Program-made: the position numbers and the translations under genes
Part shown: one piece after another, positions 1 through 64,000 of the stretch
Position numbering within the stretch: the first letter of the stretch is position 1
How the letters are laid out: each line of letters begins with the position of its first letter
NCBI RefSeq assembly: GCF_963921235.1
Contig: NC_086097.1
Location: forward strand, 34,412,001 to 34,476,000
From: Mobula hypostoma
Taxonomy: Eukaryota
Direction: 5' to 3'
DNA length: 64,000 bases
The notes under the pieces: generated by a model
What the model was told of the DNA's origin: nothing
The model's database searches: none
Seen by the model: the letters and a program-made list of their open reading frames with translations, nothing else

Positions 1-960
1 TAAATATCCACTGACTCAAACTACAAGTTAACCTTCAGGGAATTCTGCACTAGGATTCCCAGGTCTCTTTTGCACCTCCAGTTTCTGAAATCGCATCCTA
101 TTGAGAAAATAGTCTACACCTTTATTCTTTCTATCAAAATGCATTCTACCGTTTCCTTCCCTATTCTTCTAAACTGTCCAAGTCCTTCTGCAGCATCGTA
201 TCATCCACAAATATGACCACAAAAGCCATCAATTTCATTAGCCAGATCATTATTATTTAACATGAGAAGTAGCAGACCCAATACTGAATGTTGTAGAACA
301 CCTCAGATCACCGGCAGCTAACCAGAAAAGGCCCCCTTTATACACACACTTTGCCTTCTGCCAGCCAGCCAACCTTCTGTCCATGTTGGTATCCTTCCTA
401 TCATACCAAGGGCTCTCATCTTGTTAAGGAGCTTCATGTATGGCACTTTGTCAAAGGCCACCTGAAAATGCAAGTAAACAACATCCACCGACTCTCCCTT
501 GTCCGTCCTGCCTGTTATTTCCTCAAATAATTCCAACAGGTGCGTGGCACATGGCCAAGTGGTTAAGGTGTTCGTCCAGTGATCTGAAGGTCGCTAGTTC
601 GGGCCTTGGCTGAGGTAGCGTGTGTGTCCTTGAGCAAGGCACTTAACCACACATTGCTCTGCAATGACACTGGTGCCAAGCTGTATGGGTCCTAATGCCC
701 TTCCCTTGGACAACATCGGTGACGTGGAGAAGGGAGACTTGCAGCATGGGCAACTGCTGGTCTTCCATACAACCTCGCCCAGGCCTGCGCCCTAGAAACT
801 TTCCAAGGCGCAAATCCACGGTCTCGTGAGACTAACGGATGCCTAAAAAAATTCCAACAGATTTGCCAGGCAAGATTTCCCCTCCAGGAAACCATGCTGA
901 ATTCAGCCTATTTTATTGTGTGCCTTACAAGTACCCCAAAACCTCATCCTTAACAATGGA
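1..960 (-). mobile_element. Degraded CR1 LINE ORF2 (RT) fragment, interrupted by a SINE
   Basis: ORF 318-536 ELFEEITGRTDKGESVDVVYLHFQVAFDKVPY resembles the CR1 RT motif (VDVVYLDFQKAFDKVPH); the LINE resumes after 860. Confidence 0.85.
540..849 (+). mobile_element. tRNA-derived CORE-type SINE, copy 1
   Basis: A-box TGGCCAAGTGG, B-box-like GTTCGGGCC, CORE-like GTCCTTGAGCAAGGCACTTAACC, A tail; 11-bp TSD AATTCCAACAG at 529-539 and 850-860. Confidence 0.9.
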
Positions 961-1562
961 CCTTGTTAAAGCAGAGGGTAAACTCAATTCAAACTCTTGT
1001 TCAGCAAATCTGATTTTTTTTTAAATTAGGGTGAAAAAAGGGTATCTTAAATGATGTTCTAAATCCGACATCTGAAGAAATTAAAGCCATAACAAAGCTG
1101 AGACATATATTACCTAAATCATTAGAATCTGACATTTAATTAGAAAATTTCCTGCTCTAAGCACCTGGCTAATGTTTCATTCTCAGAGTTATTAAGAGAA
1201 GATGAATTTTAGTATCATCTTCAATTACTTTTTCCTATTGAATATGATATTTTTTCTGCAATTTGTCCCCAAAGTTTCTATATCTAGGCAGTTCAAATGC
1301 ATACAAGTGTAAAAGTGTTTTGCTGGTGGAAATGATGTACCCTGCAAAGAGTATGATCCAAAATAACCGTTCTAAACATAGACCTCAAACAGAATGGCTG
1401 CAGTATATAGTCATTAATGTTATTCATCACCAAGAATTATATCTTTAAAATAGCAATAAAATAGGGCATTTAGGTGCTATGAGTAATATAGAAGCAAATT
1501 GTATTCATTTTTGCACCAATTTACTCTATTTTAATCTACTTGTTAAGTTTTCTTATGAATAC

Positions 1563-1722
1563 AAACTGAAAGTGTTGGAAATATTAAAGAGGTGAGGCTA
1601 CATCTGTGGAACCATCAATCTGGAACATCTTTCTGTTCTCTCTCCACAGGTGCTGCCTGACCTGCTGAGTGCTTCCAGCATTTTCTGGTTCTAGTTCAGA
1701 TTTCCAGCATCTGCAACACTTT
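1563..1722. mobile_element. Penelope-like terminal-repeat remnant with inverted arms
   Basis: TGCTGCCTGACCTGCTGAGT...TTTCCAGCATCTGCA tail shared with the PLE copies at 17.5 kb and 44.4 kb, preceded by a degenerate reverse-complement arm. Confidence 0.6.
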
Positions 1723-2040
1723 CTTTAAACTTTCAGAACATACCCCCCTCTCTGCTTCTGCTCGTGTAACGAGATCTTAAAAATCCAATTGATAATACAA
1801 ATGACACTTATTTTACAGAAAACTGGATTAAAAATTTGTAGGCACGGAGAAGAGGGGGTGAGCTTTGAATTTTTTCATTGCCCCCAGGAACAACCAGATC
1901 ACCCCATTGAAATGAACAAAAAGGGCAAAGCACACATATTCAGAAAGGACACAAAGCTCAAACTTCAAAGTAAATTTATTTATCAAAGTACTTTTTTTTC
2001 TTGCCGACATGCCTGGACCCATCATATAAATAATAATTAC

Positions 2041-2985
2041 AAAGAAAGCACAACAGTACCACTACTTCCTTCGGAGTCTGCGGAGATTCGGCAAGTCATC
2101 AAAAACCTTGGCAAACTTCTAAAGATGTGCGGTGGAAAGTATGCTGACTGGCTGCATTACGGCCTGGTATGAGAACACCAATGCCTTTGTAATTATATTG
2201 TGTTGGCGCGTGGCCAAGTGGTTAAGGCATTTGTCTAGTGATCTGAAGGTCGCTATTTCGAGCCTTGGCTGAGGCAGCGTGTTGTGTCCTTGAGCAAGGC
2301 ACTTAATCACACATTGCTCTGCGACGACACCGCTGCCAAGCTGTATGGGTCCTAATGCCCTTCCCTTGGACAACATCGGTGGCGTGGAGAGGGGAGACTT
2401 GCAGCATGGGCAACTGCCAGTCTTCCATACAACCTTGCCCAGGCCTGCGCCCTGGAAACCTTCCAAGGCGCAAATCCATGGTCTCACAAGACTAACGGAT
2501 GCCTAAGAATACCTTTGTGTGAAAAATCCAACAAAAGACAGTGGGTTTGGCCCAGTATATCATGGGTAAAACCTCCCAACCTTTGAGCACATCTACATGA
2601 AATATTGCCATAGAAAAGCAGTATCAATCATCAAAGATCCTCACCACCCAGGCCAGGCTGTCCTCTCACTGTTGCCATCAGATAGAAGGTACAGGTGCCT
2701 CAGGACTCGCACCAGCAGGTTCAAGAACAGTTATTATCCTTCAACCATCAGGCTCTTGAACAAACTGCACTCATTCAAATGAGAAATACACTCATTTAAG
2801 GACTCTTGTTATTTCATGCTCCTTATTTATTGCTATTTACTTGTATCTGCAATTGCAGAGTCTGTTCTCCATTGATCCTGTTTACAGTTACTGTTCTATA
2901 AGTATGCCCACAGGAAAAAGAATATCAATGTTGTATGGGGTGACATGTATGTACTCTGATAATAAATTTTACTTTGAACTTTAGA
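2041..2985 (+). mobile_element. Rex1/Babar-type LINE 3' end (interrupted by a SINE)
   Basis: Translates to KKAQQ..FLRSLRRFG..FxRCAVES.LTGCITAWY and RKAVSIIKDPHHPG..RTSRFKNSYYPSTIRLLN, typical of the Rex1/Babar C-terminus; 3' UTR ends AATAAA...ACTTTGAACTTT. Confidence 0.8.
2191..2507 (+). mobile_element. tRNA-derived CORE-type SINE, copy 2
   Basis: Highly similar to 540-849; TSD AATGCCTTTGT/AATACCTTTGT at 2180-2190 and 2508-2518 (1 mismatch). Confidence 0.9.
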
Positions 2986-3039
2986 AGTTTGTACAATGGG
3001 ATAAATGAAAAACTATCCACAAAGCACGATATACACTAT

Positions 3040-3625
3040 TCTGTAAAATAAAAAAGTAATAACTAAATAATTCTGAGAACATGAGTTGTAGAGTCCTTGA
3101 AAGTGAGTCCATGTGTTGCAGAATTAGTTCAGAGTTGAGGTGAGTGAAATTATCCACACTGGTTCAGGATCCTGATGGATGTAACTTCCTGAACCTGGTG
3201 GTGTGGGACCCAAGGATCCTGTACCTTCTTGCTGACGACAGTAGTAAGAAGCGAGCGTGGGCTGACGGATGCTTCTTTCTTGTGGCAGCACTCCTTGTAG
3301 ATGTCCTCAATGGTGGGAATGGCTTTTCCTCTGATGGACTGTGGGCTGCAGGGTTTTCTGTTCCTGCTGTTTCCACGGTGCAACCATTCAAGATACTCTG
3401 CACCGTGCACCTTTAGAAGTTTGTCAAAATTTTAAATGACATACCAAATCTGTAAAGACCTCCAAGCAAGTAGAGGCACTGTTGTGCCTTCTTTATAATA
3501 GCACTTATATACTGGTTCCATCAGAGATCTTCTAAAATGATAATGTCAAGGAATTTAAAGTTACTAAGCCACTCCACCTATGATTCCCTAATGAAGACTG
3601 CCTCATGGACCTCCAGTTTCTTCCA
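3040..3625 (-). mobile_element. Rex1/Babar-type LINE fragment
   Basis: Minus-strand SILNGC, IRGKAIPTIEDIYKECCHKK and LLSSARRYRILGSHTTRFR motifs; its tail probably lies at 1958-2040. Confidence 0.7.
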
Positions 3626-3699
3626 CTATCTGTGATAGAACCATAGAAGATCATTAGAATTTTATGACATTTTCTACTGAAAGTGATTTGGAAGAAATC

Positions 3700-4560
3700 T
3701 GCCTGGAAATTGGCATCTTGGGACTAGAGTTATACAACACAGATCAGTGTTGGACCTTTTGCTCTGAGAGATATATATATATATTCACAGCTATATATAG
3801 CTGTGACTAGCAAGAAAAATTGTCTAAGCAGAATTCAGATCACTCTAACAATTGCAGAGTGATGCATTTTGGGAAGTCAGATAAGAATAAGACACGTAGG
3901 GCACTAAGGAACTTTGATGAACAGAGAAACCCAGGGCTTCAAGACCAAAGCTACCTGACACTTGCAAATCAGGTTAATAGGGTGCTGAAGGAGGAATGGG
4001 GCATTCTTGTCTTTAATGTTTAGGGCATAGAATGTAAGAGCTGGGATGTTACAATGTAACTTCCTCAAGACTCTGTTTAGACTGCACTTGGACTATTATA
4101 GGTTATTGATTGATTGATTGAGATATAGTGGAGTTTGTCCTCGCCACACCAAAAGTAGGTTGTGTTGGAGAAAGTGCAGCGAAGATTCTCCAGGAAGTTG
4201 CCCAGATTAGATAAGTTGGGCAAAGGAAGCAGGGATCTGACCCGGTTGAAGAATGTACGATTACGAGGAGGTAGATAGTCAAAATCTTTTTCCCATAACA
4301 GGGGTGAAGAGATCAGGAGGCTGCGGTTTTACTGTGAGTGGTAGAGATTTTGAAGGCGATCTGAATGTCTGATTTTACAGAGAGTAGTTGGTATCTGGAA
4401 CATGCTGGAATGAGGTACATTCACAATGTTTCACAAACATTTAGAGGGGCACTTGAAAAGGCAGAGCATAGAAGGTTGAGGAGCTGATGTGGCCCAATGG
4501 GATTGGTGTAGATGGGAAAATGTCTGTTTCAACATGTTGGCCTAAAGAGCCCATTTCTGG
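3700..4560 (+). mobile_element. Old degraded CR1 LINE 3' portion
   Basis: CRVMHFGKS..EQRNPG and RLHLDY motifs, plus a CR1-like 3' UTR. Confidence 0.7.
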
Positions 4561-4757
4561 GACTTGAAAGTGATCTCCCTCAAACCTTGATCGAAAGAAG
4601 GTGCACAGCGATGCTGGTGTGTTTTCCCACTGGAAAAAAAAAGCACAAAACAGACAGGGAAAGGCCAAACACGGCAGCTAGCATTTCACGACGCAGCTGG
4701 GAAAGAAAGACAGCTGCCCATAGTCCCTGAGGTAGCTAGACATCAATTGCACATGTT

Positions 4758-4910
4758 ATGGCTACCTTGGAGGAGAGAGGGCCTACTGGGGAAATGCACT
4801 GGGCTCCCATATTTTCAGAAAAAGACATTACAATGCTGCTTAATCTGATAAATGCAGAAGGGAGGGTTAATCTACCAGAGGGGTTCAGAAATCCACCAAG
4901 GATGTCTAGA
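4758..4910 (+). mobile_element. Possible PIF/Harbinger Myb/SANT-like ORF remnant
   Basis: APIFSEKDITMLLNLINAEGRVNLPEGFRNPP resembles the N-terminus of Harbinger Myb/SANT proteins (APxFS..l..Ll..v.....l.P....pp); similarity from memory only. Confidence 0.35.
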
Positions 4911-5396
4911 GGTCCAAAAGAGGCACCAATAAAAGAAGCTGGAAGGAAGGGAACCAGTTCTGTCCTCCGAGTGGGAAACCCCACACAGTGGAATAACAAC
5001 ATTTTTGACCTCAAGATAAATCAAGGTATCTTGAAGACTTCTAAAATGATTGCTCTGTCAGACATACACACATGTGCACACATATACACAGAGTTATGTT
5101 CCTCAACACTACACCCTCTCCTGCCCCTGACCCCACCAATGTTCCCTCTAATTCTTTTTACAGCTGCGCAGGCCAACCATTACTCTGAGCAGTAAATTTT
5201 TATACGGCCTGAAAACTGTAAAGCATTTCAAATGTTTTATTTTGTAACGTGCACACTATGACTATTTAGCATGAAATTTGAAAAATCACATGCTTTTGAT
5301 TTTATTTATTAAGGGGCATAATGAAATACAGTACAAAAAATTCTTTCACATTTTGTAAAAGTTTTCTAGGTGCATCTAATTCTAGCTGCAAGGCTA

Positions 5397-7075
5397 CAGT
5401 GTCTATAAAAAGTATTTCACCCCCACCCCACCAGAAGTTTTCATGTTTTATTGTTTTACAACATTGAATTAGTGGATTTAATTTGGCTTTTTTGACATTG
5501 ATCAACAGAAAAATACTCTTTAAAAAAAAAACAGATCTCTACAAAGTGATCTAAATTAATTACAGGTACAAAACAAAATAATTGATTGCATAAGTATTCA
5601 CTCCCCCTCCCCGACTTTAATATGACACACCAAATCATAACTAGTGCAGCCAATTGGTTTTAGAAGTCTCATAATTAGTTAAATGGAGATCTGTTTTTGG
5701 AGACTTGTGTACTGTCAAGGTGTTTCAATTGATTATAGTAAAAATACACCTGTATCTGGAAGCTCCAACTGCTGGTGAGTCAGTAACCTGGCAAAAACTA
5801 CACCATGAGGACAAAGGAACACTCCAAACAACTCTGCAAAAAGGTTATTGAAAATCACAAGTCAGGAGATGGATACAAGAAAATTTCCAAGTCACTGAGT
5901 ATCCCTTGGAGTACAGTTAAGTCCGTCATCAAATGGAAAGAATATTGGCATAGATGTAAATCTGCCTAGGGCAGGCCATCCTCAAAAACTGAGTGACCAT
6001 GCAAGAAGGGGACTAGTGAGGGAGGCCACCAAGAGACCTATGACAACTCTGGAGGAGTTATAAGCTTCAGTGGCTGAGATGGGAGAGACTGCGCATACAA
6101 CAACTGTTACCCAGGTGCTTCACCAATTGCAGCTTTATGGGAGAGTGGCCAAGAGAAAGCCACTGTTGAAAAAAAAACTCACATGAAACCTTGGCTAGAG
6201 TTTGCCAGAAGCCTGTGGGAGACTCTGAAGTCAGTTGGCAGAAGATTCTATCGTCTGATGAAAGCAAAATTGAGCTGTTTGGCCATCAGACTAAATGCTA
6301 TGTTTGGTAGAAGCCAAGCACTGCACATTATCAAAAACACACCATCCCTACTGTGAAGCATGGTGATGGCTGCATCATGCTGTGGGGATGCTTCACTGCA
6401 GCAGGCCCTGGAAGGTTTGTGAAGGTAGAGGGTAAAATGAATGCAGCAAAACACTGGGAAATCCTGGAGGAAAATCTGATGCAGTGTGAAGAGAACTGTG
6501 ACTTGAGAGAAGATTTGTTTTCCAGCAAGACAATGACCCCCAACCATAAAACCAAAGCTACACAGGAATGGCTTAAAAAAAACAAAGTTAACGTCCTGGA
6601 GTGGCCAAGTCAGAGTCTGGACCACAGTTGAACAGAGAATTTGTAGCTGGACTTGAAAAGGGCTGTACACTCACATTTCCCATGCAATCTGACAGAGCTT
6701 GAACAGTTTTGTTTTTTTTTATTTGGCGTGTGCCTGCGTGCGTGCGAGTCTATGCGTGCGCGTCTGTGTGTGTCCGTGTGTGCGTCCATGATGATGGATT
6801 TTTCATGGCTTTTTTCCAAGGCGCGGAACGAAAGGGAGAGACTGTGTGGCGCACCACTCCTCACACAGATATTTTCGCAGTGCTTTCCCTTTGCTTTTAC
6901 GAGGTCGAGTTGCAGTCTCGACACTCAACCCGGCACGGATGGAAAGCGTGCTTGGGGGCGGACACAAGTAGTTTCGAACCCGGGAACCTCCGCTCTCGGG
7001 TCCGGCGCCGATGTCGTTGCGCCACCAGCCGGCCCTTGAACAGTTTTGTAAAGAAAAATGGGGAAAATTTGTTCC
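5397..7075 (+). mobile_element. Tc1-family DNA transposon (IR/DR type), 3'-truncated, defective transposase
   Basis: TA|CAGTGTCTATAAAAAGTATT terminus; ATG 5805; motifs [35 protein letters not shown]; stops and frameshifts; no right TIR; same family as 33019-34520. Confidence 0.9.
6713..7034 (-). mobile_element. Young CpG-rich tRNA-derived SINE inserted in the Tc1 element
   Basis: Minus-strand head GGCCGGCTGGTGGCGCAACG..GGTTCGAAAC, poly-A tail; perfect 15-bp TSD CTTGAACAGTTTTGT at 6698-6712 and 7035-7049. Confidence 0.9.
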
Positions 7076-7234
7076 TGTCTACCGCACACCTCAGTTTGCT
7101 GCATTCGATGGGTTGCCCAGACTCTATTCATAATCAACCGACTTCCTGCACTTTCTGTTCCCACAAGTTTTGCAGCTGATAGAGTCACTGCCTCACAATG
7201 CCTGAGGACCCAGACTCTCTGTCTTGTGGAGTTT

Positions 7235-8046
7235 GCAGCTAGAAAAATGGCAGATGGAATTTAATGCAGACTATTGTGAAGTATTACACTTTGAGAAGAC
7301 AAACCAGGATAGAACTTACATGGAGAGTGGTTGGACACTGAGGAATGTGGTAGAACAGAGGGATCTGGAAATCCAGATCCATAATTCCTTGAAAATGGCA
7401 TCATAGGTAGATAGGACCCAAAGAAAGCTTTTGGCACATTGGCCTTCATAAATAAAAATATTGAGTACAAGAGTTGCAATGTTATGTTGAAGTTCTATAA
7501 GACGTTGGTGAGGCCTAATTTGGAGTGTTGTGTCCAGTTTCGGTCTCCTACCTACAGGAAAGATCGAAAGAGTGCAGAGAAAACATACAAGGATGTTGCA
7601 AGAACTTGAAGACCTGAGTTATAGGGAAGTGTTGAGAAGATTAGGACATTATTTCCCAGAGTAGGAGCAGAGATTTAATAGAGCTATATAAAATTATGAG
7701 GGGTATAGAAAGGGTAGATGTGAGCAGACATTTTCCCACTGAGGTTGGGTGAGACCAGAACTAGAGGTAGTGGGTTAAGGGTGAAAGGTGAAATGACTAA
7801 GGGGAACATGAGAGAGAACTTCTTCACTCAGAAGGCGGTGAGAGTGTGAACGAGCTGCCAGTGGAAGTGGTGGATGCAGGTTCGATTTCAATATTTAGGT
7901 AAAATCTGGATACATACATGGACGGGAGGAGTATGAAGGGCTATGCTCCGGGTGCAGGTTGAAGGTATTGGGTAGATCAATAGCTTGGCATGGAAGAGAT
8001 GGGCCAAAGGACCTGTTTCCGAGCTATAGTATTCTATGACTCTATA
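7235..8046 (+). mobile_element. CR1 LINE 3' end
   Basis: EKWQMEFNADYCEVLHF..VVEQRDL, LVRPNLE; tail TTCTATGACTCTAT. Confidence 0.85.
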
Positions 8047-9095
8047 AATGATTGTTAAATTGGTTTATTATTGATAAGGTCAGTTTTGGATCATATCCTG
8101 TTGAACAAAACAGTTTTTCGTTTTCTGTGCAAACTTCCATTGGAGGGCCCGTGTGAGATAGCACAATACAGCACAGGAACAGGCCTTTGGGCCCACAATA
8201 TTATGCCGAACAAGTTAAATTAGTAATAAAATGGTTAACTAAACCAATTTCTTCTGACTACACAACATCCATAACCTCCCATTTTCCTCACATTCATGTG
8301 CCTATCTAAATGACTCAAAGTTCTCTAATGTATCTGCCCCTACCACCACCTCAGGCATCTCATTCCAGGCACCTGCCACTTTGTGAAGAGAAAAAATGCC
8401 CCTCACATCGTCTTTGAAATTACCTCTCTCACCTTAGGAGACACTATCTGGTATTTCAACCATGAGGAAAAAGATACTGTCTGTCTGCTCTATTATGCCT
8501 CTCATAACTTTAAGCCTCTGTTGGATCGCCTCTCAGCCTCTGCTGCTCGAGAAAACACAACCCAAGTTTGTCCAGCCACTTGTTGTAGCACATGCCTTCT
8601 AATTCAGGCAACATCCTGGTAAAATTCTTCTGCACCCTCCCCAACGCCTCGACATCCTTCCTTTAATGGGCTGACCGGAACTGCATACAATACTACAGAT
8701 GCGACTTAATTGGAGTTTATAAAGCTATAACATAACTTCCTGACTTTTGAACTGAATGCCTCGACTAATAAAGGCAAGCATGCCATATGCCTTCTTTCAT
8801 CACCCCATCAACCTGGGAAGCCACTTTCATCACCCCATCAACCTGTGTAACTACTTTCAAGGAGCCAAGACTTGGACCCCAAGATCCCTCGTCTCATCAA
8901 CACTGTTAGGGTTTTGCTATTAACATTTGACCTCCCAAGGTGCAGCACTTCACATTTAGCCGGGTTAAACTCCATCTGCCTTTTCTCTGCCCTGATCTGT
9001 ATCCTGTTTATTCTTTGCCAGTCTTCTACACAATACACAACACCACCAACTTTCGTATCATCTGCAAACTTGCTAACCCACCGATCTATATTTTC

Positions 9096-10126
9096 CTTGA
9101 AGAGGACCACAACTTTATTGTGGTTTGGAGGCTTGTGTGCCTCAATGACCCAGAGAGCGATGTTGGCTGGAGTCAGGGCTTTTTGCCTTGGCTCTTGGTA
9201 GGGTCACCCATGCCAAACAGTTCCAATAGTAGAGGCCAGACTAAGTGGGACCCGCCAGTCCTCCAGGTTCGAGGGTTCAGCTCAGGGCTAACAACTGTGA
9301 CTGGTAAAACAAAATTGTTATGGAAACAGCAATGAAGAATCCTTCATCTGAATGTGATGGTATTCCTGAGTCTCCACCCAGGACTTGCATGACTGACAGT
9401 AGTGAAAACCGAGAGGAAGCCACTCACATGACGAAGGAAGCCCTGAACACTACCAGAGATGGAGGACCATCATTAGACAATAGACAATAGGTGGAGTAGG
9501 CCATTCAGCCCTTCAAGCCAGTACCACCATTCACTGTGATCATGGCTGATCATCCACAATCAGTATCCAGTTTCTGCCTTATCCCCATAACCTTTGATTC
9601 CATTATCTTTAAGAGCCCTATCCATCTCTTTCTTGAAAGCATCCAGAGACTTGGCCTCCACTACCTTCTGGGGCAGAGCATTCCACATATCCACCACTCC
9701 CTGGGTGAAAAAGTTTTTCCTCAACTCCATTCTAAGTGGCCTACCCCTTAATCTTAAACTGTGGCCTCTGGTTCTGGACTCACCCATCAGCGGGAACATG
9801 CCTCCTGCCTCCAGCGTGTCCAATCCCTTAAAAATCTCATATGTTTCAATCAGATCCCCTCTCATCCTTCTAAATTCCAGTGTATACAAGCCCAGTCGCT
9901 CCAATCTTTCAACATATGACAGTCCCACCACCCCAGGAATTAACCTTGTGAACCTACGCTGCACTCCCTCAATGGCAAGAATGTCCTTCCTCAAATTTGG
10001 AGACTAAAACTGCACACAATACTCCAGATGTGGTCTCACCAGGGCCCTGTACAGCTGCAGAAGGACCTCTTTGCTCCTATACTCAATTCCCTAAATGCCA
10101 GCTTTGTAACAGGTAATAAGTAAGTA
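9096..10126 (+). mobile_element. Non-autonomous RTE-like retroelement (5' end joined to a (TAAG)n tail), itself interrupted by CR1
   Basis: 12-bp TSD ATCTATATTTTC at 9084-9095 and 10127-10138; RTE-like 5' UTR; tail GGTAATAAGTAAGTA. Confidence 0.7.
9474..10090 (-). mobile_element. Young CR1 LINE 3' end
   Basis: Open 144-aa frame RKDILAIEGVQRRFTRLIPG..RRMRGDLIETY..FFTQGVVDMWNALP; tail with TAGACAA repeats. Confidence 0.9.
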
Positions 10127-11639
10127 ATCTATATTTTCATCCAAGTCCTTTATATACATTACAAACAGCAGAAATCCTGGTACAGATCCCTGCAGAACAT
10201 CACAGATGTCCATCTAGAATAAGTCCCTGCCTTCTAAGGACAAACCAGTTCTGGATCCAAACAGCCAATTCACCATTGAATCTATGCATCTTAATCTTCT
10301 GGATGAGCCTCTCATGAGGGACATTGTCAAACGCCTTACTAAGATCTATGTAGACAACATCCACAGCTCTACCTTCATCAATCACCCTCTTCTCTTCACC
10401 AAAAACACAATCAAGTTAGTAAGTCACAACTTGACCCAAACAAAGCCATGCTGGCTCTCTGTAATTAGCCATGGCTTTCCAAATGCTCATAAATCCTATC
10501 CCTAAGAACTCTCTCCAATAACTTCTGCACCCTTGATGTGAGACTCACTGGACTGTAGTTTCCGGGATTATCCCTGGTTCCCTTCTTGAACAAAGGAACA
10601 ATATTAGCTACTTGCCAGTCCTCTGGGAACTTTTCTGTGACTGGAGAGAAAACAAAGATATTGGTCAAGGCCACAGTAATCTCTTCTTTTGCCTCTGTCA
10701 ATAACTTGGGGTATACCCTATACCCCCAAAAGGCCCTACAAATTTATCCAACAATACTCTTTAAGAGCATTTATGAAAGTAGTGTGACCATTTCCATTCT
10801 ATTTAATTGAGTAATTGAGAAATTGTCTTAGGTAGCAACAATAAGCATTGATTGCCATAAGGATTGAAATGGTTACTTCTGAGGTAACTAAACCAGGACT
10901 TTAAAAAGGAGCACACTTTTCAGACAAATGCAATTTCACTTCCTTTAATCATCTCAGAAGCCTGGAAATTACATTGTTACTTTGAAATGTGAAGTAAACA
11001 ATTAAAAACCTGATTAAAATAAAGGGTGGGGAAGTGTTGGAGGTGACTTTGAACATGCACACCTACAGGGGAGGGTATCCACTACAGGGAGAAATGTAGC
11101 TTATTTTAATGTTTAACTTCATTTCCATCAGCTCCACAAGGACCTTTGCATGCCAAGCATCTCTACTGTTGAATGGCAAAACTCCAGCAGTTTCAGTCAA
11201 TGTAGGAGCCAAACATTAATTTATGAAGTAGTGAGGAAGTCCTGTTCGCTCAAGAACCGTTTCTCATGAAGCCTATCTATTAATGGAGCCCGCTTTCCTT
11301 TGCCTGTTTTAGGCAAATGTTCGGGCCAATCATTTCAAGATCTTTCAAAGATATGCATTTACATCATTGGTCTACTGAGTTTTGCTTTCCAGATATCCAA
11401 GTATTGGTCCCCATTTCGGTTCCAAGGCGGAATGGTGTTATTGCACATGTATATTAGTGTAAATAAGTGCTACTCTGGAGTTGGTGTTACATATATCTTA
11501 ACAAATTAACTCATTGATAACTATTACTACCTTGTACCGAGCTACTCAGAGACTCAGTTAAAGACTGTTTGCTACATATAAAAGATGTCCAAGTGATTGT
11601 GAGTGATGGTAATACTCGAATCTGAGATCCACAAGCACT

Positions 11640-11950
11640 ACAATGGATTTACAGCTAATAGAGCCAGAGACTCAGATTCAATCATAGCCTTGGGTGCTTT
11701 CTGTGTGGAGTTTACACATTCTCCATGACCTCGAGGGTTTCCTCCAGGTGCTCCAGTTCCCTTGCATGTCACAAAGACATGCATTTTGGTATGCAAAATG
11801 GCCCCTGTCTATTGCAGCTAGTGTAGAACCTGGGGAGAATTGATGGGAATATGGGGAAATTAAAAATGGAATGAACATAGGATTGGTATTAATGGGTTGG
11901 CATGGACTCAGAGGGCTGAAAAGTTTACTTTGCTATCTTTTTCTATGATT
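11640..11950 (+). mobile_element. V-domain SINE (HE1-like), degraded
   Basis: V-domain GTGTGGAGTTTACACATTCTCC..GGGTTTCCTCCAGGTGCTCCAGTT; CR1-like tail. Confidence 0.7.
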
Positions 11951-12439
11951 CTGTTCGCAACTCCCAGGCTAAAGGTTGGATCAATTTGCAAATTTACACA
12001 AGTGTGTTGAAACAGAAGATAACTCTCAAAATTAAGATTAGCAGAAGGGAGTTCAGGACAAGTTAGCAGAAGTGGCACTGATTGTTAATCTGATAAAACA
12101 CAAAGGGAGCTTTGGAGAGTTTGAATATTGCAGTGGGACTATGTGGAAGAACAAAATACAATGGTCTGAAGTCATTTTTTTTAGTGGAGGGAGATTTCAA
12201 CAGCTGATTGAAATCAGCAAACCTGTTGACTTCATCACTATTCATACACAAAATGAAGAAATTAACCCCATACCATCTGAAATTCTAGGAGCTACAAGTT
12301 GAAACACCTGAGAAGGCAACTTGCTGGTCTGAGGAGCTTAGCAAAGCAGGATGTTCTTCGAATGAGCATTGAGGGACAGTGCAGTATACTAGATGAGTGC
12401 AGGAAGGAGAATCCCCTTAACTTGTGAAATTTTATTTTT

Positions 12440-12775
12440 AAGAAGGTTTACCAGGATGAAGACTGCTTCAATAACATTCAAGAAGTTCAGCATAATACAA
12501 GGACACAGCAGCCAACTTGATAGGCAACCCATTCACTCAGTCCACCAGCACAGCACAGTAGCAATGGCTTATACCATCAACATGATGCCTTGGAGCAACC
12601 TCTTAACCTCTTGAACAGCACCCCTTAAACCCACAACCTCTACCATTCAGAAAGACGAGGGAAGCAACATCATGGAAACATAAGCACCATCTGGAAGTTA
12701 CCTTCAAAGTCACCCACCACCCTGAATTGGAATTATATTGGTATTCCTTCACCATTGCTCGGTCAAAATCCTGTT
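12440..12775 (+). mobile_element. 3' fragment of an old LINE (CR1/L2 group)
   Basis: Degenerate IQDTAANLI..PIHSVHQHSTVA region, resembling the family at 45-46.7 kb. Confidence 0.5.
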
Positions 12776-12779
12776 ACCA

Positions 12780-14075
12780 AGAAAGTTGAAGCAAGGCAGT
12801 GGATGTTGTCTACATGGATGTTAGCAAAGACTTTGACATGGTCCATCATGGGAGGCTGGTCAAGAAGATTCAATTATTTGGTATTCAAGAGAAGGTAGTA
12901 AACTGGATTAGACATTGGTTTCGTGGGAGGAAACAGAGTGGTAGTAGAACATTGCTGCTCTGACGGAGCCCTGTGACTAGTGGATTACTGCTGGAATCGA
13001 TACTGGGTCCATTGTTCTTTGTCATCTATATCAATGATCTGAATTATAATCTAGTAGACTGGATTCAACAAATTTGTGGATGACACCAAGACTGGGGGTG
13101 TAGTGGACAGCGAGGAGAACTATCAAAGCTTGCAGCGGGGTCTAGTACAGCTGGAAACTGGGCTGAAAATGGCAGATGGAATTTAACAGACAAGTGCGAG
13201 GGTTTACATCTGGGAGGACCAACAAGTGTAGTTCTTACATGGTGAGCAGTAGGGAACTGAGGAGAGTGGTAGAACAAAGGGATCTGGGAATACAGATTCA
13301 TATTCCTCGAACGTGCCTTCACAAGTGGATAGGATCGTAAAGGAATCCTCATAAGTCAAGGCATTAGGTACAGAAGTTGGGATTGTTGAAATCGTGTAAG
13401 ACTTTGGTGAGGCCTAATTTGGAGTATTGTGTGCACTTCTGGTAACCTACTTACAGGAAAGATATCAATAAGATTGAAAGAGTGCAAAGAACATTTACAA
13501 GGATGTCACGTGGACTTGAGGACTGAGTTATAGGGAAATGTTGGGTAGGGAATATAGGGGAATGAGAGGAGATTTAGAACATAGAACATAGAATTTTACA
13601 GCACATTGCAGGCCCTTCGGCCCACAATGTTGTGCTGACCATGTAACCTACTCTAGAGGCTGCCTAGAATTTCCCTAGCGCATAGCTCTCTATTTTTCTA
13701 TTTGATAGAGATATACAAAAATATGAGGAGATACAGATAGGGTAAATGCAAGCAAGCTTTTTCCACTGAGGTTGGGTGAGACTAGAACTAGAAGTCATGG
13801 GTTAAGGTTAAAAGGTAAAATGTTTAAGGGGAATATAGGGGGGAACTTCTTCACTCAGAGGGTAGTGAGAGTGTGGAACAAGCTGTCAGTGTATGTGGCG
13901 GATGTGGGTTCGATTTCAACATTTAAGAGAAGTTTAGATAGGTACATGGATCAGAGGGGTATGGAGCACTATGGTCCAAGTGCAGGTTAATGGGACTAGC
14001 AGATTAATGATCCAGTGCAGATTAGATGGGCCAAAGGGTCTGTTTCTGTGCTGTAGTGTCCTATGAATCTATCCC
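12780..14075 (+). mobile_element. CR1 LINE RT to 3' end, with an inverted CR1 tail inserted at about 13575-13700
   Basis: AVDVVYMD.SK.FD, KFVDDTK, FFTQRVVRVWNKL motifs. Confidence 0.85.
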
Positions 14076-14211
14076 TATAACTATGATCTCCTGTGCTCCA
14101 GCTGACCGAATATCTCATAACTCAATCCATCCAGTCCCAGCAACATCCTCACAAATCTTTTCTGCTCCCTTTCCAGCTTAAAACATTCTTCTCACAGCTG
14201 GATGATCAGAA

Positions 14212-14835
14212 TTCAACCTCAAAGTAAATTTATTATCAAAGTACATATATGTCATCATATACAATCCCGAGATTCATTTTCTTGCAGACGTACTCAGTAA
14301 ATCCATAATAGAAAAATAACCATAATAGAATCAATAAAAGACCACACCGTCTGGGCATTCAACCAGTGTGCAAAAGACAACAAACTATGCAAATACAATA
14401 AGAAAGAAATAATAATGATAAACAAATAAGCAAATAAATACCGAGGACATGAGACAAGGAGTCCTTGAAGGTGATTTCATGGATTGTGGGAACATTTCAG
14501 TGATGGGGCAAGTGAAGTTATCCCCTTTGGTTCAAAAGCCTGATGGCTGAGGAGTAATAACCATTCCTTAACCTAGTGGTGTGAGTCCTGAGGATCCTAC
14601 ATCTTCTTCCCAATGGCAGCAGTGAGAAGAATGCATGAGCTGGGTGGTGGGGGTCACTGATAATGGATGCTGCTTTCCTTGAGATATGCTCAACAGTGGG
14701 AGGGCTTTACCCGTGATGGACAGGGCCGCATCCACTACTTTTTGTCGGACTTTCTGCTCAAGGGTATTGGTGCTTCCATACCAAGCTGTGATGCAGCCAG
14801 TCAATACACTCTCTACCACACATCTGTAGAAGTCA
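14212..14835 (-). mobile_element. Rex1/Babar-type LINE 3' end
   Basis: FYRCVVESVLTGCITAWYGSTN..QKVVDAALSITG. Confidence 0.85.
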
Positions 14836-15301
14836 TAATCGGAACCCAATCTTCATTGGAGCATGACTTCTCAACTCCTGAACTCAATGCCCTCACTGAT
14901 GAAGGCTAGCAAGCTGAGTACCGCCTTCATTTTCTCCTCTACCGGTTTTGCCTCTCTTTCAGGGATCAACGTACTTGTATCCCTAGGCCTCTGTGTTGTA
15001 CAACTCTCCCCCAGGGCCTTACCATTTACTGAACAGAAAGCAAATCCTCACACTTGTCTGATTTCAATTCCAATCGCCGTTCCTGGGCCCACTTTCCCAG
15101 TTCATCTAGATCGTGCTGTCACCTTAAGGTAACCTTCTGCTCCTTTCACTACACACCAACTTTGGTGTCATCCACAGACTTACTTCACATGTTAACAACA
15201 TTGTCATCTATGAATATATTTAAGGTAGACAGATTCCTAATAAACGAAGGGTGAAAGGTAACTGGCTGTATATGGGAGTGTGAAAAATTGGCTACAATCA
15301 A

Positions 15302-15465
15302 GGATAAAGGAGATTCTGCGGACGCTGGAAATCTTGAGCAACACACTCAACAAATCAGGCAGCAGCCATGAGGGGAAATGACCAGTCCATATTTTGAATG
15401 TTGACTGTTTATTCCCCTCCATAGATGCCGCCTGACCTGCAGAGTTCCTCCTGCATTTTGTTGAT
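15302..15465. mobile_element. Penelope-like inverted terminal-repeat unit inserted in a CR1 tail
   Basis: Two opposed PLE tail arms; TSD-like TACAATCAA on both sides. Confidence 0.6.
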
Positions 15466-15829
15466 TACAATCAAATCATCCATGACCTTTTTTGAGGGGT
15501 TGAGTGGGCTATTTCTGGTGCCATTGTGTATGCATGATTTCACTGGGCAAACATACAGGTTCCATAATAGTAACTTCAGTTGCATCACCTGCTCACCTAT
15601 GGGAGCCCAAGAGGTGGGGGTGTCACAAGTTAAATATCTGTGAAGAAAGGTCCTTTATCACTGTCAGGGAAACTACACTGTTTCAGTCAGCTTATGAAAA
15701 GCAAGCTCATTATAAAGTTAGATGTCTAATGCCAGTTTGTTGAAGTGAGGAGAGAATGGCTGACACAAGGAAAATACATCTACCAAATGCTCCCAGAGAG
15801 GTGTTCTGAATAACATCAGAGATGGGAAA

Positions 15830-16185
15830 TAAGACTATAAGACATAGGAGCAGAACTAGGCCATTCATTCCATCAAGTCTGCCTTTTCATCATTCAACCC
15901 ATTCCCCTGCCTTCTCCTTGTAACTTTTGACACCCTTACTAATCAAGAACCTATCAACCTCCACTTTAAATATACCCAATAACTTGCCCTTCACAGCCGT
16001 CTGTGGCAATGAATTCCACAGATTCACCACCCATTGGCTAAAGAAATTCCTTCTCATCTGTGTTCTGAAGGGAAATCCTATTCTGAGGTTGTGCCCTCTG
16101 GACCTAGACTCCCCAGCTATAGGAAACTTACTCTCCACATCCAGTCTATCTATGCAGTGGGGGCAATGAGATCCCCCTTTCATAA
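15830..16185 (-). mobile_element. CR1 LINE 3' end
   Basis: RRNFFSQWVVNLWNSLP..IFKVEVDRFLISKG. Confidence 0.85.
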
Positions 16186-16629
16186 TCCTGATGACTAAGT
16201 AGAGGAATGCATTTCAAACGGTGTCCTTGCCTTGCATGGGAAGGGAACGTCTCCTTGCATGGAGACGTGACAAAGAGTGGCAGCAAGTTCACAACAGGCA
16301 TTAAAACAACGGATGCGACATTGCAATTAGCGCAGGTACTTCAGCAAATCACTCAAAGGGCTGAGGTACCCTTAGGCATCACTTTGCACATCTGGCTAAT
16401 GAAGAGAAGGATCCTGTTAATCCCGTACGCCAGAGACATGAGATGAACATAGTGGGGAATGATGTGTACTGTGATTAAAAAGAAATTAAGAAGTCAAGTT
16501 GTAAACAATTGCAACAGGTTATACCTAGAAGCTGACAATGTCAGGATTAGGTTGGGTGAAGGAGTTCTGTCTGAGAGTGCATGCTTACCATCTAACTACT
16601 ATGCTAGGTCGAGTCAGATGGGACACCTC

Positions 16630-16893
16630 AGCACTGAAATGATTCTACAATCCACGGATTCACTTTCGATGACACTACAAATCATGTTCTCAATATTATT
16701 TATTTACTCATGTTTTTATTCATTTTGCCTTCTTTTGCACATTGGCTGTTTGTCAGTCTTTGTCTAGTTTTTCACTGATTTTATTGCATTTCTTTATTCT
16801 ACTGAGAGTGCCTGCAAATAAATGAATTTCAAGATTGCATATGGTGACATATTGCACTCTGTCAATTAATTTACTTTGATCTTTAAACTTTGA
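16630..16893 (+). mobile_element. Rex1/Babar-type 3' UTR fragment
   Basis: Similar to the UTR at 2800-2985 (GGTGACATAT..CTCTG..TTTACTTTGA). Confidence 0.55.
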
Positions 16894-16978
16894 AAAGAGG
16901 AGACACAAGAGACATCAGGTACTGGAACTTGAAGCAACACACAAGATGCTGAAGGAACTCAACAGGTCAGGCAGCATC

Positions 16979-17578
16979 CCAGTGGCCACACATTTTAATT
17001 CCACATCCCATTCCCATTCTGACATGTCTATCCACGGCCTCCTCCACTGTAAAGATGAAGCCACACTCAGGTTGGAGGAACAACACCTTATATTCCGTCT
17101 GGGTAGCCTCCAACCTGATGGCATGAACATTGACTTCTCTAACTTCCGCTAGGCCCCACCTCCCCCTCGTACCCCAGCTGTTACTCATTTTTATGCACAC
17201 ATTCTTTCTCTCACTCTCCTTTTTCTCCCTCTGTCCCTCTGAATATACCTCTTTCCCATCCTCTGGGTCACCCCCCCCCCCCGTCTTTCTTCCCGGACCT
17301 CCTGTCCCATGATCCTCTCGTATCCCCTTTTGCCTATCACCTGTCCAGCTCTCGGCTCTATCCCTCCCCCTCCTGTCTTCTCCTATCATTTTGCATCTCC
17401 CCCTCCCCCTCCAGCTTTCAAATCCCTTACTCACTCTTCCTTCAGTTAGTCCTGACGAAGGGTCTCGGCCTGAAACGTCGACTGCGCCTCTTCCTATGGA
17501 TGCTGCCTGGCCCGCTGCGTTCACCAGCAACTTTGATGTGTGTTGCTTGAATTTCCAGCATCTGCAGAATTCCTGTTG
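16979..17578 (+). mobile_element. Penelope-like retroelement 3' part: GIY-YIG endonuclease C-terminus and terminal repeat
   Basis: PVATHFNSTSHSHSDMSIHGLLHC..RLEEQHLIFRLGSLQPDGMN (stop at about 17152), polypyrimidine spacer, hammerhead motif. Confidence 0.85.
17448..17483 (+). ncRNA. Minimal type I hammerhead ribozyme motif (PLE-associated)
   Basis: AGTC-CTGACGA-AGGGTCTCGGCCT-GAAAC-GTC-GACT: stem I AGTC/GACT, CUGANGA and GAAA core boxes, stem II, GUC cleavage triplet. Confidence 0.8.
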
Positions 17579-19084
17579 TCTGTGAAGAGAAGTTGACACC
17601 TTGGGTCAAGAACCTTCATCGGACCAAAGGATAATGGGCAAAGAGCCAGTGTAATGAAGATGAAGGGGAAGGGTGGAGTAAGTGTTACCAAGTGATAGGA
17701 AGACCCAAGTGAGGAGGAGGGATAGGCAGGCAGAAGAGGGAGAGTGGAAGCTGGGAGATGATGGACAGAAGTGACCAAAGGTGACATGATGGAATCTGAA
17801 AAGAAGGGAAAGTGGACCATGGAATCAAATAAGGGAGGTTTAGAGGATAGATGGGACCACTGGGGGGAGGGGAGCTAGTGGGAGGGCTATGTTGATGATG
17901 GGCAGATGGAGTTGGTGGGGAAGGAATGTTGGTCACTGGTGTAGGAAGAAATGGGTTGATCGGAAGGAGAGAGAATAGGGAGAATGTTTATAGTAACGCA
18001 GAAACCACTTGGAGACCTAAGATAGAGTTTGATTATGATAGAGGTATAGAAATGGGCATCTGCTTTGCACACTCTGGCAAAAGAGCTAAAATAAAGGAAA
18101 ATTTGCAATTCAATAAGACATATCAGAAGTCAAGGCAGCACAGAGATAAAGTTGCAGATGATCTGAAACATCAAAGAAACTAAAGACTAAATAAGTGCTT
18201 GGTTTTCAGATGATCCAAGTGCTCATATGAGTGAGAGTCTGTTAAAGGTCTCAAGTGTTTTTGTGATTAAGTTAAAGAGGCCGTCTTCTCCTTGTTAAAG
18301 GCTCCAAAATCATACCTGCGCTTGCATGAACTTTTGAAGATTGTGCATTCATAAGTATTACTCCCACATAGTCCTGAATGTAAGTAGATTGGATCCTGCA
18401 AGGAGTGTCAATATCACACATTTCTGTCTTTTATTATTTCCAGGGCATCACAGCTTTGTCACAGCCGGACAGCAAAAGTTTACAGGGATGTGGGTCAAAC
18501 ATATAGAAATGGCACTAGCTTAGTTAGGCAACTTGGTTGGCATGGATGAGATGGGCCAAAGGGCCTTTTCCCAAGAGTATAGCACTATGTTTCTATGGCT
18601 TTGTGAGCTCACAATGCCACCTAGTTTTATAGCCTTAGCAACTTCGATTACGTTACACATTGTTCTTTTCACCTAAGTTGTTAATGCGGTATATATTGGA
18701 AATAGCAGAGGCCCAGTACTGATTCTGTGACATCTCACTAATACCAGCCCAGCATCCTAGATATAACACATCTATTTCTGCTTTTTGCTCTATGGCTTCA
18801 ATCAATCCGCAGTTGATTTTTAAAAAAAATATCCTCAACCCCGTAAGCAATCATTTTATGTCACAATTTTCTGCTATCTGCATTGGCTACAGACATACGG
18901 TGATTACTACCCTAGAAACAGTGAATCGTTGAAATACTACAATGCTGAATGTGACCATTCGGCCCACTTAGCCATACTGGCTCTCTGTGGAACAATTCAG
19001 TCAGTCCCAATCCCTCGCTCTTTCCCCAAAGAATTGTAAAATAATTTTCCCTCGAGTGCCTTCCAGATTCCCTTTTAAAACAGT

Positions 19085-19430
19085 AGCATAGTGGTTGACA
19101 GTGTCAGTGACCAGAAGATCAGGTTCAATTCCTGCAGCTGCCTCTAGGAATTTGCATGTTCTCCTCATGACCGTGTGCGTTTCCCCTGGGTGCTCTGGTT
19201 TCCTCCCATATTCCAAAAAGACATATGGGTTAGGGTTAGTAAGTTGTGGACTTGCTACAGTATGTTGGCACTGGAAACATGGTGACACCTGCAGGCTGCC
19301 CCCCCCCGCCCCACCAGTACATCTTCAGGCTGTATTGGTTGTCAGCGCAAAATGACCCATTTCACTGCATGTTTCAAAGTTTCAATAAACATGTGGCAAA
19401 TAAAACTGAAGTTTACTGTATCTTTAATTA
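19085..19430 (+). mobile_element. V-domain SINE
   Basis: TAGCATAGTGG A-box, GGTTCAATTCC B-box, V-domain TTTGCATGTTCTCC..GGGTGCTCTGGTTTCCTCCCA. Confidence 0.8.
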
Positions 19431-19704
19431 GTTCTGATTCTTCCACCTTTTCTGGCTGAGTTCCAGATGATAACTATTTTCAGCTTTAAAAGAAAACATT
19501 TTCTTCCTCTCTCCCCTTTATCTTTTACCCACATTTTGAATTTGCATCCCAAGTACTGAAATCACTTGCTGCTGGGATCAGCATTTTCATTTCACCTAAA
19601 CCCATCAGTATCTGTGTCAGCATTCAGAGCCAAGCAGAATGCCCATTTCCTATTCAGTAAGCAGTGCCTCCTCTTCATCTCTTTCCGCTTTGTCATTTTT
19701 CCTG

Positions 19705-20514
19705 TGTAACGCCCTGGCTTAGATTGCTACTGCTATGCTGTAGGTATTTTATTTCGGCCATTTTCTGCAAAAGCAGTGTCCTGCTGGTTTGGTTTCGGCT
19801 GGAGATAAAACAGCATGTTGTTCAACTTAGGAATGTTGTGTCAGCCAATCAGGATGGTGGGATTGGGAGAAAGTTCTAGAGAGAGTGGGGTGGAGTGAGT
19901 TTTGAGATGGGCAGTAGACCAGTTTGGGATCTTTTGGGGGGAGCTGTGGTAAAGGACGGAAGGGAAGATGCTGCAGAACGCCGTTGGAAGGAGAGTCCCT
20001 ATTGCACAAAGAGCTTTGTACAGGCGAATGGCTCCGTGGAGAAAGGACCAATATTCCAGTTTGTTCGAGATGGACTTTGGGGGAAGTTCGGAATGTGGCG
20101 TGTGCTTTCACGCAGACCGTGGGTCCAGCACATGAGTAAAAGACAACTCCAGTATGAGCTCCAACAGTCATGGTGCACATTGGACTGGTTTAACTGTAAT
20201 GGGCCCTTTTTCTTTCTCTTTTCTCTTTTGTCTGATAAAGCTGAACTTTGTAAATGTACTTTCTTCATGTGGTGTAATATCTGTTATTTCTTACCAACTG
20301 ACAATTCTGCATGGGCGGTATTTACACAGCAGTCACTCGAATCAAGGTTTCTTTAATCAGGACATCACAGTTCCCATTTGGTTGAACCTCATATCATACT
20401 GACCCTAGACATATATTGTTTATGAAAGGTAGCCTTCTCACCGCTGAGTCACATGGCTGTTAGCAGAGCTCACTAACGAGCCGCGTTTGTATACGAGCCC
20501 GGTGAGAGGTTTCA
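19705..20514 (+). mobile_element. Solo LTR (810 bp)
   Basis: TGTAAC...GTTTCA termini flanked by 4-bp TSD CCTG (19701-19704, 20515-20518); strand tentative. Confidence 0.85.
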
Positions 20515-21174
20515 CCTGTTATACCTGTCCTGTCCTTCAGCACCCATGTACTCTTGTGGCCTGACTACCCAGATTTCTGCTTCATGAACTCTGTACATCA
20601 GTAGCTTTTCCTCATGGCTACGAACCTGCCTATAACAAAATACATCAATTCTTGTCTTTTCTCTTTTCTTAATTCAACTAGCTGTGAGGATGTGGTTCTC
20701 AGGGACAAATATCAACTATCCCTGCTGTTTTGTCCTGTTACTCTGCTGATATGTGGCAAATCCACAGCTTCCTCTATCTACAACATATGTATATTTAATT
20801 ATCTTCATTAACACAGCCAGCCAAAGCGGAAGATCTTGCAATAGGTAACAGCAGGCCATGAAATCTCTACTTACTGCAACCGTATTTCTTAGACCTCACA
20901 GGATTGATTATATTTCACTGTGGTTTATCAAGAGCGACAAATCACAGAGTTCTCAGTTTATAAAATGAACAAAACCCATCAAAACTGACACACGGCTGGC
21001 ACAGTTTTGAACCTACTAAGAGTACGAGTATGGAAAAGATTTATGGATTTTCTCATTGAAAGAGCAGGATTAATTGACTATCCTTTTTTTTTGTAGATTA
21101 GTAATGGCAAACAAAGACTTTTTGCTGTCAGCTCAGATTTGAGATCGTGCACAGACCAATGGAGAATGCAGCAA

Positions 21175-21475
21175 GATGGTATAGCAGTTAGTGCAATCAC
21201 CTTACAACAGCAGTGATCATCGACTGGGGTTCGATTCTCACCACCGTCTGTAAGGAGTTTGTACACTTTCCTGTGACCATGTGGGTTTCCTCCGGGTGCT
21301 CCGGTTTCCTCCCACATTCCAAAGGTGTACGGGTTCCAGTTAGTAAGTTGTGGGCATGCTATGTTGGCACAGGAAGCACGGCGACACAATCTTCACTCAT
21401 TTGATTTGACGCAAAATGACCCATTTCACTATACGTTTCAATGTACATGTGACAGATGAAGCTAATCTTTAACTC
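21175..21475 (+). mobile_element. V-domain SINE
   Basis: GGTTCGATTC B-box; GTGGGTTTCCTCCGGGTGCTCCGGTTTCCTCCCACATTCCAAAG. Confidence 0.85.
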
Positions 21476-21800
21476 AGTCTTTTAAGAGGGGACCTTTCTT
21501 TTTTCTGTTTCCATTGTACAAAATTTCTACTGGGAGATCATGTAAATTTGTAGTAATTATTCCTGTTTTTAAATGTAGATGGCACACATTGGAAGATATA
21601 ATGGGTTCAACCATTAGCAAATTTGCCAGCTTTGTCTTCAAAAGTAAATAGCCACATAATGAGCAGAAATATAACTAGATTTCATTTTTGGTAAACATCC
21701 TCATTTTTGGGTTGATCTTAGTATCAGAATTTTCACTAAAGAAGGTCTTTTGTTTAAAATGTTATAAGGAGTAAAATGTTAGCTTGACATATAGAGTGTA

Positions 21801-22448
21801 CAGTACTGTGCAAGAGTCTTATGCACATGTACATAGCTGGGGTGTCTAAGACTTTGCACAGTAGCTTATTTGTCAATGTGGAGTGAGGAGCTAGTTTGTA
21901 AATCCGGCGGGAGCAAAGGATGTTGGGAATGGCAAGGGTGGAGTGCCACAGAGAGGAGTGGGGCTGGTGGCAGAGGAAGATTGCCGGGACAGGGGTGGTG
22001 CGGGTGCAGACACACCCAACCCTGAGGCACCAAGCAAGATGATTTGATTCCAAACAATTGGCTTATTGATCATTCATTCTCTGGGGCACTGCTGTGTTTT
22101 CGTGGAAGTTTGTGAAGAAAAAGAATTTCAGGATGTATATTGTATACATTTCTCTGACATTAAGTGTACCTATTGAAACCTTTTGAATTATGGAATGTCT
22201 CTAGGGTGCTTTCCGCTCTCTCGTCTCTCCCTTCCCCTTTTCTCAACATGATTCCCCTCTCCCTATCTTCTTCCCACCTTCAATCCACAATAGAGACCCA
22301 TATCAGAATCAGGTTTATCATCACTAACGTTTGTCACAAATGTTTTTTTGTAGCAGCAGTACAGTGTAATACATAAGATTACTAGAGTACAATGCAAAAA
22401 GTCTTAGGCACCCAGGCTGTATATATGTACCTCAGACTTTTGCACAAG
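21801..22448. mobile_element. Composite Tc1/mariner-type MITE bounded by two ~65-bp palindromic units
   Basis: TA|CAGTACTGTGCAAGAGTCTT..AAGACTTTGCACAGTA (21801-21863) and a similar unit at 22386-22448. Confidence 0.6.
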
Positions 22449-22477
22449 GAAATAAATCTAACCTTAGAGTTGATCTG

Positions 22478-22713
22478 CAATACACAAAATGATGGAGGAA
22501 CTCAGCAGGTCAGGCAGCATCTATAGAGGGGAATAAACAGTCAATATTTGAAGCCGGGATCTTGCATTAGGATGTCCTGATCAGAGTCCTGATGAAGGGT
22601 CTCAGCCTGAAATGTCAACAGTTTATTCCTCTCCATAGATGCTGCCCGACCTGCTGAACTCCTTTAGTATTTTGTGTGTGTTGCTCTGGACTTCCAACAC
22701 CTGCAGAATCTCT
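22478..22713. mobile_element. Penelope-like inverted terminal-repeat pair with a hammerhead motif
   Basis: 22478-22575 is the reverse complement of 22585-22680; AGTC CTGATGA AGGGTCTCAGCCT GAAAT GTC at 22585-22616. Confidence 0.75.
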
Positions 22714-23064
22714 TATGCTTAAAGTTAACCTGCTGAGTGGAATGAGGTTGAATGCTGGTTTCATAGCCCACTCAATCATACTCACCCGTGGCTTCATAGC
22801 TGTGGTGAGCACAACAGAATGTGAACCTGATTTGTGGATAGGAGGGGTGTTGGTGCTGACAAATTTTTCAATAGGGTAGCAGAATTAATTTCAGCTATTT
22901 GATTTAACTTCTGCTAATTAGTTTTTAATTAAAGATGGAATGACTAAGAATCTAAATGAAGAAAATAATTAGTCAGAAATTTTAGACAAAAGGATTTGTT
23001 CTTCTAAAGCTGTGGATCTTTTGGAAAAAAAAAGATTAATGCAATGATATGGACTTCATTAAAG

Positions 23065-23555
23065 TCCATTTGGACTCTACATCTGAGAAAGGATGTGCTA
23101 ACATTGGAGAGAGGCCAGTGGAGGTTTACAAGAATGATCCTGGGAAGCAAAGGGTTAATGTATTATGTGTGTTTGATGGTTCTAGGCCGGTACTCACTGG
23201 AGTTTAAACAAATGAGGTAGGGTGGTGAGGTGTTTCCAATAGTGGAAGAGCCTAGGACCAAAGGGAACAGCTTCAATATAAAAGGACATCCCTTTAGAAT
23301 GGAGATTAGGAGGAATTTCTTCAGCCAGAGGGCAGTCATTTTGTGGAATTCATCACTACAGGCAGTTGTGGAGGCCAGGTCATTGGGTATATTTAAAGCA
23401 GAGGTTGATAGGTTCTTGATTAGTAAGAGTGTCAAAGGTTACAGGGAGAAGGCAGAAGAATGGTGTTGAGAGGGAAAGTAAATCAGTCATGAGCAAATGG
23501 TGGAGCCTACTTGATAGGCCATATGTCCTAAATCAGATTCTACGCCTTGCGGTCT
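23065..23555 (+). mobile_element. CR1 LINE 3' end
   Basis: RRNFFSQRAVILWNSSLQAVVEARSLGIFKAEVDRFL. Confidence 0.85.
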
Positions 23556-23924
23556 GAAGTATCTCCTTGAATATAAATTACGGAAAAGAACTGGATGGAA
23601 GAAACTCATTTGAAGTAATGTTGATTAGAAGCAAGTAAAGGAAGAGCAGGAGTTGAAGAATATTTCTTAGTTTAGGTTGACTGAAGAGTCAATAACCAGA
23701 GGCTTTACCTTGACTGGGAAAAGAACCAGAAACAACATAAAGAAATGTTTTTATACAACTTGTATTTAGGATCTGAGACACACTGAATGACATGTAGCAG
23801 AACGGAGATCCAACAGTAACTTAAAGGGAAATCAGAATAGAATCTCAAAAGAGGAAACATGTTTGAAGATGGGGATTCAGAGGGACCAATTCCGAGGGAC
23901 TGGATATTTACAGACTTGGATAGA

Positions 23925-25145
23925 CAGGGGCTGATTAGTGATTGTCAACATGGCTTGGTGCATGGTAGGTCATGTCTAACCAATCATAGAGTTTTTTGAG
24001 AAAGTTACCAGGAAAGTAAACAAAGGCAAGGAAGTGGATGTTGTCTACAAGGACTTTAGCAAGGCCTTTGACAAGGTCCTGCATGGGAGGTTGGTCAAGA
24101 AGGTTCATTCTTCTGGCATTCAGGGTGAGGTAGTAAATTGGATTAGAAGTTGCCTTCATGGGGAGTGGATGTAGAGTCTAGGCCTGTGACTAGTGGAGTG
24201 CCACAGGGATCAGTACTGGGTCCAATGATGTTTGTTCTCTATATCAGTGATCTGCATGATGATGTAGTAAACTGGATCAGAAAATTTCAGATGGCTCCAA
24301 GATTAGGAGTGCAGTGCACAGTGAAGAAGGCTTGCAGTGGAATTGGGGCCAGCTGGAAAAATGGCAGATGGAATGAAATGAAGACAAATGTGAGGTGTTG
24401 CACTATGGAGGACAAACCCGTGTAGGTCTTACACGGTGAACGGTAGGGCATTGAGGAGTGCAGTAGAACTGAGGGATCTGGGAATATAGATTCATAATTT
24501 GTTGAAAGTGGTGTCACAGGTAGGCAGTGTCATAAAGAAAGCTTTTGGCACATTGGCTTTCATAAATCAATGTATTGAGTACAGGAGTTGAGATGTTGAA
24601 GTTGTACAAGTCATTGGTCGGGCCTAATTTGGAGTATTGTGTGCAGTTTAAGTCATCTACCCATAGGAAGAGTAGACAGAAAATCTACAAGGATGTTGCC
24701 AGGTCTTGAGACCTGAGTTATAAGGAAAGGCTGAATAGGTTAGGACTTTATTTCTTAGAGTGTAGGAGAATGAGGGGAGATTAGATAGAGGTATACAAAA
24801 TCATGAGGGGTATAGATAGGGTAAGTGCAAGCAGGCTTTTTCCACTGAGGTTGGGTGAGACCAGAACTGGAGGTCATGGGTTAAGGGTGAAAGGCACAAT
24901 GTTTAAGGGGAACTTCTTCACTCAGAGGGTGGGTGAGAGCGTGGAATGGGATGCCTGAAAAAGTGGTGGATGCAGGTTTGATTTCAACATCCAAGAGAAA
25001 TTTGGATAGGTACTTGGATGGGAGGAAAGTGGAGGGGTATGGTCTGAGTACGAGGTTGACAGGACTAGGCAGGTTGATATTTCAGTGTGGAGTAGATGGA
25101 TGAAATGTCCTGATTCTGTGCTGTAGAGTTCTATGAATTCTATGA
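23925..25145 (+). mobile_element. CR1 LINE RT to 3' end
   Basis: VTSGVPQGSVLGPMMFVLYISDL; CR1 tail TTCTATGA repeats. Confidence 0.85.
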
Positions 25146-25764
25146 GTGTGGGAGAATGCTGGTGAATAGGGCTCCATGAATGATTCATCAACAAACCATG
25201 AAGAATTGAGAAAGAATCCAGCTTCTTTACCTTTTCATGGTGATTAAAATGGTCCCACAAACACTGATCAGAGACTGCACATCAATGATTTTTTTAAGAT
25301 AATGGGCTGGAATATTTGATATCTGAATTTGTTTTTAATTGTTCATTTACTTCACACAGATACCACTGGCAAATCCAAGCATGAGCAAATGTGGAAGTCT
25401 GAGAGGAGCTGGAGAGGACTGGACTCCCACTCTACTACTGGCCAGAGTGTTGGCGAGTACAGCAGAGAGGCCAGGGGTACTCCACGTCAGCTTTACACCC
25501 CGGAATGCTGATGGACAAATTGTGGAACTGATAACCTTGCAGCCAATTTCAATAGTTCTTTGAATTACGTCACTGTATTTTAATCATTAACACTTTAGCT
25601 CAAAAACCATCAGGGTTGGTGGCTCAGGAACTTCCTGCTCCCAGTATCGAACCTGTTCCACCTTCCCAAACTCCTCTCAGTGCCCACTGATCCCACTCTT
25701 CACACCCAACAAGCAGGAGGAAACTAGGGAGCTGAGGTTTGGACCCACTACCTTGCTAATCAGA

Positions 25765-26300
25765 TCAGAATCAGGTTTAATATCGCCGGCATATGTTGTG
25801 AAATTTGTTAACTTTGCGGCAGCTCAGTACAAGCAATGCATGACAACGATACGTGAATTAGGTGTAGGTGCGCATGTAGGTGTACATATATATGTACATT
25901 AAATAGTTAAATTAAGATAAGCAGTGCAGAAACAGAAATAAATAGAAAAGTAGTGATGTCGTGTTCGTGGGTTCAGTATCCATTTAGGAATCGGATGGCA
26001 GAGGGGAAGAAGCTGTTCATGAATCGCTGAGTGTGTGCCTTCAGGCTTCTGTACCTCCTTTCCTGACAGTAACAGTGAGAAAAAGGCACATCTTGGAGTC
26101 CTTAATGATGGAAGCTGCTTTTCTCAGGCACCGATCCTTGAAGGTGTCTTGGATATTACAGAGGCTAGTACTCATGATGGAGCTGACTAATTTTACAGCT
26201 TTCTGCAGCTTATTTCGATCCTGTGCAGTAGCCCCTCCACCCCCCACATACCAGATGGTGATGCAGCCAGTCAGAATGTTCTCCACGGTGCATCTGTTGA
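25765..26300 (-). mobile_element. Rex1/Babar-type LINE 3' end
   Basis: ENILTGCITIWY..AQDRNKLQKAVK..RKAASIIKD; tail (ATCAGA)n on the plus strand. Confidence 0.85.
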
Positions 26301-26779
26301 AGGTGAATAGAACCTATTGTAAGATATGCAGTAATGGAATACAGTCCCACTGTTTGAATAAATAAAATGCCCTTGTGATAAACAAAGTAAACAGCACTTG
26401 CAACTTTGTGGAGTAGACCTTGATTATTTCTATATTTTAAAGAGAGTTGCAAGTTAGAATAGCAGCGGGGTCATAGCCTGTGTCCGAAGGGTGTCTGAGA
26501 ATTATCCAAAAGTATGTAATTCGCAGACAATATTAAAGTGAATATCACTGTGTGGTAGGATACATCATCGATTGGAGAGAGACACTTCATTAGTTTTCCT
26601 TGAGTGAAACAGTTACTGTGCTTTGCCTGATGTGATGCGGTCAAGAAATCAGCTCACATCAGACTGGAAAATTACGTGTTTCAGAGAACATTAGCTTGGA
26701 GCCAGGAGGTGCACGAGTCCTCCGCAGTCTCCACAGCAGAGCTGCCAGGTTGGCTATACGCCAGCTTTCATATTCGCTA

Positions 26780-27200
26780 CTAACGAGATCCTAAAATAAA
26801 GGAGCAGGAAGAGGTCACTGAGCTCCTCAGACATATTCTGCCGTTCAATAATTTCATGACTGATCTGTCCTTTGTCATTGATGCTCCCCTTCCTGTCTGA
26901 CTTCAACAGTCCTTGTATTCTATCTGTCTCAGCCTTGAAAACGTTCAATAGCAAAGCTTCCCATCTGTCTGGGGTAGAGTATTCCAAAGATTCATGACTC
27001 TTCTGAGGTAAGAAATTCATCCCAATGATCACCCCTTATCCAGAGACTAGTTTTAGGTTGCCACTCCCCAAGCAGGAGAAGGTTTCTCTCAGCTTCTACC
27101 TTTTCCAGCTTGTCCACGTGTTTCAATGAGTCCACTCTCCTAAATTCCAGTGTACGTCAGATCTGCTCCAACCTCTCTTAAGGTACAAGCACACTATATC
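26780..27200 (-). mobile_element. Old CR1 3' fragment
   Basis: LNVFKAETDR motif; degenerate CR1 tail. Confidence 0.6.
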
Positions 27201-27689
27201 AAGTCTGTGCTTGGACAAGTTCCTACTGCAGTCAGGAGTGTATTCCAAAATTAATAAAGGGGTTGGGGATCATTCAGTCAGATAATATCACACTGCTTAA
27301 TGTCGAGTTTATAAGAGAGTAGGAAATCAAATTAAATATGGAGAAAATATCCATACAAACCAAATAAAAATTAAAATTATGTTTTTCTTTTTTCACAAAG
27401 ACACTTGGAAATTGGCAATGTGCATTATAAAGTATGACAATGTAATTATTGTGGAAATGATACAGTAAGCCAAAGCTGCATCTATGATTCGAGGAGTCAT
27501 AAGCATGGTTGACATAACACCATCAATCATCTGCCTAAGCAATTATAAACTAAGATTACATTTTTATTGTCGTAATGTTTATATTCACAAATATAAATGG
27601 ACTGCCAAATGTTAACTGTATGCTCTGTAAGGGGTTTCCAAAAGTTCCTCATGGGTGTTATTTAATTTTGTTGAAGGCTCCATCTTACC

Positions 27690-28012
27690 AGTAGGACTGT
27701 GGTGCCACCAGCAATTAAATAATGTAGCTATAATCCAGAGGCCCAAATTCAGATCACTTAACAATCTTGGAATTTAAACAAAAACTGTAATAGCTATGGC
27801 CACATAACCATTGGACTGTTGTAACAACACATCTGGTTTACTAATGCCGTTCGGAGGAAGAAATCAATCATCCTTATCCTGTCTGGTCTATATGTGACTC
27901 AATTCACACAGAGCCATTGTGATTGAGCCTTCAAAAGTAATCCATCCTGTCCAGGACAAATTAGCAACGGGTAATAAATGCTGCTCTTACCGGTGATTTC
28001 CTGATCCTGAAG
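27690..28012 (+). mobile_element. Old degraded SINE with a LINE-derived tail
   Basis: CTGGTTTACTAATGCC..CTGGTCTATATGTGACTC..GGGTAATAAATGCTG pattern, recalled from elasmobranch SINEs. Confidence 0.45.
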
Positions 28013-28904
28013 AAGTGTACATTGTTTTAAAAAAGTACTGTTTCCCATTTTCCTTCGAATCTGATTTTCAAAACCAAAAGAAATTTTAGTCTCTTTGGTC
28101 TGCAAAGTCCTTGACTCCTCTTCCACCTCCATCATTTTCCAAAATCTCCAACCACGTTTGCATCCCTGGGATAATTCTTATTAAAGTCAGAACTAGGATC
28201 ACATCCGAATTTTAACTTGGTAAACCATCTCTGCTGTATTTTGTGTCCTATCAGTTGCCCTTGGATCACGTCACCTTCTGCTTTGCACCCACCACTACCT
28301 GTACTTCTTAGCCCTGACTTAGAATGCTTCTCATCCGGTCAATATCTGTCACTGCGAATATGAATTTTTTTTTCTGTCGTATCATCTCTACTTCTAGTTC
28401 TGGCTTTGCTCAGTAAAGTTTTGTTAACAACGGTCATGTTAGCCTAACATTTTGCAATGAGACACGATAATATTTTATTCCAGTGAATGGATACAGAATC
28501 ATTAATTGGCTTTAATAATGTGGTTATTAATTTTGCATTATACTGTAACCTTTCTTAGAAAGGAATTCCCCAGCTGAACGCAGGTAACGAATCCTTCAGT
28601 ATTCCATGCACAAAGTAATTGAATACTGCACATGCTAGAAAAAAAATCAGCATGTTAAAAGTGATTAAAAATGCACATCATTAAAATATTTTTAAGTTAT
28701 TATGTCTCAATAATAGAGTTTGTATTTTCTCTGTTTGACCGCATCAATTTCCCGTGCGTGCTCATCTTTCCTCTCATATTTCAAAGATGTATGGGACAGT
28801 CCGTTAATTGGCCACATGGGTGTGAATGTGAGGCACAGGCTTGTGGGACCAAAAGGACCCATTATTGAATCATAATCATCATAATAATGGTGACTCCTTG
28901 CCAC

Positions 28905-29190
28905 AGTGTCACAGTAGCATTATAGTTAAAATGATGCTTTTACAGCTCGGGGTGTCAGAATTCAATTCTGATGTCATCTGTAACGAGTCTGTACGTCCTC
29001 CCCGTTGAATGCATGGCTTTTCTCGGGGTACTCCCATTTCCTCCCACAGTCCAGAGATTTACTGGTTAGCAGATTAATTGGCCATTGTAAATTGTCCCAC
29101 GATTAGGCTAGGGGTTGCTGGGTGGGGCGGCTCAAAGGGCCAGAACAGCCTAGTCCATGCTGCATCTCAATAAAAGTAAATAAAATTAAA
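28905..29190 (+). mobile_element. V-domain SINE
   Basis: TTTCCTCCCACAGTCCAGAG..TTAATTGGCCATTGTAAATTGTCCC; A-rich tail. Confidence 0.8.
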
Positions 29191-29197
29191 ACACAAT

Positions 29198-29357
29198 CAT
29201 AACACCAGTACAACATAACAGTTACCATAACATCAATACAACGTAGCTGTCACCATAACACCAGTACAACGTAGCAGTTACCATATCACCAGTACAACGT
29301 AGCGGTCACCATAACACCAGTATAGCATAACATTTACCATAACACCAGTACAACATA
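29198..29357 (+). repeat. 28-bp minisatellite, left part (~5.7 units)
   Basis: Unit CATAACACCAGTACAACGTAGCAGTTAC starting at 29198, 29226, 29254, 29282, 29310, 29338. Confidence 0.95.
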
Positions 29358-29548
29358 CGAGGAGTGATTGATAGGTTCGTGGCCTAAGGTAGAAGGAGAT
29401 GAGTTATACAGCTCTCATTACATGCACATGCAGGTCAACTGTTTGAGTGATTATGCAGAAAGTTTGAAGTTAATATCTTCTTCTACCTTAGGCCACGAAC
29501 TTATCAACCACCCCTGATGAGTTATTAACTTCAAACTTTCTGCATAAT
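29356..29548. mobile_element. Mariner-derived MITE (partial)
   Basis: TACGAGGAGTGATTGATAGGTTCGTGGCCTAAGGTAGAAG with an inverted copy at about 29480-29516; same family as 59415-59757. Confidence 0.85.
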
Positions 29549-31814
29549 ACTAGATCTAGTATTAGGTAACGAGCCGGGTCAGGTCACAGATCTTTCAGTG
29601 GGTGAGCATCTGGGAGACAGTGACCACAACTCCCTGGCCTTTAGCATTATCATGGAAAAGGATAGAATCAGAGAGGACAGGAAAATTTTTAATTGGGGAA
29701 GGGCAAATTATGAGGCTATAAGGCTAGAACTTGCGGGTGTGAATTGGGATGAAGTTTTTGCAGGGAAATGTACAATAGACATGTGGTCAATGTCTAGAGA
29801 TCTCTTGCGGGATGTTAGGGATAAATTTGTCCCGGTGAGGAAGATAAAGAATGGTAAGGTGAAGGAACCATGGGCGACAAGTGAGATGGAAAATCTAGTC
29901 AGGTGGAAGAAGGCAGCATACATGAGGTTTAGAAAGCAAGGATCAGATGGGTCTATTGAGGAATATAGGGTAGCAAGAAAGGAGCTTAAGAAGGGGCTGA
30001 GAAGAGCAAGAAGGGGGCATGAGAAGGCCTTGGCAAGTGGGGTAAAGGAAAACCCCAAGGCATTCTTCAATTATGTGAAGAAAAAAAGGATGACAGGAGT
30101 GAAGGTAGAACCGATTAGAGATAAAGGTGGGAAGATGTGCCTGGAGGCTGTGGAACTGAGCGAGGTCCTCAATGAATACTTCTCTTCGGTATTCACCAAT
30201 GAGAGGGAACTTGAGGACAATAAGAGTGAGGTTGATGTTCTGGAGCATGTTGATGTTAAGGGAGAGGAGGTGTTGGAGTTGTTAAAATACATCAGGACGG
30301 TTAAGTCCCCGGGGCCTAATGGAATATTCCCCAGGCTGCTCCATGAGGCAAGGGAAGAGATTGCTGAGTCTTTGGCTAGGATCTTTATGTCCTCATTGTC
30401 CACAGGAATGGTACCGGAGGACTGGAGGGAGGCGAATGTTGTCCCCTTGTTCAAAAAAAGTAGTAAGGATAGTCCAGGTAATTATAGACCAGTGAGCCTT
30501 ACGTCTGTGTTGCAAAAGCTGTTGGAAAAGATTCTTAGAGATAGGATCTACGGGCATTTAGAGAATCATGGTCTGATCAGGGATAGTCAGTATGGCTTTG
30601 AGAAGGGCAGATCGTGTCTAACAAGCCTGATAGAGTTCTTTGAGGAGGTAACCAGGCATATAGATGAGGGTAGTGCAGTGGATGTGATGTACATGGATTT
30701 TAGTAAGGCATTTGACAAGGTTCCACACAGTACGCTTATTTAGAAAGTCAGAAAGCATGGGATCCAGGGAAGTTTGGCCAGGTGATTTCAGAATTGGCTT
30801 GCCTGCAGAAAGCAGAGGGTCATGGCGGAGGGAGTACATTCAGATTGGAGGATTGTGACCAGTGGTGTCCCACAGGATCTGTTCTGGGACCTCTACTTTT
30901 GTGATTTTTATTAACGACCTGGATGTGGCAGTAGAAGGCTGGGTTGGCAAGTTTCCAGACAACACAAAGGTTGGTGGTGTTGTGGATAGTGTAGAGGATT
31001 GTCGAAGATTGCAGAGAGACATTGATAGGATGCAGAGGTGGGCTGAGAAGTGGCAGATGGAGTTCAACCCGGAGAAGTGTGAGGTGGTACACTTTGGAAG
31101 GACAAGCTCCAAGGCAGAGTACAAAGTAAATGGCAGGATACTTGGTAATGTGGAGGAGCAGAGGGATCTGCCTCACAGGTAGATAGGGTAGTTAAGAAAG
31201 CTTATGGGGTGTTGGCTTTCATAAGTCAAGGGATAGAGTTTAAGAGTTGCGATGTAATGATGCAGCTCTATAAAACTCTAGTTAGGCCACACTTGGAGTA
31301 CTGTGTCCAATTCTGGTCGCCTCACTATAGGAAGGAATGGGAAGCATTGGAAAGGGTACAGAGGAGATTTACCAGGATGCTGCCTGGTTTAGAGAGTATG
31401 CATTATGATCAGAGATTAAGGGAGCTAGGGCTTTACTGTTTGGAGAGGAGGATGATGAGAGGAGACATAATAGAGGTGTACAAGATAATAAGAGGAATAG
31501 ATAGAGTGGATAGCCAGCGCCTCTTCCCCAGGGCACCACTGCTCAATACAAGAGGACATGGCTTTAAGGTAAGGGGTGGGAAGTTCAAGGGGGATATTAG
31601 AGAAAGGTTTTTTACTCAGAGAGTGGTTGGTGCGTGGAATGCACTGCCTGAGTCAGTGGTGGAGGCAGATACACTAGTGAAATTTAAGAGACTGCTAGAC
31701 AGGTATATGGAGGAATTTAAGGTGGGGGGGGGTTTACATGGGAGGCAGGGTTTGAGGGTCGGCACAACATTGTTGGCCGAAGGGCCTGTACTGTGCTGTA
31801 CTGTTCTATGTTCT
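29549..31814 (+). mobile_element. 5'-truncated CR1 LINE, 2.27 kb, ORF2 pseudogene (EN C-terminus, RT, 3' UTR)
   Basis: 381-aa frame with GDSDHNS, PEDWREANVVPLFKK, NYRPVSLTS, MDFSKAFDKVPH; stop at 30743; frameshifts; catalytic FADDTK mutated to FPDNTK; TTCTATG tail. Confidence 0.95.
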
Positions 31815-32004
31815 ACGTTTACCATAACCAGTACAGTATTGCAATTACCATAACACCAGTACCGCGTAGCAGTTACCACAACACCAGTACTGTACAGCGT
31901 AACGTTTACCATAACACCAGTACAACGTAGCTGTTACCATACCAGTACAACGTAACAGTCACCGTGACACAGTACAACGTAGCGGTTACCATAATACCAG
32001 TACA
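31815..32004 (+). repeat. 28-bp minisatellite, right part (~7 units)
   Basis: Same unit as 29198-29357. Confidence 0.95.
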
Positions 32005-32215
32005 ATGACACTGACCTGGGTTCAATTCCAGTTGCTGAGTGAAAGGAGTTTGTATGCTCTCTCTTTGATGGCATCAGTTTCCCCGACTGCTCTTCTTTCC
32101 TCCCATACTTCCAACATGTCTGGGGCAGTTGATTACGGTAATTGGCCACATGGGTGCAACTGGGTGGCACGGGCTCACTGGGCTGGAAGGGTCTGTATCT
32201 TGAAACTTCAAAATA
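32005..32215 (+). mobile_element. V-domain SINE body following the minisatellite
   Basis: GACCTGGGTTCAATTCC B-box, then AAGGAGTTTGTATGCTCTC V-domain. Confidence 0.75.
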
Positions 32216-33018
32216 TATATTTTTTTAAATTTTCTTTTAATTATATACTTACTGCAGCACATCCTGGAGACACACTTTAATGAGCCTGCTGTTTTTGTTT
32301 TTAACAAAGATTAAATGCATTTTTAAAAGACCCACAAGGACAAAAGGATATGATATCCTTTCTCCATTATAAACAATCTCTATATTCAATCAGTCAAACA
32401 ATGTGTGGAATGGCTTTGCAGATAACATGCTAATTATAGACATTCATATGGAATGGAAAGTACAAAACTTTGAAAATATCTTAAACCATATTAATATTAA
32501 AATTTAAAATGTCAATATGCATGAGAAAAGATTAAATCTATGGATGTTAGTCTTCAGAAAAATTGAATATTCTTCTGTCTAAAAATTCTGTGGTTGTTAC
32601 AGATGATCTCATCACCAAGGAGCAGTCCAACATCCTTCTGGTATCTTGATAGATAAACTATGCATTTCCCTCTTATTGTAGATTGAGAAGCTTTCATGGG
32701 GCAAGAGCTACTATCCTGATCACAATGATATCCATTTTCACTCTTCTTGAAGGCATATTGGCTGTACATTCAAGGAATATAATCTTCCCAGTCTAATTGA
32801 GGTTGGCAACAATATCACCCTTTAGGTGCAAAAAAAAAGTACTTGACAGATTGTTTTAAGTCCACTCTAGTGGCTGCCTGGAGTGTAGAACTCTCTGTGG
32901 AAATAAGTGATTGAAATAAATCACAGGCTTTGAACCTTATGTGTAAAATAGGTTTTTAAGCCCACCATCGTGCTGCTAACCTTTAGGTTTTAAAATTGCA
33001 AGGGATAAAAACTAAATA

Positions 33019-34520
33019 CAGTGCCTATAAAAAGTATTCACCCCTTCGGAAGTTTTCATGTTTTATTGTTTTACAACAGTGAATCACAGTGGATTAAATT
33101 TGGCTTTTTTTTTGACACTGATCAACAGAAAAGACCCTCTTGTGTCACAATGAAAACAAATTTCTACAAATTAATAAACACAAAATAATTGATTGCATAA
33201 TTACTCACCCCCTTCTAGTCAGTATTTCGTAGATGCACCTTTGACAGTAATTACAGCCTTGAGTCTGTGTGGATAGGGCTCATCTAGTCAGTGCAATTTT
33301 CCCTATTCTTCTTTACAAAACTGCTCAAGCTCTGTCAAATTGCATGGGGATCCTGAGTGAACAGCCCCTTTCAAGTCCAGCCACAGATTCTCAATAGGAT
33401 TGAAGTCTGGGCACTGACTTGGCAACTCCAGGACATTAACTTTGTTGTTTTTAAGCCATTCATGTGTAGTTTTGGTTTTATGCTTGGGGTAATTGTCTTG
33501 CTGGAAAATAAACCTTCTCCTGTCAGAGTTCTGTTGCAGACAGTATCAGGTTTTCTTCCAGGATTTACCTGTATTTTGCTGCATTCATTTTACCCTCTAC
33601 CTTCACAAGCCTTCCAGGGCCTGCTGTAGTGAAGCATCCCCACAGCATGATGCAGCCACCACCATGCTTCACAGTAGGGATGGTGTGTTTCTGATAACGT
33701 GCAAGCTCAATTTAGATTTCATCAGACCATAGAACCTTCTTCCAGCTGACTTCAGAGTCTCCCACAGGCTTCTGGAAAACTCTAGCCAAGGTTTCACATG
33801 AGAATTTTTCATCAGTGGCTTTCTCTTTGCCACTCTCCCATAAAGCTGTGAAGCACCTGGGCAACAGTTGTTGTATGCGCAGTCGCTCCCATCTGAACCA
33901 CTGAAGCTTGTAACTCCTCTAGAGTTGTCATAAGTCTCTTGGTTGCCTCCCTCACTAGTCCCCTTCTTGCATGGTCAGTCAGTTTTTGAGGATGAGGACA
34001 GTCTGCTCTAGGAAAATTTACAGCTGTGCTATATTCTTTCCATTTCTTGATGATTGACTTAACTATACTCCAAGGGATACTCAATGACTTGGAACTTTTC
34101 TTGTATCCATCTCCTGACTTGTGCTTTTCAATAACCATTTTGCATTGTTGCTTGGAGTGTTCTTTTGCCTTCATGGTGTAGTTTTTGCTAGGATACTGAC
34201 TCACCAGCAGTGGGACCTTTTAGACACAGGTGATCTCCATTTAACTAATTATGTGACTTCTAAAACCAGTTGACTGCACCAGTGATGATTTGGTGGGTCA
34301 TATTAAAGGGGGTGAATACTTATGCAATCAATTATTTTGTGATTTATATCTGTAATTAATTCAGATCACTTTGTAGAGATCAGTTTTCACTTTGACACAA
34401 AAGAGTCTTTTTCTGTTGATCAGTGTCAAGAAAAGCCAAATTAAAGCCACAGTGATTCAATGGTGTAAAACAATAAAACATAAAAACTTCCAAGGAGGGT
34501 TAATATTTTTATAGGTGCTG
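33019..34520 (-). mobile_element. Full-length-structure Tc1 transposon (IR/DR type), transposase pseudogene 34174-33219
   Basis: TA TSDs at 33017-18 and 34521-22; ~200-bp inverted repeats; MKAKEHSKQ..HKSGDGYKK N-terminus, GASTKY* C-terminus; internal deletions and frameshifts. Confidence 0.92.
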
Positions 34521-34534
34521 TATCTCGATAAAGA

Positions 34535-34840
34535 CAAAGCTTTATTTATCACATGTACAGTACATCGATACACACGATGAAATGCATCATTTGCGTCATC
34601 GTTTAAAACGCATTGGGGGCAGCCTGCAAGAGGCACCATGCTCCCAGTGCTAACGCAGCATGCCCACAACTCGCTAACCCTAATTGTATGTCTTTGGATG
34701 GTGGGAGGAAGCCAGTGCTCCCGCGATCAAGGAGTGAGAGTACATTCTCCTTACAGCCAGTGGCAGGAATGAAACCTCGATCAGTGATTGCCGCTGCTGT
34801 GAACCAATAGCTCCAACTACTGCATTACCACGTCACCCGC
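34535..34840 (-). mobile_element. V-domain SINE
   Basis: Reverse complement of the family at 19085 and 21175. Confidence 0.75.
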
Positions 34841-35459
34841 TGATATTATGACATTGTATTGACTGGAATAAAATCAAAAAATGCTTGGACAAACCCCTCA
34901 GAAACACATACCAACATTGAGCTGGACTTATTTAGTTGCCCTGAAAGAACATTGTGAATCAGGTGGCATGGCTTGATGCCAACAATCACTAATGAAGGAC
35001 TACCATGCTAATGCAAGTTACATTGCAATGTACTAAATTATTGTTATTAATTAATTCAGGGTCCTTGGTTGCTTAAAGCACACCATGATAAATTAACATT
35101 AAAATTGTGCGACTGATTACATGTAAACAATATGGAATCGTTTCAGACAAAGTATGCAAAGATTCAATCCATTACTAAGTCCGCTCACTGTAGATAGCCA
35201 GGTAGTCCGATGTGGTGAAATTTCACAATCAATAACTTATGATATGTTGGTTGAGCACTCTTTCTTAATTGTGGGGACACCAGTAGATGACCATCATTAG
35301 AATTTATAGGATCATAAGAAATAGAAGCAGTGATGGGCCATTTGGCCTCCTGTAACCTGCTCTAGCATGCAGTGATGTCAAAGCTGATATTTCCCTCAGA
35401 GTCACTTTCCTGCACTACTCCTACTTGCCTTGGGTCTCTTCGTACCTAAAGCTCCAGAA

Positions 35460-36290
35460 CTGGTATTGATATTTGTTTATTTTCACCACATGTACCATAA
35501 TAGAGGGAAAAGCTTGTCTTGCATACTGGTCTTACAGATCAAATCATTACACAGTGCATTGAGTTCAAACAAAACAGAGCAGAATAAAGTGTAAAGGCTC
35601 CAGAGAAAGTGAAATGCAGGTAAACATAAAGTGCCACTTCCGAATGAGCTAGATGTGAGGTCAAAAGCCTATCACAAGAAGTCTGATCAAGAGTCAGAAA
35701 ACAGTGGGATAGAAGCTGTCCTTAAGCCTGGTGGTTCGTGATTTCAAGCTTTTGTGTCTTCTGCCCAATAAGACAGAATTGACAGGGTGGGTAGTTTGAT
35801 TATGCTGGCTGATTTACTGAGGCAGTGAGAAATGTAGACAGAGTCCATGGAGGGAAGGTTGGCTTCTGTGATATGCTGAGCTGTGTCCACAACTCTCTGC
35901 AGTTTCTTATGGTCATCGGCAAAGTAGTTACTACACTTGTCATTATGGAATCATATATGATGCTTTTTCTGGAGCATCGATAAAAGATCAGTGAGCCAAC
36001 ATGGATATATCAAATTTCCTTAGTCTCCTGAGGAAATGTTCATGACAGTATCATCTACTTATACGGATCAATACAGGCTATTGGTGATGCTCACTCCTAG
36101 GAAATTGAAGCTCTCAATCCTCTCAACGTCAACGCCATTGATGTAGACAGAAGCATGTGCACCAGCAATCCCCTTCTGAAGTCAGTGACCAGGTGTTTGG
36201 TTCCACTAGCATTGAGGGAAAGGTTGTCGTCACAGCACAATGTCACTAAGCTCTCTATCTCCTTCCTGTACTTCAACTCACATGAAGCCG
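35460..36290 (-). mobile_element. Rex1/Babar-type LINE fragment
   Basis: YRKEIESLVTLCCDDNLSLNASGTKHLVTDFRR. Confidence 0.75.
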
Positions 36291-36879
36291 ATAGCTTCCA
36301 TTGAATTGACTCTTGTGTACAAAGATATCCTGATCTCAACTCTTCATTCCTCTCCATTGATGCTGCCTGGCCTGCTGAGTTCTTCCAGTATCTTGTATGT
36401 GTTGCTCTGGATTTCCAGCATCCGCAAATTAATAAATATTTAATTTATTTATTAAATAAGTTGTGTTTAATTTCACTTCTAGTCTCTAAGTTCTTAAGTG
36501 ATAGCTGTGATGGAGCACCCAAATGGTGTTCAGATTTGAATGATTGTTTCATTACAATAGAAAAATTCTGTCCTTGACACCACCACAGTAGGTATTTTTG
36601 ATCAGGGATCGCCTATTGCTTGTGATAGCTTATGATGTCCTGGTGGGGTAAAGCAGATACAGGTGAAAACTAGTGAAATTTCCAGATTCCAAGCAACGTT
36701 CCGGGTGTTTTTGGCTTCATTTGTGCACAAGTGTGCTGACACATTGTGCAAGTGCATGAAAAAACACGGTGGTATGCCTCGTGAAGGATATACCATGATG
36801 TCACAAAGCATATCACAATTTCTGCAACTTAATCTGATGCATCTCCTGCCAATGTCAAATCAGATATGGCATTGTAATG

Positions 36880-37470
36880 AACAAGCAGAGCTTTAGGCTC
36901 CTGTCTCTCCTCCCTCATGGTAGTAATGAGAAGAGAGCATGTCCTGGGTATTGGGTTACTTAAGTGATGGATGCTGCCTTCTTGACGCATCACCTTTAGG
37001 AGGTGTCCTTGATGGTGGGAAGGTGAGTGCCCGTGATGGAGGTGACTGAGTTTACAACCCTCTGCAGTTTTTTTCAGTCCTATGCCCTGGCCCCTCCATA
37101 GCAACTGATGATTCAACCAATCACAATGCTTTCCACAGTACATCTATAGAAATTTATGACTCTTTGGTGACATGTTAAATCTTCTCAAACTCCTAATGAA
37201 ATATAGCTCATGGCATGCTTTCTTCTTAATTGCATCAACATGTTGGGCCCAGGATAGATCTTCTGAGATGTTGTTACCCAGGAACTTGAAAGTGCTCACC
37301 TTATCCATTGCTTTCCATAAGGATTGGCGTGTGTTCTCCTGACTTCCCCTTTCCGGTCAATTCTTGGTCTTATTGATGTTGAGTGTATGTTTGTTGTTGT
37401 GACACCACTCAACCAGCCAACCTTTCTCTCCCCGTATGCTTCCTTATCACAGTCTGAGAATCCGCCACAG
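36880..37470 (-). mobile_element. Rex1/Babar-type LINE fragment
   Basis: DKEAYGERKVGWL.. region and NFYRCTVES homology. Confidence 0.7.
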
Positions 37471-37855
37471 TCTGAGATAGGTACATGGATGGGAGGGGTG
37501 GTGCTGGTGCTGGTGTGGGTCAATGGGATTAATAGTTCAACATGGATAAGTTGGGCCAAATGGCTTGTTTCTGCGCTGTAGTGTTCTATGACTCTATAAC
37601 AGCTTTCTCAAAAATTTGTAACATCTTCAGAAGGCACTGAGATATAGCGCAAAGATATCCAAAGATGTAGAGATCTATTTAAAGCAGTGCCTCCACTCAG
37701 TATGTTGAATCTCAAAGCCCTTGGAGCAAACACTTGTGAAGCTGTTCCTTTGTTTGAGATACAGCCACACTACATGAGTTTTCCATCTGAGAGAGTCTCA
37801 ATGCAAACACAAAAGGAGAAAACAGCATGTCCTATGATTAAAGATATATCGTCCA

Positions 37856-38735
37856 TGTTACATACCCCGTAACTGGGTTGCCAAACCAGCAGAAATGGAT
37901 CATTCAGTTGGAGTCTGGATTACTAGAACTAAGAAAGTTTTATTAAAGAAACAAGCAACACAGTACTCTAATCAAAAGGATAATAAATGCAACAGTTCAG
38001 CAATGATAAACACACATGTGCACAGAATTAAGATAACAGGATCAATCAAGCTCTATCATTGTCTAGGGGTAAATGACCAGTTTCAAAGTGACACAAAGTT
38101 CAGTTCAAGTTAGTTCAGTTCAGTTCGCAGTAATCGTTGCCGTGGCGATGGACAGTGGGGGGAAGGAGAGAGAGAGCAAAAACAAATGAATATTCAAAAC
38201 GGCTTCCACACAGACCTTCTCAGTCAGCTTTCGGGCGAGTCCTTTGTGATGTCATCTGAGGTCACCGACCGTGACCCCTCCGTTTCCAGATACGATCGTT
38301 TCCCTGCGTTGAACCTGGCACCCAGGCAAGGGTAGACACACACCATGTTCCCGCCGATCGTGCCTTTCCACCCTGAGCGTCTAAGGCTTGATCCCGCGAT
38401 CAGCCGTCCAAAAGCTTCCCACCGACTTGTGAGAGGCGCACCGCTTCCAGGGTCTCGTTACCACGGGTGTCGTGTGTGTCCTGCCTTAGTGAACCTGTCC
38501 CTTTTGATCCCCCTGCTGGGGTATCGCCTGTCCATCACTTCAAACAGTTCAGGGTTCAAAGGGGGAGCCGATCTTGACAGCTCTCCTTCCGTCCCTTCAT
38601 TACACATCTCCAAATGCTGCTGCATTGTTTTCCTTATCTCTCTCTCTCCTGAAGACAGGTGGCAGACCAACTGCTGATTCCACTGGTGCCAGCCCAAGAC
38701 AGCTAACATCTTTATTGATGTGTATTCTTGTCACA
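37856..38735 (-). mobile_element. Solo LTR (880 bp)
   Basis: TGTTACA...TGTCACA termini with 4-bp TSD TCCA (37852-37855, 38736-38739); AATAAA on the minus strand at about 37940; CpG-rich. Confidence 0.9.
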
Positions 38736-38744
38736 TCCATTTTG

Positions 38745-39098
38745 TGCCGTGTCGTATGACGTTGGCGATTGTGGTCGTTTCATGACCATTATTGTTTTTG
38801 GCAAATTCTTCTACAGAAGTGGTTTACCATTGGCTTCTTCTGGGCAGTGTCATTACGAGATGGGTGACCTCAGCCATTATCAATACTCTTCAGAGACCAT
38901 CTGTCTGGCGTCGTTGATCGCATAACCAGGACTTGTGATGTGCATCAGCTGCACATACGACCGTCCACCACCTGCTCCCATGACTTCACATGACCCTGAT
39001 CGGGGAGATAAGCTGGCCCAAGGGTGACCTGCAGACTAGCGGAAGGAAGGAGCGCCTTACATCTCCTTTGGTAGAGACGTATCTCCACCCCGCCACCC
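38745..39098 (-). mobile_element. SINE-like element with an RTE-type 3' tail
   Basis: Minus-strand tail GGTAAACCACTTCTGTAGAAGAATTTGCC..CGACACGGCAC resembles RTE/BovB-type 3' ends. Confidence 0.55.
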
Positions 39099-40439
39099 CC
39101 AAAAATATGTCCTTATTCTCAATTGTACTAAATTGCACCACTTAAACTTTGATTGCAAGTGTTTGAACAGTATCTCAAAGCGTTTGATCATACTTAATTA
39201 GCTCTTTTAACAGGTAATTAAAATATAATTTGCTGAGAATGTTTGGGCAATAAATTCAATCTTGGAAAATATTAAATGAACTTACTGATAGAGGGTGAGT
39301 AAAGGGGTTAATGATAACCTACTGCTCCACCAGCTCCATGAAGCACAAACTTAGCAGAATTTGCTCAATGATATGCAATCTATTGTGCCCTCTATAAAAT
39401 ATTTTCACATCATTAGAATTTTCAACTGCATCAGTGTAAACAATTCTCTACTGAATTCCCACCTACAGCTTGCCTGAACTGAACATATTTGCATATTACT
39501 GAATATTCGTTCATTTACGGCCCACTAGGAAAACATTAAAATTACATTTCAGCAGTCAGTGACAACTAATGGGGATTCCCTGCAAAAATAATAAGCTTGT
39601 GAACTACAGAAGTAATTAGGTTGTCTGCTGCAGATGACAGTTCACAGTAGCAACTGAGAGCAGGGCTGTGGTAATAAGCACAGGCGTATTGTCAAGCTAA
39701 ATTGTAATAATTTTAGATGTATATCAATAATAAACAAAAGGCAAGAGGAAAATAATTGTTTTCAAACACAGAGATCCCTTCATAACTAATAAGCAATTCC
39801 ACGTCTCTTTACCCTGCAGCTGACTTTGAATTGTGATTCTGCTTATCAACGTCAATAATGGAAGCCCACAAGTTTTACTCAAATAATTGTCATGGGGTCA
39901 AATCAAGCCAGCTGATTGCTGGATGTTCCATAGGGAACTACCTGCAAATACTTGGTCAAGGTTCAACATGAAGTAGACTTCTGCAGATGAACATTGAACT
40001 GGAAAAATCTAACGAAGTCCTGACGAAAGGTCTCAGCCCAAAATATCAACTATTTAGACGCTGCCTGACCTGCAGAGTTTCCCCAGAATTTTGTGTGTTG
40101 CAAGGGAAAAGTGATCTCCCATTAACTCCCATTGGCAGAGCACCAATTCTTTGTAGGTACATCTCACACCTGTTTCTCAACTTTCTGTTAGGAAGGGCAG
40201 GCACTAGAATATTGAACCAATTATTCAAATATGGTCATTATTCTTGTAAAATAAGGAAAATGTGGGTAAGTGTTTACTTCATTTCATCTTTGCTGTTTTT
40301 TTTTACATTTTCTAAATCATTTGAATCTATCTATGACATTCTAGGTCTTGTAAAAAGCTTTTGATAGCTGCTCAGATGTCAAGGGGCATCAGAGCTATCT
40401 GAAGATGAGGCCAGAAATGACCACCAGAACCCTACTCAC

Positions 40440-40630
40440 CATAACCTGGCACTGGGACAGAGAACGCGCTGGGAAACCTGTAGAAGTTCACTCTCTTCTG
40501 CTGGACTCCATGCCAAATGCAATCAAGGAGTTTCTCATGATCAGCTATACAGAAGGCTGGGACTTCTGCTTTGGTACAGGAACCCCAAACCTCTCTAATG
40601 TTATGGAGGTAACAAAACTGCATGTCATGC
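40440..40630 (-). CDS. Candidate internal exon of an unidentified host gene (191 nt)
   Basis: Acceptor ttgtgttaattccag|G, strong donor ATG|gtgagt, single open frame HDMQFCYLHNIREVWGSC..VNFYRFPSAFSVPVPGY; not a recognisable repeat. Confidence 0.4.
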
Positions 40631-41379
40631 CTGGAATTAACACAAGGGCCATGCACTGAATGTACTAGGCCATCACATAAGACAAACGAAACTTCGGACT
40701 GAATTTCCACAGGAAGTTTGTGTCTTGATTCCATCTATCATCATAACTTTCACTCAGTTATTATTAATGAGAGCCATTGACCTCATTTGAAACATAGCCC
40801 AGCATGTGCAATTGCCTATTTCGTAGTAATTTTTTATCTTTTTAAGGGTCATTTTTAAAAGTTCACTGTGAGCATAAGCTTTTACTGAAATGGTCTAACA
40901 TTTAATCAGAAAGGTTTTGTTAGCATAACCTTACAGTGTGACCTTTGAACAGAACTGCAATGAAAATTTAAGATAATTGAGAGGGAGGTCAGATAGGAAA
41001 TGAGTTAAAAGAGCAGAGCTTGTAACACTGCTTGGAAGAGAGGTAGAGGAGAAATCCCCATTATATTAAATAGGTGCCCAGTTCTGAATTTAAAGATTAG
41101 ATTTATTTATCACATGTACATCAAAACATACAGCGAAATGCGTCATTTACATCAAATCAAATCGGGGATGATCTTGCTGGGCAGCCCACAAGCATCACCA
41201 TTGTAATGTAATGGTTGACAGATGATAATAGAAACGTTTCTACGTAAATCACAAGCACCATTATTGAGCTGTGTTCACTTTAAGAGACAGTGTCTGATGT
41301 CAGTGTAATGCGACCGTTTTCAGGTTGTTTGTAATGGAAGTAAGGGGATTTGTCAAACACATAAAATGACTCTTGCATG

Positions 41380-41590
41380 TTTTATTAACTAAATCCTACA
41401 CCATGGTGCCCTGGGTGCCAACAAGGCATGCCCACATCTCCCTAACCATATACCTTTGGAATGTGGGAGGAAACCGGAGCACCCAGAGGAAACCCACACA
41501 GTTACAGGGAGAACGTACAAACTCCTTACCGACAGCAGCAGGAATTGAACTCCAATCATATACCAGCGTGGCACTAACCGTGCTGCTTGA
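41380..41590 (-). mobile_element. V-domain SINE
   Basis: GTGGGAGGAAACCGGAGCACCCAGAGGAAACCCAC (reverse V-domain). Confidence 0.8.
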
Positions 41591-41974
41591 AGGGACGTGA
41601 CTTGCAAGGCTGTAAGATCAGCTGCTAGAACAAGAGAGCTTAAATACCAGCACACACATGATGGATTGCATGGCAGACAACCTTTGTTGGGCATTTGATT
41701 CTAAGTTGTGCTAATTGGACAAAACTACAGTGAGGACCTTCTAAATGCAAAAAAACTAGAATGAAGCTTTTATATTTGAGGAACTGCAAGACTGTTCATC
41801 AACATGAAGTTTATTTACTTTCTTTATTCATTTCAAGTTCAAGTTTATTGTCATCTGATTGTACATATATACAACCAAATGAAACGATGTTCCTCCAGAC
41901 AATGGTATCACACACAATGCATAAACCAAAATATTACAATAAATAAATTAATAAAATATAATTCAAAATGTATG

Positions 41975-42019
41975 CAACACACATCAAAGTTGCTGGTGAA
42001 CGCAGCAGGCCAGGCAGCA
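41975..42019 (-). mobile_element. 45-bp Penelope-like tail insertion
   Basis: Matches the reverse complement of the 17501-17546 region; 12-bp TSD TCAAAATGTATG at 41963-41974 and 42020-42031. Confidence 0.85.
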
Positions 42020-42071
42020 TCAAAATGTATGTAGTGCACAGCACGGGTAAACAGTAAACAGTATACAGTAA

Positions 42072-42740
42072 AGGAGGAGGAGAAGATGGCGGCGCAACGC
42101 AGCACGTGTGATGAATATCTGTTATCTGTCAAGTAGGAGGCCGAGCACAATTCTGATTTGATGGAGACAGACGTGAGAGCACGGAGAAACATCTGGTGAA
42201 ACTTCTGAAATGCCTGCTTCGCTGCCACTGCTACTGTGTGATCCGAAATCTCTGGAAGGGAAGGCCCCGAGTCCTCGGCTTTGCCTGTTGCTTGGAGGCC
42301 GGGGTCAAAGCACTCAGCAGAGATGGTGCTCGGCGCTCGGTGTCGGAGGGCTGGTCGGAGGCTCGAAGTTTTCGGACGGACTCAGAGTCGGACTGTGGTC
42401 GGGTGCTTCCAGGATGCTGCATCGGCAAGTTTGCGGCGCTGGAAGCTCATGGCAGGGAGAGTTTCTCCCTTCTACCGAGGCATGAGATGATGGGCTATCG
42501 GGATTTTGAGACTTTTTTTTACCGTGCCCATGGTCTGCTCTTACCAAATTACGGTATTGCTTTGCACTGTTGTAACTATATGTTATAATTAGATGGTTTT
42601 TGTCAGTTTTCGTCTTGGTCTGTCTTGTGTTTCTGTGATATCATACTGGAGGAACATTGTATCGTTTCTTAATGCATGCATTTCTAAATGACAGTAAACG
42701 AGGACTGAGTGTCCTCATAATCTAATCTAATCTAATCTAA
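42072..42740 (+). mobile_element. Non-autonomous non-LTR element (~670 bp), family X copy 1
   Basis: Starts GGAGAAGATGGCGGCG, ends with hairpin GAGGAC-TGAGT-GTCCTC plus (TAATC)n; colinear with 55710-56395. Confidence 0.8.
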
Positions 42741-43698
42741 ACAGCTCGCTATCCTAGTGACGAGATCTCATTAGTTTAACAGCCTGAGGGAGGAAGCTGT
42801 GACCCAGTCTGGCAGTCCTATTCTTGATACTTCTGTACCTCCTTCCTGATGGCAGGGGTCAAAGAGATTCTGGGATGGGTGGTAGGAGTCCTCAGCAATG
42901 CCTCGGGCATTTCGTCTGTAATGTTTCCTGTTAATGTCACAAACAGGGGAGAGGGAGATCCCGGCAATCCTCTTGACAGTTTTTAAACTATCCTCTGTAG
43001 GGTCTTGAAGCTTCCTTACCACACAACAATGCAACCGGACAGGACACTATTGATGGAGCTCCTCAGAAAGTGCCGATGTGGCTGAGTCTTCTTGAACAGT
43101 GAGATAGTGTTATGGGTCCAGTTTAGATTATTCATTATGTGCACACCAAGGAACTTTGTGCTGTCAACTCTCTCCACAGCAGAGCCATTGATGTGCAAGG
43201 GAGAATGGTTGACCCGTGCCTTCCTGAAGTCCACAATCAACTGTTTTGTCTCGCCCACGTTGAGACTGGGATTGTTGTTCTTGCACAATTTGACAAGCCT
43301 CTCTACCTCCTCTCTGTATTTGACTCATCATCGCTGCCGATGAGGCCAGCCACTGTAGTACCATCAGCAAACTTGATGATGCAGTTTAAGCTGGATCTAG
43401 CAGTGCGGTCAGGTGGCAATGAATACACAGAGGGGCTGGTGTTTGCTCCCCATCTGTAATTGCCATTATAATACCACAGAGTCATAGAGACTTCCTGCAT
43501 TGAAACAGGCCCTTCAGCCCATCGTGTATATGGTGTAAGCTGGTATCATACCAATGGTAGTATCATGGTAGGCTACCTTCTTTCACTGCTCCACTTGTGA
43601 AGTATTACTGCAGCCAAGAGGGATATTTCAGGATTTTCACCCAGCATTAACAAAACAGTAACAATATTTTCCAAGTCAAAAACACAAGAGATTCTGCG

Positions 43699-43915
43699 AT
43701 TAGATTAGATTAGATTATGAGGACACACAGTCCTTGTTAATTGTCATTTAGAAATGCATGTATTAACAAATGATACAATGTTTCTCCAGTATGATATCAC
43801 AGAAACACAGGACAGACCAAGACTGAAACTGACAAAAACCACATAATTATAACATATAGTTACAACAGTGCAAAGCAATACCATAATGTGATAAAGAGCA
43901 GACCATGGGCACGGT
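43699..43915 (-). mobile_element. Family X element, 5'-truncated copy
   Basis: Reverse complement of about 42520-42740, including the (GATTA)n tail. Confidence 0.85.
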
Positions 43916-44281
43916 TTCTGGTATATCCAGTACTGCCTCCTCTACATAGGTGAGACCTGATTTATTGGGGCACTGTTTTGTTGAGCACCCTGGCTCCATC
44001 CATTACAACAGGTGGGATTTCCCAGTGGCCACCTATTTTAATTCTACTTCCCATTCCCATACCGACATGTGGGTCCTGTGGCCTCCTCTACTGCCACGAT
44101 GAGGCCAAATTCAGGTTAGAGGAGGAACACCTCACATTCTGTCTAGGTAGTATTCAACTTCACAGCATGAACATTGGTTTCTCTGACTTCCCATAATTAT
44201 TCGCCGCTTCTTTGTTTTTTTTTTCATTCTGGCTCTGCTATTACCCCTTCTCCTCTCCTCACCTGACCATCATCTCTTTCT

Positions 44282-44446
44282 CTTACGGTCTCTTACTATC
44301 TCTTCTTTCAGTTAGTCCTGACGAAGGGTCTCAGCCTGAAACGTCGACTATATTTCTTCCTATAGATGCTGCTTGGCCTGCTGCGTTCACCAGCATTTTT
44401 TGTGTGTTGCTTGAATTTCCAGCATCTGCAGATTTCCTCGTGTTTG
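44282..44446 (+). mobile_element. 165-bp hammerhead-bearing PLE terminal unit inserted into the older PLE
   Basis: 14-bp TSD CATCATCTCTTTCT at 44268-44281 and 44447-44460. Confidence 0.85.
44313..44350 (+). ncRNA. Minimal type I hammerhead ribozyme motif
   Basis: TAGTC-CTGACGA-AGGGTCTCAGCCT-GAAAC-GTC-GACTA with a 5-bp stem I. Confidence 0.8.
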
Positions 44447-44949
44447 CATCATCTCTTTCTGGTGCCCCTCCTTCTTCCCTTTCTCCCTCGGTCCCCTCTC
44501 CTCTCCTATCAGATTCCTTCTTCTTCAATCCTTTACTTTCCCACCTATCACTTCACAGCCTCTCACTTCATCCCCCCTCCCCCACCCACCCACCTTCCCT
44601 TTCACTCCTTCCCCCGTTCCCCGCCCACCTTCCTTTTCACTTACTCCCCCCTCTCTCCCAGCCACCCACCTTGCAGTTTATTTGGTCACATCTATCTACT
44701 GCCAACTTGTACTCCTTCCCCTCCTCCCCACAACCACCACCTTGTTATTCTAGCTTCTCCCTCCACCCCCTTCTTTTCTAGTCCTGATGAAGACTCTCGG
44801 TCTGAAATGTCAACAGTTTATTCTCCTCCGTCGATGCTGCCTGACCTGCTGAGTTCCTGCAGTGTTTTGTGTGTATTGATCTTCCAAGTTACGAATGTGA
44901 GTGGGCTGGGAGTTCTTCAGAGTGGTGGGTCTCTTATATGCTAGCAGCT

Positions 44950-46750
44950 CTTGGTGGTGCATTCTTTTAGACTTACTGAAGCGTTGGCAAGTTACTACAG
45001 TGCTTCTGGTGGGGGTTACACAGAGCAGCCATGAACCAGCAGAGGACGAAGGAGCAAATGTTTAAGCAGAAGGTGGCTGGCAGTGGAGATTGGTTTGTTT
45101 TCTGATTTCCTTCAGCATTATTGAAGCTGCACTCATCCAGCAAAGCAGAGGATGATCCAGCACTCTCATGACTGGTGGGTTGCCCCTTCCCTGGAAATGT
45201 ACAACCTCTAACCTGCACCTGGATCCAGTCGTTATGGCCGCTGCAGTTAAGTTTCTAACCGAGGAGACGACCCCAAACCAAGATGTTGATGGTGGGAAAC
45301 TTGATGATCATATTGACTGCCAAGCAGAGATGGTTGGGCACTCTCTTGCTAGATATTGTGACTGCCTGGGATGTGTTTGTCACAAGTATTACTGCTCACT
45401 AATCCGCCTGAGACCTCATATTGTCTCGGTCAAGATGCCTGCAGGCATGGGATTCTTCCTTATATTTGTAGTTGGAAATGGACTGGAATACTGTTCAATT
45501 GTAATATCTCAGTAAATATCCAATTTCCAAATACTCATGACAGATTGTTCATTGATCCAAACTAAAATAAAGGGTGGTACAGTGTTGCAGTTATTAGAGC
45601 TGCTGCCTCACAGAGATGCTGGTTCAATCCCAATCTTCGCTGCTGTTCTGCACAGAGTTTCTCGTTCTTCTTGTGTCAGCAGGGATTTCCTCTGGGTGCT
45701 CTGATACGTCCCAAAAGATATGAGGGATGGTCGATTGATTAGCAACTGTGCATAGGTAGAATATGGGGGGGGGGGGGGTTGATAAAAATGTCAGGATAAT
45801 TTAAAAAATGTGATTAAAGTAGAATCAGCGTAAATAAGTGGTTGATGGTCAGCAAAAGTTTGTTGGGCCTAATGCCCTATTTCCATGCTGTATGAAGCTA
45901 TGACTATCAAATGTTTTATATAGGTATTTGTTCTGAATGACACATACAGTGTATGTTGAGATAATGAACATCCAACCACCACAGCAATGTTCTTTGTGTT
46001 TGATATGACTTCAAACAGGAGAGAGTTTCCTTTGTATTACCCATTCTCTTCATTGTAGCCCAGGCTCTTCGTGCAGATCTGCTGCTGAAGGCTTCACTCA
46101 CCTTTTACCACCGGGATTCAGCTCTATTGCCTACATTTAGACCACAAGTTTAAGGTGGCTGAGAGTTGAGGAAGTTTGGAAAAAGTCAAGGTGAACTTTG
46201 ATTGGTAACCGTCACGTGATAATATTCTGGATAACACTTCCCTTCACTTTGTTAATGATTGAGAAATAACTGACATCAAGGACGATTGGGAGCCATGCCT
46301 TTGGTGGGCCGGTCTTGCCTTGATAAGTTTCACTTTGTTTGGATGCTGCTGGATTTGTTGCTTTGTTGGAGCAGCCTGGCTAAACCAGCTGGTGGTTGCG
46401 GAGCGCCAGTCTCCAGCACCACAGTTAGGATGTCCCCAGACCCTTGACAGGTCATAGCTTTTGAAGTATCCAATACTTCTGCCATTTTCTTGATATCATG
46501 AAAAGTGAATTGGATTGGTTGAAGACTGCCTTTAGAGATGGTGAGGGTCTCAGGCCAATCCAAGTTCAATCATTCACTTGGAGCTTCAAACTCAGTAGAC
46601 AGTAGTCCAGCATTTTCTTTTGGATTCACAAGTTGTGATCTCCCATCACCAAGGATGGGGGTGACGGTGGAGAACCTTTTCTCATTACCTGTAATCATAT
46701 ACAGGTGTACGTAGTTGTGGTAGAATAGCAGAGCTCCAACCTACTGGTTG
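44950..46750 (-). mobile_element. Ancient degraded LINE (CR1/L2 group), interrupted by a V-SINE
   Basis: SLQPIQFTFHDIKKMAEVLDTSKAM..VVLETGAP..LARLLQQS and MGNTKETLSCLKSYQTQR resemble the LINE RT N-terminus and core. Confidence 0.65.
45572..45905 (+). mobile_element. V-domain SINE
   Basis: GCTGCTGCCTCACAG..GGTTCAATCC head, degenerate V-domain, CR1-like tail. Confidence 0.75.
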
Positions 46751-47763
46751 TGAAATTGCAGAGGTTAGACTGCTGAATGCATTATTTTGCCTTTGGCTAA
46801 GGCTCACAACGCGGTTTATTTTTCTTGTTATTTTGTTATACAAATGTTGTGTAAAGTCACTTCAACCACTTTGAATAAGTTTAGCAGTCTCATATAGTGC
46901 AGGCCATTAAGTACATCAACTTTCCTTCCCAGAAGGATATTTTTGAACCAAATGGGGTTGTTAGTTTCACGATCACCATAATGATATTTTCCATTACTTG
47001 TTTTTTTAAGTAAGTGAATTTAATCTCCCCCACTGCTCTCTGGGGCTTTAAATGATGTCTCCTGATCATTAGGCTTGGTCTCAGGTTATTAGACTAATAA
47101 TGTAGCTTTTTTTAAACTGCTTTGTTCTTATTTTTACGGGATGATTTGACCCACAAGATAATATATGCAGGAAACTGAGCTGAACCCAAGCATCATTCAT
47201 GCAACATTGAGGTGGAAGTGCAGACGGTTTATTCAATTACTGTTACAGTATTTAACTAATTCCCATTACATTTGTGACAAAGTATGACTGCACATTTTTC
47301 CACACAGACAGAGCTCTGCTTTGCTCTAATCATACTCTCATCAGGTTAGTCACGTGGTAGGTGGATGACTACAGCAGAAAACAATAATGTCCTTGAAAAA
47401 TGAACACCTCAGACATTGTCAAAGTGTATTTGTTCTTTGCTTTATGCCTAGTAGTTGTGATTTCTTTCCCACTAAAATGGAAAGTGGGGGTAGGGGGCAG
47501 TGCAGCCGGACGGGAAGCAGAGAGAAGGATGGAAGCAAAGGGAGAAAGGGAGGGAGGGAGGAGTGTCAACCTGTATTTTCACTGCATGTCTCCACTTTCC
47601 TCCCACCCCTCACTTCCCACCCAGACAGCCTTGAAAGGTGGTAATTAGATCACATGAGGCTTGGAAGGTAAACTCTTCTCCTGTGCTCTGCCCCAAGAGG
47701 TGGTTTATTAAGTGTGCTGTTTATTGAACAGTAAGCCTGATCACTAAATAAGGTTCCACTTAC

Positions 47764-48006
47764 AAAGGGGCTTCCAAATCTTAATTGCAAATAGGTCCCT
47801 CACGCCTAAGGCAAGCGAGCTGCCACATAACTGCGGCTGCCCATGGAATTGTTGCTTCACATGGTCACTGCCGAGGTGTTCGATTAGTCGGTTACATACG
47901 TACATTATGTGAGCGACTATCTGATCCGGAGATAAAGTCACAAATTCTCCAAGGTTTATCTGAGGCCACAGAGTCATTGGAAGGAGGCCCTTTGGCACAA
48001 TTCTAG
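47764..48006. CDS. Candidate host coding exon, strand unresolved
   Basis: CpG-retaining non-repeat block. Plus: ag|47795-48006 ..RLVGYIRTLCERLSDPEIKSQILQGLSEATESLEGGPLAQF* with AATAAA at 48053. Minus: cag|47959-47764|gtaagt INLGEFVTLSPDQIVAHIMYVCNRLIEHL.. Confidence 0.4.
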
Positions 48007-48034
48007 GAATTAAAACTTAAACTCCAGGCATTGA

Positions 48035-48807
48035 TGTAAGAAACTCAGGGGAAATAAAATCCAGTGGAGCAGGATGTAACACGTTTGCATTTTCTTCCTT
48101 CATGTGTCAGTCGGTGATGTAGAAGCAAGATTAATGCAAAGGTATAAAAATTATCTGCGCTGTTGCCAAGTAAGGGGAAGTGGGTGGACCAGCGTTGGAG
48201 TCTGGGCTCGAGTTAGAGTCAGCAGGTCATGTGACCAACAAACCAGAGTTAAGGACAGAATAGGGTCGTGGGAGAAAATAAATCAGCCCATCATGGGATG
48301 GTGGAGCACACCCAATGGGCCAAATGGCCTAATTCTGCCCCTATGTCTTATCTGATTTAAATAACTCTCTGAATTTATGCTGTCATGAGAATAGCTGGAC
48401 ATAAGTCTAATTGGACAGCTTTCTAAACTATCTAATGTAACCACGAGCCTACTGCAGCCATAGTTTCAAGTTAAAGTTGAACATTGAACGAGCTGGCCCA
48501 CATGATATAACCATGGAGCAGAGTTGGATATGACCGCAGTTCATCCGACAGAGGGACATGAAAGCACAGTCTGTTCAATTACACACAATCAACTGATTCT
48601 CTTTGAGGACCCACTATGCTTGTGGCAATAACATTGGTGTTTACATTGCTCCACTTCAACCCAGCTTATTCACACTGTAGGAAACTCAGGGGAAATAAAA
48701 TCCAAAAGAGTTGGAGGTAACATCTTTGCTTTTTCTTTCTTCATATATTGGTTGGTGATGTAGAAGCAAGATTAATACAAAAGGTATAAAAATTATCTGC
48801 TCTATTG
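48035..48807 (+). repeat. Diverged local direct duplication of ~131 bp (48035-48165 and 48676-48807)
   Basis: Shared GAAACTCAGGGGAAATAAAATCCA and GGTGATGTAGAAGCAAGATTAAT..GGTATAAAAATTATCTGC. Confidence 0.9.
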
Positions 48808-49139
48808 TGTGAACCAACAGTTGTCCTGGAACTTTGGATCCCTCTGTCCCTAAATTCCTTCTCCCATTGGAAAGAAGGAAGAAGTGAAAGAGGTGGATGG
48901 GAAACTCGTGCAGGACATGGCCCGCCTGTCTTTTCTTCTCGCTCTGCTATCTTATCATGTGGGGCCAGTGGAAAGGTACAAAATCCTCAGGCTGAGGATG
49001 ATAGAGAATGGAAACAGACCCTTTGGTCCATCATATCTGTGCTGACCATCAAGCACCTGTTCTATTTTTCCTTTCACATCCCCATCTCTCAAACCTCTTC
49101 CATAATTCTCCCACCACCTGCCTACACTTCCAGCAATTT

Positions 49140-49330
49140 AAGAAACTAACCAGCTATCAAATCTACGCACAGCACGTGGGAGCGCACAGGGGAAGCACAC
49201 AAGGTCACAGGGAGATTGTGCAAACTCCACTCGGGCAGCACCCAAGGTCGGGATTGAACCAAGAGGTCCAATCTTACAGCAGCAAGGTCTCTGGAGGTTT
49301 GAGGTAGTATCTCTAACCACTGCACCACTT
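49140..49330 (-). mobile_element. V-domain SINE, degraded
   Basis: TGCAAACTCCAC..GGGATTGAACC (reverse V-domain and B-box). Confidence 0.6.
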
Positions 49331-49594
49331 CACCTAATGGAAGACACATCTCACAAACCACAGGGACAAGCAAGATGAATAGTTCTACACCAAATAGTTC
49401 TATAGATTCTTTCAGTGGGCACAGTTCCAATCCAATAATGTAACATGGTACTGTAAGGTGTGGATCTTCCATTTTCTTCATTCATATCAATGGACATCAC
49501 TAGCATGGTCAACCTTAACTCAACATCTTGAGTGCTTTCCTATGCCATGAATGGCAGATCTGCCCTTCCAGATGTTTAGATACAACTGCTGCCA

Positions 49595-50730
49595 TTACCG
49601 ATAGGAGTCATGGAGTTATACAGTATGAAAACGGGCCATTTGACCAGCCTCATGCAGCCAGCCAGTGAGCACACATCCACCCCTTCCATCTTCCTGCACA
49701 GCCCATGGCCTTCTATGTCCAGGTGACTAAGTGCCCATCTGGACTCTACTTGAATGCTGTCAGCAATTCTGCTTCTAGCATTCACTCTGCCAGTTCTTGC
49801 CACCACTCTCTGGGTGTAAAGAGCTCTCTCAGGTACCTTCTAAAAGGTATCTCTTTCTCCTACCCTACAACTATGTCCTTTCATTTTATCTACATTTGAT
49901 TTGGGGGAGAGGTACTTGCAGTCCACTCTATCCATCTGATTCATAACTATGTATACCTCAATCATGTGCACTCTTATCTTCCTCCATTCCTGGGAAAGTG
50001 GGCTAGTTTCTCAAATTTCTCCATCACAAACAACATCCTGATGGCCTACACTGCACCCTTTCCAGTTTTACCACATCTTTCCTATAGTATAGTGACCAGA
50101 AATCCATGCAGTACTCAAACTGAATTCTGACCAATAGTTTATAAGGCTGGAGCATAACTTCCCTCCCAGATCTTGTATTCAGTACCTTGACTAATATACC
50201 TTGAAACCAATACCCCGTATACTTCCTAATCACATTATCTACCAGCATCACTTCAATCATCTGGCATCTCACTTATGGCCAGCAACGATTTAATAATATG
50301 ACGAGAATGGCTCGGACCCAAATGCTAGAGTCTCCGAGGCTGGGAGCGAGGCATGGTTTCAAACTGGATCGAGAAACTGAGCCCAAAACAAATGCTGGAC
50401 AAAATCACTGGTGGGCTTATGATTGAGCACTGACCCCATATTCAGGTGCTCTTTAAATACTCAACTCTTGGTGCCCAAAACATGATTAACAATTAATGGG
50501 AACGTCCTAAGCCCTTAAAGAGGCTGTGCCAGCTATCCGTACTCCGGAGAGTAACAGCGTCTAAACCTCGGAGGCTGGCATGGTTGGGAGTGTCTCCTAA
50601 CAAATAATCTCCATCAGAGCCTCAGAAATCTCTTCCCTTGCCTTCCATAACAGCCAGGGATAAATCTCATGAGGCCTTGAGGGTATATCCACCCTTCAAC
50701 TCACTAAGGCATCCATTACCTCTTCCCTAT
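49595..50730 (-). mobile_element. Degraded CR1 LINE fragment
   Basis: VMLQPYKLLVRIQFEYCMDFWSLYYRKDVVKLERVQ. Confidence 0.75.
50297..50602. mobile_element. Short solo LTR (~306 bp)
   Basis: TA(TG mutated)TGAC...CTAACA bounded by 5-bp TSD AATAA (50292-50296, 50603-50607), interrupting CR1. Confidence 0.65.
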
Positions 50731-51317
50731 TTACTGATATATTTTAAATCGCAGACATATGTAGCCGCCTACACATAAATTCCCCCATTACCATGGTGGG
50801 ACTTGAACCCTTCCCCCGAGGACAATAAAAGCCTTTTGATATTAATTCAGTACAAGTCTTTGAATCAACAACACTTAGACCCAAGTGCCTGTGACAGTAA
50901 TAATATATTTTATTGGCTGTAAAGTGCTTTGCAATGTTCTGCAAGGGTTATATAAACGGAAGCTTACTTTAAAAGTCACTTGTGCTGTAAGTTGAATCTG
51001 TCTGTGCTTCCCAGAATCAGGGGTGAGAGATGTCTGTGCACAGCATTTTGACGGAATAAATGAGGAGAATCTCCTTCATTGGCACCATAGCTCTGAACCA
51101 GAGGAAACTGATTTAAGATAATTGTCCAAAGAACCAAAAAAGGTGTATGCACTCAGCGAGTAGTTAAGATTTGAAATTTTCTGTGTGAACTTGTAATAGA
51201 AGCAGCTTCAATGGAAATTTTCAAAAGGACATTAGATAACTGAAAATGAAACACCTGCGGATTAAAAAATATAATAGATGAGACATTTCTATAAAATGTA
51301 TTTGATTATGAGCGTTA

Positions 51318-52615
51318 AGACAAGACGTAAGACATAGGAGTAAAATTAGGCCATTTGGCCCCTCAAGTCTTCCCCGTCATTCCATGATGGCTGACTCACT
51401 TTCCCTCTCAACTCCATTCTCCTGTCTTCTCCCCATAACGGTTGACAACCTTACTAATCATGAGACCATCAAACTCCACTTCAAATGTACCAAATGATTT
51501 GGCCTCCACAGCTGTCAGTGACAATCAATTCCACAGATTCACCACCCTCTGGCCAAAGAAATTCCTCCTTATCTCTGTTCTAAAAGAACATCCCCCCTAT
51601 CCTGAGCCTGCACCCCTGGTTTGACACTCTCAGAATATTGGAAGCATCCCCTGCACATGCACTTTATCGAGATCTTTCAATATTCATTGTTTCAATGAGA
51701 TACCTCCTCATACTTCTAATTCCAGTTTGTACAGGCCCAGAACCATCAAACACGCCCCATAAATTAACCCTTTCTTTCCCAGGATCATTCTCATCAAACT
51801 CCTCTAGATCCTCTCCAATTTCAGCACATCCTTACAGAGTCCAAAACTGCTCACCATACCCCAAACGTGGTCCAGCCAATGCCTCAGCATTTATATTCTC
51901 ATCCTCTGGAAATGAACAATAACATTGCACTTGGCTTCCTTACTACCAACTCAACATGCAATTTAACCTTTAGGGAATCCTGCACTAGGACTCCCTGGTC
52001 TTTTGCAACTCCGATTTCTGAATCTGGTTCCCATTTAGAAAGGCATCTATGCCTTTACTTGTTCTATCAAAGTGTACAACCTTACGTTTCCCTACACATC
52101 TGCCACATCTTTGCCCGTTCTCCAAATCTGTCCCTGCTCCTCAACACTACTTGCCCCTCCACCTATCTTTGTATCATCCATAAAATTGGCTACAAATCTA
52201 TTGATTCCATCATGCAAATTATTAACATATAATGTGAAAAGTAGCAAACCCAACATCAACCCTTGCGGAACAGCATTAGTCACTGGAAGCCAACGAGAAA
52301 AGGCCCTCTGTTCCCATTCTTCACCTCCTGCCAGTCAGCTAATCTTCTACCCATGCTAGCATCTTTCTTGTAATACCATGGGCTCTCACCTTGTTTAGCA
52401 ACATCATATGCTGCACCTTGTCAAAGGCCTTCTGAAAATCCAAGTAAACAACATCCACTAACTTTCCTTTGTCTATTCTAACTGTCATTTCATCAAAGAC
52501 TTACAACAGCTTTGTCAGGCAAGATGTCTTTTGCCTATTTTACCTGTGCCTTCGGGTATCCTGAAATATTATCCTTAATAATGAACTCCAACATCTTTTC
52601 AACCACTGAATTCAG
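51318..52615 (-). mobile_element. CR1 LINE RT to 3' end
   Basis: AVPQGLMLGLLLFTLYVNNL..ANFMDDTKIGG. Confidence 0.85.
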
Positions 52616-53129
52616 GTTTTTATATTATTGGCTAGCTTTCTTTCATATTTCATCGATAGTGCATGTGGATAATATGTAGTGATGCATTTTCCTTCATGCG
52701 TAGTGGTGCATTTGTAGGAAAAGGACAAAGAGATTCACCTTTGTTTGCTTCCCAAGTATTGCTTTGGACATCTGTCAGGTTACTTTGTCAATGATATGGC
52801 CACTACACACACCAACGAAGAAGCAATGATAAAGAATAAAATTACCTGAAGTAACAAAGGTATCATATATATCAAGTCACGGTATGCTCATGGTGATAGA
52901 GTGAGTTTAAATTATCACAATTCATCATTGCCTCGTCAATATGCAGAGTTGACAAATTGTAACTCAAGCACAGGAAATGCATGCTGGATACTTAATGTGG
53001 CAAGATGGCAGCTCAGGAACAACCCACATTTTTTGGTCCTCTTAACCAAGAAAGGATCCATTTGTTATGTAGGAAATGGAGTGAAGTGAAGTTTCATTAA
53101 AATAGTTCCAGGTTTGGAAGGTTTGGCAT

Positions 53130-53410
53130 TTGATGAGAAAATGAGTAGACCAGGCCCGAATTAGAAGAATGAGAGGTGATCTTGTGGAAACTTTTGGAAT
53201 TGTTGAAGGACAAGACAAGCTGGATGCAGGGAAGTTGCCACCATTGTTTGACGAGTATTGGAGAAGGAACACAATTTCAGAACAAAAGGTAGGCAAATTA
53301 AGACTGAGATGAGGAAAACATTCTTCACTTAGATGTTGGTTAAGTTTGACGATTGCCTATCCAAGAAGACTTGGCAAGCTCATTCATCACGTTCATACAA
53401 AACACATTCA
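53130..53410 (+). mobile_element. Old CR1 3' fragment
   Basis: RRMRGDLVETFGI..KTEMRKTFFT. Confidence 0.65.
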
Positions 53411-53569
53411 CTTCCGGAAGCCCATAAAGAAGTTATCCGATATTTTATTTAAATGTAGAAATGTGTCATGTTGATGCATTTCCAAACTGAAAAGGAATGA
53501 AGACATTTGGGAAGAGTGGTAGAAAATGTTGCTGAAAGACATCAGCCAGATCACAAAGAAAAGTGGAAT

Positions 53570-53695
53570 CACAAAAGACTGAAGCTGCTGGAAAATGGAG
53601 CAACACACAAGGCACCGGAGGAGCTCAAGGTGTCAGGCAGCGCAATTGGAGGGAAATGGATAGTTTTGGGTCGAGAACCTTCATTTGGCACTGTG
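53570..53695 (-). mobile_element. Penelope-like terminal-repeat remnant
   Basis: Reverse complement of the PLE tail, with a degenerate hammerhead (AATGAAGGTTCTCGACCCAAAAC). Confidence 0.6.
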
Positions 53696-53898
53696 TTGAT
53701 GAAAAGTGGAGCGGGATTGAGAGGTTGGTGTCTATTCCTGCTTCCATTTCCTACATCAGCACCCACTAAGTCTTAAGGATCAACAACAAACTGTAAAGCT
53801 ATAAACTTTGAATATGAATATGGACTCGAACTATGGACTTCTTTTACAGACTTATAATTTTTTACATTGTATTTTTCACCCAGTCTTTCATGTTATTG

Positions 53899-54311
53899 TG
53901 TGCGGGGGAGAGGGATTTGGGGATCACTGTGCCTATTCTGTTTTTCTCATTTTTTGTGCGGGGAGGAGGGATTTGGGGATCACTGTGCCTATTCTGTTTT
54001 TCTCATTTTTTGTGCGGGGAGGAGGGATTTGGGGATCACTGTGTCTGTTCTGTTTTTCTCATTTTTTGTGCGGGGAGGAGGGATTTGGGGATCACTGTGC
54101 CTGTTCTGTTTTTCTCATTTTTTGTGCGGGGAGGAGGGATTTGGGGATCACTGTGCCTGTTCTGTTTTTCTCATTTTTTGTGCGGGGAGGAGGGATTTAG
54201 GGATCATTGTGCCTGTTCTGTTTTTCTCATTTTTTGTGCGGGGAGGAGGGATTTGGGGATCACTGTGCCTGTTCTGTTTTTCTCATTTTTTGTGCGGGGA
54301 GGAGGGATTTG
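53899..54311 (+). repeat. 56-bp minisatellite, 7 units plus a partial, inside a Rex-like 3' UTR
   Basis: Unit TGTGCGGGGAGGAGGGATTTGGGGATCACTGTGCCTGTTCTGTTTTTCTCATTTTT at 53899, 53955, 54011, 54067, 54123, 54179, 54235, 54291. Confidence 0.97.
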
Positions 54312-55394
54312 AGCATTGATGATCATGCTGCCACTCTTTCCTTTCTTCTTTTTGTGGCTATCTGGAGAAGAATTATTTCAGAGTTGTATACTTTGGTAAT
54401 AAATGAACCTTTGAACATTTTTAAACTAGTTTCAGTATTTCATTTCTTTTAAAGTGGGAAAGCAATGTAAACAAACTGTGTAAAATTGTGACAAGTGATT
54501 AGGAACCAGAGGAGCGAAAGCATTACTGATCATATTTTACAAAATTGAATTGCATTAAGATGGTATGATGGCCTCCTCCATTGCAAGATCAGATACCTAC
54601 AAGATAATGAAGGTTTTCTTGTTAGAATGCTCTGATTAGACTGCAGCTTGTTTTCAAACATTAATATGTGGAGCCAGCAGAGAGATTGGAAAAAGCTCCT
54701 CTCTTGCTACTGACATGTTTCTATAAAAAGTAATGGGTTCCTGAGAGAGACTTTGAGGTGGTAATCTAATCACGATGTTCAAATAACACCATAAACCACA
54801 AGAGCAAAACCCTAATGGTTGTAACACTCATCCCACGATGAGATTGCAACCTTGGAGTTGTTTCGATTTCTATTACTCTTTAAAATATGTTGTTTCAATT
54901 TCAAGTAGGGAGTTTAGTGCACTTGTGGTCACTTTTTAATGCTGGCAGTTGCTTCTTGTCCTTGATGACTGAGTTTACTTTCTTTCATTGACTGAGGTGG
55001 CTTAGCAATAGAAGGACCTGAGCCAGTTATGCACTGTATTGTCCATCAAAGACCTGAATGACCCTTTTATTCTGGAAACAATCCTCACCAATGGTTTGTG
55101 CAGCTGCAGCTACGTGTCACAGAAGCTGGAAGGGAACCCAAAAGACTGGGAACAAATCAGAAATTTGAGCAAACGGTTTCTGTCCATCTTCTGTTGCTTT
55201 CCCCCTTTAAATTCGCCTTGCCTAACCACAATTTCTCTGTATGTTCTCCTTCTTCGGGTTCATCCTTCCCATTATGCCCTCTCCCTTCTGATTTCATCCT
55301 TCCCTTTTATCATGCAGAGCTAGCATTTCTGTGGGATATTCCCACATACTGAAATCTGTGGGTTTAGTCTGGATCCAACCCAAGATCGGGCTAG

Positions 55395-57247
55395 ATCCCT
55401 GGGGCTAGTGGTGTGCAACGCTGGTATCTTTGTTGTTCATGACTTACATTCAATGATTTGGACGAGAATTTACAAGGTATGGTTAGTAAGTTGTCAGATA
55501 TACTAAAAAGTTTGTATCATAGGCAGTGGAGAAAGTTATCAAAAAATCAGGGGGAATCTTCATCAGATGGGTAAGTGGGCTGAGGATTGGTAAATGGTGT
55601 TCCATTCAGATAAGCACAAGGTTTTGCATTTTGGAAAGTCAAGCCAAGATCGGACTTATATAATGAATGGTAGGTGCCTGGAGAGTGTTGTGGAACAGAG
55701 GAACTTTGGGAGGGGAGGAGAAGATGGTGGCACGACGCAGCACATGTGGCCACTCTGAATTGATATCGTATTTGTGAAGTAGGATGCTGTGCACGATCCT
55801 GATTTGATGGAGACAGCCGTAAGAAGCACAGAGGAACACCTGGAGAAACTTCTGAAATGCCCGCTTCGCTGCCGCTGCTACTGTGCGATCGAGAATCTCC
55901 AGAGGGGAAGGCCCCAAATCCTCAGCTTTGCCTATTGCCTGTTGCCGGGGCTGGGGTCGAAGTGCTCGGCAGAGATGGTGCTCGGTACTCAGTGTCGGAG
56001 AACTGATCGGAGGCTCGAAGTTTTCGGATGGACTCAGGAGTCAGCAGTGGTCGGGTGCTTCCAGGGTGCTGCATCGGCAAGTTTGCGGCGCTGGAAGCTC
56101 ATGGCAGGAAGAGTTTTCTTCCTTCAACCGTCTGGGTGAGATGACGGGACTTTCAAGAGACTTTGAGACTTTTTTTACCGTGCCCATGGTCTGTTCTTCT
56201 ATCAAATTATGGTATTGCTTTGCACTGTTGTGACTATATGTTATAATTATGTGGTTTTTATCAGTTTTTTTTTAGTCTTGGTTTGTCTTGTGTTTCTGTG
56301 ATATCATTCTGGAGGAACAAATTGTATCATTTCTTAATGCATGCATTACTAAATGACAATAAAAGAGGACTGTGTCTCCTCATAATCTAATCTAAAAAAG
56401 TAAATTATCAACATACTTATATGTCCCCATGTCCTGTGCTGAGATTCATTTTCTTGCAGGCTTTTCGTTACAACAAAGAAATACAACAGAATCAATGCAA
56501 AACTACACACAAAGCAATGTCTGGCAAGCAACCAATGAGCAAAAGAAGACAAACTATGCAGCATAAAATACCTAGTTCATTGATCACCATGTCACAGGTG
56601 GACAGTATGATGAAGAAGCTACTTGGCCCCCTTCAGTCAGCGCACCGAATGTAGGAGATGGGATGCTCTGCTGCAGCTGCTCAAACCATTGGCGAGGATG
56701 CACTTGGAGCATTGTGCTCAGATTTGGTCACCCTGTTACAGGAAAAAAGATTATTGAGCGAGAAAGAGTGCAAAGATGACTTACAAGAATATTGCCAGAG
56801 GAGGGTAATGGGCTGTCAGGGAAGGAAAGGTTCGATTGATTGAGGAGTAGGCTTGTATAGGTCAGCACAACATCATGGGCTGAAGGGCCCAGACTGGGCT
56901 GTACTGTTCTATGTTCTTGAGTTCCTGGCAGATGTTGGACAGGTTAGGTCTTTCTTCCTTGAAGCATTGAAGACTCAGGGGCGATCTTACAGAAGTACAT
57001 AAAATGATTAGGGGCAGAGATAGGATGAATGCACACAATCTTTTCCCAGGAAAAGAGAACCAAATACTAGAGAACATTAGTTTAACGCCAGAAAGGAAAG
57101 ATTAAGAAAAAAGACCAAAGTGTAAATTCTTCACATAGATGGTGACGTGCAGATAAAACGAGTTGCCAGAGAAAGTAATTGCGAAAGGTAGAATAACAAC
57201 ATATGAAAGCCATTTTGATAGATACATATATAGAGGGATATGGGGCA
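55395..57247 (+). mobile_element. Degraded CR1 LINE with nested inserts
   Basis: KVLHFGKSSQDRTYIMNGRCLESVVEQR before the insert; RLRGDLTEVHKMIRG after it. Confidence 0.75.
55710..56395 (+). mobile_element. Family X non-autonomous element, copy 2
   Basis: Colinear with 42072-42740; GGAGAAGATGGTGG head, (TAATC)n tail. Confidence 0.85.
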
Positions 57248-57757
57248 TGTTATGTTTAACTCCAAAACATAAAACAGCTTCTTCCCCTTTGCCATCCAAT
57301 TCCTAAATGGACATGAAATCTTGGACACTACCTCACTTTTTTTAATATACAGTATTTCTGTTTTCTGTACTTTAAAAAAATCTATTCAATATATGTATAC
57401 TGTAATTGATTTAATTGTTTATTTATTATTATTATTATTTTTTTCTCTTCTAGATTATGTATTGTATTGAACTTCTGCTGCTAAATTAACAAATTTCACG
57501 TCTCAAGCCGGTGATAATAAACGTGATTCTGATTCTGATTCTGAAATAAAAATTCTGAGCCAGAAATAGCTCATGTACGTTCTTTATTTTTACTTTAGCA
57601 AGGCACACGCATATGACGTAGTAGCATAATGATGTATGTCATTCACATACTTCTTGCATATAATATATAATGAATTAGGTAAGCAACAAGGAATGCCTAG
57701 CCAAACAATATATTTACAATAATTCTCAGATATTACTGAAATATTAAAGAGACAACA
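57248..57757 (-). mobile_element. 3' LTR of a Gypsy element (interrupted by a Rex 3' end)
   Basis: TGTT...AACA termini; adjacent polypurine tract AGAGAGGAG on the minus strand (57758-57766). Confidence 0.7.
57274..57544 (+). mobile_element. Rex1/Babar-type LINE 3' end
   Basis: NSFFPFAIQFLN, then UTR and (GATTCT)n tail. Confidence 0.8.
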
Positions 57758-57772
57758 CTCCTCTCTGCTTAG

Positions 57773-59368
57773 GAAAAAGTGCTAGGCAAACTGAAAGGTC
57801 TTAAGGTGGATAAGTCACCTAGACCACATGGACTATATCCCAGAGTCCTGAGAAAGGTTGCTGAAGGGATAGCAGATACATTGGTCATGATCTTTCAAGA
57901 ATCATTTGATTCTGGCATGGTCTCAGAGAACTGGAAGTTTGCAAATGTCACTCCGCTCTTAAAGAAGGGAGGAAGGCAAAAGAAAGGAAATTATAGGCCA
58001 GTTAATCTAACCTCAGTGGTTGGAAGAGTGTTACAGACTATTATTCAGGATGAAGTTTCGGGGTACTTGAAGACTAATGATAAAATAACTCAAAGTCAGC
58101 ATGGTTTCTGTAAAAGGAAATCTTGCCTGACAAATCTGTTAGAGTTCTTTGAGGAAGAAACAAGCAGGGTGGACAAAGGAAAAGAAAGGCAGTGGATGCC
58201 ATTTACTTGAATTTTCAGAAGTAATTTGATAAGGTGCCTCACATGAGGCTGCTTAACAAGATAAAATCCCATGGCATTATAGGAGAGATACTGGCATGGA
58301 CAGAGGAATGGCTGACAGGCAGAGGCAGCAAGTGGGAATAAAAGGGGTCTTTTCTGGTTGGCTGCCAGTGACTAGTGGTGTTCCTCAGGGGTCAGTGTTG
58401 GGACCCCTACTTTTCACATTGTTTGTCAATGGTTTAGATAATGGAACTGATGGCTTTGTGGCAAAGTTTGCAGATGACACAAAGATAGGTGGAGGGGTAG
58501 GTAATTCTGAGGAAGCAATGCAATTGCAGCAGGACTTAGACAAATTGGAAGAATGGGCAAAAAAGGTGGCAGATGGAATACAGTGTTGGGAAATGTATGA
58601 TAATGCTTTTTGATGAAAGGAACAATAGTGCAGACTATGATCTAAATGGGGAGAAGGTTCAAACATCAGAGGTACAGAGAGACTTTGGAGTCCTCGTGCC
58701 AGACTCCCAGAAGGTTAATTTACAGCTTGAGTCTGTGGTGAAGAAGGTAAAGGCAATGTTGGCATTTATTTCCAGGAGAGTAAATTTAAAAGCAAGCAGA
58801 TAATGCTGAACCTTTATAAGACCATACTTGGAATATCATTAACAGTTTTGGACCCCATATCTCAGAAAGGATATGTTGTCACTGGGGAGAGTCCAGAGGA
58901 GGTTCACAAGAATGATTCCAGGATTGAAGGGGTTAACATATGAGAAGAATTTGGCAGCTTTGGGCCTGTACTCAATGGGATTTAGAAAAATATGTGGGAT
59001 TTCAATGAAAACTACCAAATGTTGAAAGATTAGATAGGATGGATGTAGAGAGAATGTTTCCTGCGATGGGGGTATACAGAACTAAAGGGAACAACCTCAA
59101 AACTGAGGAGCGACCTTTGAGAACAGAGGTAAGGAGGATTGTTTTTAACCAATGAATCTGTGGAATGCTCTGCCACAGGCTACAGTAGAGGCCAAGTCCC
59201 TGGGTATATTTAAGGCAGAAATTGATTGTTTCCTGATCGGTCAAGAAGGCAAGATATGGTGAGAAAGCAGCTGCATGGGGTTGAGTGGGATCTGGGATCA
59301 GCCGTGAGGGAATGGCAGAGCAGACTCGATGGGCTGAATGGCCTAATTCTGCTCCTATGTCTTATGGT
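57773..59368 (+). mobile_element. CR1 LINE (RT to 3' end) inserted in the Gypsy 3' region
   Basis: NYRPVNLTSVVG, VTSGVPQGSVLGPLLF, KFADDTKIGG; CTTAG repeated at both junctions. Confidence 0.92.
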
Positions 59369-59414
59369 CTTAGCTGTAAACTCCAAATCAATATATAATG
59401 CATCTCAACTTATG

Positions 59415-59757
59415 TACGAGGGGTGATTGATAAGTTTGTGGCCTAAGGTAGAAGGAGATGAGTTATGCAGCTCTCTGCATGTGCAGTTCAACTCTTTGAG
59501 TGAAAATGAAGAAAGTTTGAAGTTAATAACTCATCTCCTTCTACCTTCAGCCACGAACTTATTAATCACCCCTGCTGTGGACCAGTTTCTGGAGGTCCAA
59601 GACGCCGACTTCTACAAAGAAGGGATCCATATGCTCCATGACTGCTGGACTAAGTGTGTAAATGTAGGAGGGGACTATGTTGAAAAATAAATATGCTGGG
59701 TTTTCTAAAACTGGCTCCTTCTACCTTAGCCCACGAACTTATCAATCACCCCATGTA
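59415..59757 (+). mobile_element. Mariner-derived MITE with a transposase C-terminal remnant
   Basis: TA at both ends; ~40-bp TIRs TACGAGGGGTGATTGATAAGTT..; DFYKEGIHMLHDCWTKCVNVGGDYVEK*. Confidence 0.92.
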
Positions 59758-60957
59758 CAGTACACACACAATATATACCGTATACATGCACATACAGTAT
59801 ACCATATAATAACTACAATATATTCATCCACAACATAGTAAATTATAAATTGTCTCGTTCAGACCTAAAGATTTGATCACTGTGGAGGACTTCTTACTGA
59901 TGTGGAATAACGCCTTTCCTGACAAGGGGGTGTCACTCTACTTGGCAGGTGAGATTGTGGCTGTGAAACAATCTCAGGTTCTGGGGCCTCCTCCATGGTG
60001 GTTGTAGGAGTTGACTCTGGGACTGCAGGAAGTGGTTCTGACAGCTCTGGACACCTTTCCTCTCCAACAATTGACCTGCTGTCCTCAACCGATCGAAGTG
60101 TCATCTCCAAATGATATCTGACACAATCTCCACAGTGTAGGAGAGTGGTCTCGTTCTGTCCTTAATCTTTCCAAGTACCCACTTTTGATCACCTCTGTAG
60201 TCACTCACCAGGACTGCTTGTCCAGGATTAAAACATCGAAACTCCTTGTTTGAGGAGCCCTCAATTTCCCTCAGCCGTTTTTCCTGTGTACTCCTTCTGA
60301 GGTTGGGCTTGAGCAGATCCAAGCGCAAGTGAAAAGGACGACCCAGAAACCGCATAGTTGGTGAGTTACTGGTTGTGGAGTTTGCTACATTGTGGTATGT
60401 AAGGAGGAAATTGGCAAGCTTCTGATTCAGTGTCCATGTAGTATGCTCTGCTGACATTGCTCGCAGTGTTCTTTAGACTCTGGACAAACCTTTCCACCAA
60501 GGTATCTGTAGCTGGGAGGTAGAGTGCAGATGTAATATGTCTTAGTCCATTCATTTTCAGGAAAATGACTGAAACTGCTGTGCAATAAACTGAGGACCCA
60601 TTCTCTCTGACCAAATGTTCTGGAACACCAGTCCTTAAGAAGAGGCTTCTCCACACATCAACAGTGCGAGGCTACTGGAAACAGTTCTGGCCACTCTGTA
60701 GCTGCACCCACTACTGCTAAGAAATTTGTGCCCATGAATGGTTTGGCAAATTCCACATGAATTCTCTGTCAGGGGAATACAGCCATTTCCAAGGATGGAC
60801 ATGTGCTATTTTTTGCATCTTCTGGACACATTGGCATTCCAAGCAGTGCATGGCAAGATACTTGATCTGCTGATCTATCCCAGATCACCAGAAACGAAGA
60901 TTAGAACCAACACTTTCATTTTGACCATGATTAGATGATCAGCATGTAGTTCCTTCA

Positions 60958-61698
60958 ATCCTCTCAATGTCACAAAAACAAAGGAGCTGGTTGTGGATTA
61001 CAGGAGGAATGGAGATGGGCTAACCCCTGTTGACATCAATGGGTCTGGGGTTGAGAGGGTCAACAGCTTCAGGTTCCCTGGCATCCACATCACCGAGGAC
61101 CTCACGTGGTCTGTACACACCAGCTGTGTGGTGAAAAAGGCACAACAGCGCCTCTTTCACCTCAGACGGTTGAGGAAGTTTGGTATGGGCCCCCAAATCC
61201 TAAAGACTTTCTACAGGGGAGCAGTTGAGAGCATCCTGACTGGCTGCATCACTGCCTGGTATGGGAACTGTACCTCCCTTAATCACAGGACTCTGCAGAG
61301 AGTGGTACAAACAGCCAGCACATCTGTAGTTGTGAACTTCCCATGATTCAGGCCAGTTACAAAGGCAGGTGTGTAAAAAGAGCCCGTAGGATCATTGGGG
61401 ACCCAAGTCATCCCAACCACAATCTATTCCAGCTGCTACCATCTGAGGAGTGGTACCGCAGCATAAAAGCCAGGACCAACAGGCTCCGGGACAGCTTCTT
61501 CCACCAGCCCATCAGACTGATTAACATGCTGATTTGAGTGTACTCTTTGTTACATTGACTGTTCTATTTATTATAAATTATTATAAATTACTATGATTGC
61601 ACATTGCACATTTAGATTAAGATGTAATGTGAAGATTTTTACTCCTCATGTATGTGAAGGACGTAAGAAATAAAGTAAATTCCATTCAATTCAATTCA
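60958..61698 (+). mobile_element. Young Rex1/Babar LINE 3' end inserted in the Gypsy pol
   Basis: KKAQQRLFHLRRLRKFG..ESILTGCITAWYGN; RTNRLRDSFFHQPIRLIN; (ATTCA)n tail. Confidence 0.9.
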
Positions 61699-62315
61699 GC
61701 ATTAGCTCTCAGCTTGGATTGTACAACTCTCAATTCCCACATAAGAAAACCACCATCTAGGGCAAGTTCATCCCGGCGCTGGTAAAAAAAATGAAGAACT
61801 GGAATTTCCGCTGCACATTCCAGCCATTTTGGGTTGCTATGTAGACCAGAGACAGCTTGGGGTCTTTTCTGGATTTTCCTTTAATGATCTCTGCCATAAT
61901 AGAGAGATTTTCAATTTGCATTAGGAAGAATATGTCAAGAGGAGTGTCCTCTTTTGAAGATGATTCAGTTATTTCCTTTTCCAAGAGTAAATGGGATAAT
62001 CTATCAGCATTTTCATGATTAGTCTTCCACTTGAATTCAATCTTGTTAACCGTGTCCTCCACAAAACAGAGCCCATCTCTGCACTTGTGCTGTTGCTGTT
62101 AGAGGAACACCCTGCTGCGGATTGAAAATAGGTACTAGTGGTTAATGATCAGTAAAATCTCCGACACCAGAAACGTTTTACACCCCAAACCAAACTCAAG
62201 GACTCTCTGTCAAACTGTGCATAACTTTTCTCAACAGTGGTAAGGAACCGTGATACAAAGGCCATAGGGCATTCACTTCCTTCACTCATAACATGTGATA
62301 TCACATCACCTGTAC

Positions 62316-62649
62316 CAGTGGTCCCCAACCTCCGGGCCGCGGACTGACACTGGGCTGCGAAGAATGCAGCGGTACACCGGTGGCCGGAATGCACCGCGCA
62401 TATCTTTAAGAAAAAAGCTGAAATAAACAAGCTAATTAATTAGGTGCCACCCGGCATGTAAATGTCAGCCCAGATCAGAGGTGACGCAATCAGCAATCGC
62501 CTCTGATCTGGGCTGACATTTACGTGCTGAGCGGCACCTATAATCAATTAGCTTGTTTATTTCGGCTTTTTTCTTAAAGATGTGCTGGGTGCGTTCCGGC
62601 TACTGCTGCACCGCTGCATTCTTCGCGGACCGGAGGTTGAGGACCACTA
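62316..62649. mobile_element. hAT/Charlie-type palindromic MITE
   Basis: CAGTGGTCCCCAACCTCCGG / CCGGAGGTTGAGGACCACTA termini; almost wholly self-complementary; imperfect 8-bp TSD ACCTGTAC/ACATATAC. Confidence 0.85.
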
Positions 62650-63159
62650 ACATATACTATAAGGTGAGGCATCGCAGGCAACCTCCACTGGAAGATGTGG
62701 ATCATAATGTGTGAGTACAGTGTCTGATGTCACTATTTCCTTTGCCTTTTAGAAAGCCATCTCACACTGTTTTGTCCATTGTCATTTCTTCCAGATCTGT
62801 AGTAATGAGTTCAAGGGGCGGAATAGGATAGTTAGGTTTGGCAGGAACCTATTATAGTGATTGACAAATCCTAAAAGGAAGTGCAACAGTGACATGAACT
62901 TTGGCCTTGAGGCACCCACCACTGCTTGAATTTTCTCAGCACACTTGTGCAATTCTTGTGCATCAATGGTGTAACCACAATGAGTGATGCTTGGTTGAAA
63001 GAATTTACACTTGTCACATCATGCTCTAAGGCCTTAATATTCTAATCTTTTTAACACTGTCTTGAGATTTTTGAGATGTTCTTTATCATCCTTACCAGAT
63101 ACAATGTTGTCATCCAGGTAACACCCTGAGTGTATGGGCAGCCCTGCAGTACCTGGTCC

Positions 63160-64000
63160 ATAAGACCATTAGACCATAAGATATAGGAGCAGAATTAGGC
63201 CATTTGGCCCATCGAGACTGCTCCGCAATTTCATCATGGCTGATCCAATTTTCCTCTCAGTCCCAATCTCCTGTATCCCTTCATGGCCTGACCAATCAGG
63301 GATCTACCAACCTCTGCCTTAAATATACTTAAAGACTTGGCATCCACAGCTTCACCACTCTCTGGCTAAAGAAATTCCTCCTCATTTCCATTTTAAAAGG
63401 ACACCCCACTATTCTGAGGCTGAGTCCTCTGGTCTTAAACTCCCCCACCATAGGAAACATCCTCTCCACATCCACTCTATCAGCATCTTTCATCATTCGA
63501 TAGGTCTTAATGAGGTCACCCCTCATTCTTCTGCATTCTAGTAATCCAGAGCCATCAAACACTCTTCATAAGACAAGCCATTCAATCCTGAAATCATTTC
63601 CATGAAACTCCTGTGAACATTTTCCAGTTTCATCACATCCTTTCTAAGATAAGGGGCCCAAAATTGCTCACAGTGCTCTAAGTGAGGCCTCACCAGTGCT
63701 TTATAAAGTTTCAACATTACATCCTTGCTTTTATATTCTAATCCTTTTGAAATGAATGTTAACATTGCATTTGCCTTCCTCACCACAGGCTCAAACTGCA
63801 AATTAACCTTTAGGGAATCCTGCACAAGGACTCCCAAATCCCTTTGCACCTTAGTTTTTTGTATTTTCTCGCCATTTAGAAAATAGTCAACCCTTTCATT
63901 TCTTCTAACAAAGTCCATGACCATACACTTCCTGATATTGTATCTCATCTGCCATTTCATTGCCCATTCTCCAAATCTGTCTAAGTCCTTCTGTAGCATC
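63160..64000 (-). mobile_element. CR1 LINE 3' portion (runs off the window)
   Basis: LQKDLDRFGEWAMKWQM..LYKALVRPHLEHCEQFWAPY; CR1 tail. Confidence 0.92.

Follow-up and report, generated by a model that had tools for sequence, protein, structure and literature searches.

Does a hammerhead motif that has kept every letter of its core still act as a ribozyme, or is it only a passenger of the transposon that brought it? This question is raised by a 36-nt stretch on the forward strand of a ray genome, within the 64-kb region that was analysed here at its full length (hereafter "the window"). A preliminary description had taken the stretch for a hammerhead in the terminal repeat of a Penelope-like element (PLE) and had proposed, from its intactness, that it may still cut itself, even inside a host pre-mRNA. 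In this report, we conclude that the motif is very probably the standard minimal hammerhead (min-HHR) of a PLE pseudo-LTR (pLTR), passively inherited, and that this solo copy is most likely silent. Published systems are cited as the available parts of the respective papers describe them.

Results and Discussion

Anatomy of the motif

The letters and the strand of the motif are exactly as first described: it is a minimal type I hammerhead in which every core letter is kept (Table 1). C17 falls at 17479, and cleavage is predicted directly 3' of this residue. The reading of stem III as a loopless ACGU helix, typical of hammerheads that act as dimers, is borne out by the palindrome at 17475-17478, which, under the dimer model, can pair only with a second copy. 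The favoured register leaves A17459 unpaired; the other one has a folding probability (P) of 0.02.

Table 1. Coordinates of the hammerhead, of the element that carries it and of the older repeat around it (window positions).
Feature	Position	Strand	Basis and remarks
min-HHR motif	17448..17483	+	sequence; strict descriptor match; predicted cut 17479/17480
Stem I, 4 bp	17448-51 with 17480-83	+	sequence
CUGANGA core box, N7 = C	17452..17458	+	sequence
Extra A, unpaired	17459	+	favoured fold register
Stem II: 4 bp, first pair G10.1-U11.1, four-base loop	17460..17471	+	minimum-free-energy (MFE) register
GAAA box	17472-75	+	sequence
Stem III: palindromic ACGU, loopless, 15.1-16.1	17475..17478	+	sequence; dimer model in the available part of PMC4209133
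Young 5'-truncated PLE copy, ~600 bp	16977..17580	+	depth step, loose ends at 16977 and 17574; junctions
Last 57 codons and stop of RT-GIY-YIG ORF	16979..17152	+	95% identity to P0001
Pyrimidine-rich stretch, ORF stop to hammerhead	17153..17447	+	sequence; within high-depth family
Terminal-repeat tail, 96 nt 3' of motif	17484..17579	+	common to other window copies
3' half (tail) of older PLE terminal repeat, insertion target	16916..16978	-	tail comparison
5' half of same older repeat, decayed hammerhead, broken core	17581..17626	-	profile, sequence

A strict descriptor has two matches in the window (at 17448 and 44314) and none in any of 200 dinucleotide shuffles (0 in 200/200), and a looser core pattern has four matches against 0.67 expected. 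Because both counts exceed what shuffling or expectation provides, a chance origin of the motif is unlikely. Of the motif searches that had been suggested, the descriptor search thus recovers the hammerhead; the Rfam covariance models do not: across the 64 kb nothing reaches the gathering score, and between 17300 and 17700 no hammerhead family matches at E<=10. Such a miss would be unsurprising for a motif that lacks a helix III loop.

The motif had also been credited with the retention of its CpGs. Four are present, while 17471-72 reads TG at a place where C makes up 20-22% of the family depth in two DNA runs, X1 from the ray's own species and X5 from a relative (organism B). With T at 17471, stem II opens with a G10.1-U11.1 wobble instead of the canonical G10.1-C11.1. 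The same G-U pair is found in most of the family depth, and stem II still pairs; C for T at this position is the sole variant inside the motif among the variants listed. The T, the majority letter in the reads, was probably fixed in a master element. Further, positions 11.1-12 (17471-17472) have the look of an ancestral CpG, being TG in four copies, with G12 kept, and CA in three window copies, with the catalytic G12 lost.

The element and its coding remnant

The motif belongs to the 3' terminal repeat of a PLE with an endonuclease, as had been proposed: it lies 96 nt before the 3' end of the family and 295 bp past the stop codon of an ORF remnant (17150-52), in good agreement with the earlier estimate of about 300 bp downstream of a GIY-YIG C-terminal ORF. 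Family contigs run on upstream of 16977, and the family ends just behind 17574. The identical dinucleotide at the two junctions (16977-78 and 17579-80) represents either a 2-bp duplication or microhomology. As for an arrangement with two direct pLTRs or a partial tandem, the focal copy is 5'-truncated and the 64-kb window holds no full PLE.

All that the copy retains of the endonuclease is the last 57 amino acids; the YIG motif itself is absent from it, and Pfam gives no GIY-YIG match on the remnant alone. The remnant aligns with residues 852-900 of P0016 (E 2e-13), a homologue of 904 aa in which a single ORF combines a reverse transcriptase (RT; RVT_1, 8.6e-08) with a C-terminal GIY-YIG domain (4.7e-06), both above the Pfam cut-off. 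Nine longer homologues of the remnant (of 14 candidates) were found, all from rays and the best at 95% identity; a GIY-YIG match lies below the cut-off in four of the six ray homologues scanned. A second search yielded 43 homologous proteins of at least 801 aa, P0016 among them. The CX2-5CxxC linker pattern occurs in 43 of 52 homologous proteins, including five of the nine ray matches, and the available part of PMC8557442 assigns this linker to the Neptune and Nematis clades, not to Penelope/Poseidon. The ray homologues thus appear to carry a linker of the Neptune/Nematis type, and we leave these two clades undivided.

Some further searches with these sequences were negative. Solved structures gave 0 matches to P0003 in a sequence search, and tail-pattern scans of metagenome contigs and of viral contigs returned 0 loci each. 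When the terminal repeat was searched by blastp for an encoded ORF N-terminus, with full-length homologues of about 40-50% identity as targets, no match was better than E 0.2. Separately, four public stingray gene models that are named as ordinary host genes (P0003, P0004, P0008 and P0009) include the PLE endonuclease end, suggesting exonisation or mis-annotation.

Abundance and age of the copy

The PLE family is hugely abundant in the ray genome. With pieces placed at 88% likeness, 180,181 contig pieces match it in X1 and 77,550 in X5. Over the motif bin the depth adds up to 7.6 million, against about 9 on the unique flank, a figure that is not a copy number. At 17353, 17394, 17414 and 17486, the non-focal letter accounts for 57-72% of the depth in X1 and 97-99.8% in X5, and this shift indicates that the focal subfamily is largely restricted to its own species.

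The copy has at least five private differences over ~600 bp (about 0.8%), each set against 85% or more of the family, a number that may be an undercount because 40 of 84 variant rows were listed; none of the listed private differences falls in the motif. Judged by its letters, the copy is about 1% from the bulk letters of the family and reads as a young, recent insertion. At ~0.8% divergence, the neutral chance that 36 nt stay unchanged is about 0.74, and youth is thus enough to explain the intact core. Nor is the small number of core variants evidence of selection, since placement at 88% likeness favours similar copies.

The relative offers a second view of the age of the insertion. Organism B differs from the ray's own species at 12 positions in 472 bp, a divergence of about 2.5%. 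On the right flank, the fit of X5 contig 32 starts no earlier than 17579 and leaves 18 letters in front of it unmatched; contig 8 of X1 fits from 17559 with 0 differences. The edge of contig 32 at 17579 suggests an empty orthologous site in organism B; under a 31-letter rule, no piece bridges the junction.

Folding and the prospects for cleavage

The energies given here come from nearest-neighbour folding, which ignores the tertiary energy of hammerheads, was run with no active-ribozyme control and is hence weak evidence. In the monomer, the core mispairs with the cleavage-site strand (P 0.97); N7 = C permits pairing between 17454-57 and 17476-79 in this fold. The active dimer is computed at -9.5 kcal/mol; the MFE of the dimer is -28.3, and two separate monomers come to 2 x -10.0. 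With the C allele at 17471, the active dimer would reach -14.7 kcal/mol, so that G10.1-U11.1 costs about 5 kcal/mol per dimer. With native flanks, P(stem I) does not exceed 0.002 in any of four folding windows.

Partners are distant as well. The nearest fully intact copy on the same strand is 26.9 kb away. A partial copy at 22585, 5.1 kb downstream on the same strand, has intact core boxes and a broken 3' side of stem I; from this copy the focal motif could in principle obtain an enzyme half, and the corresponding half-dimer is computed at -7.0 kcal/mol against an MFE of -21.2. Since the copy is solo, its intact partner is remote, its stem II begins with G10.1-U and its core is sequestered in the predicted folds, self-cleavage appears unlikely. 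The hint of activity that had been drawn from intactness thus carries little weight: youth suffices to account for it, no intact partner is near and the core is mispaired in the folds.

Published work on related motifs is informative here. In Schistosoma, cleavage was absent from a min-HHR on its own and low in dimers, and the G10.1-C11.1 pair is called "highly conserved" in PLE min-HHRs (both from the available part of PMC4209133), although it does not form part of the published descriptor. The hammerhead of the lizard element PAc cleaved only with its protein and was dispensable for insertion in vitro, as reported in the available part of PMC11167929. The part of PMC8557442 at hand calls the in vivo role of PLE hammerheads unclear.

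These facts bear on the most viable alternative, that the focal copy is a live ribozyme in vivo which, once crossed by read-through or intronic transcription, would cleave by pairing in trans with one of the numerous near-identical family RNAs or by folding with the assistance of the RT-endonuclease of an active element. Core letters, stems and palindrome are all intact. The subfamily is young and the family plentiful in DNA and RNA-labelled runs, so trans partners may abound; cleavage with the help of a protein has its precedent in the lizard, and the 96-nt tail, which by analogy would be the start of reverse transcription by the element protein, is kept. Against this, each intermolecular helix would have just 4 bp, the active dimer lies far above its competing folds, and the G-U pair adds its cost per dimer. 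Further, no transcript from the locus has been shown, no host exon was found (see below), and lizard RNA-seq had no read ends at the PAc hammerhead site, according to the available part of PMC11167929. We consider a live ribozyme at this locus unlikely.

One feature of the folds may concern the family as a whole. Between 17430 and 17481, the pyrimidine-rich sequence upstream is able to pair both with the core and with the 5' side of stem II, and a further hairpin spans the cut site; of two folding windows around 44314, one gives a similar fold. This fold could, if the models are right, be a family-level lock that is released by a protein. Folding of the 44314 context depends on the folding window (P of stem I 0.89 versus 0.06), and the fold with 0.89 is a core-mispaired hairpin.

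Other copies in the window

A profile gave 16 matches in the window, from which six tail-only and two weak ones (E 0.51 and 0.73) were left out. Among the eight remaining copies, which span the motif, the core boxes are intact in four and the whole motif in two. Many of the losses in older copies are CpG-type transitions. The motif at 44314 has an identical core and belongs to an unrelated insertion.

Several arrangements of these copies deserve mention. An older sense PLE remnant occupies 43930-44890, with a GIY-YIG region at 43965-44190 and a decayed hammerhead at 44780; a piece of ~160 bp with the intact hammerhead at 44314 is apparently nested in it, and the two same-strand motifs are 466 bp apart. 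At 22468-22710, older terminal repeats form a head-to-head fold-back with a damaged hammerhead in each arm and a junction just upstream of both motifs. PLE tails form another fold-back, of lesser length, at 15336-15461; here the junction lies within the hammerhead, close to its GAAA box. Remnants of other transposons lie at 29529-31850, 33815-34219, 57773-58207 and 62152-62439: RT ORFs, an HTH of the Tc1/Sleeping Beauty type and a fragment of RT RNase H. Sequence that recurs within the window amounts to about 23 kb of the 64 kb.

Insertion into an older terminal repeat

The focal copy is flanked by the two halves of another terminal repeat. The segment 16916-16978 is 72% identical to the focal tail and 82-89% identical to three older copies, and it becomes continuous with 17581-17622 once the insertion is removed. 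With a profile built from older terminal-repeat copies, removal of 16979-17580 in silico gives one match of 66.7 bits, against 42.9 and 10.2 for the halves alone. Because the joined flanks match better than the halves, the copy landed antisense inside an older terminal repeat that belongs to a related PLE family. We also considered 17627-18050 (minus strand) as the 3' region of this older element, and rejected it: its similarity was not above shuffles in four of four comparisons.

The inverted tail could instead be the inverted, 5'-truncated arm of the same insertion, that is, a PLE fold-back. PLE insertions typically come with inverted 5' copies (PMC8557442, available part), and the window itself has fold-backs (22468-22710). 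Yet the identity between the inverted and the focal tail is only 72%, the inverted tail runs gaplessly into the decayed hammerhead across the insertion, and both flanks are present in organism B (X5 records 25 and 32). A fold-back origin is therefore highly improbable, and we retain the nested insertion.

Host context

Of the 1014 ORFs of at least 35 aa in the window, 232 were scanned, and no host exon was found among them; the set comprised 124 with splice-like signals, 95 longer ones outside repeats and 13 long ones. Matches above the cut-off were to RT, RNase H, Tc1-type HTH and ALKBH8_N, all of which we take to be transposon-derived; four other weak ones lay below it. The suggested host pre-mRNA context thus finds no support in the scan, with which a position of the locus inside a long intron is still compatible. 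As for transcripts, a search of sequencing runs listed none of RNA as matching, and run X17, whose "RNA" label is a program's guess, has 14,362 family pieces; the unique flank 17637-17730 is uncovered in the RNA-labelled runs X17 and X19, which carries no evidential weight, and assembled contigs cannot reveal RNA ends.

Domestication of the focal copy, to serve its host as a regulatory ribozyme in the manner of the conserved intronic hammerheads of amniotes, has a next to negligible probability: the intact core alone speaks for it, and against it stand a young, species-restricted subfamily that is probably absent from the orthologous site in the ~2.5% diverged relative, a stem III that is not competent in the monomer and the identical core in the unrelated insertion at 44314.

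Proposed history and significance

We propose the following course of events for this passively inherited hammerhead. In the parent element, two tandem terminal repeats would pair through their palindromic stems III and exchange the strands of stem I; the resulting double hammerhead would trim the tandem precursor RNA after GUC, probably aided by the element's own protein. The focal copy would have arisen by target-primed reverse transcription that started in the tail and stopped early, leaving a 5'-truncated insertion; as a recent copy, it would owe its intact core to youth, not to local selection. Even if transcribed, such a solo copy would most likely not cleave at a meaningful rate.

A broader conjecture is that, given the great abundance and youth of the PLE family in rays, solo intact hammerheads find partners in trans, or help from the element's protein, and thereby cut nascent host RNAs that read through them. 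We regard this as quite improbable. If true, there would be a genome-wide, transposon-driven layer of RNA cleavage, and a strand bias against sense intronic copies would be expected.

Comparison with known systems

Min-HHRs occur in the pLTRs of metazoan PLEs, including the fish elements Xena, Poseidon and Neptune (Cervera and De la Pena 2014, PMC4209133), and the link between PLEs and hammerheads is restated in PMC6155905 (both in the parts available). As far as PMC4209133 describes these motifs there, the ray hammerhead shares with them the type I core with CUGANGA and GAAA boxes, U16.1 and H17, a helix I of 4-5 bp (4 here), a loopless helix III with palindromic 15.2-16.2, the extra base between 9 and 10.1 and the position in the terminal repeat. 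Also shared are the prevalence of solo truncated copies and opposite-strand pairs about 100 bp apart. It differs in having G10.1-U11.1 where G-C is typical, and its helix II has 4 bp whereas that of the Schistosoma motifs has 7-8 bp. The abundance of the ray family looks far above the 2,000-9,000 motifs given in the same source, a comparison that is drawn from depth, not from copy counts. None of the terms shark, skate, Callorhinchus and Leucoraja occurs in the part of the PMC4209133 supplement that was covered (file 2), and the literature searched, whose coverage excludes most subscription papers, has no paper devoted to ray PLE hammerheads.

Two other systems are close. PAc, the Poseidon element of Anolis carolinensis (PMC11167929, available part), likewise has 5'-truncated copies and a pLTR hammerhead about 100 nt before the 3' end; it differs from the ray homologues, which have the CX2-5CxxC linker. 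Animal non-LTR retrozymes, which the available part of bioRxiv 10.64898/2026.07.22.740005 describes as present in the one chondrichthyan sampled, share a type I hammerhead derived from PLE pLTRs. They are tandem arrays, whereas the focal copy retains ORF sequence. A tandem retrozyme was considered for the focal locus and rejected, there being no tandem repeat in 15000-24000 and the nearest same-strand copy lying 5.1 kb away.

By its letters, then, the focal motif appears to have every sequence feature of a PLE min-HHR except the typical G-C at 10.1-11.1. The class has been known since 2014, and the motif is an ordinary member of it. As one of very many relics of a known class of elements, a single copy matters little; the young, very high-copy family to which it belongs, in a vertebrate genome, makes a good setting in which to test the in vivo role of PLE hammerheads.
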